Source: Alphaproteobacteria bacterium (lineage in GTDB: Bacteria; Pseudomonadota; Alphaproteobacteria; GM7ARS4; G965262615). Taken from it: 64,000 nucleotides of DNA. The stretch's first letter is position 1. Every line of letters begins with the position of its first letter. The stretch spans positions 416,001 through 480,000 of the forward strand of contig OZ253545.1 in NCBI GenBank assembly GCA_965262615.1, given 5' to 3'. A model generated the notes under the pieces. It had not been told where the DNA came from. It did not search any database and saw only the letters and a list, made by a program, of their open reading frames with translations. Positions 1-64,000 of the stretch are shown one piece after another. A program made the translations under genes and the position numbers.

Positions 1-1
1 A

Positions 2-535
<534 letters not shown>

Positions 536-537
536 TC

Positions 538-921
538 ATGGATCAGGCACTGCACTGCCGTCTGCTGACACCTCACAGCATCTGTTTTGAAGGGGAAGTG
601 GAGCGGGTCATGATGCCCGGTCGTGATGGACGGTTTGGCGTTTTGCCCCGTCACATGTGGCTGCTCAGTGAGTTAAAAATGGGACTGGTGGTGCTGAAGA
701 ACGCCAAGCAGCACCATTGCTTTTTTATTGATGGCGGATGCACGGAAGTCACGGCAAATTCTTGTGTCATTCTCGCCGATGACGCACAGGACATGGCGCA
801 GTTTGACCGCAAAGCCTGCCAAAAAGACCATGATGCCGCCGTGCAAAAAGGAGACCCCATCAAAGCCTCTCGTTTGCACGCCATGATGCAAGCTCATGAT
901 GCCAACAAGCGTCTCACTTGA
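538..921 (+). CDS. atpC: ATP synthase epsilon chain
   Basis: Follows atpD; LLTP...MPGRDGRFGVLPRH N-terminal beta-sandwich pattern; short C-terminal helix. Confidence 0.9.
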   Translation: MDQALHCRLLTPHSICFEGEVERVMMPGRDGRFGVLPRHMWLLSELKMGLVVLKNAKQHHCFFIDGGCTEVTANSCVILADDAQDMAQFDRKACQKDHDAAVQKGDPIKASRLHAMMQAHDANKRLT

Positions 922-1399
922 TAATGGCGCGCTGGCGCAATTCTGCAAAAACCCTTGTGTATGTCTCTCGTTTGAATGAAATGGCACACTCAATCACCTC
1001 GTTGGGTGATGCCCATCGCCAGCGAGTGAATTCGGGGTGCGAGGTGTCCAGATTGATGTGGGAGTCATCGCCATGAAAGCGCAGAGCAAACCACTTTTGT
1101 TTTTGTCCGATGAAGCGTCCGTTCCATAGTTTTTTAATCAATGGTGGTGGCAGGTCGTAATAATACCATCGCTGGCAGCTGCCCAGCACGGTGACAGTAT
1201 GTGACGGAATGGATGTTTCCTCTTCGAGCTCTCGCAGTGCCCCTGCGATTGGCTCTTCATCATCATGAATTCCGCCTTGGGGCATCTGCCATGCATCGGT
1301 TTTGATGTCTCTGCGTTGGGCGACAAAGATGTCGTCATGGCTGTTGAGAAGCACAATGCCCGCACAGGCGCGATAGTGGAAGTCAGATGGGACGCTCAT
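914..1399 (-). CDS. rppH: RNA pyrophosphohydrolase (Nudix)
   Basis: YRACAG, WQMPQGG, Nudix box ALRELEEET, GQKQKWF; start placed at MSVPSDF. Confidence 0.92.
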   Translation of the reverse strand: MSVPSDFHYRACAGIVLLNSHDDIFVAQRRDIKTDAWQMPQGGIHDDEEPIAGALRELEEETSIPSHTVTVLGSCQRWYYYDLPPPLIKKLWNGRFIGQKQKWFALRFHGDDSHINLDTSHPEFTRWRWASPNEVIECAISFKRETYTRVFAELRQRAIIK

Positions 1400-2705
1400 C
1401 ACGGCGCGCGATGGCAAGGCTACGCAATAAATCCAGTGCGCGCGCCAATTGATAGTCTTCAATGAGGGAGGGGTCGGTCACTGAATCGGTTTCGTTTTCG
1501 GCATTGTCTTGGCTTTTGCCGTGTTCCGTTCCTTTGTCCAATGCCCCTTCAAGGTCACTTTCGTGGCGGCTCTGTCCTTGTAGAAATTCAATGCGCCCTT
1601 GAGGAACAACAATATGAGGCTCAATGCCTTCGGCTTGAATGGAGCGTCCCGATGGCGTGTAGTAACGAGCGGTGGTCATGCGCAATCCGGTGTTGTTGGG
1701 CATGGGACGAATGGTCTGCACCGAACCCTTGCCAAAAGAGCGCGTGCCCATGATGATTGCCCGCTCATGATCGCGCAACGCCCCCGCCACAATCTCCGAT
1801 GCCGATGCCGAACCACTGTTAATCAAAACCACAAGAGGAAAGTCACGAGCCAAATCGCCTTCTTTGGCATTAAAGCGATACATGTCATCTTCATGACGCC
1901 CGCGGGTGGAGACGATTTCTCCATGATCCAGAAAAGCATCGCTCACGGCGATGGCTTGATCCAACAAGCCGCCGGGGTTGTTGCGCAAGTCAATCACAAA
2001 ACCCACCAAATTGGCGTTATCCTTTTTGATGGTGGCGATGGCTTTTTCCAGCTGTTGATAAGTCTTCTCATTGAAGGTGCTGATGCGAATGTAGCCCACA
2101 TCGCCTTCTTGACGAGATTTCACCGCTTGAATGTTAATCACATCGCGAATGATGGTCACTTCTTGAGGATCCACACCTTCGCGCAAAATCATCACACGAA
2201 TGGGCGTTCCCACCTTGCCGCGCATTTTGCGCACCGCCTCATTGAGAGTCATGCCAAAGACGGGGTCATCATCAATTTGACTGATAAAATCTCCTGCCTG
2301 CAAGCCTGCATTGGCGGCGGGGGTGTCATCAATGGGAGACACCACTTTCACAAGCCCCTCTTCCATCGTCACTTCAATACCCAAGCCACCAAAATCACCT
2401 CGTGTTTGTTCCCGCATCTCGTCAAAGGATTCCGCACTCAAAAAAGCCGAGTGAGGATCAAGAGAGCGCAGCATGCCATCAATGGCAGATTCAATCAGTT
2501 TCTTTGCCTCAGGCATCTCCACATAATCTTTTTGGATGATATCAAAAGCCTGACCAAACAATTGCAGCTGTTGATAGACATCTTCCTTCTTTTGAGGATG
2601 GGGCGATGGGGATTCGTTTTGAGCATGCGCGGCAGCAACGGACAGACATAAAACAGCCATCACCGCCAATCCTTGATACCTTGTGCTAAAAGAACGCATC
2701 GTCAT
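1383..2705 (-). CDS. ctpA: Carboxyl-terminal processing protease (S41)
   Basis: Signal peptide, LDPHS, PDZ (GGLGIEV), DLRNNPGGLL, SASASEIVAG, FGKGSVQ, TTARYYTPSG. Confidence 0.95.
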   Translation of the reverse strand: MTMRSFSTRYQGLAVMAVLCLSVAAAHAQNESPSPHPQKKEDVYQQLQLFGQAFDIIQKDYVEMPEAKKLIESAIDGMLRSLDPHSAFLSAESFDEMREQTRGDFGGLGIEVTMEEGLVKVVSPIDDTPAANAGLQAGDFISQIDDDPVFGMTLNEAVRKMRGKVGTPIRVMILREGVDPQEVTIIRDVINIQAVKSRQEGDVGYIRISTFNEKTYQQLEKAIATIKKDNANLVGFVIDLRNNPGGLLDQAIAVSDAFLDHGEIVSTRGRHEDDMYRFNAKEGDLARDFPLVVLINSGSASASEIVAGALRDHERAIIMGTRSFGKGSVQTIRPMPNNTGLRMTTARYYTPSGRSIQAEGIEPHIVVPQGRIEFLQGQSRHESDLEGALDKGTEHGKSQDNAENETDSVTDPSLIEDYQLARALDLLRSLAIARRDERPI

Positions 2706-2748
2706 GATTTTTCAACAAACGACAATATAGGAAATATTGTTTGATAAC

Positions 2749-3969
2749 TCAACCACCGCTTGTGTTGAGAGTCCATTGTTTTTGCTCAAACCATGTGACG
2801 GGATCGATGGGTGAGAGATGGTGGCGCAATTCGTAATGAAGGGTGGCGGGGTCGTCTTGTGAGGAGATCGTTCCGATGGGTTCGCTGGGTGTGACTTGTT
2901 GTCCGATGCCCACCAGAATTGTGGCGAGGTGGGACATCACGCTATGATACGAATCTCCATGATCAATGATCATCACTCGTCCCAAGGATTGAAATTGGGC
3001 GGCATAGATGACCGTTCCATACCACGGTGCTAAAACAGCCGTTCCCGCGGGAGCGGTCAGATTGATGCCATCTCCTTCTCGTTGCGATGACAGAATTTTT
3101 TGCAGTGGCAAAACAAGAGACTCCTTGCTTTGGGCAAAAGGCGCGCGCGGCGCAGTGCTTTCTGCGGATGAACTTTTTTCTTGAATTTCTTCTTGTGTGC
3201 GCTGGTGTGCCACTTGAGGATTGATGGAATGAGTTTCTTGAGTGTTTTCTTTTGGCGGCGATAGGTGTTCAATCAATTGACGCAAATCGGTGGCTTTTTT
3301 TGATAATTGGTCAATGCGTGCGTCCTCACTTTTGATTTGATAGGAGACTTTTTGCAATTGGTCTTGTTTGCGGCGAATCAATTGGTAGAGCTGGTCTTCT
3401 TCTTTTTGCAATTGGTCTTGCTGCTGTTTTTGCTTTTCTTTGAGAGCCGCCAGTTGATATCCTCGCTGTGCCACTTGTTCAATGGTGGTGCGGGTTTGGG
3501 TCATCATGTCGCGAAGGGGTCTTTCAATGGCGTTGAGAATGATGGCATTTTGCACACGGCGATGTGCCTCTTCAGCACCCATGATGGTGGCAGAATCAGA
3601 GCGCAACGCCAGCAGGCTCATGGCACTGACCACATCTTCTATTTTTTTACTGCTTGCCGATAGATTTTTGCGTTGCTGTTGTTGAGCCATGGCAAGGGCT
3701 GTCAGCTGCTGACTTGTGGCTCTGGCATCCTTTTGCAACTGATGAAGTCTTTGCGATTGTTTCGCAAGAGCATTGCTGACACGCGTCAGTTCGTCTTGCA
3801 ATTGGTCTTCATAGTCGGCAAGGCGTTTTTTTTGTTGCTTGGCTCTTGTGAGCTGGTCTTCAACGGTGGTCATGCGCTCTTGCGTTTGTGTGAGATCATT
3901 GCCGCCCGCGCGCGCCTCACCATGAATCAAAGTCATGGAGAGAAAAACAATTGCGATAAAGCGTGTCAT
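2749..3969 (-). CDS. envC: Murein hydrolase activator EnvC-like (coiled coil + degenerate M23)
   Basis: Signal peptide, long Q/K-rich coiled coil, C-terminal IIDHG...LHYELR M23-like domain; gpmI-envC-ctpA order. Confidence 0.85.
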   Translation of the reverse strand: MTRFIAIVFLSMTLIHGEARAGGNDLTQTQERMTTVEDQLTRAKQQKKRLADYEDQLQDELTRVSNALAKQSQRLHQLQKDARATSQQLTALAMAQQQQRKNLSASSKKIEDVVSAMSLLALRSDSATIMGAEEAHRRVQNAIILNAIERPLRDMMTQTRTTIEQVAQRGYQLAALKEKQKQQQDQLQKEEDQLYQLIRRKQDQLQKVSYQIKSEDARIDQLSKKATDLRQLIEHLSPPKENTQETHSINPQVAHQRTQEEIQEKSSSAESTAPRAPFAQSKESLVLPLQKILSSQREGDGINLTAPAGTAVLAPWYGTVIYAAQFQSLGRVMIIDHGDSYHSVMSHLATILVGIGQQVTPSEPIGTISSQDDPATLHYELRHHLSPIDPVTWFEQKQWTLNTSGG

Positions 3970-3983
3970 GATGGCATTAAGGG

Positions 3984-5510
3984 CTAAAAATCGCTCCAAA
4001 TCAATGAGTGCCCATTCATGGCTTTTGGTTTCTCAAGTTCCATGATGTGCAAGATGGTGGGAGCAATGTCCGCCAAGCGACCTGTTTCTTTGAGTGTGAG
4101 ATTTTTGGCGGTCACGGCAATGAAGGGAACAGGATGCAGCGTGTGAAAGGTGTGAGGTTGTTTTGATGCGTCATCCACCATCTGTTCGGCGTTGCCATGG
4201 TCGGCGGTGACCAACACCGTGATGCCATGTTTTTGTGCCATATCGCACAATCGTCCGAGGGCTTGATCCACCGCTTCCACCGCTTGAATGGCGGCATCCA
4301 GCTGTCCTGTGTGTCCCACCATGTCGGGATTGGCAAAATTGAGAACGATGAGAGAATAGACATTTTGTTGCATGGCATGCAATGCCGCCTCAGTGATGTC
4401 ATCGGCGGACATGGCGGGGGTTTCGTCATAGGTTGCCACCCGTGGGGAAGGGATGAGCGCGCGCTCCTCACCGCCAAATGGCTCTTCTCTGCCGCCATTG
4501 AAAAAATAGGTCACATGGGCGTATTTTTCGGTCTCCGCCAGACGCAATTGCTTCAGATGATGATGGGCAATCACGCTTCCCAGTGTGTCTTGGGGAACAT
4601 AGGGCGGAAACATGGCATCAATGAAGCGATTGAGTCGCAGCGAATAGGAAGTCATGCCAATGGCGGCGGCAAAGGAGGGATGACGGGGGCGGTCAAATTC
4701 GTGCCACTCATCATCCAGCAGCGACAACAAAATCTGCCTGACTCGGTCGGCACGAAAATTGCTCATCAGCAAGCCATCACCATCGGTCACGCCGTCATAA
4801 TCGCCGATGACGATGGGAGGAATGAACTCATCGCTCAAGCCTTGCTCATAAAATGAGTGGATGGCAGTGATTGAATCGTTATGACGAGGCGCATCACCCA
4901 TCACGATGGCGCGCCAAGATTTCTCGGTGCGCTCCCAGCGGCGATCGCGATCCATCGTGTAATAGCGTCCGCTCATCGTGCCGATGGAGGCGCGCGGGCA
5001 GTCATGCAGGAGTGCAATGAAATCTTGCATGAAGGGAATGGCACTCATGGGAGCGGTGTCTCTGCCGTCCAAAATGGCATGAATAATGACCGTCACATCG
5101 GCATCATGCAAAGCTCTGACCAATTGAATCACATGATGCTGATGACCATGAACGCCACCAGGGGACATCAATCCCAACAGATGCACGGGCCCGCCTTGCA
5201 TGCGAGCGGCAAAAGAAGCAAAGGCATCATTGTGAATGATGCCGTGATCAATTGCCTCATTGATGCGCAGCACATCTTGCAAAATCACCCGCCCCGCTCC
5301 AATGTTGATATGCCCCACTTCCGAATTGCCCACCTGTCCATCGGGCAGACCCACATCCTTGCCGCAGGCATGCAGCAGGCAGTGAGGATAGCAATTCCAC
5401 AAGCGGTCAAAAACGGGGGTGTGTGCCAAATGAATGGCGTTATCGGGTGCATCGTCTCTCATGCCCCAGCCGTCAAGAATACAAAGCAAACAGGGAGAGA
5501 CGGCAGGCAC
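3984..5510 (-). CDS. gpmI: 2,3-bisphosphoglycerate-independent phosphoglycerate mutase
   Basis: ILDGWG, GNSEVGH, DGRDT, AETEKYAHVT, NPDMVGHTG, TADHGNAE. Confidence 0.97.
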   Translation of the reverse strand: MPAVSPCLLCILDGWGMRDDAPDNAIHLAHTPVFDRLWNCYPHCLLHACGKDVGLPDGQVGNSEVGHINIGAGRVILQDVLRINEAIDHGIIHNDAFASFAARMQGGPVHLLGLMSPGGVHGHQHHVIQLVRALHDADVTVIIHAILDGRDTAPMSAIPFMQDFIALLHDCPRASIGTMSGRYYTMDRDRRWERTEKSWRAIVMGDAPRHNDSITAIHSFYEQGLSDEFIPPIVIGDYDGVTDGDGLLMSNFRADRVRQILLSLLDDEWHEFDRPRHPSFAAAIGMTSYSLRLNRFIDAMFPPYVPQDTLGSVIAHHHLKQLRLAETEKYAHVTYFFNGGREEPFGGEERALIPSPRVATYDETPAMSADDITEAALHAMQQNVYSLIVLNFANPDMVGHTGQLDAAIQAVEAVDQALGRLCDMAQKHGITVLVTADHGNAEQMVDDASKQPHTFHTLHPVPFIAVTAKNLTLKETGRLADIAPTILHIMELEKPKAMNGHSLIWSDF

Positions 5511-5522
5511 TGACGACTTCCA

Positions 5523-6017
5523 TTATCTTTTGCTTTTTTTGAAAGAAACTTTCACAATTTCATAAGAATGCACACCGCCAGGGGTGGTGACTTCCACACT
5601 ATCGCCCGATGTTTTATTGATGAGGGCGCGCGCCAGCGGCGAATCAATGGAAAGACGCCCCTGATTGACATCCGATTCATCACCGCCAACGATTTGGTAT
5701 TCTTTTTTCTCGCCACTGTCTTCATCTTCTAAAAAGACATAAGCTCCGAAAATGACCCGATTGCCCGACAGTTTGCTGATATCAATGACCTCGGCATGAC
5801 CGATTTTAGCCTCCAATTCGGTGATTCTGCCTTCAATGAGTCCTTGTCGTTCCCGTGCGGCGTGATATTCGGCATTTTCTGATAAATCACCATGTTCGCG
5901 CGCCGCCGCAATGGCTTGAATCACGGCTGGTCTCTCGCTGTTTTTGAGATTTTCCAGCTCCGCTTTGAGCTTCTGATAGCCATCCATTGTCATGGGGTAT
6001 TTGACTGTATCACTCAT
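5523..6017 (-). CDS. greA: Transcription elongation factor GreA
   Basis: AREHGDLSENAEYHAA, SPLARALI. Confidence 0.97.
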   Translation of the reverse strand: MSDTVKYPMTMDGYQKLKAELENLKNSERPAVIQAIAAAREHGDLSENAEYHAARERQGLIEGRITELEAKIGHAEVIDISKLSGNRVIFGAYVFLEDEDSGEKKEYQIVGGDESDVNQGRLSIDSPLARALINKTSGDSVEVTTPGGVHSYEIVKVSFKKSKR

Positions 6018-6044
6018 GCTGCCCGTTCATTGTGGTGAAATCAA

Positions 6045-9000
6045 TCAGGACACAATGGCGGTATCAAAGTATTTTTGCAAGGGCTTGACATCCAAAGAAT
6101 GACTTTTCAGTGCCACAATTGTCTCCATCATGGCGGACGCTCCCGTGATGGTGGTGCAGTAGGGGATGGAACAGGTGAGTGCCATGCGTCTGAGAGTGAG
6201 GCTGTCTTTTTTTGCCTGTTCGCCATCACTGGTATTGATGATCAGTTGAAATTGATTTTTTGCGATATAATCCAAGCTGTTGGGGCTTCCTTCTTTGACT
6301 TTGCGAATGGGGGTGGTCTCAATGTCGTGTTTTTCGAGCCATTGGGCTGTTCCTTTGGTGGCGGCAATGGTAAATCCTGTGTCTTGCAGTTGCTGGGCAA
6401 TGACTTTCGTCATTTCTTTTTTGTCATTATCTCGCACGGAGATCAACACAGTGCCTTTTTCGGGAATGGTCGCGCCCGCCGCCAATTGTGACTTGGCAAA
6501 GGCGTAGGGAAAATGCGAGTCTATTCCCATCACTTCACCAGTAGATTTCATTTCAGGTCCCAGCAATGGGTCGCTGCCCGGAAAGCGATGAAAGGGAAAA
6601 ACTGCTTCCTTGACTGCTACATGTTTCGCTTTATTCCACCATGAGTCATGCAGATTGAATTGAGGCAGTGTTGCCCCCAGCATCAGCTGAGTGGCGATGG
6701 AGACAAGAGGCAGGCGCGATGCTTTGGCAATAAAGGGCACGGTGCGACTGGCTCGAGGATTGGCTTCTATGATGAAAATCTCATCGCCTCTGATGGCATA
6801 CTGCACATTGAGCAAGCCACAGACCTTCAATTCTTGTGCCAGTGCGGTGGTGTGTCGTTCCAGTTGGCTGATTATTTGCGGTGCGAGCGAGCGCGGCGGC
6901 AGCCAACACGCCGAGTCGCCCGAATGAATCCCCGCCTCTTCAATATGCTCCATGATGCCCGCAATATAGACATTGCCCTTGCTGTCCGCGAGGCTGTCCA
7001 CATCCACCTCAATGGCATCGTGCAGGAAGGAATCAATCAGCAAGGGTGATTGTTTGCTGATGGCATCGGCATTGTGAATGTACTGCTCAAGCATTGATTC
7101 ATTATAGACAATCTGCATCGCCCGCCCGCCCAGCACATAGGAAGGGCGCAAAATCACGGGAAAGCCGATGGTGCGCGCATGGCTCACGGCTTCATCGGCG
7201 GAATTGGCGGTGGCATTGCGCGGTTGTTTGAGGTGCAACTGGCTCACCAAACGACTGAAAAGCTGACGATCCTCACTGGTATCAATGGAAGACAGAGGCG
7301 TGCCCAGCAGGGGAATTCCTGCCTCATGAAGCGCGTGACTCAAGCGCAACGGCGTCTGTCCGCCAAATTGGGTGATGACACCCAGAAGGTCGCCACGGCT
7401 TTGTTCCTTGCGAGCGATGGCAATCACATCCTCCGCCGTCAGAGGTTCAAAATACAGGCGATCAGATATGTCATAGTCGGTGGAGACCGTCTCGGGATTG
7501 CAATTGACCATGATGCTACAAATTTCTTTTTCTTTGAGGGCAAAGGCGGCATGCACACAGCAATAGTCAAACTCAATGCCTTGTCCGATGCGATTGGCTC
7601 CACTGCCCACAATCATTACCTTGCGGCATGGGGGCGGGTCAGATTCGCAGCTGGCGGCGGCGTTGTGAGAAAAAGCATGATCATGCCATGTGCTGTACAT
7701 ATAGGCGGTGGTGGAAGGAAACTCACTGCTGCAGCTGTCAATGCGTTTGTAGATGGGACCCTGCAGCTGTGCTTTTTTTTGCTCATCATGCACTGTGGCA
7801 AGAGACTGCTTGGTTAGGTGGGCAATGCGCGCATCGCAAAAACCCATCGCCTTGAGTTGTGACCATTGATGCGCGTTGTGAGGCAGTCCGTCTTTTTGTA
7901 ATTGATGCTCGCGCGCCAAAATTTTTTCCAGCTCATGCAAAAACCAAGAGTCATAGTGGGATTGTTTTTGAATACGCTCAATGCCCAATTTGCGTCTGAG
8001 AGCTTCGGCGATGAGCAGCAACCGTTGCGGATGGGTGATGGCGAGAGCTTTGAGCAACGCCTCATCGTCCATGTCGCGCGCATAGGTGGGACAGTCCAAT
8101 CCTGTGGCTTTGGAATTGATGGCGCGCAAAGCTTTTTGCAGTGATTCGGCAAAGCTGCGTCCGATTGCCATCACCTCGCCCACCGATTTCATGGATGTGC
8201 CCAGCAAGGGGGAGCTTTCGGGAAATTTTTCAAAACTAAAGCGGGGGATTTTCGTGACAATATAATCCAGTGTTGGTTCAAAGGAGGCGGGTGTGACACC
8301 TCCGGTGATGTCATTGGCAATTTCATCCAGATGATATCCCACCGCCAGTTTGGCGGCGACACGAGCAATGGGAAACCCAGTGGCTTTGGATGCCAACGCC
8401 GAGGAACGAGACACACGGGGATTGGCTTCAATCACCAGCAATTGACCGTCCGCAGGATTGACGGCAAATTGAACATTAGAGCCTCCCGTCTCCACACCGA
8501 TTTTGCGTAGCACCGCAATGGAGGCTTCTCGCATGATTTGATATTCCTTATCGGTGAGAGTCAGAGCAGGCGCAACGGTGATGGAGTCTCCCGTGTGAAC
8601 GCCCATGGGATCCACATTTTCAATGGAACAGACGATGATGCAGTTGTCTTTTTTGTCTCGCACCACCTCCATCTCAAATTCTTTCCATCCCACGATGGAT
8701 TGCTCCACGATGACACTGCCCACAGGAGATGCGGCAATGGCGGCTTGGGTTTGGGTTTTGAGTTCATCCTCATTGTGAGCAATGCCGCCGCCATATCCTC
8801 CCAAGGTAAAGGAGGGGCGTAAAATCACAGGAAAGCCGATGGTGCGCGCCACCGCCAGAGAATCCGACACATTGGATACCTCCTCGCCGCGCACGCAACG
8901 CAAACCGATGTCGTGCATTGCTTGGCGAAATTGCTCACGCGATTCGGCTGTTTCAATGGCAGAGCGAGATGCGCCAATCAGTTCCACATCGTATTGGCGC

Positions 9001-9323
9001 AAAATTCCCGTCCCATCCAGCGTCACCGCAAGATTGAGGGCGGTCTGTCCGCCCATGGTGGCAAGCAGCGCATTCGGACGCTCAGACGCTATGATCTTTT
9101 CCAAAAAGTAAGGTGTCAAAGGCTCAATGTATGTGGCATCCGCCAGGTCGGGGTCTGTCATGATTGTGGCGGGATTTGAATTGACCAAAATCACTTTGTA
9201 GCCATCTTCCTTGAGAGCCTTGATGGCTTGCACACCGGAATAATCAAATTCACACGCCTGCCCAATCATGATGGGGCCCGCGCCGATGACCAGAATGCTG
9301 GATAAATCAGAACGGCGAGGCAT
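6045..9323 (-). CDS. carB: Carbamoyl-phosphate synthase large subunit
   Basis: [21 protein letters not shown], two ATP-grasp repeats, C-terminal MGS domain; ATG overlaps lysS stop (TGATG). Confidence 0.98.
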
Positions 9324-10891
9324 CAATCGCCTTCTCTTTTGAGGGCATCATCAATCAGAGCCACAGTCGCCTCAACGCCGTAGAAGGCGATGAAAGAACC
9401 CAAGCGAGGACCCTCACGCTGTCCCAACAAAACCCGATAGAGCATAGAAAACCAATCCTTACTGCTTTCATAGCCATTCTCTTTGCCACTGGCACGATAG
9501 GTGTCGTAGAGGCAATTTTGAATGGTGACACCATCATGCTGAGTGAGACCATCCAGTGATGTTTTCAAATCTAGCAGACAGTGCATGATGGGTTCATCGG
9601 GAATTTCATATTGTTTTTGCGGGAGAATAAAATCATGATAATAATTCATGGCACATGCCACCAATTGATCCAGCAAAGGATTCATACCTTCGTGAAGACG
9701 AGAATCATATTGTCTGAGAAAATTCCACAAGACCGATTCATGGTGGGCGTTGCAAGCGGATGCCAGATTGAGAATCATGGAGAACGCTGGCAGACCGCTC
9801 GCGTCTGGCAATTCGCCATCATGAATGATGGACAACGGGTTGGCGCGATGAGGTGTGGTTTGATTGCGATAGTTTTTCAATTCGTCCAGCCAAGCGTCTG
9901 TCATGCGCGGGATGACATCAAAATACAGACGCTTTGCTCGGCGCGGGTGTTGATACATGAAGTAGCGTAGTGAATCTGGCGGTGCGTAGCGCAGCCACTT
10001 CTCCATAGAGATTCCATTGCCTTTGGATTTTGAGATTTTTTCGCCATGTTCATCCAGAAAAAGTTCATAGATAAAATGGCACGGCGGCTTTTTATTGAGC
10101 AGGAGGCTGATTTCTGCCGACAGCTGCAAAGAATCGGTGAGATCCTTGCCCGCCATCTCATAATCCACATCCATGGCTGCCCAGCGCATTGCCCAATCGG
10201 CGCGCCATTGCAGCTTGACGCGCCCACCCGTCACAGGCGTGGTGATGTCGCGTCCCTCATGACGGTAAGTGATGGTGGAATCATGGATGTCGGTGGCAAC
10301 AATGGGCACTTCCAGCACGCGTCCTGTGGTGGGGCAGATGGGAAGAAAGGGACTGTAGTCATCGCGCCTCTCTTTTCCCAGAACGGGACGCACAATCTCG
10401 CACACCGCATCATGATGGAACAGAATCTTCTGTAACATTTTGTCATAGGCACCGCTTTGGTAGAGCTGCGTTGCCGATTGAAAATCATAAGAAAAACCAA
10501 ATTGATTGAGAAATTCCTGCAGCAAAGCATTGTTGTGAGCGGCGTAGCTCTCATGTGTGCCAAAGGGGTCGGGAATGGCACTCAGTGGCTTGCCCAAATT
10601 CTTCTCCAGCATGGCTGGCTGAGGAATGTGATCGGGAACGGAACGCAGACCATCCATGTCATCAGAAAAGACATATAAGTGAGTGGTGGCATTGGTCATT
10701 TTGCTGAAGGCTTTGCGTACCATTGCCGTGCGCGCCACCTCGCCAAATGTGCCAATGTGAGGCAGTCCTGAAGGGCCATAGCCAGTGGCAAACAACACAT
10801 AGCCCTTGTTGGGAATTTTTTCTTCTAAGTGATGCCAGAGTTTCTGTGCTTCCTTTCTGGGCCAAGTAGGGGCATTTGAGGGCTGTGACAT
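9323..10891 (-). CDS. lysS: Lysine--tRNA ligase, class I
   Basis: [32 protein letters not shown]. Confidence 0.96.
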
Positions 10892-10964
10892 GGGGTGGTC
10901 GTGATGTTGCGTGTTGGTGATGAATATTTTATAACCTACCTATCACGCAACAGGTTCATCGGCA

Positions 10965-11291
10965 ATGACGAAACAGCAACAAGAACGACAAACGGCGCAA
11001 GTGATTACCGCTAATCGCTTGCTGGATGGTGAGGTGGTCTATAAGGCAAAGGGCGAGCGATGGGTGACGCGCGTCTCGCAAGCTCAGCTGCTCAATGACG
11101 ACACACAATGTGAAAATGCTCTGCAATGGGCGGCACAGCAAGAAGAGCAGTGCGTCATCACGGGAGCTTATGTGATTGATGTTTTTTGCGACAAGGACAT
11201 TGTGCCGGTCTCGCTGCGAGAGACCATTCGCTCGCAAGGTCCCACTTCTGAGAAATGGGTTGGCAAGCAAAGTGCAGAGGCGAGGCAATAA
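10965..11291 (+). CDS. DUF2849 domain protein (sulfite reductase-associated)
   Basis: VITANRLLDGEVVY and RETIRSQGPT motifs; stop overlaps cysI start (TAATG). Confidence 0.85.
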   Translation: MTKQQQERQTAQVITANRLLDGEVVYKAKGERWVTRVSQAQLLNDDTQCENALQWAAQQEEQCVITGAYVIDVFCDKDIVPVSLRETIRSQGPTSEKWVGKQSAEARQ

Positions 11292-12952
11292 TGTATCAGT
11301 ACGACACCTATGACCATGAAGCGGTGCAAGAGCGCGTCGCGCAGTTTCGCAAACAGGTGGCGCGCCGTCTGAACGGCGAGCTCACTGAGGATGAATTCAA
11401 GCCCTTGCGGCTCATGAATGGACTCTATCTGCAGCTGCACGCCTATATGTTGCGGATTGCCATTCCTTATGGAACGCTGTCATCAGACCAGATGCGCCTG
11501 CTGGCACATATCGCCCGCACCTACGACAAGGGATATGGACACTTCACCACGCGCCAGAACATTCAATTTCACTGGATTAAATTAGAAGAAACTCCAGACT
11601 TATTGGAGGAATTGGCACACGGCGAAATGCATGCCATTCAGACATCGGGCAATTGCGTCCGCAATGTCACGGCGGATCACTTTGCGGGGGCGGCACACGA
11701 TGAAGCCGATGACCCACGCATTTATGCTGAATTATTGCGTCAATGGTCTAGTTTTCATCCGGAGTTTTCCTATTTGCCGCGCAAATTCAAAATTGCCATA
11801 TCGGGCTCGCCGATTGATCGCGCGGCGATCAGTGTGCATGACATCGGCATTCGTCTTTTCCGAGATGAGAACAATCAGCTGCGCATGACTGTCACCGCTG
11901 GCGGCGGTCTGGGCAGAACTCCCTATCTGGGGTCTGTCATGCATGAGGCATTGGAGACGCAGCACCTGTTGTCCTTCATTGAGGCGATTGTGCGCGTGTA
12001 TAATGAATTGGGCAGGCGTGATAATTTGTATAAGGCGCGCATTAAAATTTTGGTGCAGTCGCTTGGCGGCGAGGTGATGCGCGCCAAGGTTCATGAGGAG
12101 TGGCATAAAATCAAAGATGGCGCGTTGGCTGTGCCGCCAGATGAAATTGAACGGATGCGTCAATTTTTTGCGCCGCCGTCATGGCAGCCATGTGACGCAT
12201 CCGCCGATGATGCCCTTGTGCAAGCACAGTGTCATGACAATGCTGATTTTGCTGCGTGGGTGAATCATAATGTGAGTTCTCATAAAATCGCGGGGTATTC
12301 TATTGTCACCATTGCCCTCAAAGGAAGAGGCGAGACCCCTGGAGATGCCTCCGCCGAACAGATGGAGGTGATGGCGAATGCCGCCGATGCCTATTCGTTT
12401 GGTGAATTGCGTATTTCCCATGAGCAAAATGTCATTGTGCCTCATGTGCGAAAGCAGGATTTGTATCCTCTGTGGCAGCAATTGACAAAGGCGCGTTTGG
12501 CTCATGCCAATGGAGGGTTATTGTCGGACATCATTTGTTGTCCGGGCATGGATTACTGTGCCTTGGCAACGGCTCGTTCTATTCCTGTGGCGCGCCGCAT
12601 TGGCGATCGCTTCAAAGATTTGAGCAGGCAGCATGATATTGGTGATTTGCGCATCAAAATATCGGGATGCATCAATGCGTGTGGTCATCATCATGTGGGT
12701 CATATTGGCATTTTGGGTGTGGATCGGCGCGGTGAGGAGTATTATCAGATTACGCTGGGGGGGCATGCGGGATCAGACGCTTCCATTGGTGAGATTATCG
12801 GTCCCGCCTTTTCCAGCGATGCGGTGGTGGACGCGGTGGAGACCATTGTGAATACTTATTTGCGTGTGCGGCGTTCCGATGAGTCTTTTTTGCACACATG
12901 GCGGCGTGTGGGCAAACAGCCCTTTAAGGAGAGTCTCTATGCGGCTTCTTGA
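11291..12952 (+). CDS. cysI: Sulfite/nitrite reductase hemoprotein (siroheme, 4Fe-4S)
   Basis: MYQYD start, RLMNGLYLQLHAYMLR, HFTTRQNIQ, TSGNCVRN, CPGMDYCALA and SGCINACG cluster ligands. Confidence 0.93.
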   Translation: MYQYDTYDHEAVQERVAQFRKQVARRLNGELTEDEFKPLRLMNGLYLQLHAYMLRIAIPYGTLSSDQMRLLAHIARTYDKGYGHFTTRQNIQFHWIKLEETPDLLEELAHGEMHAIQTSGNCVRNVTADHFAGAAHDEADDPRIYAELLRQWSSFHPEFSYLPRKFKIAISGSPIDRAAISVHDIGIRLFRDENNQLRMTVTAGGGLGRTPYLGSVMHEALETQHLLSFIEAIVRVYNELGRRDNLYKARIKILVQSLGGEVMRAKVHEEWHKIKDGALAVPPDEIERMRQFFAPPSWQPCDASADDALVQAQCHDNADFAAWVNHNVSSHKIAGYSIVTIALKGRGETPGDASAEQMEVMANAADAYSFGELRISHEQNVIVPHVRKQDLYPLWQQLTKARLAHANGGLLSDIICCPGMDYCALATARSIPVARRIGDRFKDLSRQHDIGDLRIKISGCINACGHHHVGHIGILGVDRRGEEYYQITLGGHAGSDASIGEIIGPAFSSDAVVDAVETIVNTYLRVRRSDESFLHTWRRVGKQPFKESLYAAS

Positions 12953-13532
12953 GGATGGACGCATCACGACCGACCGATGGCTGTTCCTTGACGATGAACA
13001 AGAACTGCCCTCTCACCCCGCCATTGTTGTTTCTCTGGCTCGCTGGCAGCAGCAGGCTGATATGTTGCGGCAGTATCAGGGCGAGTTGGCGGTGTGTCTT
13101 GATTGTGCTCAAGGGGAGTCGCCTCGTTCCATTGTTGAGGATTTGCATTGTTTTGCCATGGTGGTGTTGCACATTAAAATTTTCAAAGATGGACGCGCCT
13201 TTTCTGCTGCGCGGCTGCTCAGAGAACGCTATCGCTACCAAAAAGCCATACGATTGCGAGGGGAAGTTTTGCCCGACCAATGGCTGTTTTATCATCGGTG
13301 TGGCGTTAATGTTTTTGAGTGGAATGACCAGTGGCGAGAGGCGGACTGGCGAGATGCTCTTGCGGAATTTTCTCATTCATACCAACCCGCCGCCGATGGC
13401 GCGGCATCCATCATGAGCTTGCGTCAAAGGCGTGCGAGCCAAGCTACCCGTCAAGATTCACTTGCCGCATCCCTTAAGAAAAACATCAGCCGCCGCAAAC
13501 AATGGCAGCAACAAAAAAGAGAAGCTCCATGA
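12939..13532 (+). CDS. DUF934 domain protein
   Basis: [31 protein letters not shown]; usual position after cysI. Confidence 0.85.
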
Positions 13533-14083
13533 GCGTCATGCCCGACCACTGGATTCGCTCCATGGCACAATCGCAAAAAATGATTGAGCCTTTTGCCGAA
13601 ACTCTCAAAAAGGATGGTGTCATCTCCTACGGGGTGTCTTCATACGGGTATGATGTGCGGGTGGCGGATGAATTTCTCATTTTCACCAATATCAACAGTG
13701 TGCAGGTTGACCCCAAAGAATTTTCGGAAGATTCGTTTGTGCGTCATCAGGGGGATGTGTGTATCATTCCTCCCAATAGTTTTGTGTTGGCGCGCTCTTT
13801 TGAGTATTTTCGTGTTCCGCGAGATATATTGGTTTTGTGTTTAGGAAAATCCACCTATGCTCGCTGTGGGGTGATTGTCAATGTGACGCCTTTGGAGCCT
13901 GAATGGGAGGGTCATGTGACATTGGAGTTTTCCAACACCACGCCGTTGCCGGTGCGGATTTATGCCAATGAGGGGGTGGCGCAGTTTATTTTTCTCAAAG
14001 CGGAGAGTGATTGTGAGACATCCTATAAAGATCGCAGTGGGAAATACATGAAACAGCAAGGCATCACACTGCCGAAATTATGA
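13529..14083 (+). CDS. dcd: dCTP deaminase
   Basis: [34 protein letters not shown]. Confidence 0.96.
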
Positions 14084-14084
14084 C

Positions 14085-15251
14085 ATGGATGTTGCCCGTC
14101 TTGCTCACCAATTAATCTGCGTTCCCACCATCACACCGGATGATGGCTCGGGCGTTGCGATGATTGCATCACTGTTGCAGCCACTGGGTTTTGAGTGTGA
14201 GATTGTCTCGTTTGGTGATGGTGATTCTTCCATCCCTAATTTGTTTGCGTGTTATCCGTCTCGCGAGGCACTGCGTCATCGTCATTTTGCCTTTGCGGGT
14301 CATAGCGATGTTGTGCCTGCGGGGGAATTGTCGGCGTGGCGGCATCCGCCTTTTGACGGCGTGATTGAAGACGGCGTGTTGCACGGGCGTGGAGCGGTGG
14401 ATATGAAGGGCGGCATCGCTTGTTTTATTGCGGCGGCGGCGCAGTGGCGTGAAGAAATCAAAGAGGGCGGCATCAGCGTGTTGATCACGGGAGACGAAGA
14501 AGGAGACGCGGAGTTTGGCACAAAGGCACTCATGGAATGGCTGCAACAAAAAGACTTATTGCCGGATGTGTGTTTGATTGGTGAGCCCAGTTCAGCCACG
14601 CGAGTGGGAGATCAAATCAGAGTGGGACGCAGAGGCAGCGTACGCTGTCAGTGCATCATTACGGGAACACAGGGTCATAGTGCCTATCCTCATTTAGCAA
14701 AAAACCCGTTGCACTGTGCGGCGGATATGATGGGGCGGTTTTGCCGTCATGACTGGGATGCTAATATCAAGGAAATCATTGGCGATGCGCCCACCATCGT
14801 CACTTTCACCCACTGTCGAGCGGAGGGTGAGGCGAGCAATGTGACACCGTTATCGGCACAGGTGCGATTTAATGTGCGCCATCATCCCGCCCATGATGTG
14901 AATCGGCTCATCACCGCTATGGAGCGATTGCTGGATGAATTGTGTGGCGATGGCTTCACCTACGAACTGACTCATGAGCGGGCATCGGCGGCTTTTGTGT
15001 CTGACAACAAAGCTTGGCATCGCCGTATCGTGAGCATCATTGAGCGGCGCATTGGCATAAGGGCTCAAGAGACAATGGGCGGTGGCACATCCGATGGACG
15101 CTTCATCAGCAAATATTGTCCTGTGGTGGAACTGGGACTCGTCGGCACAACCATGCACAGCACTGAGGAATGCACATCCATCGTGAATTTATCAATTTTA
15201 GTGCAATTATATTACGACATTCTCGCTGATTTTTTCACAAAGAAACAATGA
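14085..15251 (+). CDS. dapE: Succinyl-diaminopimelate desuccinylase
   Basis: FAGHSDVVP, GRGAVDMKGG, GDEE, GRRGS, QGHSAYPH, GGTSDGRF. Confidence 0.92.
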   Translation: MDVARLAHQLICVPTITPDDGSGVAMIASLLQPLGFECEIVSFGDGDSSIPNLFACYPSREALRHRHFAFAGHSDVVPAGELSAWRHPPFDGVIEDGVLHGRGAVDMKGGIACFIAAAAQWREEIKEGGISVLITGDEEGDAEFGTKALMEWLQQKDLLPDVCLIGEPSSATRVGDQIRVGRRGSVRCQCIITGTQGHSAYPHLAKNPLHCAADMMGRFCRHDWDANIKEIIGDAPTIVTFTHCRAEGEASNVTPLSAQVRFNVRHHPAHDVNRLITAMERLLDELCGDGFTYELTHERASAAFVSDNKAWHRRIVSIIERRIGIRAQETMGGGTSDGRFISKYCPVVELGLVGTTMHSTEECTSIVNLSILVQLYYDILADFFTKKQ

Positions 15252-15898
15252 AGGATTTTTATCAGCAATCGGTCGTGAAGCCATTGATGGCATCATTGAC
15301 TCTGCTGCACACGGGCACAGTGAGGAAAGAAGATTTTGGCGCGTCACGGGTGTTATGTGGACGCAGTTTTTTGTTGTTGTTGCCATTGGTGGTGCTGATT
15401 CATTTTTTGTTTTTTGTGGGTTCATATGGATGTCCTCGTGGTTGCGTCATCATGAATGATGACTTGTTTCACGAATCGCTCCTGCTTCGGTTGACTCATT
15501 GGTTATTGTTCATGATGGTGGTGCTGATTTATGGTGTGCGGTATTGGCGATTGTCGGAGTCGGTTATTTTTTCTTATGTGATTGCTCACAATTGGGCGAT
15601 ATTTTTGGCTGAATTGTTGGTTGTGAGTTTAAGCATTGTGATCAACAGTATCAGTGATCGCTGGATGCCCATTGTGGATTCTCCTTTTTACTTTTTATTG
15701 ACGGGCGTTCCGTTGATGGCATTTTTCATGGTGTATCAGTGGGAGGTGGCTCGCCGTGTTTTGGGGGTCTCGGCGTTGGCATCGGCGGCGGTGGTCTTTG
15801 TGGATATTGTGCTGATGAGTTGGGTGGATGCCTTTTCCTTTCCCCTTGCTTTGATGAGCAGTTTTGTGGCGGGATTTTTAACCTTTCTGATTGTGTGA
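15248..15898 (+). CDS. Hypothetical polytopic membrane protein
   Basis: About 5-6 hydrophobic segments; ATGA overlap with dapE. Confidence 0.65.
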   Translation: MKDFYQQSVVKPLMASLTLLHTGTVRKEDFGASRVLCGRSFLLLLPLVVLIHFLFFVGSYGCPRGCVIMNDDLFHESLLLRLTHWLLFMMVVLIYGVRYWRLSESVIFSYVIAHNWAIFLAELLVVSLSIVINSISDRWMPIVDSPFYFLLTGVPLMAFFMVYQWEVARRVLGVSALASAAVVFVDIVLMSWVDAFSFPLALMSSFVAGFLTFLIV

Positions 15899-16630
15899 GT
15901 ATTGAATGGCAGTAAGACACAGTCCTTGAGGGGGTGCGGTTTGTCCTGCTGCGCGGCGATTTTTTTGCGCGAGAATATGAGGCATGGCATCGGCAGGGAG
16001 GTGACCGCGTCCAATATCAATCAATGTTCCCACCATGATGCGCACCTGCCGATATAAAAAAGAGCGCGCCGCGGCATGAATGATGAGACGCGAGCCCTGT
16101 TGATTGACCGTGAGCTCATCAAGAGTGCGAAGCGGTGATGAGGCTTGACAGCCTGTGGCGCGAAAGGAGCTAAAATCATGATGTCCAATGAGTGTGGTGG
16201 CGGCGTTTTGCATGAGGGACATTTGCAATGGAAACGGGACATGCCATAGATAGGCGGCAAGGCGCGCGGGGCGCGCGCGCCGATTGAGGATGGTGTATTC
16301 ATAGTGACGCATGGCGGCATGACGGCGGGCATCAAAAAGGTCACTCACCTGTTCGGCTTTGAGAATGCTCACATCCGAATTGAGATGGGCATTGAGCGCG
16401 AGAGGCAGCTGTCTTTCTTTGTGGGTGCGTGATGAATCAAAATGGGCGACTTGTCCTGAGGCATGAACGCCGCGATCGGTGCGCCCACTGCCGTGAAGGG
16501 TGATGGTTTCTTGTCCGTAGGCGGCAAAGGCTTCTTCTATGACCTGTTGCACCGAACGCTGTCCTGTCTGTCGCTGCCAACCACAAAAATGCGTTCCGTC
16601 ATATTCTATGGTGAGCTTATAGCGTGGCAT
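15878..16630 (-). CDS. truA: tRNA pseudouridine(38-40) synthase
   Basis: IEYDGTHFCGWQRQ, GRTDRGVHA, FLYRQVRIMVG, TAPPQGL. Confidence 0.97.
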   Translation of the reverse strand: MPRYKLTIEYDGTHFCGWQRQTGQRSVQQVIEEAFAAYGQETITLHGSGRTDRGVHASGQVAHFDSSRTHKERQLPLALNAHLNSDVSILKAEQVSDLFDARRHAAMRHYEYTILNRRARPARLAAYLWHVPFPLQMSLMQNAATTLIGHHDFSSFRATGCQASSPLRTLDELTVNQQGSRLIIHAAARSFLYRQVRIMVGTLIDIGRGHLPADAMPHILAQKNRRAAGQTAPPQGLCLTAIQYSHNQKG

Positions 16631-17564
16631 GACATTGTGTGTGTCGCCATCCGCGCATCAATTCGGCAAATTCCATGGTGCGTCCGCCTGCTTTTTTCAC
16701 CAGCAGGGGTGTGATGATGCCGTCTTGACAGACGAAATAGTGCTGGCTGATGTTGAGCTGTCCGATAGTTTCGGAGGGATTACATTGCTTGCCGACGGCT
16801 TTGAGAATGTGAACGCGAGTGGTGTGGTTGTTTTCACTGATGATATCGCACCATGCTCCTTGCGATGAGGCAAAGGCACGAATTTGCCCCAAGATACGCG
16901 CCACTGAGTGAGTGAAAGTGATGTGACGATCCTCCACGGTGAGACGGGGGGCGTAGCAGGCGTGGGTGTCATCTTGGGGCGTGGGTTCAGGGGTTTGATG
17001 GCGAGCCAGCAAAGTCAGATAATCGTGCGTTAATTGCTGTGCCAGCAAGGCAAGCTGGTGGGTGAGGTGCTGTGCATTCCATTGGCGGTCAATGGGAAGT
17101 TCTTTTTGCAGCAGGATGTCCCCTTGATCCAATTGTTTTGTCATTGCCATGAGGGTCACGCCTGTGGTGGCATCATCATGAATGAGGGCGTGTTCAATGG
17201 GAGATGCCCCTCGCCAGCGTGGCAACAATGAGGCGTGCAGATTGACGGCTGCAAAACGCGGCAAAGTAAGAATATTGGCAGGCAGCAGCAATCCGTATGC
17301 CGCCGTCACGATGACATCGGGCTGTGTGGCGCGCAAACTATGAATTGCCTCTTCATCCATGCGGTGCGGGGTGAGGCAGGACAGGTCATGCTGCTGTGCC
17401 CACTGATGCACGGGACTTTTCGTGAGGATGCTCCTGCGTCCCACTTTGGCGGGGGCGCGCGTCACCACTCCCACAACACGATGACCACTCGCCACAACCG
17501 CCTGCAAAGACGGAATGGCAAATGACGGCGTTCCCATAAACAAAATGCGTAATTTTTTGTCCAT
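16617..17564 (-). CDS. fmt: Methionyl-tRNA formyltransferase
   Basis: FMGTPSFA, AAYGLLL, NLHASLLPRWRGASPI. Confidence 0.95.
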   Translation of the reverse strand: MDKKLRILFMGTPSFAIPSLQAVVASGHRVVGVVTRAPAKVGRRSILTKSPVHQWAQQHDLSCLTPHRMDEEAIHSLRATQPDVIVTAAYGLLLPANILTLPRFAAVNLHASLLPRWRGASPIEHALIHDDATTGVTLMAMTKQLDQGDILLQKELPIDRQWNAQHLTHQLALLAQQLTHDYLTLLARHQTPEPTPQDDTHACYAPRLTVEDRHITFTHSVARILGQIRAFASSQGAWCDIISENNHTTRVHILKAVGKQCNPSETIGQLNISQHYFVCQDGIITPLLVKKAGGRTMEFAELMRGWRHTQCHATL

Positions 17565-17595
17565 ATTCCTTTTTTGTTTATGCTATCAAGCAGCT

Positions 17596-18783
17596 ATGAT
17601 TCAAGATGTGCGAAAGATTGATATTGCGGGAACGCGCGTGGTCATGCGGGTGGATTTGAATCTGTCGCGTGATGATGAGGGAAGGCTCATTGAGGGAAAT
17701 CGTCTGTGGCGACTGATTCCTCACCTGCGGCACATGGTGACTGGCGGGGCACAGGTGGTGCTTTTGTCTCATTTGGGTCGTCCTCAAGGGCACACGAATG
17801 AACGAGATTCTTTGCGCGGCGTTGCGGCGATGGTGCAGCGTCATGTGCCTGATGAACAGGTTCATTTTGTGGATGATTGTCTCAGCCAAGACATTGCGCG
17901 TCTGCTTCAAGACGGCGCACGCATCATTTTAGCGGAAAATGTGCGTTTTCATAAAGAGGAAGAAGCCAACGATGATGGCTTTGCTCAAAGATTGGCATCA
18001 TGGGGCGATATTTATGTGAATGATGCCTTTTCCTGCTGTCATCGTTCCCATGCGTCATGTGTGGCGATCACGCGTCACCTGCCGTCCTATGGCGGCGGCT
18101 TGCTGATGGAAGAGTATGAGACACTGCGAACAATCTTGTATGATGCCCCCAGACCCAGTGGCGCACTGATTGGTGGCGCAAAGATTGGCTCTAAGATTGC
18201 GGTGCTTGAGACGCTGGTGCAACGCTTTGATGTGGTGGTTGTGGGGGGGGCGATGGCGCATAATTTTTTGGTGGCGCGCGGGCATGATGTGGGTCGGTCA
18301 TTTTTTGAGCCGTCTCATGTGGAGACGGCGATGGCACTGGAAGAGATGGCGCGTCAGCATGAGGCATCCTTGCTGTTTCCTCTGGATGGCGTGGTGGGAC
18401 GCTCTTTGCATGATGCTGCGCCGCGCAATTTTTCTGTGGATGCCATTCCGTCATGGGGGGTGATGGGGGATGTGGGAACGGGGACGGTGGCGGCGGTGAT
18501 ACGGGCGTTGCCCACGATGAAATCACTGATTTGGAACGGTCCCTTGGGGGCGTTTGAACATGAGGCGTTTTCTCACGGCACACGCCACATCGGCAATGAG
18601 GTGGCACGGCTGACGCAGCACGAGGGCTTGCTCAGTGTGATTGGTGGGGGCGATACACTTTCAGCCTTGTCTCAGAGGTCGCTTGCTGACAAAATGAGCT
18701 ATGCGTCTTTGTCGGGCGGTGCGTTTTTGTCGTGGGTGGCGGGGGAGTCGCTCGCGGGATTGGAAGCCTTGCAGACGCAATAA
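17596..18783 (+). CDS. pgk: Phosphoglycerate kinase
   Basis: RVDLN, SHLGRP, ENVRF, NDAF..HRSHAS, GGAKI, WNGPLG, GGGDT. Confidence 0.95.
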
Positions 18784-18797
18784 GAGAGGGAGAAATC

Positions 18798-19841
18798 ATG
18801 GCACTGGTATCAATGCGTCAATTACTGGATTGTGCGGCTGAGGATGGGTACGGCTTGCCAGCCTTTAATGTGAATAACATGGAGCAGGTGCAAGCGATCA
18901 TGCGGGCGGCGCATCGGGTGGATGCTCCTGTGATTGTGCAAGCCAGTCGCGGCGCACGCAATTATGCGGGGGACGCGTTTTTGCGCGCTCTGATGGTGGC
19001 GGCGAGTGAGGTGTGGCCTCATATTCCGGTGGCGATGCACTTGGATCATGGCAATGAGCCTGCCACCTGCTTTTCCGCCATGCAAAACGGATTTACATCG
19101 GTGATGATGGACGGCTCTCTCAAGGAGGATGCCAAAACCCCCGCCTCGTTTGATGACAATGTGCGAGTGACTCAAACGGTGACCAAAGTCGCCCATGCTT
19201 TTGGCGTGACGGTGGAAGGTGAATTGGGCTGTTTGGGCTCATTAGAGACGGGGACGGGAGACAAAGAAGACGGACACGGCTTTGAAGGGACGCTGGAGCG
19301 TTCCATGTTGCTCACAGACCCCGATGAGGCGGTGCGCTTTGTGGAGGAGACCCATGTGGATGCGTTGGCGGTGGCGATTGGAACATCGCACGGCGCGTAT
19401 AAATTCAGTCGCGAACCCAGTGGCGATATTTTGGCGATGGATGTCATCAAAGCCATTCATAAAAAAATTCCCAATACTCATTTGGTGATGCACGGCTCGT
19501 CGTCTGTGCCACAGCACTTGCAGGATTTAATTAACGAGGCGGGGGGCGCGATGCCGCAAACCTATGGGGTGCCGGTTGAGGAAATCATTCAAGGAATCAA
19601 ACACGGTGTGCGCAAAATTAACATTGACACCGATTGCCGCATGGCAATTACGGGCACATGGCGGCGCATTGCGCAAGAGAAAAAAGCCGAATTTGATCCA
19701 AGACAATTTTGCATTCCCGCCTATCAGGAGATGGAGAATCTCTGTGCCAGTCGGTATGAGGCGTTTGGTTGTGGGGGACGCGCGTCTGGCATCAAGCCGA
19801 TTGCCTTGGAGGAGATGGCGCATCGCTACAAAAACGGATGA
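18798..19841 (+). CDS. fba: Fructose-bisphosphate aldolase class II
   Basis: [39 protein letters not shown]. Confidence 0.96.
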
Positions 19842-19848
19842 TGGTCTC

Positions 19849-20490
19849 GTGACGATTGCTCCTTCCATTTTAGCCGCCAACCATGCGGCTTTTGGTGATG
19901 CACTTGCCAGCATTGAACGAGCGGGAGCAGCGTCTGTTCATATTGATATTATGGATGGTCATTTTGTTCCCAACATTTCTTTTGGGGCGCAATTGGTGCA
20001 GGATTTGCGCGCCCTCAGCTCGCTGTTTTTTGATGTCCATTTGATGATTGACCCCTATGAGCCGTATTTAGAGTCTTTTGCTCAGGCGGGTGCGAACGGC
20101 ATCACCGTTCATGCCGAAGCCAGTGGGGATGTGGCACACGCGCTGGCGACAATTCGCTCATGGGGGTTGCGAGCAGGCATTGCCATCAATCCCAAAACGC
20201 CCGTGACTGACCGGTGGAAGGGAATGGTGGATCAAATTATTGTCATGACGGTAGAGCCGGGGTTTGGCGGGCAGAAGATTATTGATGGAACGGTTAAAAA
20301 ATTTCCTCAATTGCGGAAGATCTATGGGGATTCGGTCTCATTGGTGGCGGATGGCGGCGTGACTGTGGACAACGCGATGGGTCTGTGCACGGCGGGGGCG
20401 AATGTTTTGGTGGCGGGGACGGCGTTTTTTGATGCGGAAGATCAAGTGGCGTTTGTGCGGCGGTTGCAAGGAGAGCATCGGCATGGTTGA
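19849..20490 (+). CDS. rpe: Ribulose-phosphate 3-epimerase
   Basis: IAPSIL, HIDIMDGHFVPN, DVHLMI, MTVEPGFGGQ, ADGG; GTG start is an estimate. Confidence 0.93.
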   Translation: MTIAPSILAANHAAFGDALASIERAGAASVHIDIMDGHFVPNISFGAQLVQDLRALSSLFFDVHLMIDPYEPYLESFAQAGANGITVHAEASGDVAHALATIRSWGLRAGIAINPKTPVTDRWKGMVDQIIVMTVEPGFGGQKIIDGTVKKFPQLRKIYGDSVSLVADGGVTVDNAMGLCTAGANVLVAGTAFFDAEDQVAFVRRLQGEHRHG

Positions 20491-21826
20491 TTGTCTCATT
20501 AAGAATGTGACGCTGGTGACCCCCGATGCCATAGAGGAAGAGAGCTCCATTGCCATTGATAACGGACTGATTGTTGCGTTGGGAGACTATCCTTCCGCAC
20601 AACAGACGGTGGATGGCGGGGGGCTGCTGGCGATGGCGGGCATTGTGGATAGCCATGTGCACTGTCGCGAGCCGGGGGATTTTTATAAGGAGGATTTCAA
20701 GAGTTTTTCCAAGGCGGCATTGTTGGGCGGCATTACTTCTGTTTTGGATATGCCCAATAGCCAGCCGCCTGTGACATCGGCATCTGTGTTGAAGAAAAAG
20801 AAGGCGGCGGCGCGGGCGTCATTTTTTTGTGATTACGGCTTTTATGTGGGGGCGAGCGAGGCGAATTGTCATGATTTGGCACAGCTGGAAAAGATGGATG
20901 GCTGTGGCGGCATTAAATTGTTCATGGGCAGTTCCACGGGGGATTTGTTGGTGGAGGATGATGAGACCATTGGGATTATTTTGGCGCACGGCGAGGGCAT
21001 TGTGGCGTTTCATGCGGAGGATGAGGCGCGCATTCGGAATCGTCTCAAGCACCGTCTGAACGGTGAGCCGCGCAGTCATAGTGTGTGGCGAGATGAGAAG
21101 GCGGCGGCGTTGGCGTGTCGGCGGCTCATGGCATTGGCTCGCCGTCACGCGCCAAAGCGTCCGCTTCATGTATTGCATGTGTCAACTCAAGGTGAAGTGC
21201 GCGCCATCAGGCAAGGACAGCAGGCGGGCGTTAATGTGACCATGGAGGCGACACCTCATCATCTCATTCTAAGCGAGGACGATTATGACAATTTGCAAGG
21301 GCGCGCGGTGGTCAATCCGCCTTTGCGGGCGCGCCGCCACAGGGATTTTTTGCGTGAAGCGGCTCAGAAAGGATGGATTGACACCATCGGTTCAGACCAT
21401 GCCCCTCATTCATTGGTGGAAAAAGATGGCACATATCCCAATGTTCCTTCGGGCGTTCCCACCGCAGGATTGCTGCTGCCACTGATGATGCAGATGCATA
21501 GGGAAGGGATTTTTTCTTTGAATCGGTTGACATCATTGATGGCGGCAAATCCAGCGATGCGCTACCGCTTGTCGGGCAAGGGTCTGCTGCGGGTGGGGTA
21601 TGATGCCGATATTGTGCTGGTGGATGCCAAACAGACGCGCCGCATTGATGGCAGTGATTTTGCCATCAAGCCGTTTTTGGGCAAAAGCCAATGGTCTCCC
21701 TATGAAGGCAGGGAACTGACGGGATGGCCCCGCATGACATTCCTGCGCGGCAAAAAAATGACAGAAGACGGCGGCTATTGTCACGAATTTGCGTGTGGCG
21801 CGCCGCTGTGCTTTGATGTGGATTGA
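20483..21826 (+). CDS. pyrC: Dihydroorotase
   Basis: DSHVHCREPG, KLFMGSS, HAED, GSDHAPH. Confidence 0.9.
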   Translation: MVDCLIKNVTLVTPDAIEEESSIAIDNGLIVALGDYPSAQQTVDGGGLLAMAGIVDSHVHCREPGDFYKEDFKSFSKAALLGGITSVLDMPNSQPPVTSASVLKKKKAAARASFFCDYGFYVGASEANCHDLAQLEKMDGCGGIKLFMGSSTGDLLVEDDETIGIILAHGEGIVAFHAEDEARIRNRLKHRLNGEPRSHSVWRDEKAAALACRRLMALARRHAPKRPLHVLHVSTQGEVRAIRQGQQAGVNVTMEATPHHLILSEDDYDNLQGRAVVNPPLRARRHRDFLREAAQKGWIDTIGSDHAPHSLVEKDGTYPNVPSGVPTAGLLLPLMMQMHREGIFSLNRLTSLMAANPAMRYRLSGKGLLRVGYDADIVLVDAKQTRRIDGSDFAIKPFLGKSQWSPYEGRELTGWPRMTFLRGKKMTEDGGYCHEFACGAPLCFDVD

Positions 21827-22191
21827 GCCGTCAGCGTGACTCCCTGTTCGGCGGCTTCTTCAAGGGTGAGTTTTTGCAGCAGGGGGAGTTCTTTTTGAAT
21901 GGCGCGCCAGAGCCATAGGGCGATGTTTTCGGTGGTGGGATTTTCCAATTGGGGAATGTCATTGAGGTAGCGGTGGTCACACCGAGCAATGATGGGATGG
22001 ATGATGGAATCCAATTGGGCAAAATCCATGAGCCACCCCTTGTCTGGGTCCAGTGCTCCCGCAAGGGTGATGACGAGGCGAAAATTGTGACCATGCAAAC
22101 GCGAGCAGCAGTGCGTCTCATCCAATTGAGTCAGACGGCGCGCCGCGCAAAAATGATAACAACGATACAAGGTCAAATCGGGTGAGGTCAT
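21781..22191 (-). CDS. queD: 6-carboxy-5,6,7,8-tetrahydropterin synthase
   Basis: CSRLHGHNF, DFAQL, DHRYLND, NPTTENIA; ATGA overlap with queE. Confidence 0.9.
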   Translation of the reverse strand: MTSPDLTLYRCYHFCAARRLTQLDETHCCSRLHGHNFRLVITLAGALDPDKGWLMDFAQLDSIIHPIIARCDHRYLNDIPQLENPTTENIALWLWRAIQKELPLLQKLTLEEAAEQGVTLTAQSTSKHSGAPHANS

Positions 22192-22841
22192 GGGATGTTC
22201 CATAGTTTGTGCAATTGCAAACTCATACGCCAAGAAGGATGGCGGTTGCAATAGGTCATGATGTGAGCCATGTGGCGCAGCTGGCGACCGTCATCATTGG
22301 GCTGAATAAAACAATGACGAAAGTGACCTTGCTTGCGTATTTTTTGGCAATCACGCCACGACCAATGCTCCTGAGGCATGACGATTTTCAGCTCATCGCC
22401 GTGCCGTTGCACCAGACGCGATCCCGCCTTGGGACTGACGGTCAGCCAATCAATATCGGGTGGAACGGGCAGAGTGCCGTTGGTTTCGGTGGCAATAAAG
22501 AATTGTTTTTGGTGAAGGGCATCAATTAGGCAAGAATCCAATTGCAAAAGAGGCTCGCCGCCCGTGCAGACGATAAAAGGCTGAGTGTCATGATGATGCC
22601 GTTGCCACAGAGTCAATGCGGTGTGAGCCAGATCATCGGCATCAAAGATGCCGCCGTTCGTGCCATCAGTGCCCACAAAGTCGGTGTCACAAAAACGACA
22701 GATGGAAGAGGCGCGTGTCTGCTGCGCGCCAGACCATAAATTGCAGCCACTAAAGCGACAAAACACCGCGGCGCGTCCAGCATGAAAGCCCTCTCCTTGA
22801 CGCGTGACAAACAGCTCTTTGATTTTATAGCGGCGCGTCAT
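22188..22841 (-). CDS. queE: 7-carboxy-7-deazaguanine synthase (radical SAM, Cx14CxxC type)
   Basis: QGEG, CNLWSGAQQTRASSICRFCDT (Cx14CxxC), TGGEPLLQ, ETNGT, SLQLHK. Confidence 0.95.
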   Translation of the reverse strand: MTRRYKIKELFVTRQGEGFHAGRAAVFCRFSGCNLWSGAQQTRASSICRFCDTDFVGTDGTNGGIFDADDLAHTALTLWQRHHHDTQPFIVCTGGEPLLQLDSCLIDALHQKQFFIATETNGTLPVPPDIDWLTVSPKAGSRLVQRHGDELKIVMPQEHWSWRDCQKIRKQGHFRHCFIQPNDDGRQLRHMAHIMTYCNRHPSWRMSLQLHKLWNIP

Positions 22842-23595
22842 GATGAATGAGAAGAGGGTCGGTCATGGCGCATTGCTTGAATGCCTCCATGCGCCAATGA
22901 CAGGAATCACATCGGCAACAGGGCGCGCCATCGGCAGCAGGATGATAGCAGCTGGAGGTCATGGCATAGTTCAATCCCAGTGAGAGTCCCGCTCGGATAA
23001 TATCGGCTTTGGTCATGTTGAGCAGAGGCGTGACGATGTCAATGGGCGGTGGTTGATTGTTTTCTTGAGCTTGCACACCTTTTTTTGTGGCGAGAGAAAT
23101 CAATTGCTTCCATGCGGCAAAATAGGCAGGACGGCAATCGGGATAGCCACTGTAGTCAATGTGATTAGCCCCCATCACAATGGCATCGGCATCATGACGC
23201 TCCGCCAATGCCAGTGCCACGGCGATAAAAATCGTGTTGCGCGCAGGAACATAAGTGGAAGGGGTGGAAGGGGTGGAAGGAATGTCATCATGCGGCTGAG
23301 CTGGTGGCACGGCAAGAGCCTCATCAGTAAGAGCCGAGCCGCCAATGTCTGCAAGGGGCAGAGGCAACACATGATGCGGCACTTTATAATGCTGTGCCAA
23401 CTGGCGCGCACAGGTGAGTTCATGGTGATGTTTTTGTCCATAGTGAAAGGAAAGGGCAATGATGTCGGCGTTGGCATGGTGCATCATGGCGAGGGTGGTG
23501 GCGGAATCCAGCCCCCCCGACAGCAACACAATTGCCTTTTTTGGTGCCTTTTTGGGGGGCTTGATTTTTTCATTTGCTGTGACGGCAGGCTTCAT
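22825..23595 (-). CDS. queC: 7-cyano-7-deazaguanine synthase
   Basis: LSGGLDS, YGQKH, TYVPARN, GYPDCR, SCY...CCRCDSC. Confidence 0.95.
   Translation of the reverse strand: MKPAVTANEKIKPPKKAPKKAIVLLSGGLDSATTLAMMHHANADIIALSFHYGQKHHHELTCARQLAQHYKVPHHVLPLPLADIGGSALTDEALAVPPAQPHDDIPSTPSTPSTYVPARNTIFIAVALALAERHDADAIVMGANHIDYSGYPDCRPAYFAAWKQLISLATKKGVQAQENNQPPPIDIVTPLLNMTKADIIRAGLSLGLNYAMTSSCYHPAADGAPCCRCDSCHWRMEAFKQCAMTDPLLIHHDAPL
23255..23280. repeat. In-frame 9-bp tandem repeat (GTGGAAGGG, about 3 copies) in queC
   Basis: gtggaagggg tggaaggggt ggaagg encodes PST-PST-PST on the minus strand. Confidence 0.85.
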
Positions 23596-23614
23596 GGCAT
23601 GATGACGGATGGGG

Positions 23615-24769
23615 ATGGAATCGCAATTCATCAAAGATGCTATTATTCGTCAAGCGATGGCGCAAGGGCTTGATGCCATTGGCTTTTGTGAGCCGCATAT
23701 TCGCAGACAGGCGCGCCAGCGATTTATTGAGCTGTTGCGTCAGGGGTATCACGGCGACATGGGATGGCTCAAGGCGCGCTTGCGCAAAAGATTGAACCCC
23801 TGCCAATTGTGGAGCAAGGCGCGCAGTGTCATTGTGGTGGGAATTTCCTATCGTCCGCAGCATGACCCTTTGGAGATTATCAAGCACAAACACAAAGGTG
23901 CGGTGAGCGTCTATGCCCGTATGGATGACTATCATCACATGTGCAAGCAGGTGTTGTTGCCATTGACGGCGTGGATGGAACGGCGGTTTTCGTGTCACGC
24001 TAAAATTTGTGTGGATAGTGCGGCGGTGATGGAGAAGCCTTTGGCACAGCAGGCTGGATTGGGATGGCAGGGCAAGCACAGCAATCTGGTGTCGCGCGAC
24101 TATGGCTCTTGGTTGTTTTTGGCTGAAATTCTGACCGATTTGCATTTGCCTCACGATGTTATGGGACATGATCACTGTGGTTCGTGTCGCGCCTGTTTGG
24201 ATATTTGTCCCACGCGCGCCTTTCCCGCGCCCTATCGGCTGGATGCTCGCCGCTGCATATCCTATTTGACCATTGAACATAAGGGCGTGATTGATCGCGC
24301 GCTGCGTCCCCTGATGGGCAATCGCATTTTTGGCTGTGATGATTGTCTGGCGGTGTGTCCTTGGAACAAGTTTGCTCGTGCGCCTTCATCACAGCAGTGG
24401 TTGCCTTATGGCGATGAGCAATTGCCCCGACTGCGTGACTATGTGTCTTTAGACGAGGAAGGCTTTCGGCGGATGTTTGCAGGCACGGCGGTGCGGCGCA
24501 TTGGACGCAATCGCTTTGTGCGTAATGTGCTCATTGCTCTGGGCAACAGCGGAGCGAGCCGTGATGGTGTTGTGATTGTTCCTTTGCTGCATGATTCATC
24601 CCCTTTGGTGCGCGGCATGGCGGTGTGGGCATTGGCACAATTGATGCCGCAAGAGTGGATGGCAGAGCAGGCGGCACAGCATCTGCCGCAAGAGACCGAT
24701 GCTCATGTGCGCGAGGAATGGCAGGTCGTGTTAGATTCAGCGTTAAATCCATCGCCCCGCGGTGTCTAA
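23615..24769 (+). CDS. queG: Epoxyqueuosine reductase
   Basis: DYH, VDSAAVMEK, AGLGWQGK, CGSCRACLDICPT, RCISYLTIE, GCDDCLAVCPWN, C-terminal HEAT repeat. Confidence 0.95.
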   Translation: MESQFIKDAIIRQAMAQGLDAIGFCEPHIRRQARQRFIELLRQGYHGDMGWLKARLRKRLNPCQLWSKARSVIVVGISYRPQHDPLEIIKHKHKGAVSVYARMDDYHHMCKQVLLPLTAWMERRFSCHAKICVDSAAVMEKPLAQQAGLGWQGKHSNLVSRDYGSWLFLAEILTDLHLPHDVMGHDHCGSCRACLDICPTRAFPAPYRLDARRCISYLTIEHKGVIDRALRPLMGNRIFGCDDCLAVCPWNKFARAPSSQQWLPYGDEQLPRLRDYVSLDEEGFRRMFAGTAVRRIGRNRFVRNVLIALGNSGASRDGVVIVPLLHDSSPLVRGMAVWALAQLMPQEWMAEQAAQHLPQETDAHVREEWQVVLDSALNPSPRGV

Positions 24770-25690
24770 AATTGTGGCAAGGGCGCGCTGCACATTTTTA
24801 TGTCCGCTATGATGCCCGGACTCTTCGGCAAAAGTGAGCTGTGCCTTGTCACCCCATGTTTGCACAAGACGATGGGCTGTGGCAGGGGGGCAGAGCAAAT
24901 CGTAGCGCGCCGCCACCACCCGCAGAGGAATATGGGAGGGCACATCTTTTTGCCACCACGATGAGGGGAGGAAAAAATCATGACGCATGTAGTGCCATTC
25001 CAAAAAGGGCGAGCGGGGAAAATCTTGGCGGTCGGCGGCTTCTTGCCATGAGGGAAGGGATTGCTCGGAATTCAAATCGGAGAGAATGCGCTCATAATCG
25101 TGCCAAATCCAAGCGGCGGCGCGATCATCGGCTTGATGAGGATCGCGAATGAAGTCGCCCCACTGCGCCAGCAGCTGGTCATCGCTGAACGATTTTTGAC
25201 ATCGCTGCTCAGCGCGCTCTTTCAATTGATGCCACAGTTCAGGGCGAAACCGCATAGCATGGGTGGCAAACGCATGACGCACTTCGTCACGAGAGCCAAG
25301 AAAGACACTGCGTAACACCAGTCCCAACACCCGCTGCGGATAGTGCTGGGCATAGGCAAGGGCTAAGGTAGAGCCCCATGAGCCTCCCACCACCAGCCAT
25401 CGGTCAATGGCGGCAGTGGTTCGCAATTGTTCCATGTCGCGCATGAGGTGTTGGGTGCTGTTGTGTGTCATGTCGCAGTGAGGTGTGCTCATGCCGCAGC
25501 CTCGTTGGTCAAAAAACAATGCGTAAAATTTCGTGCGCCGCCGCGCAATGAACCGAATCTGCTGGTTGGTGATGCGTCCGCCAGGACCACCGTGCAAAAA
25601 AATCAGAGGCAAAGCTTTGGGATTGCCGATGCACTGATAGGCAACTCGGTGATGGTCGGGGGTGATGAGGGTGTCAGGGGAGCGATTCAC
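24743..25690 (-). CDS. pip: Prolyl aminopeptidase (alpha/beta hydrolase)
   Basis: LHGGPG, DQRGCG.STP, GGSWGSTL, RYDLLCP, SGH. Confidence 0.85.
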   Translation of the reverse strand: MNRSPDTLITPDHHRVAYQCIGNPKALPLIFLHGGPGGRITNQQIRFIARRRTKFYALFFDQRGCGMSTPHCDMTHNSTQHLMRDMEQLRTTAAIDRWLVVGGSWGSTLALAYAQHYPQRVLGLVLRSVFLGSRDEVRHAFATHAMRFRPELWHQLKERAEQRCQKSFSDDQLLAQWGDFIRDPHQADDRAAAWIWHDYERILSDLNSEQSLPSWQEAADRQDFPRSPFLEWHYMRHDFFLPSSWWQKDVPSHIPLRVVAARYDLLCPPATAHRLVQTWGDKAQLTFAEESGHHSGHKNVQRALATILDTAGRWI

Positions 25691-27147
25691 TGAACGGCGT
25701 GTTCCAATTGATAGGCGACATGAAACAAAGTGTCTTCACGCAAGGCTTGGGTGATGATTTGCATGCCGATGGGCAGACCGTCATCGCCATGCCCGACAGG
25801 AACGGAGATGGCGGGCAATCCCGCCAGAGAGGCAGGAACGGTGAGAATATCATTGGCATACATGGCGAGGGCATCTTGCGTCTTTTCTCCTTGAGCAAAG
25901 GCGGTGGTGGGGGTGGTGGGCGTGAGCAGAGCGTCCACATCGGAGAATACCTGATCAAAGTCTTTGCGAATCAGTGAACGCACTCGTCCCGCTTTGAGAT
26001 AATAGGCATCATAATAGCCGGCAGACAGAACATACGCGCCAATCAAAATGCGTCTTTTGACTTCACCGCCGAAAAATTGCGAGCGTGTCATTTCGTAAAG
26101 GGCATCAAGGGATGGTGCGTCATCAGGGGTGCGCGCGCCATAGCGTACGCCGTCATAGCGGGCAAGGTTGGAGGAGGCTTCGGCGGGGGCAAGGATATAA
26201 TAGGTGGGCAAGGCATAACGGGTATGAGGAAGACTCACCTCGCGCACCGTTGCTCCTTTGTCTTGCAGCCATTGGGCTGCGTCTCGCCACCGCTCGCGAA
26301 TGTCATTTTGAATGCCTCCGATGTCGTATTCTTTGGGGATGCCGATGGTCATGCCTTTGAGGTCATCGTGTTTTTTGTGATGAATGGGTGGTGGCGGCTC
26401 AGGAATGGAGGTGGCATCTTTGGCATCGTGTCCCGCCATGACGGCATAGAGCAAGGCGGCATCTTCCACCGTGAGGGTGAGGCTTCCTGCTTGGTCAAGA
26501 GACGAGGCAAAGGCGATCATGCCGTAGCGGGAGCATCGTCCGTAGCTGGGTTTGAATCCCACCAGTCCGCAGAATGCGGCGGGCTGTCGAATGGAGCCGC
26601 CCGTGTCGCTGCCTGTGGCAGCCAGTGCCAGTCCGCCCGCCACCGCCGCCGCCGACCCACCCGATGACCCCCCTGGAACAAGTGCCACACGGGGCGCGTC
26701 TTTTTTGCGATGAGGATTGCGCACCGAGCCAAACGCACTGGTCATGTTTGCCGACCCCATGGCAAATTCGTCCATGTTGCTTTTGCCCAACAACACGCTG
26801 CCCGCTTCTTTGATATGGCGAGAGACGGTGGATTCATAGGGGGGAATAAATTGCTCCAACATGCGAGAGCCCGCCGTGGAGACAACGCTTTCCGTGCAAA
26901 AAACATCTTTCATGGCGATGGGAAGACCCTCCAGTGCCCGAGCCGTTTTCGCCTTGAGATGTTTGTCTGATGCAGCGGCATCTGCCAGCGCGCGCTCGGA
27001 TGTCACCGTGATGAAAGCGTTGATGTCGGCATTGTCCCTGTCAATCTTTTGCAAAAAATGACGGGTCAATTCAGTGGCGGACACATCTCCAGCCAACAGT
27101 GCGGCGCGTGCCTGACTCAAGGACTGACTCAAAGAAGAAAATTCCAT
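25687..27147 (-). CDS. gatA: Asp/Glu-tRNA amidotransferase subunit A
   Basis: NMDEFAMGS, PGGSSGGSAAAV, SDTGGSIRQPA, SSNLARYDG. Confidence 0.97.
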   Translation of the reverse strand: MEFSSLSQSLSQARAALLAGDVSATELTRHFLQKIDRDNADINAFITVTSERALADAAASDKHLKAKTARALEGLPIAMKDVFCTESVVSTAGSRMLEQFIPPYESTVSRHIKEAGSVLLGKSNMDEFAMGSANMTSAFGSVRNPHRKKDAPRVALVPGGSSGGSAAAVAGGLALAATGSDTGGSIRQPAAFCGLVGFKPSYGRCSRYGMIAFASSLDQAGSLTLTVEDAALLYAVMAGHDAKDATSIPEPPPPIHHKKHDDLKGMTIGIPKEYDIGGIQNDIRERWRDAAQWLQDKGATVREVSLPHTRYALPTYYILAPAEASSNLARYDGVRYGARTPDDAPSLDALYEMTRSQFFGGEVKRRILIGAYVLSAGYYDAYYLKAGRVRSLIRKDFDQVFSDVDALLTPTTPTTAFAQGEKTQDALAMYANDILTVPASLAGLPAISVPVGHGDDGLPIGMQIITQALREDTLFHVAYQLEHAVQ

Positions 27148-27148
27148 G

Positions 27149-27448
27149 CTAGTCTGTATCAATCACTTTGGGAACAGCGAAAAAATCTTGCAGTGGCATT
27201 GGCGCATTGGCGAGCAATGCCGCGCGGCGGTCGCTGTCATCATGGGTGGCATCGTCTCGCTGAGGCATGGTCACATTGCTAATATTAAGCAGGGGGTCTT
27301 CGTTGTCGGTATTGACTTCATTGAGCTGGTCAATCCACGCAAAAATGGCATCCAATTCATTGGCGTAGCGCGTGGCATCTTCATCACTGAAGGTGAGACG
27401 CGCTAAGCTCGCCACTTCATGCACTTTATTTTTGTCAAAATGAGCCAT
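27149..27448 (-). CDS. gatC: Asp/Glu-tRNA amidotransferase subunit C
   Basis: VASLARL, LANAP...FFAVPKVI; upstream of gatA. Confidence 0.93.
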   Translation of the reverse strand: MAHFDKNKVHEVASLARLTFSDEDATRYANELDAIFAWIDQLNEVNTDNEDPLLNISNVTMPQRDDATHDDSDRRAALLANAPMPLQDFFAVPKVIDTD

Positions 27449-27483
27449 TCTGTTCCCTTGCCGATGGTGCTACTGTAAAGGCG

Positions 27484-27957
27484 ATGGATTCAATCCGCAA
27501 GTTTTATCATGGCATGCAGCGGGCAGGGCGAGGCACGATTCTTGCCCTTGATTCGGGTGCGCGCTGGATTGGTGTCGCCGTCTCTGATGACCATCACCGT
27601 TTGGCTCTGCCGCAAAATGCCTTTAGACGCGATCAAATTCCGTCTTTTGTGACCCATATCGCTCAATTGATGACTACGCATGGTTGCACGGGTGTGGTGA
27701 TGGGTTTGCCACTGCGTCTTGATGGCGGCATGGCGCGCGAAACGCAAAGAGCAAAAGATTTGGCACAGTCATTGCATCAAGAATTGAAAGTTCCCATTTT
27801 ATTATGGGATGAGAGATTTTCCAGTGAGGGCGCGACGCGCCTCATGAGCCACTCGCCCACTCGCAGAAAAAATGGTACAATGCGCCACAGCATCGCCGCC
27901 GCTTGGATTTTAGATGCCGTGTTGCAAAGATTACGCACAATGGAGCACACCTCATGA
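27484..27957 (+). CDS. ruvX: YqgF/RuvX family pre-16S rRNA nuclease
   Basis: LALDSG..WIGVAVSD, GLPL, WDERFSS; divergent from gatC. Confidence 0.88.
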   Translation: MDSIRKFYHGMQRAGRGTILALDSGARWIGVAVSDDHHRLALPQNAFRRDQIPSFVTHIAQLMTTHGCTGVVMGLPLRLDGGMARETQRAKDLAQSLHQELKVPILLWDERFSSEGATRLMSHSPTRRKNGTMRHSIAAAWILDAVLQRLRTMEHTS

Positions 27958-28715
27958 AACTCGCCGCATTATTGTTGGAATTGGAAGGATGCGTGGTGGA
28001 GACCGAAGACATCCATCGGCGTGCCTTCAATGTTGCCTTTCGTGAATTTGGGCAAACATGGCTATGGGATGAGGCACTCTATGGTGAGCTGTTAACCATT
28101 GAGGGCGGCAAGGAGCGTCTTAAACGCTATATTGAGCGCACCGCTCCCAGCATCAAGGAGCGCAGTGACTACAGCAATTTTGTTGATGCCATGCATAAGG
28201 CGAAAAATTTTGCTTTTCGGGAACTGGTGCGCTCGGAAGGCATTGCCTTGCGGCGCGGGGTGTTGCCATTTTTGCAGCAGGCACAAGCGGAGGATATTCG
28301 TCTTGCCATCACCACCTCTATGACGCAAGAAAATGTGACAGTGGTGTTGCAGCATGGATTGCAACCGCATTGTTCCTTTGATGTCATCGGCTGGGGCGAG
28401 CGGGTGGCGGCGAAAAAGCCCGCCACAGATATTTATGTCTGGACACTGGGGGAACTGGCTCTGCCGTCTGCCGCTTGTTTTGCCATGGAAAGCACTCCCC
28501 ATGGTGTCAAGGGATGCCTCAGTGCTGGCATTGGCGTGGCGGTGACCGTCACGCGCTATAGCCGTCAGGAAAACTTTGACGGCGCACAGGCGGTGCTGGA
28601 TGGATGGGGAGATGACAAAAACCCCATTGAGGTGATTGACGGCAATGCTCACGGACATCCCCATGTGACCCTCAATTTGATTCGGCAGTGGCATGAACAG
28701 GCATCTTCTGTGTAG
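27954..28715 (+). CDS. CbbY-like HAD-superfamily protein with degenerate catalytic motifs
   Basis: ETEDIHRRAFN.AF, W.WD..LYG.LL...GGKER, KKPATDIY; motif I reads LELEG instead of FDxDG. Confidence 0.8.
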   Translation: MKLAALLLELEGCVVETEDIHRRAFNVAFREFGQTWLWDEALYGELLTIEGGKERLKRYIERTAPSIKERSDYSNFVDAMHKAKNFAFRELVRSEGIALRRGVLPFLQQAQAEDIRLAITTSMTQENVTVVLQHGLQPHCSFDVIGWGERVAAKKPATDIYVWTLGELALPSAACFAMESTPHGVKGCLSAGIGVAVTVTRYSRQENFDGAQAVLDGWGDDKNPIEVIDGNAHGHPHVTLNLIRQWHEQASSV

Positions 28716-30591
28716 TTGTGTGGGGCTCATCATGGCGATGGGTGCACAGGCACAAGGGCAGCCGTCAAGGGTTGCTCTGATTATGGACGACCAGCAGACG
28801 GTAACAGACACCATCACGCTTGGTATTCGTCTCCACATGGATGACGGATGGAAAACCTACTGGCGACACGGCGGTGATGCCGGACTGCCGCCTCATTTGG
28901 AATGGCACAAAACCGATGGTGTCCAAAACATTGCCTTGCAGTATCCCGCGCCACAAAAGTATCTCGATCACGGGCTGGAGACCATCGGTTATGCAAAAGA
29001 GGTGGTCTATCCCCTTGTCATTGAGACCAATGCTGATGCCGTCACCCTTGAGGGAACACTGGAATATGTGGTGTGTCGCGAGATTTGTCTGCCACTGACA
29101 CATCAATTGGATGCTCAGCTTGTGAATGGCAAGCCAGTCAAGGGAATTGAGGTGGATGGGATATCTTTGCAAAATGCTATGCGGCGTTTGCCCATCACGC
29201 ACAAACCCTATCCTTTTGAGGTGCGTGAGGCACAATGGGCGCGCCAGCATGATGGAAATCATGAGTGGCGCATCATGGCGACAAGACAAACGCCTTTTCA
29301 AAATCCCACCGTTTTTATTGAGACACTGCAATCTGGGCAAGATCAAGAGGGCAGCTTGTGGATTGGTGATGCCACGGTGCGCTTGTCTCAAGATGGCTCA
29401 CGGGCGTGGTTTCTCATGGCATCTGATGGCGAGCAAGACGCACCGCCTCAGCTGGCGCGTCTGACGGTGGTGGATGGCGATATGGCTGTGGAACAGACAA
29501 TGCCCGTCACATTCATTGTGCCGCAAAAAGAGACATCATCGTATTTTTTGTTGCTGCTCTTTGCTTTTGCGGGCGGGTTGATTTTGAATGTGATGCCGTG
29601 TGTGTTGCCGGTGCTGTCACTGAAGCTGCATGCCCTGCTGCGGCAAAATCATGATGCAACAACACCCCCGCGCCAATCCATGCTGTATCATGCGGTGGGC
29701 ATTTATGGGGCGTTTGGTTTGTTGGCATTGATGGTGTGGAGTCTGCAATCTGTGGGCGTGGCGGTGGGATGGGGTTTTCAGTTTCAAGAGCCAGTGTTCA
29801 TTGTGACCATGATGGTCATCATGCTGATTTTTGCCGCCCACTTGATGGGATGGATTCATGTGCGCGTTCCATCTCAATTGATGACCATGATGCCACGCGC
29901 CAGTGGTGACATTGCCAATGGAGCGTTTGCCACCCTGCTCGCGACTCCGTGTTCTGCGCCTTTTTTGGGGGTGGCGGTGGGATTTGCTCTGGTGGGAAGT
30001 GCCATGGACATGGCTTTGATTTTTGCCTTTGTTGCCACAGGATTTGCCGCGCCGTGGCTTGTGGTGGCGATGATGCCGCGCCTTTTATCGTATCTGCCGC
30101 GCCCTGGACAATGGATGGTGACCCTTGAGAGATTTTTCGCCGGGTTGTTGTTGCTCACGGCACTGTGGCTTGCCTCCATTGCCGCCACACAGTGGCAGCA
30201 GCGAGATGGTGAGACACGCGACTCTTTCTGGCACGATTTTACGCCAGAGAGCATTCATAATCATGTGGAGCAAGGACGGGTGGTCTTTGTGGATGTGACG
30301 GCTGATTGGTGTCTCACCTGTCGCGTCAATGAGGCGCGTGTGCTGAACACCGATGAGACGCGTGCATTGTTGTCCGAGCCGTCCGTGATTGCCATGCGCG
30401 CCGATTGGACACAGCGGGATGAATTCATCGGCACATGGCTGCAGTCTTTTGGTCGGTCGGCTTTGCCGTTTTATGTTGTGTTTGGAGAGGCTGCCCCTCG
30501 GGGAATTGTCTTGCCGGAATGGCTCACTCATGATACGGTGCACCGTGCTTTGATGAATGCCACAAACACACAAAAAGGGAGAGACTCATGA
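28693..30591 (+). CDS. DsbD/ScsB-type thiol:disulfide interchange protein
   Basis: Signal peptide, GWKTYW, VCREICLP, TM domain with MPCVLP and ATPCSAP, thioredoxin WCLTC. Confidence 0.9.
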   Translation: MNRHLLCSCVGLIMAMGAQAQGQPSRVALIMDDQQTVTDTITLGIRLHMDDGWKTYWRHGGDAGLPPHLEWHKTDGVQNIALQYPAPQKYLDHGLETIGYAKEVVYPLVIETNADAVTLEGTLEYVVCREICLPLTHQLDAQLVNGKPVKGIEVDGISLQNAMRRLPITHKPYPFEVREAQWARQHDGNHEWRIMATRQTPFQNPTVFIETLQSGQDQEGSLWIGDATVRLSQDGSRAWFLMASDGEQDAPPQLARLTVVDGDMAVEQTMPVTFIVPQKETSSYFLLLLFAFAGGLILNVMPCVLPVLSLKLHALLRQNHDATTPPRQSMLYHAVGIYGAFGLLALMVWSLQSVGVAVGWGFQFQEPVFIVTMMVIMLIFAAHLMGWIHVRVPSQLMTMMPRASGDIANGAFATLLATPCSAPFLGVAVGFALVGSAMDMALIFAFVATGFAAPWLVVAMMPRLLSYLPRPGQWMVTLERFFAGLLLLTALWLASIAATQWQQRDGETRDSFWHDFTPESIHNHVEQGRVVFVDVTADWCLTCRVNEARVLNTDETRALLSEPSVIAMRADWTQRDEFIGTWLQSFGRSALPFYVVFGEAAPRGIVLPEWLTHDTVHRALMNATNTQKGRDS

Positions 30592-31073
30592 CACAGAAGA
30601 AACAAGGAGACGCCATTCCCAGCACGGCACTCACCGTGATGGAGGCGGGTGCACCGTCACAATTATCGCTGCATGATGCGTCTCAAGGAAAGACCATTGC
30701 GGTGGTGGTGACACCGGGGGGATTCACGCCCACATGCTCCAATGACCACCTGCCGCCCTACATTGAGAAGGTGGCTCAATTGAACGAAAAGGGCGTTGAC
30801 GCGCTCTATTGTCTGAGCACCAACGATATTTTTGTGCTGACCGCATGGCACAAGCATCTGGGAGCTCCGTCTCAGCTGACGATGGTGAGTGATGGCAATG
30901 GTCACTTCACGAAAGAGATGGGCATGACGCTGGACCTTTCGTCTTTCGGCATGGGAATGCGTTCCAAACGCTATGTGATGGTGGTGCGCGACGGCACGAT
31001 TGAGCATCTTCTTGCCGAAGAAGGGGCGGGGCTTGAGCATGCAACGGCGGAGAAATTACTGGCAAGCCTGTAG
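30588..31073 (+). CDS. Peroxiredoxin (Prx5/redoxin family)
   Basis: [27 protein letters not shown]. Confidence 0.9.
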
Positions 31074-31490
31074 CAGGGCGGTGCGCGCGGCTTCATCCAC
31101 CCGCTCATTGCGTTCATTGCCGGCGTGACCTTTCACCCAATGCCAATGGACATCATGCTTTTGGCTGGCGGCGTGCAGTCGTTGCCAGAGGTCTTGATTT
31201 TTCACCTCTTTTTTGTCTTTGGTGCGCCAGTTGTTCGCCATCCATGTGGGCAGCCACTGGGTGATGCCTTTTTGCACATAGCTGCTGTCGGTGTAGAGAT
31301 GCACCTCACAAGAACGGGTCAGCGTCTCCAGTGCCATGATGGCGGCGGTGAGCTCCATGCGATTATTGGTGGTGACAGATTCGTTTCCTGAAATGAGGCG
31401 TTCTTTGTGAGCGGCGGACAACAAAGCCGCCCAGCCGCCGCGCCCCGGATTGCCCGAACACGCCCCATCAGTATGAATCGTCACTTTCAT
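31056..31490 (-). CDS. rnhA: Ribonuclease HI
   Basis: [36 protein letters not shown]. Confidence 0.97.
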
Positions 31491-32440
31491 GATTCGCCCC
31501 AGGCAATGGGATGGCAGGCATGAAAACGCAGGCGGGTGAGATAATCGTGCGGGTCTTTGACTTGATGAAGAGGTGATGCTGAACTCCAATCTTGCAGCCG
31601 CGTCAGCAAAAAACGCAAGGCACTGGCGCGCAAAGATACGGGGAGAAACTCTTTTTCCGACTCTTCAAAGGCGCGCACCGACTGATAGCCAGACCACAAA
31701 GCCTGTCCGCACGCAGCATCATAGCGATGAGACGAGTCAAAACACCACGCATTGACGGCAATGGCAAAGTCATAACACAGGGCATCATGACAGGCGAAAT
31801 AAAAGTCAATCACACCCACCAGCTGGTTGCTTTGAAAGAACACATTGTCGGGAAATAAATCGCCATGAATGATGCCCTTGGGGACATCGTCACGCCAGTG
31901 GGCTTGCAGAAAATTCAATTCCTGCTCAAGCACCAATGACAAGCCTTCTTGCCATTGGTCAATGTTTTGCTGCTCGTGCGTGATGATATCGCGCCATGCA
32001 GGCAGGGATAAATCATTGACACGCTTGGGTGCGGTGAATGACAAACCCGCCAGATGAAAGCGCGCCAGCAGCTGTCCCACATCATGACAGTGACGGGGGG
32101 TGACACAAGTCACACCCGTTCCTTGCAAAAAATTGGTGATGGCACACGGTTTGTCGGCAATGTGATGAAGCGTCCTGCCCTCGCGCGTGGCAATGGCAAT
32201 GGGGCAGGGAATGGATTGGTGATGCAGGTGATTCATCACATCATGAAAAAAAGGCAAATGCTGCAAAGAGGTGCGCCCTTCATAGATGGTCAAAATGTAG
32301 CGAGACTGGTCGGTGATGAGATGATAATTGGTGTTTTCAACACCCTCATGAATGCCCTCAAATGAGACAAGACTGCCGATGTCATAATTCGCCAGTAAGT
32401 GAGTGAGTTCATTTTCAAAAATGGGAGTGTAGATAGCCAT
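31487..32440 (-). CDS. thrB: Homoserine kinase type II
   Basis: [33 protein letters not shown]; thrB-rnhA order. Confidence 0.93.
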
Positions 32441-32443
32441 CAA

Positions 32444-33172
32444 TCACAGAGGCGAGTTATAGTCTTCTAGTTCGCTGGTGAAATAATTCGTGCCGTAGAG
32501 TTCGCTGAAGGTTTTTTCGATGCGGTGCATTTTGACCATGCCCACATTGGGGGCGTACCACTCTTCGCTGGTGACTTCCACCTGCTCGGTTCCACTGCCG
32601 CGCGTGGTGCTAAAAGAAGTCGCGCCTGTGCCGATAATATGCAGACAATTGGAGAATTCTCCTGCCGCCACCCGCACGGTGGCATCACGACTCACCACTC
32701 TATAGTTCAGAGGCACAATGAGCTTGACCGATTCATTAAACAGGGGTTTTTCGCGAATGATAATGTAGGTGGTATCAATGATAGACCATGTGCTGTTTTC
32801 ATCAAGATTGGTCGCCATGACGGTGCGCGCCCCCTCCTCCCACTGCGGCATCCCACTGGGACGCTTCTGCAACGCCACTCTTTGAATGGCGTGATGGTCG
32901 TGACTGTAATAATAGATGAGTCCATTTTCGTGCAAAATGGGGGTGGCATTGAGTGAGTCGCCATTGGGGCGCGTGAGGGTGACCTCATCAAGGCTCATCC
33001 GCACGCTTTTATAGTTCTCGGTGGGGCTATATTGGGGCGCAAAGGTGATGCGATAGTGCCACTCATAGCCGGCGGTGAGGGGGAAATAAGCCGCCTCATG
33101 ACGCACCAACAGCACCACAAGAGGCACTGCCAGCAGCCACAAAAAACGCGCATTATTTTTCAGGAAGGACAT
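32444..33172 (-). CDS. Hypothetical exported/membrane-anchored beta-rich protein (DUF3108-like motifs)
   Basis: N-terminal hydrophobic segment, YFPL..G..W.Y, V.VAAGEF.NCL, EWYAPNVGMVK; start moved to MSFLKNN. Confidence 0.7.
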   Translation of the reverse strand: MSFLKNNARFLWLLAVPLVVLLVRHEAAYFPLTAGYEWHYRITFAPQYSPTENYKSVRMSLDEVTLTRPNGDSLNATPILHENGLIYYYSHDHHAIQRVALQKRPSGMPQWEEGARTVMATNLDENSTWSIIDTTYIIIREKPLFNESVKLIVPLNYRVVSRDATVRVAAGEFSNCLHIIGTGATSFSTTRGSGTEQVEVTSEEWYAPNVGMVKMHRIEKTFSELYGTNYFTSELEDYNSPL

Positions 33173-33668
33173 AGACGGGAAGATCATGGAACGATAGTTG
33201 AGGGGTTGCTTGAATGACATTCTGGTCGGTGATGCGTCCTTCTTGCATGCCGATGCGGGGTTTGTTTTCACCCATTTGCGGCTGTCCATTGGATATTTTT
33301 TGCAGAGCGTGGGCGACCTCTTGGTGTAACAATTCATCATAACGCAGGCTGTAGGAGCGAGGCTGGGTGTGACCGACACGCTCATCCATGTCGGTGATCC
33401 ACAAATAGACCGCGCCATCGTCTCCCGTGATGGAATTGGGCTCTTGAATTTCCGCCGCCACCAGACGAAAACGCGGCGGCAATGCGTCCGGCACGGGCCA
33501 GCCGCGCACCGCGAGTTGCGTCTCATAGTGAATGCCGTAAAACAGTGACAACAGAGCAATCAATGATGCTTTTTTCATCGCCGACCAATCGCTCTCCAGC
33601 AGCAAAAACAAAACAATTGCCGCCATGATGAGATAGCTGGTGATGAGTCCAAAAAACGAGAGTGTCAT
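33153..33668 (-). CDS. Hypothetical protein, 2 TM helices plus soluble domain
   Basis: Two N-terminal hydrophobic helices, then GWP, EP, YLW, PRSY motifs; ATGA overlap with upstream gene. Confidence 0.75.
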   Translation of the reverse strand: MTLSFFGLITSYLIMAAIVLFLLLESDWSAMKKASLIALLSLFYGIHYETQLAVRGWPVPDALPPRFRLVAAEIQEPNSITGDDGAVYLWITDMDERVGHTQPRSYSLRYDELLHQEVAHALQKISNGQPQMGENKPRIGMQEGRITDQNVIQATPQLSFHDLPVYVLPEK

Positions 33669-34273
33669 GATGGCAAATCCGGAGCGTACGAGACCAGTTG
33701 TTTTTCAAGAAAGTTCAAGTCCAACATAGCACCATTTCCACTGAGGGTGAAACGAAAAGCTGTTTTTTCTGCTCCTGTGCGCTCAAGGGTGACGGTGTCA
33801 TAATGGAGCACCTGAAGGGCGGGATTGACTCGTTCCAGCTTGACGGTCACCTCCACGGGCTCTTTGGTCTCCGACATGTAATAGTGGACATTGACCACAT
33901 ACTCGCCAGGCACAACGCCTCGCAGGGTGACGATTTCTTGATTGAGTTCATTGATGATGGTGGTTTCATTGTGTGTGGTGGCATCAAAGAGTTTTCCGCG
34001 ATCGTCACGGTCAAGATGGAGCAATCCGCCTTCTTTGTTGCGATACCAGATGAGGTCTCCTTGGGGCCCTTGCACCCACAGGTCAATATCGTCGGGGCTA
34101 CCGTCTTGCCAGGTGACCGAGATGATGTATTCGGCTTTGCGCTCCACATTGCCTCTGGTGACGATGGGATTCATGAAGATGACGGCGATAAAAAACAGGA
34201 AAGTGAATCCCATAAGGGCATTGAAAAGCAAATCGGTAAAGGGATCGCTGCGAATACGACGATGAGCGCGCAT
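33665..34273 (-). CDS. Single-TM protein with TM aspartate and YfaP/DUF2135-like domain
   Basis: DPFTDLLFNALMGFTFLFFIAVIFMNP, then VTW...DIDLWV.GP, LDRDD, PGEYVVNVHYY. Confidence 0.75.
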   Translation of the reverse strand: MRAHRRIRSDPFTDLLFNALMGFTFLFFIAVIFMNPIVTRGNVERKAEYIISVTWQDGSPDDIDLWVQGPQGDLIWYRNKEGGLLHLDRDDRGKLFDATTHNETTIINELNQEIVTLRGVVPGEYVVNVHYYMSETKEPVEVTVKLERVNPALQVLHYDTVTLERTGAEKTAFRFTLSGNGAMLDLNFLEKQLVSYAPDLPS

Positions 34274-34275
34274 GG

Positions 34276-34815
34276 CTATGACGAGGGTTGCGTGGCGATG
34301 AAATGATGGGTGATGCTTTCAAGAATGTAGTATTGTGCGCTTAAGAAGATGGCGGCGAGCAATCCGGTGAGGGTGGTATAGAGGGCGATGCCCATGCCTG
34401 CGCCCATGTCGGTCATGAGTTTTTGGGCGATTTCAATGTCAAGGCGCGTGATGGAAGCAAGGGATGACAGCATGAAGATAAAGCCCACAACCGTGCCCAG
34501 CAGTCCCAATTTGACGAGCACATCAACGATGAACCAGCCGAGTTCATAATGGTCATGAAGGTCGGTGTTGCTGTAGGGAAGTTGCAGGCGGTGATGATGA
34601 ATGGCGCGCGCCATCGTATAAATATGAAAGCCGCAATGCACCGTCATGGCGGTAAAAAGAATCATGATGACCACAGAAATATGACTGCGGTCGGCAATGA
34701 GCAGTGTGGTGAGCCATCCCTCGCGCCAGCAAATCCACAGGGCAAACACGGTGAATCCCAGCAAGCTCATCCAGAGGAGAAAGGGATGATAGTTAGGGCG
34801 CGCGATGGTTTTCAT
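34276..34815 (-). CDS. MotA/TolQ/ExbB proton-channel family protein (short form)
   Basis: LGLLGTVVG and GMGIALYTTLTGL helices; two N-terminal TM segments. Confidence 0.85.
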   Translation of the reverse strand: MKTIARPNYHPFLLWMSLLGFTVFALWICWREGWLTTLLIADRSHISVVIMILFTAMTVHCGFHIYTMARAIHHHRLQLPYSNTDLHDHYELGWFIVDVLVKLGLLGTVVGFIFMLSSLASITRLDIEIAQKLMTDMGAGMGIALYTTLTGLLAAIFLSAQYYILESITHHFIATQPSS

Positions 34816-35776
34816 GAGTCATAGTCCAAAGAGCCAGAGTGAAGGCGGCAACACCGCCCGCTTGATGAATGATAGCCAAAGAAGGCATGGCAGACAACAG
34901 CACGGTGGCAACGCCCAGGCTCCATTGCAGGGTCACAATGATTGCCGTCGTGACCACAAGGGGATGGCGCAGTTTCCACACGCCATACCAAGCCCACAGG
35001 AGGGTGACGGTGGCAATCATGCGATGGAGCCACTGCCATAGGACGGGGTTTTCTTTGAGATTGAGCCACAGTGGTGTGAGGGCAAAGGCATCATGAGGAA
35101 GAAACGCGCCGTTCATGAGGGGAAAGGTGTTGTAGATGGTGCCGCCGTGCAGTCCAGCGACAAAGCTGCCTGCCACCATGGTGATGAACACCAGCAATGT
35201 CAATGTGATGAGGACAGCTGGCGGTCTGGTGCAGGGGCGCGCGGTCAGCAGCAACAACGATAAAATGGTCAACGCCAATGAGAAATGCAAAGCCAGACGC
35301 AGATGACTCACTTGAGGTTCATGGATGAGCCCGCTTTGCACCATCCACCATCCCACCCACGCTTGCAGCGCGCCCAACGCAAGAGTGCAAGACAGCAACA
35401 CATATTCTCGCTTTGTGAGCATGTTTTTGGTGAGGAAAAATAAAAAGGGCACTAAAAAAACAATCCCCAAAAGGCGTCCCCACATGCGATGACCGTATTC
35501 AACGAGATAAATCAACTGAAATTCGGCAAGGCTCATGGAGCGATTGACCAACTGATATTCGGGGTATTGTTGGTAGATGGCGAATGCGTCAAGCCACTGG
35601 GCGTGAGAGAGTGGCGGCAGGATTCCCGTGATGGGATGCCAGCTGGTCATGGAGAGTCCCGAGCCCGATAGGCGCGTGATGCCGCCGATGAGAATCATCA
35701 GCACCACCATGCCGGCACACACATAGAGCCAGTGGCGCATCGAGCGCGAGATGGGGGAGGCGGTGAAAAATGTCAT
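34793..35776 (-). CDS. ctaA: Heme A synthase (COX15/CtaA)
   Basis: IGGITRLSGSGLS, EYGHRMWGR, GWWMVQSGL, RLALH, YNTFPLM, HR, HQ; start moved to MTFFT. Confidence 0.94.
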   Translation of the reverse strand: MTFFTASPISRSMRHWLYVCAGMVVLMILIGGITRLSGSGLSMTSWHPITGILPPLSHAQWLDAFAIYQQYPEYQLVNRSMSLAEFQLIYLVEYGHRMWGRLLGIVFLVPFLFFLTKNMLTKREYVLLSCTLALGALQAWVGWWMVQSGLIHEPQVSHLRLALHFSLALTILSLLLLTARPCTRPPAVLITLTLLVFITMVAGSFVAGLHGGTIYNTFPLMNGAFLPHDAFALTPLWLNLKENPVLWQWLHRMIATVTLLWAWYGVWKLRHPLVVTTAIIVTLQWSLGVATVLLSAMPSLAIIHQAGGVAAFTLALWTMTHENHRAP

Positions 35777-35902
35777 AACAACAATTATGCTCTTTTGGAC
35801 GATGTTTTGGCAAGACTCACAAATAACATTATTTTGTTGTGAATATATCTTTTTACACATTTTTCCATTGACAATAGAAGCACATTTTTTTAGATTGGCG
35901 CG

Positions 35903-36637
35903 ATGGCTCATTCTGCTTCCAATGACGCACTTGCGGCGCGTGCGCGTGATCTCAAAACTCGCTATGGCTCTTTGCAGGGAGAGGCATTGTTGCGTCCGTT
36001 GATTGAGAAGGAACTGCATGGACGGGTGGCTTTGACTTCCTCGTTTGGAGCGGAATCGGCGGTGTTGCTTCATATGGTGGCGCGCATTGATCAGAATGTG
36101 CCGATTATTTTTCTGGACACGGGAAAATTATTTGAAGAGACTTACAACTATGTCTCGTTATTGGCGGGTCATTTGGGTTTGACGGCGTTGCGGATTATTC
36201 GTCCGGACAATGAGGATTTGACTCGTGAGGATGCTCAAGGAGACTTATGGAATAGAGATCCCAATCGCTGCTGTCATATTCGCAAAGTGTTGCCCCTTGA
36301 GCGACTGTTTGCGAGTGGTGCGTATGATGCGTGGATTACAGGACGCAAACGCTATCACGGTGATATGCGTTTGCATCTGGAGACCATTGAGTATGTGGAG
36401 GGAAAGATTAAAATCAATCCACTGGTGCATTGGGGAGGTGAGGATATTCGGGCGGCATTTTTGCAATATGGTTTGCCGTTGCATCCGTTGGTGGGTCAGG
36501 GATACCCGTCTATTGGCTGTCATCACTGCACCCATAAGGTGGAAGAGGGTGATGACCCTCGTTCGGGACGATGGAAGGGATTGGAGAAAACCGAGTGCGG
36601 CATTCATCGCGCGTCATGGGCAAAGAAGGCATCATGA
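35903..36637 (+). CDS. cysH: Adenylyl-sulfate/phosphoadenylyl-sulfate reductase (4Fe-4S, APS-reductase type motifs)
   Basis: SSFGAES, LDTG, RCCHIRK, SIGCHHCT, RSGRW, ECGIH. Confidence 0.94.
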   Translation: MAHSASNDALAARARDLKTRYGSLQGEALLRPLIEKELHGRVALTSSFGAESAVLLHMVARIDQNVPIIFLDTGKLFEETYNYVSLLAGHLGLTALRIIRPDNEDLTREDAQGDLWNRDPNRCCHIRKVLPLERLFASGAYDAWITGRKRYHGDMRLHLETIEYVEGKIKINPLVHWGGEDIRAAFLQYGLPLHPLVGQGYPSIGCHHCTHKVEEGDDPRSGRWKGLEKTECGIHRASWAKKAS

Positions 36638-37428
36638 ATCATTTAGAGCGACTGGAGCAAGAGAGCATATTCATTTTGCGGGAGGCGTATCATGCCTTTG
36701 ACAAGATGGCGATGTTGTGGTCACTGGGCAAGGATTCCAATGTGATGCTTTGGCTTGCGCGCAAAGCTTTTTTTGGCACGATTCCATTTCCCGTGGTGCA
36801 TGTGGATACCGGCAAGAAGTTCAAGGAGATGTATGCGTTTCGCGATCGCTACGCTGATGAGTGGCGGTTGGATTTGATTGTGCGGGATTGTCCCGATGTA
36901 TTGGCGGCGGATCGTCATCTGCCGCCTGCGGCAAAATCGGCGGCGCGCAAGACGGCAGGATTGCGAGCGGCACTGCAGGAATTTCAGTGGGATGCGGTGA
37001 TTGCGGGTATTCGGCGCGATGAACAAGGCACGCGCGCTAAGGAACGGTTTTTCTCGCCACGCCAAAAGGATGGCTCGTGGGATGTGCGTCATCAGCCACC
37101 GGAATTTTGGGACCACTATCATACGGAATTTCCCAGTGGCACACATGTGCGGGTGCATCCGTTGCTCAGTTGGCATGAGATTGATATCTGGCGTTATGTT
37201 GCCCAAGAGCACATTCCTGTGGTGCCGCTGTATTTTGCTCGTGACGGCAAACGCTACCGCTCACTGGGGGATGAGGATATCACAGAAGCGGTGGCGAGTG
37301 AGGCATCCACTCTGGAGGAGATTATTGCCGAATTGGAAGAGACGCGCGTGCCAGAGCGCGCGGGACGCAAGATGGATCACGAGCGCGAGGATTCTTTTGA
37401 GCGTCTGCGGGCGACAGGATATTTGTGA
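36634..37428 (+). CDS. cysD: Sulfate adenylyltransferase subunit 2
   Basis: [45 protein letters not shown]. Confidence 0.95.
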
Positions 37429-39272
37429 TGACGGCAGCAGATATGGTGCGGGTGGTGATGGTGGGGCATGTGGATCATGGCAAATCGACTCTGTTGGGGC
37501 GACTGTTTTATGAGACCGATGCGCTTGCCGAAGGACGCTATGAAGCCATTCAAGAGATGTGCCGGCGGCGCGGCATGCCCTTTGAGTGGGCGTTTTTGAC
37601 CGATGCCTTGCAGGCAGAGCGCGATCAGGGCATCACCATTGACACCACACAGATTGCGTTCAAGACGCGTACGCGCCCCTACATGCTGATTGATGCGCCG
37701 GGGCATCTGGAGTTTTTACGCAACATGATCACGGGAGCCGCCACCAGCGATGCGGCTTTTTTGTTGATTGATGCCAAAGAGGGAATTCAGCAACAGACAC
37801 GCCGCCATGCGCGCCTTTTGGCAATGCTGGCGGTGGAGCAGTTTTTTGTGGTGATGAATAAAATGGACTTGGTCAATTTTGACCAAAAAATCTATCGGCA
37901 ATTAAAATCTGAGATGGAAGTGATTTTGCACGAACTGGGCATGACGGCGCGCGGCTTTATTCCAGTGTCGGCTCGTGAGGGTGATGGGGTGGCGGCGGCA
38001 TCAAAGCGTATGAGTTGGTATCAAGGCAAGAATTTGTTGACGGCACTGGATGATTTTGCGCCGCCGCGCGGCAAAGAAAAATTGCCGCTGCGTCTGATGG
38101 TTCAGGATATCTATAAGTTTGACGAACGGCGCATTATTGCAGGACGGGTTGAGCAAGGCACGGTTCGTGTGGGCGATGAGGTGTTGTTTTTGCCCAGTGG
38201 CTTGCAGGGCACGGTGCATCGTTTGGAGCAATGGTCGTCCGGCAAGACCGAGCCTTTGCAGCGGGTGCGTGCGGGCGGTTGTTTTGGCATGACGCTGCGG
38301 CAGCAGATTTTTGTGGAACGCGGGCATATTGGGTGTCACAAAAAAGACTCGCCCGCTCTGACTCATGAATTGACGGCGCGACTTTTTTGGCTGAGCAAAG
38401 AGCCGTTGCGGCAGGGGGCTTGTTATGATGCCGTGTTTGGAACGGCACGCCATCAAGTGGAGGTGCTGGATATTTATGATTACGATGAGACGGGACAGAA
38501 AGCATCATCGGCGGTGGCACAGCTGCCGACCCATGCCATTGCCGATGTGCGTCTGCGCAGCACGGGCTATGTGGTGTATGACCACGGGGCGCGCTTTATT
38601 GTGCGCGACGGCTATGAGATTGCGGGGGGCGGATTGGTTTTGGACGGCGTGTCATTGCCTCAGCAACATGGTGAAAAGAAGCATATTTTTGTGGCACACA
38701 CACGGGTGAAGGATGACGACCGTCACAAGCGCAATGGTCATAAGGGCGGCGTTTTCTGGCTGACGGGATTATCCGGTTCGGGCAAGAGCACCATTGCCAC
38801 CGAATTGGAGCGACAGTTGTTTGTGAAGGGATATCAGGTGTTCATGCTGGATGGGGACAATTTGCGCCATGGATTGAATGAAGATTTGGATTTTAGTGCG
38901 GCATCACGGCGAGAGAACATTCGCCGTGCCGGTGCGGTGGCGGCATTGATGGAGCAGGCGGGCATGGTGGTGCTGGCGGCATTCATCTCGCCCTATCGGG
39001 ATGATCGCATCACGGCGCGGCGGGCGGCACGGTCGTTTCATGAAATTTACATCAAAGCCTCGCTGGATACCTGTGAGGCGCGCGATCCCAAAGGACTCTA
39101 TCAAAAGGCGCGCGCGGGCGATATTACTGACTTTACCGGCATTTCCGCGCCCTATGAAGCACCTGAAAATCCCGAATGCATCGTGGACAGCGACCAATGG
39201 ACGGTGGAACAATCGGTGGGAGAATTGATGGCGTATATTGAAAAAAACCTTGATTCGGTGAGGCGGTCATGA
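37425..39272 (+). CDS. cysNC: Bifunctional sulfate adenylyltransferase subunit 1 / APS kinase
   Basis: [18 protein letters not shown] GTPase motifs; C-terminal [26 protein letters not shown]. Confidence 0.95.
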
Positions 39273-42200
39273 CGGCACAAAAAAACAAACAGCCCGTCCT
39301 CACATTGTCCTACGGTGTTGATTTTGCCGACCTCTACCAGCAAGAAGGGTTGCAAAAGATTGATGACATTTTTATGGGGGAACTAGAGACAAAGGATGCC
39401 GCTTTGGCATCATCTTTGCGTGGCGCGCGAGCAACGCCTGCCGACTATGAAGGCAAGGAGGGCGCCGAATTATTGTTGGCGGTGGCGGCGCATCTGGATG
39501 ATTTTGTGGCGCGCCTGTTTGCCATTGAAAAAGAGACGGCATCCCTTGCCCATCACCATGCTTCTCATGACGATTTATACACGGTGCGGCGATTGTTCAT
39601 TCAAAAGCAGGCGGTGCGGCGGCATCGTCATGACGAGGTGAAAGACTGGGATGGGGATGTTTTGGCGCGCACCCTCAATGGCTGGATGAAGCAATCGGGG
39701 GCACATGTGGATGAGACTGTTTATGCCCATCATGTTCTGCGATGGCTTGGGGATGAATCTCGCTACGAGGAGGCTCTTGATGCGGCGCGCCGCTATGGCG
39801 CGTGGGCGAGTTTGACGGCGGCGGGACGGCGGCGGCATGAGGGAGATGTGGTTTTTGTGGTGCCGTCACCTGTGGATGCCATGCACAGAGTGGCTTTGTT
39901 GCCTCTGCCCGATGCTCATGGCGCACAAGGGTACGAAAATTCTCATTTACGCTCACGCTTGGGATTTTCTTTGACCGATCAAGGCTATGACACCCGTCAG
40001 GCACTGGCGGAGGTGTCTTATTGCATTTTGTGTCACCATCAGGGCAAGGATTCGTGTTCTAAGGGCTTGGCTGCCAAAAAAGATGAGGAGGGACTCTTTC
40101 ATCGCAATGTTTTTGGCGAAGAGTTGGCGGGGTGTCCTCTTGAGGAGAAAATATCCGAGATGCATGAGGCAAAAAAGAATGCGTTGTCCATCGGGGCATT
40201 GGCGATTGCGTGTGTTGATAATCCCATGCTGGCGGGAACGGGGCATCGCATTTGCAATGACTGCATGAAGGCGTGCATTTATCAAAAACAGGATGCGGTG
40301 GATATTCCTCAGGTGGAATCGCGCGTTCTCAAGGATGTGTTGTCTCTGCCGTGGGGCTTTGAGATTTATTCGCTGCTGACTCGTTGGAATCCTCTCAATT
40401 ATGCTCGTCCTGTGCCTCGCCGTGCCAGTGGTTATAAGGTTTTGGTGGTGGGACTGGGTCCTGCGGGCTACACGCTGGCACACCACCTGATGAATGACGG
40501 ACACGATGTGGTGGCGGTGGATGGTCTTAAGATTGAACCGTTGCCCTCTCATTTGAACGGGGTTTGTCATGATGGTACGCGCGTCGCCTTTGAACCCATC
40601 CATGATGTGTCCGCATGGCAAGAAGACCTAGATGAGCGGGTGAGTGCGGGCTTTGGCGGCGTTGCCGAATATGGCATCACTTCTCGTTGGGATAAGAATT
40701 TTTTGCTGGTTTTGCGTTTGTTGCTGGAGCGGCGCGCCTCGTGTGCCATTTATGGCGGTGTTTTGTTTGGCGGCACACTGACTTTTGCGGATGCCTTTGC
40801 TATGGGGTTTGACCACATTGCCTTGTGCATGGGAGCGGGACGACCCACCGTGCTGGATTTGCCCAATGGTTTGGCGCGCGGGGTGCGTCAGGCATCGGAC
40901 TTTTTGATGGCACTGCAATTGACGGGCGCGGCGCGCAAAGACAGTGTTTCCAATTTGCAATTGCGCCTGCCTGCGGTGGTCATCGGCGGCGGACTGACCG
41001 CCATTGACACGGCGACAGAGGCTTTGGCGTATTATGTGCGTCAATGTTTGAAGTGGCTGCATCGCTATGAGTCATTGGGAGAAAAAGCTCTCGCAAACAT
41101 TTGGGATGAGGAAGAGCGCGCCATCGCCGATGAATGGCTCGCTCACGGGCGCGCTCTGCAAGACGAAATCACCGCCGCACAAAAAGAAGGGCGCGCGCCT
41201 CATTTCACTCCTTTGTTGCGCTCATGGGGTGGTGTCACCATTGCCTATCGTCGGCGCATGGTGGATTCTCCCGCCTATCGCCTGAATCCCGAAGAGGTGG
41301 ATCTCGCCATGGAGGAAGGCATTTCCTTTATGGAATTGGTGTCACCACAGCACATTGAACTGGATGAGTGGGGGCATGCGGCTCGCCTTGATTTAGAAAA
41401 ACAGCGGCTGGATGACAATCACCGTATTCACGGCAGTGGCGAGACAATATCCATTGCCGCCCGCGCCATTCTTGTGGCTGCGGGAACAAAGCCCAACACG
41501 GTGCTTGCCCGTGACACAGACAATGGATTGCAGATGGATGGCAATTATTTTCAATTGCTGGATGATGATGGCAAAGCCAAGAAGGTCACATGGTCTGTCA
41601 AGACTATCGGGGGCGAATACGGCTTTTTGACCTCTCTCAGAGATGATGGGCGCGGGGTGAGTTTTTTCGGTGATTTGCATCCCTCCTTTGCGGGCAATGT
41701 GGTCAAAGCGATGGCATCGGCAAAGCATGGGTATCCTGTGATTGATGGGGTGCTGCGCCGCCGTGCCCCTTGCGGCGATGACTTTGCTCAGCTGCGTCAT
41801 CATTTGGATGACTCTTTGCGGGCGCGTGTGACGCAAGTCAATCGTCTTGCGCCTGCCATTGTGGAGATTGTGGTGCGTGCGCCTCTGGCGGCGCGGCATT
41901 TTCGTCCTGGTCAATTTTATCGGTTGCAGAATTTTGAGTCGTCATTGCATAGCGTCGGTGGCACGCGTCTTGGAATGGAGGCTTTGGCATTAACGGGGGC
42001 ATCGGTGGATTTGCAACAAGGCACTCTTTCCACCATTGTGCTGGAGATGGGCGGCTCATCGGACTTGTGCCGCTCTCTCAAAGCGGGGGATGATGTGGTT
42101 TTGATGGGACCCACCGGCACCCCCACAGAAATTCCTCACGATGAGACTGTGCTGCTGGTGGGGGGCGGATTGGGCAATGCGGTGTTGTTTTCCATTGCCG

Positions 42201-42781
42201 AGGCTTTGCGCGCTCACAATTGTCGTGTGCTTTATTTTGCCGGCTATCGCACCCATGACAGCCGCTACAAAGAGGAACAGATTTTGAAATCGTCCGATGT
42301 GGTGGTCTGGTGCTGTGATGAAGGTGTTTTTTCCACCACGCGCGCTCAAGATAAAAGTTTTCACGGCAATGTTGTGGAAGCCATGATTGCCTATGGCAGT
42401 GGTGATTTGGGCACTGTGACCATTGAGCTCAAGGATGTCACCCGCATGGTTGTGATTGGCTCTGATGCCATGATGGCGGCGGTGGCGTTGGCGCGTCATA
42501 ACGAATTGCGTCCTTTTTTGCGCTGTGACCATCTTGCCATCGGCAGCATCAATTCGCCCATGCAGTGCATGATGAAAGAGATTTGTGCCCAATGTTTGCA
42601 GCGGCATGTGGATCCCGTTAGCGGGGAAGAGCGGGTTGTTTTTTCGTGTTTCAATCAGGATCAGCCTTTGGATCGGGTGGATTTTTCTTGTTTGGCGGCG
42701 CGTTTGCGGCAAAATTCGGTGCAAGAAAAGCTCACCGCTCAATGGTTGGCACGGCAGACGGCTCTTGACATGCACGATTGA
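39269..42781 (+). CDS. Large Fe-S flavoprotein: GltD/NfnL-like module fused to a PyrK/NfnS-like FAD/NAD-2Fe2S module
   Basis: CILCH...[14 protein letters not shown]; VVGLGPAG; [10 protein letters not shown]; [27 protein letters not shown]...C. Confidence 0.85.
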
Positions 42782-42793
42782 GCAGACTACATA
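42764..42793 (+). promoter_or_regulatory. Candidate groESL promoter (RpoH/RpoD-like)
   Basis: CTTGACA, 17-nt spacer after TTGACA, then TACATA, just upstream of the CIRCE-like element. Confidence 0.55.
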
Positions 42794-42801
42794 GGGAAGT
42801 G

Positions 42802-42828
42802 TTAGCAGTCTCACCATGTGACTGCTAA
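42802..42828. promoter_or_regulatory. CIRCE-like element (HrcA operator), variant
   Basis: TTAGCAGTC-N9-GACTGCTAA perfect inverted repeat; consensus is TTAGCACTC-N9-GAGTGCTAA; upstream of groES. Confidence 0.88.
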
Positions 42829-42866
42829 TGTTGTGGCAATGTGAATGAATCAAGGAGACAGTAATC

Positions 42867-43160
42867 ATGAGTACACAATTCAAGCCGCTTCATGATCGGG
42901 TGCTGGTGCGCCGTCTTGAGGGCGAGGATAAATCTTCGGGCGGCATTATTATTCCCGACACGGCAAAGGAAAAACCCAGCGAAGGCGAGGTTGTCTCGGT
43001 GGGCGCGGGGGCGATCGCTGAGGATGGCAAGCGTCAGCGGATGGCGGTCAAAGCGGGGGATAAAATTCTCTTCGGCAAGTGGTCTGGCACGGAGGTCAAA
43101 CTCAATGGCGAAGATTTGCTCATCATGAAAGAATCCGATATTTTCGGAATCATCGGTTAA
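42867..43160 (+). CDS. groES: Co-chaperonin GroES
   Basis: [29 protein letters not shown]; GGAG RBS. Confidence 0.98.
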
Positions 43161-44812
<1,652 letters not shown>

Positions 44813-44813
<1 letters not shown>

Positions 44814-44847
44814 AGCCTTGAAGCCGTGAGAAGCCGTGAAGCCGTGA
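44813..44847. repeat. Short imperfect tandem repeat AAGCC(G/T)TGA, 4 copies
   Basis: aagccttga/aagccgtga/aagccgtga/aagccgtga at 44813, 44821, 44831, 44839. Confidence 0.75.
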
Positions 44848-44867
44848 GTCGTGCCGCAGCAATAAAT

Positions 44868-44920
44868 AAAACCTCTGGGGACACCTTGATTTTGGTTGAG
44901 GACGGTCTCCAGAGGTTTTT
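44868..44920. terminator. Long hairpin, likely (bidirectional) intrinsic terminator after groEL
   Basis: AAAACCTCTGGGGAC...GTCTCCAGAGGTTTTT inverted repeat with A-run and T-run flanks. Confidence 0.65.
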
Positions 44921-44932
44921 GAAATTATAGTG

Positions 44933-46261
44933 ATGTTTACTAAGCCTCTTACAGACATAGATGAAGACGATATTCAAGCTCTTGTGAATCATAAGGAGCA
45001 AGAGAGTGCTGAATTGGAATTCAAGAGAGACATTGAAAGCACCGACAAAGGAAAAAAGAAATTGGCGAAACATGTCTCAGCAATGGCGAATGCCAATGGT
45101 GGCATCATCATTTTTGGAATTGAAGAAAAAGAAAGCAAGGCAGACAAGCTCATTGGCATTGATGAAATGGTTGGCGACCAGCCTGTAGGCGAATTCGTCA
45201 ATAATGTATTGATTTCAAGGGTTCGCCCGCGCCTTGCCGTTCAGCCACAAGCGGTCAAGCTGGCAAATGGAAAGGTTGTATTGGTGTTGCAGGTTTCAAG
45301 AATTCCTTATCGTCCTCACATGGTGCTGGCTGAGAATGTCTATTATGTGAGGCATAATTGTAGTGTCGCCCTCGCCGATGAGCATGAGGTGCGCGCAATG
45401 GTTCTTGAGAGCAAGTCGTCATCCGATGAAGTGAAAGAATTTCTCAAAAAAAGAAAGCTTGATGACAAAGACAGAGAAGATTTTGCTTTGACACCCCTTG
45501 CAAAAAGAATGAGGGAAAATCCTCTCATGGCGAAGCAAATTCCTGAAGGTCATGAAGGCAAGCCATTTGTGCTTTTTGCCAGCTGCCCCAGACATCTTGA
45601 AGAAAGAGTAAATATTGCATCAGGGGCTTTTTATGAGAAGGTCAATAAAAGCAGTTGTTTTAACCTATTTGGTGAAAAAATTGATTTTTTTTATCTGGCT
45701 AGACAGTCACGCATAACCTCCGATAGCCTATCCCGAGTCGCTTACGATGACGAGGGTGAGAGCGAAATTCGCAGATATGTAGAAATTTGCAGAAACGGGT
45801 ATGTGGAAAGAGGATTGTGTCGCGATATTCTTCTTCGGAAGAATGAAAATTCTGAATTGTTATTTCGCACTGCGCGCTTCGTGGCATATTTTTGGGCTTA
45901 TATGACATTCATCAATCGGCTATACAGGGCAATCGGCTATTTTGATGAATTAAATATCATCGTTGCTTTGTCAGATACAAAGGGAATCGCCGCGGCGTTA
46001 TTTGGAAATAAAGATCAAAATCATTATGATGATGACTCTTATGTATCTCGTGCAGGCATTGCACAAGAAGGGAATGCTCTCATTGAAAGTTCTGTTGTTA
46101 TTTCGGAATTGGGGGATGAACAAATAGAAGCAATTGTCAAGGAAGTTGTTGGGCGCGTGTTAAATCATTTCAATAAAAGTATTGAGAAATGCCTTGATGA
46201 AGAAGGAAAATTTGATGAAGAGCGTTTGAAAATGGGTATTCGTGATATGTATTTGCCTTGA
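44933..46261 (+). CDS. Schlafen/AlbA_2 domain protein with unknown C-terminal domain
   Basis: ESAELEFKRD, VSAMANANGGIIIFGIEE, RPH...YYVRH; AT-richer than flanks. Confidence 0.82.
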   Translation: MFTKPLTDIDEDDIQALVNHKEQESAELEFKRDIESTDKGKKKLAKHVSAMANANGGIIIFGIEEKESKADKLIGIDEMVGDQPVGEFVNNVLISRVRPRLAVQPQAVKLANGKVVLVLQVSRIPYRPHMVLAENVYYVRHNCSVALADEHEVRAMVLESKSSSDEVKEFLKKRKLDDKDREDFALTPLAKRMRENPLMAKQIPEGHEGKPFVLFASCPRHLEERVNIASGAFYEKVNKSSCFNLFGEKIDFFYLARQSRITSDSLSRVAYDDEGESEIRRYVEICRNGYVERGLCRDILLRKNENSELLFRTARFVAYFWAYMTFINRLYRAIGYFDELNIIVALSDTKGIAAALFGNKDQNHYDDDSYVSRAGIAQEGNALIESSVVISELGDEQIEAIVKEVVGRVLNHFNKSIEKCLDEEGKFDEERLKMGIRDMYLP

Positions 46262-46382
46262 CAAAAAAATTGGTGGTTGTTTTGTTGTCTTGACTTTGTC
46301 CACAGATGTATCCATTTAGTGGGTGTCATGAACACGAACCTTTGTGGGAGGGCGAGAGATGAACGCGCGTAGTGGCGAGTCT

Positions 46383-46829
46383 ATGGGCAATCGCGATCCT
46401 TTTGTCATCGCCAATTATTTGATTGAGAATTATGATGGCGGTCTTAGACCTTTGCAATTAATCAAGTTGGTCTATATCGCGCACGGGTGGTTTTTGGCTT
46501 TTACAAACGGCATTCCGCTTTTGCGGGAGCCTGTTCAGGCGTGGAAGTATGGTCCCGTTGTGCCGAGTCTCTATCATGCCGTCAAAGGAAGCAGAGAAAT
46601 TGTGAAGCTTTTGCCAGGGGCACAGAGCTGGGATATTTTGCATCAAGATGAGCGTAAAATTTTGGACGAGACGCTTGAGCTCTATGGTCATTTTACGGGA
46701 ACGCAACTGTCATCTTTGACTCATCAAAAGGACACTCCGTGGGCTGAAACATGGGATGGCACTTTCTATAATGATATTCCTAATGAATTGATTAGGGATT
46801 ATTATTTGCGGAAAAAAGAAGAAAATTAA
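46383..46829 (+). CDS. Panacea (DUF4065/SocA/GepA) domain antitoxin-like protein
   Basis: IANY, LQLIKLVYIAHGW, QAWKYGPVVPSLY, LSSLTH..DTPW; start uncertain (46344-46383). Confidence 0.88.
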   Translation: MGNRDPFVIANYLIENYDGGLRPLQLIKLVYIAHGWFLAFTNGIPLLREPVQAWKYGPVVPSLYHAVKGSREIVKLLPGAQSWDILHQDERKILDETLELYGHFTGTQLSSLTHQKDTPWAETWDGTFYNDIPNELIRDYYLRKKEEN

Positions 46830-46848
46830 TTTATTGTCAACAAGATTG

Positions 46849-47184
46849 ATGATGAAAAAAGATGAACAATATGTAAAAGGGGTATCGTCCCCTGATGATA
46901 CGGATGAAAGCAAGGCGGATGAAGAAAGCCTTGCTCAAGCGAGGCGATACAGATTTGCAAAAGAAAAAAGAAAAGAGGATAAAAGAAAGCTTATTCATTT
47001 TTTGAGCATGACGCTTATCGGGCTTGCCTTTGCAATTCTTTTCGCTATTCTTATTTTGGGTGCTTCTTATTTGTATTATGGGGGTGAGTCATTAGTCGTT
47101 CAATTTCTTGGTGCTACGGCTGGTTCTATGGTGGGTTCTTTCATAGCTTATCTTGTATGGAACATATATCGCCATGATATCTAA
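46849..47184 (+). CDS. Small protein with charged N-terminus and 2 TM helices; candidate toxin partner
   Basis: Directly downstream of the Panacea gene; two C-terminal hydrophobic helices. Confidence 0.65.
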   Translation: MMKKDEQYVKGVSSPDDTDESKADEESLAQARRYRFAKEKRKEDKRKLIHFLSMTLIGLAFAILFAILILGASYLYYGGESLVVQFLGATAGSMVGSFIAYLVWNIYRHDI

Positions 47185-47202
47185 TCGTAAGGATTTTGCA
47201 TT

Positions 47203-48126
47203 ATGGAGATTTTGGTTTTAGGTTCTGGAGCGGGAGGCGGGTCGCCGCAATGGAATTGTGCGTGTGATGTCTCGCGAGCGGTACGGGATGGCGATGCGCC
47301 GCGCCGCACCCAATCATCGGTGGCGGTGTCGGCGGATGGCAACCAGTGGTTTTTGCTCAATGCCTCGCCCGATCTCGGCACGCAAATCTGCGATAACGCC
47401 CCCTTGCATCCTCAAGAAGTTCCCCGTCATAGCCCCATCAAGGGGGTGATTGTCACCAATGGCGATGTGGATCATGTGGCGGGATTGCTCACTCTGCGGG
47501 AGAGTCAGCCGCTCGCATTGTATGGCACAACGCGCGTGCTGAATTTTCTCGCCGACAACAGCATCTTCAATGTGCTCAACAAAGACTATGTGACGCGTCG
47601 TCCCCTCACTTTGCATCAGCCGTTCAGCCTCACCGACCATGACGGCAATGACAGCGGCTTGGAGGTGGAAGCCTTTGCGGTGTCGGGCAAAATTGCCCTG
47701 TGGCTGGAGGATGAGTCCAAAGGTGACAATCTCGGCACTGAGGAGGAAGACACCATCGCCCTGGTCATACGGGATGCCAATTCGGACAAGCGATTTTTCT
47801 ACATTCCCGCCTGTGCCACCGTGACCGATTCCTTACGCCAACGCCTTGAGGGTGCGGCTCTGGTGTTTTTTGATGGCACGGTATGGCACGATAATGAGAT
47901 GGCACAGGCAGGCGTGGGCACAAAAACTGGACAGCGCATGGGGCATATTTGTAACGCCGGAGACAACGGCGCAATGGCATCCTTGGCACCATGTGATATA
48001 GCTCGCAAGGTTTTTATTCATATCAATACCACCAATCCCATTTTGCTGCCGTCATCGCCTGAGCGCAAGCAGGTGGAGGCAAACGGATGGGAAGTGGCGA
48101 ATGATGGTATGCATTTGACACTGTAG
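47203..48126 (+). CDS. pqqB: PQQ biosynthesis protein B
   Basis: LGSGAGGGSPQWNC.C, RTQSS, NASPD, DVDHVAGLLTLRE, RMGH, IHINTTNP. Confidence 0.96.
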   Translation: MEILVLGSGAGGGSPQWNCACDVSRAVRDGDAPRRTQSSVAVSADGNQWFLLNASPDLGTQICDNAPLHPQEVPRHSPIKGVIVTNGDVDHVAGLLTLRESQPLALYGTTRVLNFLADNSIFNVLNKDYVTRRPLTLHQPFSLTDHDGNDSGLEVEAFAVSGKIALWLEDESKGDNLGTEEEDTIALVIRDANSDKRFFYIPACATVTDSLRQRLEGAALVFFDGTVWHDNEMAQAGVGTKTGQRMGHICNAGDNGAMASLAPCDIARKVFIHINTTNPILLPSSPERKQVEANGWEVANDGMHLTL

Positions 48127-48195
48127 CTGTGGCTTGATGACTCGTCACCATTCAGGAATTGCTGGATTTGCTGGAAGCAGACGCAAAGTGAGGTA

Positions 48196-49068
48196 TCATC
48201 CAGTAATCAATGAGCGAAAGAGATGAGCATCAGGAATTTTTGTTTTATGCCCGTAAAATAGAATTTCTGCCCCCTTTTTCATTTTATAAGCAAAGTGCTT
48301 CAGAAGATATTTCTCTGACAAAGCCCAACGATACATTTTCCTTATTTGTGGCACATCGTCATACGACACAATCCAGTGAAAATGCTTCATGGATTTTATC
48401 TTGTCCGCAACCTTCTTATGCTGTTCATCATTGTAATGATTCATATACAGCGAACTTCCCTTTGAATAATAGGGGGGGTCAAAATAAAAAATCGTGTTGT
48501 CACCCCATTTGTCCATATCCTCAATGAGCTCTAAAGCGTCTTTGTGATGGAGCGTGATGTTTTTTTTATGCTTGGCTATCAGTCGTATTCTCTCTATGAG
48601 GTTTGTTTTATTGAAGCGACAATCCATTTTGTAATTTCCCTGTTGAGCAATGCCGCCAATAACGCCCGCATTGATAATGCCAGAGCGATTGGTTCTGTTG
48701 AGAAAAAAAGTGGAAAAGCCTAACTCCAAAAGGTCAGCTTGAGCCTTAAGATTAGCTTGAGCCTTGTTTTTTTGTATCTCTTTCGCTTTCCGCCAATGAG
48801 GCATTGTCACGGGTGTTTTTTCTATGCACTCACACAATTCATCCGTGCGATTTAACACACAATACCAAAAAGCATAAATTGAGCTGTCGTAATCGTTGAT
48901 TGTGATTGTTTTGACCTTACCCTCAATCAATAAATACAATGCCACCGCCGCACCGCCAACATAAGGCTCTACATAGTGTCCATCAACGCCATTATCAACG
49001 CATATTTGAGCAATCAAGCGCGCCAATCTATTTTTGCCACCTGGATATCTCAACGGTGAGTAAAACAT
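48196..49068 (-). CDS. DNA adenine methyltransferase (Dam/D12 class)
   Basis: SPLRYPGGK, EPYVGG, NDYD, FFLNRTNRSG, FDPPYY, VSYD. Confidence 0.93.
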   Translation of the reverse strand: MFYSPLRYPGGKNRLARLIAQICVDNGVDGHYVEPYVGGAAVALYLLIEGKVKTITINDYDSSIYAFWYCVLNRTDELCECIEKTPVTMPHWRKAKEIQKNKAQANLKAQADLLELGFSTFFLNRTNRSGIINAGVIGGIAQQGNYKMDCRFNKTNLIERIRLIAKHKKNITLHHKDALELIEDMDKWGDNTIFYFDPPYYSKGSSLYMNHYNDEQHKKVADKIKSMKHFHWIVSYDDVPQIRKMYRWALSEKYLLKHFAYKMKKGAEILFYGHKTKIPDAHLFRSLITG

Positions 49069-49074
49069 ATCATG

Positions 49075-50493
49075 TCACTTTTTGTCTTTCTGGATTTGAT
49101 TGTACACTATTTCAAAAAATTCCTGCAGGTCGTTCCAACACACCCTCAAATCATTTTCAAGCGGTTTCACATCGTTATCGTGGACATAATAGTGAAAATC
49201 TTCCACAGACAAAAAACGTGTATTTTTGTTGGTAAGATTTTTTACCTTCCTAAATTTTTCACTCCCTATTCCATGTTGATTTTCCAAGTGAGCTGCAACC
49301 TTTTCAATCTTTTTTGTAAGTGCTGTTTTTTTCTCGAAGGAAAAGCCGTATTTTTCGGCGTAAGAATTCACTGTGCCTTCTAAAAAAACCCTAAAAAGAA
49401 CTGCCACTGCATTTGGTGTATCTCTCACCACCAAATGCTTTTTTAATTCTAAATAGATATCATTTACCTTTCCTTTCTCAATTCTTAATGAGAAATTATC
49501 TGGTATTAGATGTTTTCTTTCTGTGCTCCGAGGATTTTCTACAGGTTTGGGGGGGATGACAGGTTTGGGGGGCAGTGGCTTCACTGCTGGTTTTTTCTTT
49601 TGCTGTGATTGCGCGTTCAGATTGGCTATTTCTTCATTAGCCCTTGATATAGATTCATCGTCTATACTATTCAGATATTTTTTTATGTCCTCTTTCAAAT
49701 TAAGAGTACGGCTATTCAAAGCATCTTTCTTACCAACACTTTGATTGGTAAAGATTTCTTTATAGGCTTTTCCATTTACAACATTTAGAATAATAACCTT
49801 CAATTTGTTTTCAAAATTGTCAGTGCCTATTGATAGTTTCCCATTTTCAATCTTGAACTGAAAAAATTCTTTGGACACATCGCGGGTGAGTATTCTCTCG
49901 AATGTATAAGAGAAGCCTCTACTAAATACCTTTTGTTTTATGCCCTCTGGCATATTTAAATCATTAACAATTTTGCGAATTCCTGTTTGCAAAATCGTCT
50001 TATCATCTACTTCTCCAATCCTTTGCTTAAAATTTGCGTTTTCAAAAGAACCCCAATTAAGGTGATTATTTCCATATAAGTGCTTTATTTTAACTTGATC
50101 TATAGCAATTTTTTCATCTTTAGTTACCAAGCAATCCATTGGAAAATCACTTCCAATTTGTGTTGTATCCTTCCCTTCTTCAAAAATTACTTTAACCCTC
50201 TCGTCATCCAAAAGAGATGGGTTCAATAACAATTTGTAAATCATCAAGCGACGATTTCCCTCGTAGCAGATTTTTTCAGTTCCTGAATCAAAAATTATGA
50301 GGGCTTCTGCGGGCGGAAGGTGAAAATACCTAATGATAGCTTCTGTTAGTTCTATCATTTTGTTTTTTCGGGCTTTTTCACTAAACATATAGTGGATAAG
50401 CTCTTTTTCAGACTTTCCAGAAAGGTCGTCAGGAAAGCGGGGATTTCTATCCCATAAAATCATGTCGGTGACCTTAATACTTTCTCTATTCAC
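49075..50493 (-). CDS. ParB/Srx-like N-terminal domain plus C-terminal HEPN-like domain protein
   Basis: NPRF and EGNRRL (ParB-box-like); Pro/Lys linker; LFRVFLE and FHYYVH helical C-terminus; AT-rich. Confidence 0.72.
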   Translation of the reverse strand: MNRESIKVTDMILWDRNPRFPDDLSGKSEKELIHYMFSEKARKNKMIELTEAIIRYFHLPPAEALIIFDSGTEKICYEGNRRLMIYKLLLNPSLLDDERVKVIFEEGKDTTQIGSDFPMDCLVTKDEKIAIDQVKIKHLYGNNHLNWGSFENANFKQRIGEVDDKTILQTGIRKIVNDLNMPEGIKQKVFSRGFSYTFERILTRDVSKEFFQFKIENGKLSIGTDNFENKLKVIILNVVNGKAYKEIFTNQSVGKKDALNSRTLNLKEDIKKYLNSIDDESISRANEEIANLNAQSQQKKKPAVKPLPPKPVIPPKPVENPRSTERKHLIPDNFSLRIEKGKVNDIYLELKKHLVVRDTPNAVAVLFRVFLEGTVNSYAEKYGFSFEKKTALTKKIEKVAAHLENQHGIGSEKFRKVKNLTNKNTRFLSVEDFHYYVHDNDVKPLENDLRVCWNDLQEFFEIVYNQIQKDKK

Positions 50494-50683
50494 AATTAAA
50501 GCCCTTTCTGTGATTGGCTTGCCATTTCATCTTATAAATACAATTTTTTATGCCCTCATGCAATACAACTCGCACACGCGCCACGTCCCCCGCCTGTGGG
50601 ATTGGCAATATTCTGACGGCATTCATCTGACGTTGTCGCTGTTTTTTGTTCATTGTGCCATCATATTGGTGTATTATAACGGC

Positions 50684-51511
50684 ATGATGGATGATTATGT
50701 GAGAGACACAACCGTCTATGTGACCGATGACCTCCCCGTTGTTCCCAACGATGATGGGGTGCGTGCCTTGTCGGAACAGGAGTTTGAAGCCCGTCTGCGC
50801 GCCATTGGGGCGCGCTGTTATCATGACCAGCATCCCTTTCATCATTTGCTGCATGAGGGCGCATTGAATAAGGGGCAGGTTCAGGCGTGGGCACTCAATC
50901 GCTATTATTATCAGATATCCATTCCCATCAAGGACAGTGCGTTGCTCTCGCGTATGCGGAATCGTGAGCTGCGTCAGGTGTGGCTCAAGCGCATCATGGA
51001 TCATGACGGCAGAGCCAAAGAAGAGGGCGGCATCATGCGCTGGTATCGTCTGACCGATGGCTTGGATTTGCCACGCGCCTATGTGCGCTCCACCGCAGGC
51101 ATTCTGCCCGCCACGCGTTTTGCCGTGGATGCCTATGTGCGCTTTGTGCGCGAGCGCAGCTTGCTGGAGGGAATCACCTCCTCTTTGACTGAACTGTTTG
51201 CACCGAAGATTCATCAAGAGCGCATCGTTGGCATGCTGGCGAACTACGATTTTATCAGTGACGATGTGATGGCGTATTTCAAAAAACGCCTTGATCAAGC
51301 CACCGAAGATGCCGATTTTGTGCTCGCGTATGCCTTGCGTCATGCCCGCAGTCGTGAGCAACAAGAAGCCGTGTGTGCGGCGTTGCGCTTCAAGACCGAT
51401 GTTTTGTGGGTGATGCTGGATGCACTTTACCATGCTTACATCACGGGCGGGGTTCCGCTCGGAGCTTTCAAACCTGAGGATTTTGATGAGAGATCGCGTC
51501 ATTCTTACTGA
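50684..51511 (+). CDS. pqqC: Pyrroloquinoline-quinone synthase
   Basis: YHDQHPFH, WALNRYYYQ, IPIKD, RIMDHDG, FAVDAY, SSLTELFAP, FKTDVLW.MLDAL; start uncertain. Confidence 0.95.
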   Translation: MMDDYVRDTTVYVTDDLPVVPNDDGVRALSEQEFEARLRAIGARCYHDQHPFHHLLHEGALNKGQVQAWALNRYYYQISIPIKDSALLSRMRNRELRQVWLKRIMDHDGRAKEEGGIMRWYRLTDGLDLPRAYVRSTAGILPATRFAVDAYVRFVRERSLLEGITSSLTELFAPKIHQERIVGMLANYDFISDDVMAYFKKRLDQATEDADFVLAYALRHARSREQQEAVCAALRFKTDVLWVMLDALYHAYITGGVPLGAFKPEDFDERSRHSY

Positions 51512-51791
51512 GTCTCATGTGGTGTCGTTTGCCTCCCATGCGCGTTTGCACTTCAATGAGCCGCGCCAGCAGTGGGTGATTCTGGGGCCCGAGCGGTTGC
51601 TTGAGCCCGATGAGACGGCGGTGGCGATTTTGCGTCTGTTGGATGGCACACGCTCCATTGCCATGATGGTGGATAAGCTGGTCGCGCAGTATCGTGATGC
51701 ACCGCGTGAGCAAATCACTAAGGATGTGTTGTCTTTGCTTCAGGGACTACTAGATAAGGGGTTTATTTGTCATGAGCCAGTTACAGTCTGA
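51486..51791 (+). CDS. pqqD: PQQ biosynthesis peptide chaperone D
   Basis: WVILGPER, AILRLLDG; between pqqC and pqqE. Confidence 0.9.
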   Translation: MRDRVILTESHVVSFASHARLHFNEPRQQWVILGPERLLEPDETAVAILRLLDGTRSIAMMVDKLVAQYRDAPREQITKDVLSLLQGLLDKGFICHEPVTV

Positions 51792-52919
51792 TATTCAACA
51801 ATCATCTTTGTCCTCGTTGGGGATTGGCGCGCCGCTTGCGTTGCTGGCGGAGTTGTCTCACCGTTGTCCCTTGCAGTGTCCCTATTGTTCCAATCCGTTG
51901 CATTTGGAAGAAAAGTCGCTGGAGCTGGAACTGACAGATTGGAAGCGTGTGTTTTCTCAAGCGGCGGCGTTGGGGATGCATCAGGTGCATTTGTCGGGAG
52001 GCGAGCCCACCGTGCGCAAGGACTTGGAAGAAATGGTGGCTCATTGTCGCGAGGTGGGGCTTTACACCAATCTCATCACATCGGGCGTTTTGTTGGATGA
52101 GGCGCGTTTGCGCTCATTGGCGGCGGCGGGCTTGGATCATGTGCAGATTAGTTTTCAGGATACCAATGAAGCCAATGCCGATCGCATTGGAGGATATGAA
52201 GGCGGTCACGCTAAAAAAATAGAAGTGGCGGGATTGGTGCGCAAAGTGGGATTGCCTTTGACTATCAATGCGGTGATGCATCGGCAGAATTTGGACTCGC
52301 TGGAAGACTTTCTTGCCATGGCGGTGGATTTGGATGCGGCGCGCATTGAAATCGCTCAAGTGCAATACTATGGATGGGCACTCAAAAACAGGGCGGCGTT
52401 CATTCCCACCTATGACCAATTGCAGCGCGCCACCGCCATTGTGGAAAAAGCCCGCAAAGATTTACAGGGCGTTTTGGAAATTGACTATGTCGTGCCTGAT
52501 TATTACGCCAAGCGTCCCAAAAACTGCATGGGCGGATGGGGACGCCAGTTCATGAATATATCGCCGTCTGGTGATGTTCTGCCGTGCCATGCGCACAGAC
52601 GCTGTCTCATTTGAAGTTTGATTCTGTGCGGGAGCACTCGTTGGAATGGATATGGCATCATTCGGAGGCTTTTAATCTCTATCGCGGCACATCATGGATG
52701 CCTGAGCCGTGTCAGAGCTGCGATCGCAAAGAGATTGACTGGGGCGGCTGTCGTTGTCAGGCGATGGCACTCACGGGGGATGCCGCCAACACCGATCCCG
52801 CCTGTGAGCTGTCACCGCTTCATGAGGAAATTTTTGCCATGGCGGCACAAGAAGCCGCGAGCGATGCTCCTGAATTCATCTATCGCCGTTTGGGGGTGCG
52901 TTTTAATCAGGCGGGGTGA
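51772..52919 (+). pseudogene. pqqE: PqqE radical SAM enzyme split by a 1-bp frameshift near 52593 (real lesion or sequencing error)
   Basis: LAELSHRCPLQCPYCSNP, CMGGWG in the first frame; SPASM motif C..C.....D.GGCRCQA continues in the other frame; one added G restores CHA-A-QTL. Confidence 0.85.
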
Positions 52920-53434
52920 GCACTGGAGGCTTCCACCTTGCGACACGCCCATTGACTGCGGCGAGTCACCGCTTTCATCACCGCTTGATAATGATGAAGA
53001 ACTTTGGTCAAGGTTTCGCCATTGAGGAGTGACGGTCCTTCGGCGGGCGAATTGATCATCATGAGCAGAGTGATGTTTTTGCGAAACAATTCGCTCACAT
53101 TGGTCATTTCTTGAAGGAAATTCTTTTCTGCGCCATGCAGGTGCTCACTGCCCACTTTGCGGCTTTGCACGATTTTCTCGTGCAGAACATTTTGTTTTTG
53201 TTTTATTTCCTTTTGAAAGGAATTCATCAGAGCCGAACAGATGGCATGGCGCGTTTCTTCTGGAGAGAGAACCAAGCGACTGTCGGTGGGAGCGCCGTCA
53301 GAGATGAAAAAGCGAGACTGTTCGTCACTGTAGGTAAAAAAGCCCTCGGTGGTCAGACGAATATCATGCTGACCCTCGTGGATGAGAGTCAGTTTATCAA
53401 TGATATAGTTTTCATCGTAGGTCTCCATCATGAT
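52907..53434 (-). CDS. Hypothetical protein
   Basis: About 175 aa ORF with GAGGG upstream of MMETYD; fills the pqqE-exbB gap; no recognised motif. Confidence 0.55.
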
Positions 53435-53503
53435 GCATCCCCTCGTGTGATGTTTAGTCTGTAACAATTGATAGGATTTTGTTACATTCCTCAAAACACG
53501 GGA

Positions 53504-54106
53504 ATGATGATGACGGAACTCTTATCTTTATGGAAACTGGGCGGCGGCATCATGGTGGTGCTGTCATTGTGTTCGGTGTGGCTGCTGGCGATGGTGTTAT
53601 ACAAATTGTGGCAATGGCGATGGGTGCGCAGTCACTGCGAGGAGTCCATTCGTCGGGTGATGGAAGGCGCGAGTGAGCGTTCTCGTCAGCAATTGATCAA
53701 GGATCTGAGTGGCATTCCTCATGTGGCGGCACTGGCATGTGTTCGCATTGCGAGCACCAATGGCAGACGCGTGTCATGGGAATGGGGGGCGGTGCCGATT
53801 TTGTTGGAGGAATCTCGTTGGCTACGGCGATTTTGTCCCTCACTGGAGCTGCTGGCGCACTTGTCACCTCTGCTGGGATTGTTGGGAACGGTGCTAGGCA
53901 TGATTGATGCTTTCAGCATGTTGGAACAGGTGGGAGACCAAGCCGACCCATCGGTTTTTGCGGGAGGCATATGGAAGGCTTTGTTGACAACGGCAATGGG
54001 GCTGGTGGTGGCGATTCCCGCTTTGGCGGCGTTCAATTTTTTTGATGAACGCGCGAGCCGCGCCGAACAGTTCATGGAGCGCACCGCACGAGGACTGTTC
54101 TCATGA
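53504..54106 (+). CDS. exbB: ExbB/TolQ proton channel protein
   Basis: GGGIM..L, SPLLGLLGTVLGMI, GGIWKALLTTAMGL. Confidence 0.88.
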   Translation: MMMTELLSLWKLGGGIMVVLSLCSVWLLAMVLYKLWQWRWVRSHCEESIRRVMEGASERSRQQLIKDLSGIPHVAALACVRIASTNGRRVSWEWGAVPILLEESRWLRRFCPSLELLAHLSPLLGLLGTVLGMIDAFSMLEQVGDQADPSVFAGGIWKALLTTAMGLVVAIPALAAFNFFDERASRAEQFMERTARGLFS

Positions 54107-54483
54107 GCTTTCTGTTTGGCGCAAAAAAGAACAAGCGTGCACCCAATTGGACACCATTGGTGGATGTCATTTTTCTTTTGCTGATTTTTTTCATGGTGAC
54201 CAGCTCCTTATCACACCCATCGGCACAGCCACTGGCGGCAACGGCCCATGGCAGTGGACAAGAGCCCATTCCTCTCTTGTTGGTGCGCCGCGATGGCTCT
54301 TTTGTGCTGAAGGGAGAGGAGATGAGTGAGTCGCAATTGCGTCTTGCTCTGCAGCCCGCTTCATTGGCTCGCGGCGTGACCGTGACGGTGGAAGAGGGCA
54401 TTACAATCGGTCGCATGGTGCGCGTGACCGATTGGCTACGGCGAGCTGGCATTGCGCCGTTGTTTTTCGCCGCAAAGCCGTGA
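54103..54483 (+). CDS. exbD: ExbD/TolR family protein
   Basis: TPLVDVIFLLLIFFMVT (conserved TM Asp). Confidence 0.9.
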   Translation: MSFLFGAKKNKRAPNWTPLVDVIFLLLIFFMVTSSLSHPSAQPLAATAHGSGQEPIPLLLVRRDGSFVLKGEEMSESQLRLALQPASLARGVTVTVEEGITIGRMVRVTDWLRRAGIAPLFFAAKP

Positions 54484-54487
54484 TGTC

Positions 54488-54871
54488 ATGCTGTTTGAAC
54501 CGTCCACGAAAAAGCAAGACAGCGGATTGAGTCTGATTCCGCTGATTAATATTGTTTTTTTGTTGTTATTGTTTTTTTTGGTGAGTGGCTCATGGCGAGA
54601 CTCGGTGGAGCGAGATGTGTCACTGCCCAGCAGTGACCAGCCATTGGAATCGTTGCATGATGGCGTGGCGGTGGTTTTGACTCATGATGGCACATGGCAC
54701 ATGGCAGGGCAGACGGTGACACTGCCGCAGCTGACACAGCAATTGCAAAGAGCGGGGCGCATTAACATTTATGCCGATGAGGCGGCGGCGGCATCCTCTT
54801 TGCTGGCATTACTGGCGGCGATGGAATCATCACAGTCTCAATTGTTTCTCATTGTGCGGCGCAGTCCATGA
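54488..54871 (+). CDS. exbD: Second ExbD/TolR family protein (TM Asp replaced by Asn)
   Basis: IPLINIVFLLLLFFLV, IYADEA. Confidence 0.85.
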   Translation: MLFEPSTKKQDSGLSLIPLINIVFLLLLFFLVSGSWRDSVERDVSLPSSDQPLESLHDGVAVVLTHDGTWHMAGQTVTLPQLTQQLQRAGRINIYADEAAAASSLLALLAAMESSQSQLFLIVRRSP

Positions 54872-55413
54872 CAGATAGGCAAGACAGATTGATTTTTTCG
54901 CTGGCGATGGCGGTGTCGGTGATGATTCATGCCGCCGTGCTTTGGGGCATGTCTTGGCGGGTGCATGAGCCTTCACCACCACAACGCCATTCTGTGACTC
55001 CATTGCAATTAATTCTGCTGCCCCGTGAGCAATCCTCTGTGGAGATTCCTGTCAAGAAGGAGGGTAGTACGCAATCAGAAGAAGATCCCGTGGCGGTGCA
55101 GCAACTCGTCAGGGAGCAACAATTAATCAAAGAGCAAAAAGCCGATTATTTCACCGTGCTGCACGCCATGATTGACGCATCCAAGACCTATCCCACGCGG
55201 GCATTGCGTCGGCGATTGGAGGGCAGCGTTGTGGTGCGGGTTGTGGTGGATGACATGGGCGCGCTGGTGTCGGCTGTGATTGCACAAGGCGATGAGACTT
55301 TTGAGGCGGCATCATTGGATGCGGTGCGCCGAGCCGCGCCTTTCCCGCCATTGCCATCATCACTGGGGGAGCGTTTGGTGTTTGATGTGCCACTTTATTA
55401 TCGCTTGCGCTGA
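54868..55413 (+). CDS. tonB: TonB family energy transducer
   Basis: TM with SxxxH (SVMIH); C-terminal YP..A.RR.LEG.V.V, AAPFPP. Confidence 0.85.
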   Translation: MTDRQDRLIFSLAMAVSVMIHAAVLWGMSWRVHEPSPPQRHSVTPLQLILLPREQSSVEIPVKKEGSTQSEEDPVAVQQLVREQQLIKEQKADYFTVLHAMIDASKTYPTRALRRRLEGSVVVRVVVDDMGALVSAVIAQGDETFEAASLDAVRRAAPFPPLPSSLGERLVFDVPLYYRLR

Positions 55414-55457
55414 GCTTGACCTAATGATGGCTCTTGCCTACAAGCAAAAGAGAGGAG

Positions 55458-55534
<77 letters not shown>

Positions 55535-55551
55535 CACAAAAGGATATCACC

Positions 55552-55920
55552 ATGCTTATGGCTGTTGCCATTGATTATTTGCCCGTCATCATATTTCTCG
55601 CCATGCTGTGCGGTCTGGCATTGGTGATGCTTTTGGCATCGTGGTTTGTGGCATGGCAAAAACCGTATGGCGCAAAGAATGCTCCCTACGAGTGTGGCTT
55701 TGACCCCTTTGAGCGCACCAAAGGACGATTTGACATTCGCTACGCTCTGGTGGCGGTGCTCTTTGTGATTTTTGACCTGGAGGTGGCATTTTTGTTTCCG
55801 TGGGCGGTGACGATTGGCGTGAATGGAATGGTGGGATTTTTTGCCATGATGATTTTTTTACTTATATTAACGGTGGGCTTTATCTATGAGTGGCAATCGG
55901 GGGCATTGGAGTGGGAATGA
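55552..55920 (+). CDS. nuoA: NADH-quinone oxidoreductase subunit A
   Basis: [30 protein letters not shown]. Confidence 0.96.
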
Positions 55921-55921
55921 C

Positions 55922-56422
55922 ATGATGAACCACAATGTCAGTGGCGACAAGGCGGGGCCTTTTGCTCAGCGTGGCTATGTGCTGGGTCAGTTGGATGAAA
56001 TGATTGGCTGGGCGCGTGCTGGGTCACTCTGGCCCATGACTTTTGGACTCGCCTGTTGCGCCGTGGAGATGATGCAAGCCGCCGCCAGTCGCTACGATTT
56101 TGACCGTTACGGCATTGTGCTGAGACCCTCGCCGCGCCAATCGGATGTCATGATTGTGGCGGGCACGCTCACCAACAAGATGGCGCCCGCTTTGCGCCGC
56201 GTCTATGACCAGATGGCAGAGCCGCGCTGGGTGATTTCTATGGGGTCATGTGCCAATGGGGGTGGGTATTATCATTATTCCTACTCGGTGGTGCGGGGGT
56301 GTGACCGCATTGTCCCTGTGGATATTTATGTGCCCGGATGCCCTCCCACGGCGGAGGCGTTGCTCTATGGATTGATGCGCCTTAAGAAAAAAGTAAGGCG
56401 AGAGAGCGGAATCAGACGATGA
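55922..56422 (+). CDS. nuoB: NADH-quinone oxidoreductase subunit B
   Basis: [26 protein letters not shown]. Confidence 0.97.
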
Positions 56423-57003
56423 GCGCAATTTTGCAAGACATCAAGGAGCGGCTGGTACAGCAAGCGGGCGACGATGTCCATTTTGACAACGACCATCAGT
56501 GTGTGGTGGAACTCTCTGCCATTCGCTCTGTGCTCACTTTTTTGCGTAATGATCCGGTGTGTGCCTTTGAGCAATTGACCGATGTGTGCGGTGTGGATTA
56601 TCTGGGACGCAAACCGCGTTTTGATGTGGTGTATCATCTCTTGAGTTTGCAGCGCAATGTGCGTGTGCGTCTGCGGGTGGCGGTGGATGAGGACGGCATT
56701 GTTCCCAGTGTGACATCCATCTGGGCGTGTGCCTCATGGTATGAGCGCGAGGTGTGGGATATGTTTGGCATTGCGTTCGGCGACCATCCCGATTTGCGCC
56801 GCATCCTCACCGACTATGAGTTTGATGGTTATCCACTGCGAAAAGATTTTCCTCTCAGTGGTCATCACGAGGTGCATTATGATGAAGCCACGCAGCAGTT
56901 GCGCCGTGTGCCCGTGCAGTTGGCGCAAGGATATCGTGATTTTGATTTTGAAAGCCCCTGGCAAGGCATGATGTCTGCCAGTCGCCCACGAGATGACTCA
57001 TGA
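56419..57003 (+). CDS. nuoC: NADH-quinone oxidoreductase subunit C
   Basis: [30 protein letters not shown]. Confidence 0.96.
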
Positions 57004-58178
57004 CACGGGACGACGATGGGCGATATTTTTTGAATTTCGGACCGCAGCATCCCGCCGCGCATGGAGTGTTGCGTCTGGTTTTGCAGATGGACGGCGAAGT
57101 GGTGGAGCGCGCCGACCCTCACATCGGATTCTTGCACAGAGGCACGGAAAAGCTCATTGAGCACAAGAGCTATTTGCAGGCATTGCCGTATTTTGACCGT
57201 CTGGATTATGTCGCGCCGATGGCTCAAGAGCATGCGTGGGCATTGGCGGTGGAGCAATTGTTACAGCTGAAAGCGCCTCCTCGAGCCCAAGCCATTCGTG
57301 TTTTGTTTGCCGAATTGAGTCGCTTGCTCAATCACGCTCTCAATGTGACCACCTTTGCTTTGGATGTGGGGGCGATGACGCCTGTTTTTTGGCTTTTTGA
57401 AGAGCGCGAAAAAATGATGGATTTTTATGAACGGGTCTCGGGCTCTCGTATGCATGCGGCGTATGTGCGTCCTGGCGGGGTGCAGCGGGATTTGCCACAC
57501 GGGTTGCTGGATGACCTCAGTGATTTTATCGCTCACATGCCCAAAGTCATCAAGGAGATGGAGCAGTTGTTGGATGACAATCGTATTTTTCGTCAGCGCA
57601 CGGTGGATATCGGCGTGTGTGCGGCGGAAGATGCCATCGCATGGGGATTCACGGGACCGTGTTTGCGAGCCTCAGGGGTGGCGTGGGATTTGCGTAAAGC
57701 GCAGCCCTATGATGGCTACGACCAATTGGAATTTGATATCCCCGTTGGCTCTGCGGGTGATTGTTTTGATCGCTATCGGGTGCGGGTGTTGGAGATGTAT
57801 CAAAGTCTTGCCATCATGAAGCAGGTGATTGAACGCATGCCCAAGGGTGACATCATGACATCAGACGGCAAAGTCGCGCCGCCCACCCGCCAAGAAATGA
57901 AGGAATCTATGGAGGCACTCATTCATCATTTTAAATTGTATACGGAGGGCTATCATGTGCCTGCGGGCGAACTGTATTGTGCGGTGGAAGCTCCCAAAGG
58001 AGAGTTTGGCGTTTTTCTCATTGCCGATGGCAGTGCGCGTCCGTATCGGTGTAAGATTCGTGCCCCTGGGTTTCCTATTTTGCAGTCCTTTGATTTTTTG
58101 ACGCGCGGCGCAATGCTGGCAGATGTGGCGGCTATTTTGGGCAGCTTGGATATTGTCTTTGGAGAAATTGACCGATGA
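57000..58178 (+). CDS. nuoD: NADH-quinone oxidoreductase subunit D
   Basis: [34 protein letters not shown]. Confidence 0.98.
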
Positions 58179-58639
58179 GTGATTTTTCGTTCAGCTCAGA
58201 AGATGAGGATTATATCACCGATGTGCTGGCTCGCTATCCGCAAGGTCGTGAGGCGAGTGCGGTGATGCCTCTGCTGACGCTGGCACAAAGGCGCGGCGGC
58301 GGACACCTCACCCGCGCCGCTATGGATGCGGTGGCACGGCGACTGTCAATGTCTCCTGTGCGGGTCTATGAGGTTGCCCATTTTTATTCTTTGTATCACC
58401 ATCGCCCGGTGGGCAAAAAGCAGATTCATGTGTGCACCTCCATCTCTTGTTGGTTGCGAGGGGCATCGGGTTTGTTGGCAATGGCGCGCTCGCTGGAATC
58501 TGATGGGGTGTCGGTGCATGAGACGCAATGTCTGGGCGCGTGTGTCCATGCTCCTGTGGTGATGATGGATGACAGCTATCATGAGCAGGTGAACGCCCCT
58601 CAATTGGCTCGGATAATGAAGGGTGCTTCCGATGCTTAA
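58175..58639 (+). CDS. nuoE: NADH-quinone oxidoreductase subunit E
   Basis: [25 protein letters not shown]. Confidence 0.93.
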
Positions 58640-59930
58640 GACAAAAGATCGCATTTTTACCAATTTGCAAGGCATGGAGGAGTGGCATCTGCAGGCGGCA
58701 AAAAAGCGCGGGTGTTACCACAATGTGACCGAGATTTTGCAAAAATCCAGAGCCGAGATTATTGGCGAGGTGACCCAATCGGGTCTGCGGGGGCGTGGCG
58801 GCGCGGGATTTTCCACTGGCAAGAAGTGGTCATTTATTCCCTCATCGCAGGACACGCCGTGTTATGTGGTGGTCAATGCCGATGAGGGCGAGCCGGGCAC
58901 ATGCAAAGATCGCGATATTATGCGCTATGAGCCCCATCGCTTGCTGGAGGGAACAATGATTGCCTGTGCCGCCATTGGTGCGCGTGTGGCTTATATCTAT
59001 ATCAGAGGCGAATTTGCTCATGAGGGAGCGATTGTTGAAGAAGCCATTGGGGAAGCTTACGCAGCTGGCTTGCTGGGAGACAATGCGGCACAATCGGGAC
59101 TTGCCATTGATTTTTTCGTTCATTATGGCGCGGGGGCGTATATTTGCGGCGAAGAGAGTGCGCTGCTGGAGAGTCTTGAAGGACGCAAAGGACAGCCGCG
59201 TCTCAAGCCTCCCTATCCAGCCGAGGTGGGACTTTATGGATGTCCCACGCTGGTGAATAATGTGGAGACGCTGGCTGTTGTGCCGGAGATTATGCGGCGC
59301 GGCGCGGCATGGTTCGCCTCTATGGGACGGCACAATAATCACGGCAGCAAGATTTTTTGCATCAGTGGCCATGTCAATAAGCCGTGCAATGTGGAAGAGG
59401 AGATGGGCGTGCCACTGCGCTGGCTCATTGAGACTTATGCGGGCGGCGTGCGCGGCGGATGGCACAATCTGCTCGCCGTCATTCCGGGAGGCAGCTCCGT
59501 GCCGATTTTGCCAGCCTCTGTCTGTGACGCTATCACGATGGATTTTGACGCATTGCAACGGCATCATTCCGCGTTGGGAACGGGGGCGGTGATTGTCATG
59601 GATCGCAGCACCGATATTGTCAAATGCATGGCGCATCTCATGGCGTTTTACAAACACGAATCGTGCGGACAATGCACGCCGTGTCGTGAGGGCAGTGGAT
59701 GGGTCTGGCGGCTTCTGGATAAAATCGCAAACGGCAAGGGGTCTATGGAGGATATTGAGCTGTTGGAACAGCTCACCCATCAGATTGAAGGACACACCAT
59801 CTGTGCCTTTGGGGAAGCCGTCTCTTGGCCCATTCAGGGATTGCTGCGGCATTTTCGCGATGCGGTGGAGCAAAAAGTAACGCCTTCTGCTCACGCCGTC
59901 ACACAGGAGGCGAATCTATGCCTCAATTGA
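58632..59930 (+). CDS. nuoF: NADH-quinone oxidoreductase subunit F
   Basis: [39 protein letters not shown]. Confidence 0.97.
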
Positions 59931-61960
59931 TTATCAATGGCACACCCATTGAGGTGGCACAGGGGCTCACGCTGATGCAGGCGTGTGAGCAGGCGGGGAT
60001 TGAAATTCCTCATTTTTGTTATCATGAGCGATTGTCCATAGCGGGCAATTGTCGCATGTGTCTGGTGGAACTCAAAGGCAGTCATAAACCCATCGCCTCG
60101 TGTGCCATGGCGGTGCAAGACGGCATGGAAGTCACGACCGACAGCGAGACGGTGCGCAAAGCGCGCCATGGCGTGATGGAATTTCTCCTTGCCAACCATC
60201 CGCTGGATTGTCCCATTTGCGACCAAGGCGGCGAGTGTGACTTGCAAGACCAAGCCGTCGCCTACGGACGCTCATACTCACGATTTCAGGAAGAAAAGAG
60301 AGCCTTTGCCGATGATGATTGGGGGCCTCTCATCAAAACTCATATGACGCGCTGTATTCATTGTATGCGGTGTGTGCGTTTTGCCACGGAGGTGGCGGGG
60401 GTGGAGGAAATCGGCTCGCTGGGCAGAGGCGAAGAGACGCAGATTATCCCCACCATTGAAAAAACCCTCACTTCCGAATTGTCTGGCAACATTATTGATT
60501 TGTGTCCTGTGGGCGCGCTCACCTCCAAGCCCTATGCCTACAAGGCACGCCCGTGGGAACTGGAGAGCACCTACAGCATTGATGTCATGGATGCCATGGG
60601 AAGTCATATTCAGGTGGATGCCCGCGGGCGCGAGGTCATGCGAGTTTTGCCCAGAGAATGTGATGACATCAATGAAGAGTGGATCAGCGACACGGCGCGT
60701 TTTTCTTATGACGGCTTGGCTTTGCAGAGATTGGATCGTCCGTGGGTGCGCGAGAACGGTCGCTTGCGATCGGTCTCATGGGAGCGGGCATTGGAATTCA
60801 TTGAGGGCACATTGAAAAAAGCTGATGGTGCGACCATGGCGGCTCTGGCAGGAGATTTGTGCTGTGGAGAATCCATGATGGTGCTGGGGGATCTACTGGA
60901 TTTCTACAACTGCCCGCACAGAGATTGCCGTCAGGACGGGGCATTGTTTGATGGCTCACAAGCGGCGGGGTATGTGTTTGGTGGCGGCTTTGCGAGCGTT
61001 GATGAGACTGATGCCTGTTTGCTGGTGGGATGCGATTTGCGTCACGATGCCCCTTTGCTTCATAGCCGCTTGTTGCGCCGCGTCATGCACGATGACATCC
61101 CTCTGGCATTCATCGGACAACGCCAGCCGCATGATATTCTGCCCTATGAGCATCTGGGTGAAAACACCGACGCTTTGCTGGATTTGCAACAAAGCCCCTT
61201 TGCTCAATCATTGAACAAGGCACAAAAACCCATGCTGATGGTGGGAATGGATGCCTTCACGATGCCACAGGGGATGCTGGTGCATCATGTTTTGTATCAG
61301 TTGGCACAGCGGTATGAGTTGGTGCGGGATGATTGGTGGGGGTTTAATGTGGTGCATCGGGCGGCGGCGCGGGTGGCGGGACTCGCCTTGAACTTTCTGC
61401 CGCGCCCCGAAGGATGGCACACAAAAATCATTGTTGATGAGGCACAAAAGGGCACAATCGGAATCCTCTGGTTGCTCGCCGCCGATGAGGCTCTGCCCTC
61501 TGATTTCAAAAAAAGCAAAGACACCTGCATCATCTATCTGGGGCATCATGGTGACACCGCCGCCCACCATGCCGATGTCATTTTGCCCACCGCCGCCTAT
61601 ACCGAAAAAAATGCCACCTACATTAACAGTGAAGGGCGGGTGCAACAGACGCACAAAGCCGTATCGCCGCCCGGACTTGCTCAAGAGGATTGGATTGTGC
61701 TGGCTGAAATCGCTCGCCGATTGAAAATTCCTTTGGACTATCATGACAAGCCCTCCTTGCGTCAGGTCATGAGTCGCCGTCATCCACTGTTTCTCAATCG
61801 GGATCGGCACGAAAAGCCCCAGTGGCGCGCGTTTGGTGCTGAGGGAAATTGTTCTGGTCTAATTTTGCCGTCTCGTGAGACGAATTTTTATTTAAGCAAC
61901 GCCATCTTGCGGGCATCACCCGTGATGGCTTCCTGTGCGCGGTTGGCTCGGTCGTCATGA
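59918..61960 (+). CDS. nuoG: NADH-quinone oxidoreductase subunit G
   Basis: [44 protein letters not shown]; GGAGG RBS. Confidence 0.97.
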
Positions 61961-62952
61961 TGCATCCGTTGTTACTGTCGGTGGCACATGGGCTTGTGTT
62001 GATTGTGGGGGTTTTGTTTGCCACGGCGTGGCTCACATGGTTGGAGCGTAAAATTCTCGCCGCCGCCCACTGGAGACGAGGGCCTCAAGTGGTGGGGGTG
62101 TTTGGATTGTTGCAACCCGTTGCCGATGGCATCAAGGCTCTCACAAAAGAAACCATTGTGCCGCACGGAGCGCAGACCTTTCTCTTTGTTCTTGCACCTG
62201 CCCTTACTTTTGTCTGTGCTTTGCTCGCGTGGGCGGTCATTCCTTTTGATGAGGGATGGGTGATGGCGGATGTCAATGTGGGGGTGCTTTATATTTTTGC
62301 CGTCTCATCATTAGGTGTCTATGGCATCATCATTGCCGGATGGGCGAGCAATTCACGCTATGCATTCTTAGGAGCAATGCGCTCGGCAGCTCAGATGATC
62401 TCCTACGAACTTGCCATTGGCTTTATTCTGGTGACGGTCATCATTCTCGCCGGGTCTCTCAATTTATCCGATATTGTGCGGGCGCAACAAAATCTGTGGT
62501 TTGCCATTCCACTGTTTCCTGTGTTTGTCATGTTTATCATCTGTGCCCTTGCCGAGACCAATCGCGCCCCGTTTGACCTGCCCGAAGCCGAAGCCGAACT
62601 GGTCGCCGGATACAATGTGGAATACTCATCCCTCACCTTTGCCCTCTTTTTTCTCGCAGAATATGCCAACATGCTGCTGATGGCTGCCATGACCACCATC
62701 CTCTTTCTCGGTGGATGGTTGCCGTTTTATGACATTGCACCTTTGAATCTCATCCCTGGCATTGTTTGGTTTATGCTCAAAATGACGCTGGTCATCGTGT
62801 TGTTCATTGTGGCGCGCGCCAGTTTTCCTCGCTATCGCTATGACCAATTGATGCGCTTGGGATGGAAAATTTTTCTGCCCTTATCGCTTTTTTGGCTGGT
62901 GGTGGTATCATGCTATGTTTTTATCACCTCGGCTTATGGATGGACATCATGA
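61957..62952 (+). CDS. nuoH: NADH-quinone oxidoreductase subunit H
   Basis: [41 protein letters not shown]. Confidence 0.97.
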
Positions 62953-63452
62953 GAGGCTTATTTTCCAAAGCGCGCGCCTTTTTGCTGCTGGATATGATGA
63001 AGGGCTTGTTGTTGGTGGCGCGAGCGATGCTGCGGCGCAAGGTCACGATTTTCTATCCTCATGAAAAAACGCCTCTTTCCCCTCGTTTTCGCGGCGAACA
63101 CGCATTGCGGCGATATCCTTCCGGAGAAGAACGGTGCATAGCATGCAAACTGTGTGAGGCGGTGTGTCCCGCTCAAGCCATCACCATTGAAGCCTATGTG
63201 GATGATGATCAAATCAGGCGAGCGTCCCGCTATGACATTGATATGACCAAGTGCATCTATTGTGGCTATTGCGAAGAAGCGTGTCCTGTGGATGCCATCG
63301 TGGAGGGGCCCAATTTTGAATTCGCCACCGAGACGCGCGAAGAGCTCATTTATGACAAAGAACGCCTTCTTGCCAATGGCGATCGCTGGGAGAGCATTCT
63401 TGCTGCGCGCCTTGCTCACGAGCGCGACCAAACGACACGCGAGGGACAATGA
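62949..63452 (+). CDS. nuoI: NADH-quinone oxidoreductase subunit I
   Basis: [12 protein letters not shown] and [12 protein letters not shown]. Confidence 0.97.
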
Positions 63453-64000
63453 ATCAATTGTTGTTTTATCTGCCCGCGGTTCTCATCACCGTGAGCGCGA
63501 TGACGGTTGTGGGGGCGCGCAATCCTGTCTATGGCGTTTTTGCCCTTATTCTCGCTTTTTTCAATGGCGCGGCTTTGTGTTTGATGCTGGGGGCGGAACT
63601 CATCGCTATGGTGATTCTCATCGTTTATGTGGGCGCGGTGGCGGTGCTTTTTTTGTTTGTGGTGATGATGCTGGACATTGACGGCGCAATCAAAGACGCG
63701 CGCCTGACGCAATACCTGCCTTTGGCATCATTGCTGGCTGCCATTTTGTTTCTTGAATTGCTGTTTTTCATTCGCATCTCGCTCAGTGAGGTTTCTGTGT
63801 CCGCCGCCTCATCACCCACCATCACCAATGCCGAGGCTTTGGGACGAGTCATCTACACCGATTACATGCCGTTGTTTGAAATCGCCGCCTTGATTTTGTT
63901 GGTGGCGATGGTGGGGGCGATTATTCTCATGAATCATCACAGGCGCAGGCAGCGACAGGATGTCATGCACCAAACAGACAGCGCACGCAAAGAGTCGGTT
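63449..64000 (+). CDS. nuoJ: NADH-quinone oxidoreductase subunit J (3'-truncated by window edge; absent from ORF track)
   Basis: ATGA overlap with nuoI; reads MNQLLFY...ARNPVY...[19 protein letters not shown]. Confidence 0.93.

Follow-up and report, generated by a model that had tools for sequence, protein, structure and literature searches.

A predicted ion-driven inner-membrane complex of the MotAB/ExbBD type with a TerD-like partner subunit and a conserved third subunit

Three adjacent genes, here called g1, g2, and g3, probably encode a variant of the known ion-driven 5:2 motors, in which the partner subunit is of another kind and a third subunit is added. The module seems to be unstudied, and our literature search found no paper describing it. 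We hold with moderate confidence that the three proteins assemble in the inner membrane into a MotAB/ExbBD/TolQR-type complex powered by ions, probably protons. MotAB, ExbBD/TolQR, GldLM, and ZorAB represent one 5:2 ion-driven engine adapted to motility, import, envelope stability, secretion, and defense. The module would be a compact version of this engine, with a channel subunit of about 150–180 residues, a B subunit bearing a TerD-like head, and a new third subunit, and a module so small is well suited to defining the least that such a motor needs. The g2 family is widespread (1847 clusters at 50% identity), yet Pfam lacks a model for either g2 or g3.

Organization of the locus

The window analyzed is the whole stretch of 64,000 nt (positions 416,001 to 480,000 of contig OZ253545.1) from an alphaproteobacterial genome, and g1, g2, and g3 lie in it together with a fourth gene, g4 (Table 1). 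The four genes are tightly coupled, and the ORFs and junctions read back as initially annotated: g1 and g2 are separated by 2 nt (TAG-CC-ATG), g2 and g3 overlap at an ATGA, and g3 and g4 overlap by 20 nt. The ATG of g1 overlaps the 3′ end of the upstream COX15/CtaA gene. A homoserine-kinase-like APH gene begins a few bases past the stop codon of g4, with no convincing terminator between the two. In related genomes of the window's order (1.4–1.8 Mb), the genes stand in a fixed housekeeping synteny (ctaA ... thrB-rnhA).

Table 1. Genes of the cluster. The length of g4 is counted from an ATG; its longest ORF begins further upstream at a TTG start.
Gene	Coordinates in the window	Coordinates as read	Strand	Length (aa)	Assignment
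g1	34276..34815	34815..34276	-	179	MotA/TolQ/ExbB-family channel subunit
g2	33665..34273	34273..33665	-	202	B-type subunit
g3	33153..33668	33668..33153	-	171	Third core subunit
g4	32444..33172	33172..32444	-	242	Exported DUF3108-like accessory

The channel subunit

The g1 protein matches Pfam MotA_ExbB (PF01618) with 40.4 bits (cut-off, 22.9; E 3e-10), and a whole-genome search agrees. Judged by its sequence, g1 is a true member of the MotA/TolQ/ExbB family. LGLLGTVVG and GMGIALYTTLTGL, the motifs by which its channel helices had been recognized, are both found in the protein. It has four hydrophobic segments with a loop of only ~25 residues between segments 2 and 3, in agreement with the earlier description of a channel protein almost devoid of a cytoplasmic domain. 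Most cellular homologues have ~65 extra residues in this loop and a longer C-terminal tail, and the lack of both in the window's g1 may mean that its activity is altered.

The residues expected around the pore are among the well-conserved ones. D42, G104, L105, G107, T108, G111, F112, G140, M141, A144, L145, T147, and T148 are invariant across 50 family members. Most viral loci encode a g1 of 136–207 residues, short like that of the window, and the pore-lining ring is kept in 18–20 of the 21 viral copies (T108 and T148 in 20 each). Alignment of g1 with the window's own ExbB by hhalign gives a probability of 85% (E 6.6e-6) across the last two helices, which are the pore helices. In comparison with the PDB, the top matches of the g1 family profile are ZorA (8vvn, E 8.5e-4), MotA (8gqy, E 1.1e-3), and TolQ (E 0.29); MotA structures are matched at E 1e-3 to 1e-2, and PomA is also matched. 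An assignment of g1 as ZorA itself was rejected. The NCBIfam models ZorA_4 and ZorA_2 score 13.4 bits (cut-off, 500) and 12.5 bits (cut-off, 100), respectively, the best PADLOC score is 13.9 bits, and the protein has 179 residues versus the 383–699 positions of the profiles.

The Asp-bearing subunit and its TerD-like head

The g2 protein consists of a positively charged N terminus, one TM helix (residues 11–34 in the AlphaFold2 model, pLDDT 93.1), and a head (residues ~46–197). Since the positive N terminus (a mean of 2.3 Lys and Arg residues in the family) precedes the helix, the N terminus is predicted to be inside and the head outside, as in B subunits. The motifs DPFTDLLFNALMG, W..DIDLWVQGP, and PGEYVVNVHYY, noted earlier, are all present.

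The position of the conserved Asp residue should be noted. In the DPFTD stretch, the second Asp (D14) is retained by 110 of the 112 diverse relatives and by all 21 viral homologues, two of the 112 lacking it, while the first (D10) is Asp in only 9 of the 112. The conservation of the TM Asp residue, on which the original proposal depended, is thus borne out, with the refinement that the residue is D14, not D10. D14 is placed by hhalign on the conserved Asp residue of the window's ExbD at a probability of just 5.6%, which is not statistically significant. W55, D62, D64, D90, G93, and E113 are invariant in the family. Together, the PF01618 match, the conserved D14, and the Gly/Thr ring support the earlier assignment of g1 and g2 as A and B subunits of a separate MotAB/ExbBD-type family.

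No family in Pfam, NCBIfam, or PADLOC is assigned to g2. The ExbD/TolR model (PF02472) gives no match to g2 at E ≤ 1 and matches one of the 112 family members at E 0.005. The OmpA-like model (PF00691) likewise gives no match at E ≤ 1, and the AlphaFold2 model of g2 is an all-β sandwich. These results agree with the initial annotation, in which g2 carried neither domain. On the other hand, the head was described there as resembling YfaP/DUF2135, and this likeness stays below threshold: PF09906 reaches 12.7 bits (cut-off, 22; E 0.14) over 25 residues of g2 and is matched in one of the 112 members (E 0.0022). The nearest ESM Atlas cluster is automatically named YfaP (DUF2135), and Pfam gives no common family in that cluster.

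A TerD-like fold fits best. VIA-align superimposes the head on TerD 2qz7_B with a Z score of 9.7 (rmsd 3.8, 132 aa) and on TerD 2kxt with a Z score of 9.3 (rmsd 3.7, 134 aa), the next-best row having a Z score of 5.6, and Foldseek matches g2 with TerD at E 1.5e-4. The TerD Pfam family is listed neither for g2 nor for any of the 112 members at E ≤ 0.01. As modeled, the head is TerD-like in fold and not a filed member of the TerD family. TerD proteins bind Ca2+ and are soluble and cytoplasmic, and the loops of the g2 head are likewise rich in conserved Asp residues. By analogy, the β-sandwich of g2 is probably Ca2+-binding, though, unlike TerD, it is membrane-anchored and predicted to be periplasmic.

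The g2 family comprises 4267 proteins at E ≤ 1e-3 out of 4330 candidates. Its hosts include marine Alpha- and Gammaproteobacteria, Azospirillum, Rhizobium phages, and other phages. Close relatives of the window's g2 have identities of 98%, 83%, and 79%, and the clade that holds it (88 sequences, support 0.985) has zero viral members.

The third subunit and its C-terminal Lys

The AlphaFold2 model of g3 (pLDDT 80.3) has a TM hairpin (helices 2–25 and 30–54) followed by a small domain with the order β-β-β-α-β-β, as expected from the earlier reading of two TM segments plus a soluble domain. Pfam, NCBIfam, and PHROG give no family for g3. Foldseek lists weak OB-fold-like rows (best E 0.098), and VIA-align matches the helices only; the modeled domain is possibly OB-like. 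The inter-helix loop has a mean of 1.98 Lys and Arg residues and 0.06 Asp and Glu residues, and the N terminus has zero Lys or Arg. On the basis of this charge pattern, the C-terminal domain is placed in the periplasm.

The window's g3 ends in LPEK-COOH, and a P-[DE]-K-COOH terminus is shared by 73 of 82 distinct cellular sequences. The PEK tail is missing from the viral and distant sequences. A YkuD (L,D-transpeptidase) gene with the catalytic His and Cys residues lies co-oriented and upstream in the same operon at 46 of 76 loci. The tail and the operonic L,D-transpeptidase therefore suggest, by analogy with Lpp and OutB, that g3 is covalently linked to peptidoglycan via its C-terminal Lys residue. 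In the passages of PMC12274547 considered here, OutB is an inner-membrane protein whose C-terminal Lys is linked to peptidoglycan by the Lpp L,D-transpeptidases, and that single Lys is necessary for the linkage. Like OutB, g3 is an inner-membrane protein with a domain predicted to face the periplasm and a conserved C-terminal Lys.

Several observations count against this putative anchor. According to the same passages (PMC12274547), more than 20% of E. coli periplasmic proteins are Lys-terminated. The tails of Lpp and OutB are basic (R-K or K-K), whereas that of g3 is acidic (P-D/E-K). Furthermore, the partner enzyme is missing from the window's own operon and from the other alphaproteobacterial loci. 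A single YkuD gene is found elsewhere in the window's genome, and 5 of 5 related triad-bearing genomes also have YkuD elsewhere, one of them below the cut-off. If true, the link would be a new mode of stator anchoring, and g3 would be a second case of covalent wall attachment in an inner-membrane protein.

Conservation, distribution, and phage carriage

g1 and g2 share a strand in every one of the 87 loci where both occur, separated by a median of 3 nt. Of 88 cellular loci, 85 have g3 next after g2 in the same orientation, and the remaining three end within ~400 nt past g2. The 21 viral loci all have g1 and g2, and g3 is found in 17 of them by HMM and in 20 by BLAST cluster; beyond the triad, no flanking gene is common to these loci. 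The arrangement of g1-g2-g3 is not due to chance, and g3 is part of the conserved core. The proposal that all four genes stay together in other genomes holds for these three and fails for g4, which is found in 21 of 76 loci.

The distribution of the triad is patchy. It is present in 10 of 41 relatives and, across the phylum, in 13 of 401 sampled genomes, and such sporadic occurrence fits an accessory, not an essential, role. Phages carry it as well: it occurs in 30 phage records of GenBank and in 18 contigs of IMG/VR. In the GenBank Rhizobium phages, the triad lies among early or middle genes (gyrase, late sigma factor, and recombination nuclease). This carriage points to an infection step that would depend on the host membrane potential.

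Patchiness and phage carriage would also suit a Zorya-like system, in which a MotAB-like unit senses envelope perturbation and relays a signal, serving as phage defense in cells or as counter-defense or exclusion in phages. ZorA heads the PDB matches of the g1 profile, and the variable accessory genes, which include a vWA-TM-FHA signaling protein, point the same way. However, the ZorA scores are far under the cut-offs, g1 lacks the long ZorA tail, and no conserved nuclease or effector gene lies nearby: ZorC/D-type effector genes are absent from the neighborhoods of the triad (90 cellular and 21 viral). The fixed housekeeping synteny in small genomes of the window's order and the virus-free g2 clade also speak against defense, and we regard this explanation as quite improbable. 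The co-occurrence with pqq genes or known defense systems that had been envisaged was found in none of these cellular and viral neighborhoods.

Ton and Tol-Pal context

A conventional exbB-exbD-exbD-tonB set lies on the + strand at 53468–55413, as the initial annotation had stated. Because the genome has its own Ton set, the triad is not the Ton system of the cell. The genome (1.54 Mb, 98% complete) has just two PF01618 genes, exbB and g1, and its two ExbD genes are both within this set. A Pfam search of the genome for TolB_N gives no match, and there is one OmpA-domain gene. These counts raise the idea that the triad substitutes for a missing Tol-Pal motor in a reduced genome, coordinating the outer membrane and peptidoglycan at division. 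However, phages too carry the triad, the lone exbB-exbD-exbD-tonB set could fill both roles, and Pfam TolB_N may overlook a divergent TolB. We consider the substitution very improbable. It would be one particular form of the envelope-tethering role mentioned below.

Comparison with known systems

The module resembles ExbB-ExbD-TonB and TolQ-TolR-TolA in that the A subunit is a PF01618 protein whose pore helices share the Gly/Thr residues, the single TM helix of the B subunit carries an Asp residue near its cytoplasmic end, and a third membrane-anchored protein with a predicted periplasmic domain is encoded in a tightly coupled operon. In contrast, the ExbD/TolR fold is replaced in g2 by the TerD-like β-sandwich, and the window's g1, with its four hydrophobic segments, is nearly devoid of a cytoplasmic domain. 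g3 also differs from TonB and TolA: it has a TM hairpin, no Pfam match to a TonB_C or TolA domain, and no His among its invariant or near-invariant columns. TonB and TolA transducers have a single N-terminal TM helix, a long linker, and a TonB_C/TolA domain at the C terminus. An SHLS-type His motif is their defining feature in the passages of PMC12204202 considered here. With two TM helices, no Pfam match, and no conserved His, g3 was rejected as a transducer of that type.

In the same passages, TolQ-like genes are paired with vWA proteins bearing an Asp-carrying transpore helix, termed TPH-vWA (Mol Biol Evol 2025, PMC12204202); neither TerD nor the g1-g2-g3 triad is mentioned in them. As described there, these systems are similar to ours in having a MotA/TolQ-like gene without an exbD, tolR, or motB neighbor and a partner that combines an ExbD-like Asp helix with an unrelated periplasmic domain. 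They differ in carrying a vWA domain instead of a TerD-like one and a heterologous pair instead of a single partner gene, and the triad is further set apart by its obligatory third gene and its phage carriage.

The triad shares with MotA-MotB and PomA-PomB the four TM segments of the A subunit, the TM Asp of the B subunit, and a proposed peptidoglycan-anchored element. Four TM segments are also those of MotA. Unlike the stators, g1 lacks the torque-generating cytoplasmic domain, and g2 lacks the OmpA-like peptidoglycan-binding domain. No further PF01618 gene that could serve as a flagellar stator is found in the window's genome. The likeness to ZorA-ZorB lies in the top profile match, the sporadic distribution, and the link with phages.

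Proposed mechanism

We infer a stoichiometry in which a ring of g1, pentameric by analogy, would surround the TM helices of dimeric g2. Ions, probably protons, would pass by protonation and deprotonation of D14 of g2 beside the Thr/Gly ring of g1 (T108, T147, and T148), and their passage would make ring and axle turn against each other. Since g1 is almost without a cytoplasmic domain both here and in the phages, the output would have to lie in the membrane or the periplasm. One candidate for the output is the g2 head. The other is g3, with its TM hairpin probably docked outside the ring, like TonB and TolA. If the L,D-transpeptidase cross-links the C-terminal Lys of g3 to peptidoglycan, g3 would become a fixed anchor. 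g4 would be an optional periplasmic accessory in the window's lineage. As to the cellular role, our guess is the tethering or tensioning of the envelope.

The small size of g1, in which an obvious rotor interface is missing, would also fit a complex that acts as a gated ion channel or sensor and generates no rotary force. In such a channel, the Ca2+-binding TerD-like head and g3 would control conduction, for envelope or ion homeostasis in cells and for a change of membrane potential in phages (e.g. superinfection exclusion or lysis timing). That the head shares its fold with a family of Ca2+-binding proteins and that the Rhizobium phage copies lie among early or middle genes are consistent with this possibility. 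However, the structurally studied PF01618 members matched by the g1 profile are all 5:2 motors; to our knowledge, every structurally studied MotA, PomA, TolQ, and ZorA is part of one. In addition, a simple channel would leave little reason for a third subunit, g3, with a conserved periplasmic tail. The gated channel is thus unlikely, and the ion-driven motor is preferred.

A fuller version of the motor reading may be put forward tentatively. The triad might be an undescribed class of proton-driven envelope motor, in which a dedicated L,D-transpeptidase welds g3 to peptidoglycan through its Lys and an Asp-bearing axle turns its Ca2+-binding TerD-like head in the periplasm. The phage versions, stripped of the Lys tail, might then rewire the envelope of the infected cell.

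Accessory genes and integrity of the window's copy

g4 scores 24.3 bits with Pfam DUF3108_like (PF21347; cut-off, 27; E 3.4e-5). The g4 family profile matches two PDB entries, 4fvs (a "putative lipoprotein", E 1.1e-3) and 3fzx (E 0.016), over the C-terminal 55–60 residues only. Among the 76 loci with full flanks, g4 never co-occurs with the alternative neighbors YkuD, DUF302, and vWA-FHA. It is a lineage-specific, optional accessory, not the fixed periplasmic partner it had been taken for. Of the two extra components first assigned to the motor, g3 always travels with g1 and g2, and g4 does not.

The lipobox Cys column (position 22) is nearly invariant among the g4 homologues, and the window's g4 has Leu there. 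This loss, together with a g1 that is ~65 residues shorter internally and without the C-terminal tail of its cellular homologues, raises the question of whether the window's copy is a decaying, non-working remnant. Such decay is hardly credible, as none of the four tightly coupled frames is interrupted and every invariant pore residue of g1 is retained. A 96%-identical g1 of 179 residues is recorded as a cluster with 10 member sequences, and g2 also has close relatives. Moreover, phage g1 proteins are equally short and retain the ring residues.

Gene organization of the g1–g4 locus

The g1, g2 and g3 genes encode a MotA/TolQ/ExbB-like channel subunit, a B-type subunit with an Asp in its transmembrane (TM) helix, and a third subunit with a TM hairpin, respectively. 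This triad is a real, conserved and unnamed family that belongs to an already known kind of ion-driven motor, that of MotA/ExbB. Its novelty resides in the architecture of the B subunit and in the obligatory third subunit; its accessories are optional and its carriage by phages is wide. The fourth gene, g4, encodes an exported DUF3108-like protein. The tight coupling of the four genes described in the initial annotation is confirmed by reading the strand: the gap between g1 and g2 is 2 nt, g2 and g3 share an ATGA overlap, and g3 and g4 overlap by 20 nt. g1 begins before the preceding gene, COX15/CtaA, has ended. Directly after g4 come a homoserine-kinase-like APH gene and rnhA, and no convincing terminator was found between g4 and these two genes.

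Positions of the features in the window
Feature	Position	Strand	Description
Four-ORF block	32444-34815	-	g1 to g4
g1	34815..34276	-	ORF, 179 aa
g2	34273..33665	-	ORF, 202 aa
g3	33668..33153	-	ORF, 171 aa
g4	33172..32444	-	ORF, 242 aa
Large protein	39269-42781		1170 aa
Island	44930-50493		likely defence or mobile island, with a G+C dip
Schlafen AlbA_2 protein	44930-46261		in island
SocA/Panacea antitoxin-domain protein	46344-46829		in island
ORF without family	within 44930-50493		116 aa, in island
Metallo-beta-lactamase-fold protein	within 44930-50493		in island
D12-class N6-adenine methyltransferase	48196-49068		in island
Protein without Pfam family	49075-50493		472 aa, beside the methyltransferase, in island
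pqqC, pqqD and pqqE-like genes	50462-52919		
ORF without Pfam match	52584-52919		111 aa
exbB-exbD-exbD-tonB	53468-55413		conventional Ton set

The conventional Ton set previously noted elsewhere in the window is indeed present. In the genome (1.54 Mb, 98% complete), exbB and g1 are the sole PF01618 genes, and the only two ExbD genes lie inside the Ton set. An OmpA-domain protein, a TonB-dependent receptor and a YkuD protein are encoded by a single gene each, and TolB_N has no match in the 1.54 Mb. Since TolB_N is unmatched and only two genes each of the MotA/ExbB and ExbD families are present, a canonical TolQR-TolB set is not found.

The proposed link to pqq or PQQ dehydrogenase is not borne out: pqq adjoins the triad in 0/90 clustered cellular neighbourhoods and lies 16 kb off in the window. 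The radical-SAM ORF of the pqq genes is just 280 aa long and is followed by the overlapping 111-aa ORF; pqqE may be split or frameshifted here, or the start may simply have been wrongly picked. In the 1170-aa protein, the sole Pfam match at E ≤ 1e-5 is Pyr_redox_2 (residues 389-769). The G+C content dips to 0.386 at 48001-50000, compared with ~0.53 elsewhere, in a stretch that is likely a defence or mobile island.

g2 combines a membrane helix with a TerD-like head

No family was found for g2 in Pfam, NCBIfam or PADLOC, and no family is matched by more than 2 of 112 diverse relatives scanned singly. The g2 family is large, comprising 4267 proteins at E ≤ 1e-3 out of 4330 candidates and 1847 clusters at 50% identity, 1195 of which are at E ≤ 1e-10. 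The AlphaFold2 model (pLDDT 93.1) consists of a helix at residues 11–34 followed by a beta-sandwich. In the comparison with structure representatives by VIA-align, TerD gives Z scores of 9.7 (132 aa) and 9.3 (134 aa), and the next chain gives 5.6. Foldseek also retrieves TerD (E 1.5e-4), and the matches in BFVD are only TerD-like and unnamed phage proteins. By sequence, the g2 profile returns rows at chance level only from the PDB, and g2 has one weak match in PHROGs, to an unannotated PHROG. The resemblance of g2 to DUF2135 suggested by the initial annotation scores just E 0.14 in Pfam. The head is not an ExbD or OmpA domain and is predicted to have a TerD-like fold instead.

The TM Asp, Asp14 (D14), on whose conservation the motor reading had been staked, is Asp in 110/112 aligned relatives, and D10 is not conserved in the same alignment, where W55, D62, D64, D90, G93 and E113 are invariant. 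hhalign pairs DPFTDLLF of g2 with TPLVDVIF of ExbD from the window, so that the two Asp residues coincide; the probability of 5.6% falls short of significance, owing to the shortness of the helix. Ahead of the helix, the N-terminus carries a mean of 2.3 K+R and is thus basic, indicating that the head is on the periplasmic side. Judging from the model, the structure searches, the conserved Asp and the family searches, g2 joins a membrane helix of the ExbD/MotB type to a predicted TerD-like head.

g1 forms its own branch of the superfamily

Pfam MotA_ExbB is matched by g1 with 40.4 bits (cut-off 22.9), and in the profile-profile alignment with the window's ExbB the last two helices are aligned (85%, E 6.6e-6). 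Among 50 aligned family members, D42, G104, L105, G107, T108, G111, F112, G140, M141, A144, L145, T147 and T148 are invariant. The family profile matches ZorA (8vvn, E 8.5e-4), MotA (8gqy, E 1.1e-3) and TolQ (E 0.29) in the PDB, and so appears about equally distant from the three at the profile level. ZorA family models score far under their cut-offs on g1, and PADLOC gave ZorA rows at noise level only. These observations set g1 apart as a separate branch of the superfamily. With g1 alone, the PDB sequence search gave no match at E ≤ 1, and a metagenome scan for close relatives gave a single, spurious match of 30 residues.

Compared with most cellular homologues, g1 of the window is missing ~65 residues from the loop that precedes the third helix, as well as the C-terminal tail. 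A 179-aa protein with 96% identity is recorded as a cluster with 10 member sequences. The phage versions are as short as that of the window, mostly 136-207 aa, and the ring residues are kept in the viral copies (T108 in 20/21 and T148 in 20/21). The short g1 is therefore not an artefact.

The third subunit and the accessory protein

No family was found for g3 in Pfam, NCBIfam or PHROGs, and no PHROG family for g1, g4 or the phage homologues either. The g3 model (pLDDT 80.3) consists of a pair of TM helices plus a beta-beta-beta-alpha-beta-beta domain. VIA-align matched the helical hairpin alone. Foldseek gave weak OB-like rows (E ~0.1), among them AB5-toxin B subunits, SSB and ribosomal proteins, so that an OB-like soluble domain may be taken as a lead only. 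Over 66 sequences, the inter-helix loop carries ~2 K+R but hardly any D+E, and the N-terminus contains neither K nor R; this charge pattern suggests that the soluble domain is in the periplasm. As for g4, the score against the DUF3108-like Pfam family is 24.3 bits, under the cut-off of 27, and its family profile weakly matches 4fvs and 3fzx in the PDB. Most g4 homologues have a lipobox Cys, where g4 of the window has Leu.

Gene linkage in cellular loci

Gene presence was scored by iterated HMMs over 90 loci, namely nine from related genomes, 80 from one-per-species genomes and the window. The 80 were seeded from a narrower alignment and are thus biased to the window's own clade, and two records occur twice among the loci (L012 = L031 and L013 = L068). 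g2 is present in 88/90 loci, and the g1-g2 coupling recurs, both genes being on the same strand in 87/87 loci that have them and a median of 3 nt apart. Of the 88 loci with g2, 85 have g3, and the other three stop within ~400 nt past g2. g4 is found in just 21/76 fully flanked loci. The expectation that the four genes stay together thus holds for g1-g2-g3, which is the core, since g3 accompanies g1-g2 nearly everywhere, but not for g4. The full order ctaA-g1-g2-g3-g4-thrB-rnhA is preserved in three genomes of 1.4-1.8 Mb.

A co-oriented gene for a YkuD L,D-transpeptidase lies upstream in 46/76 fully flanked loci. Most of these loci contain, in addition, a DUF302 lipoprotein gene and, downstream, a gene whose product has, by Pfam, a signal peptide, a vWA domain, a TM segment and an FHA domain. 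g4 and YkuD never co-occur in the 76 loci. There are thus two alternative accessory sets, and g4 represents one of them.

Three g4 paralogues lie downstream of g3 in an alphaproteobacterial MAG (L028, 7141-9983), with a single ORF on the opposite strand between the first and the other two. A gammaproteobacterial MAG has two g3 copies in tandem (L076, 2952-4015). In many gammaproteobacterial loci (L020-L099), a divergent HAMP-HisKA-HATPase histidine kinase and a sigma-54-dependent response regulator are encoded upstream, adjoining the YkuD-DUF302-g1-g2-g3 operon, often with a cytochrome b561 gene in between. The adjoining regulator suggests that this operon is under sigma-54 control.

The C-terminal Lys of g3

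The exact end P-[DE]-K is found in 73/82 distinct cellular g3 sequences and PDKG in four others; in the window, g3 terminates in LPEK. The tail is absent from distant and viral g3. The YkuD proteins of the operons retain the catalytic His and Cys. YkuD-type enzymes make the bond between Lpp and peptidoglycan via the epsilon-amino group of a C-terminal Lys. According to PMC12274547, OutB, an inner-membrane protein of Dickeya, is joined to peptidoglycan as Lpp is, and its single C-terminal Lys is necessary while the preceding residues tolerate changes. From the conserved terminal Lys, the operonic YkuD and these precedents, we propose that g3 may be covalently tethered to the cell wall. However, the g3 tail is acidic, whereas those of Lpp and OutB are basic; the operon has no YkuD gene in the alphaproteobacterial loci, including the window; and periplasmic proteins often end in Lys, as PMC12274547 also states.

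Phage carriage and distribution

A tblastn search with g2 matched 30 GenBank phage records (27 Rhizobium, 2 Sinorhizobium and 1 Serratia) with identities of 31-35% and E values as low as 2e-28. In Rhizobium phage RHph_N34, the 148-aa gene before the g2 homologue reaches MotA_ExbB with 23.0 bits (cut-off 22.9). In Rhizobium phage 16-3 (L101), p040 is a g2 homologue, p042 matches the g3 HMM (E 3e-5), and an ORF across p038 (locus 3196-3687) weakly matches the g1 HMM (E 1e-3). The p038-p042 region of this well-known temperate phage (record 22651-24512) is unannotated. IMG/VR adds 18 further contigs with g2, some of which may be cellular.

Of 21 viral loci, all have g1 and g2, and g3 is found in 17 by HMM and in 20 by BLAST cluster; no further flanking gene is common to the 21. 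Viral g2 keeps D14, D62, D64, D90, D91 and E113 in 21/21. Among the three nearest ESM Atlas clusters, two consist mostly of viral sequences. In a FastTree tree of 214 g2 sequences, the clade that contains the window has 88 members (support 0.985), none of them viral, and viral g2 occurs in about ten separate spots among the metagenomic representatives. As the tree is midpoint-rooted, no direction of transfer is claimed.

g2 is also carried by seven Azospirillum megaplasmids or chromids. The g2 protein query matches 10/41 related genomes, and the profile at E ≤ 1e-10 matches 13/401 phylum-sampled and 13/329 high-quality genomes. The module is sporadic in distribution.

Comparison with known systems and a proposed mechanism

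ExbBD-TonB and TolQR-TolA are nearest to the triad in function. In concept, the nearest are the pairs of a TolQ-like protein and a transpore-helix-vWA protein described in PMC12204202 (2025); the passages covered make no mention of TerD or of the triad. A 2025 survey of MotAB (PMC12505986) includes heterogeneous 'generic ion transporters', and a TerD-like B subunit is not described in the sections covered. No published description of the triad was found in open-access papers and bioRxiv. The same literature gave no paper joining DUF2135 with MotA and none relevant for TerD with TolQ.

By homology with every solved PF01618 complex, the g1 ring would enclose two g2 helices. Protonation cycles of D14 beside the ring of pore-lining Thr residues would make the g1 ring rotate against the axle. 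As almost no cytoplasmic domain is present in g1, the work would be delivered in the periplasm, where it would act between the TerD-like g2 heads on one side and g3 on the other. The latter is probably docked at the ring periphery and may be fixed to peptidoglycan. We infer the stoichiometry, rotation, ion type, Ca2+ binding and peptidoglycan link of the triad. Its role is most likely in the envelope, in tethering, tensioning or remodelling, and phages would use a minimal version in infection.
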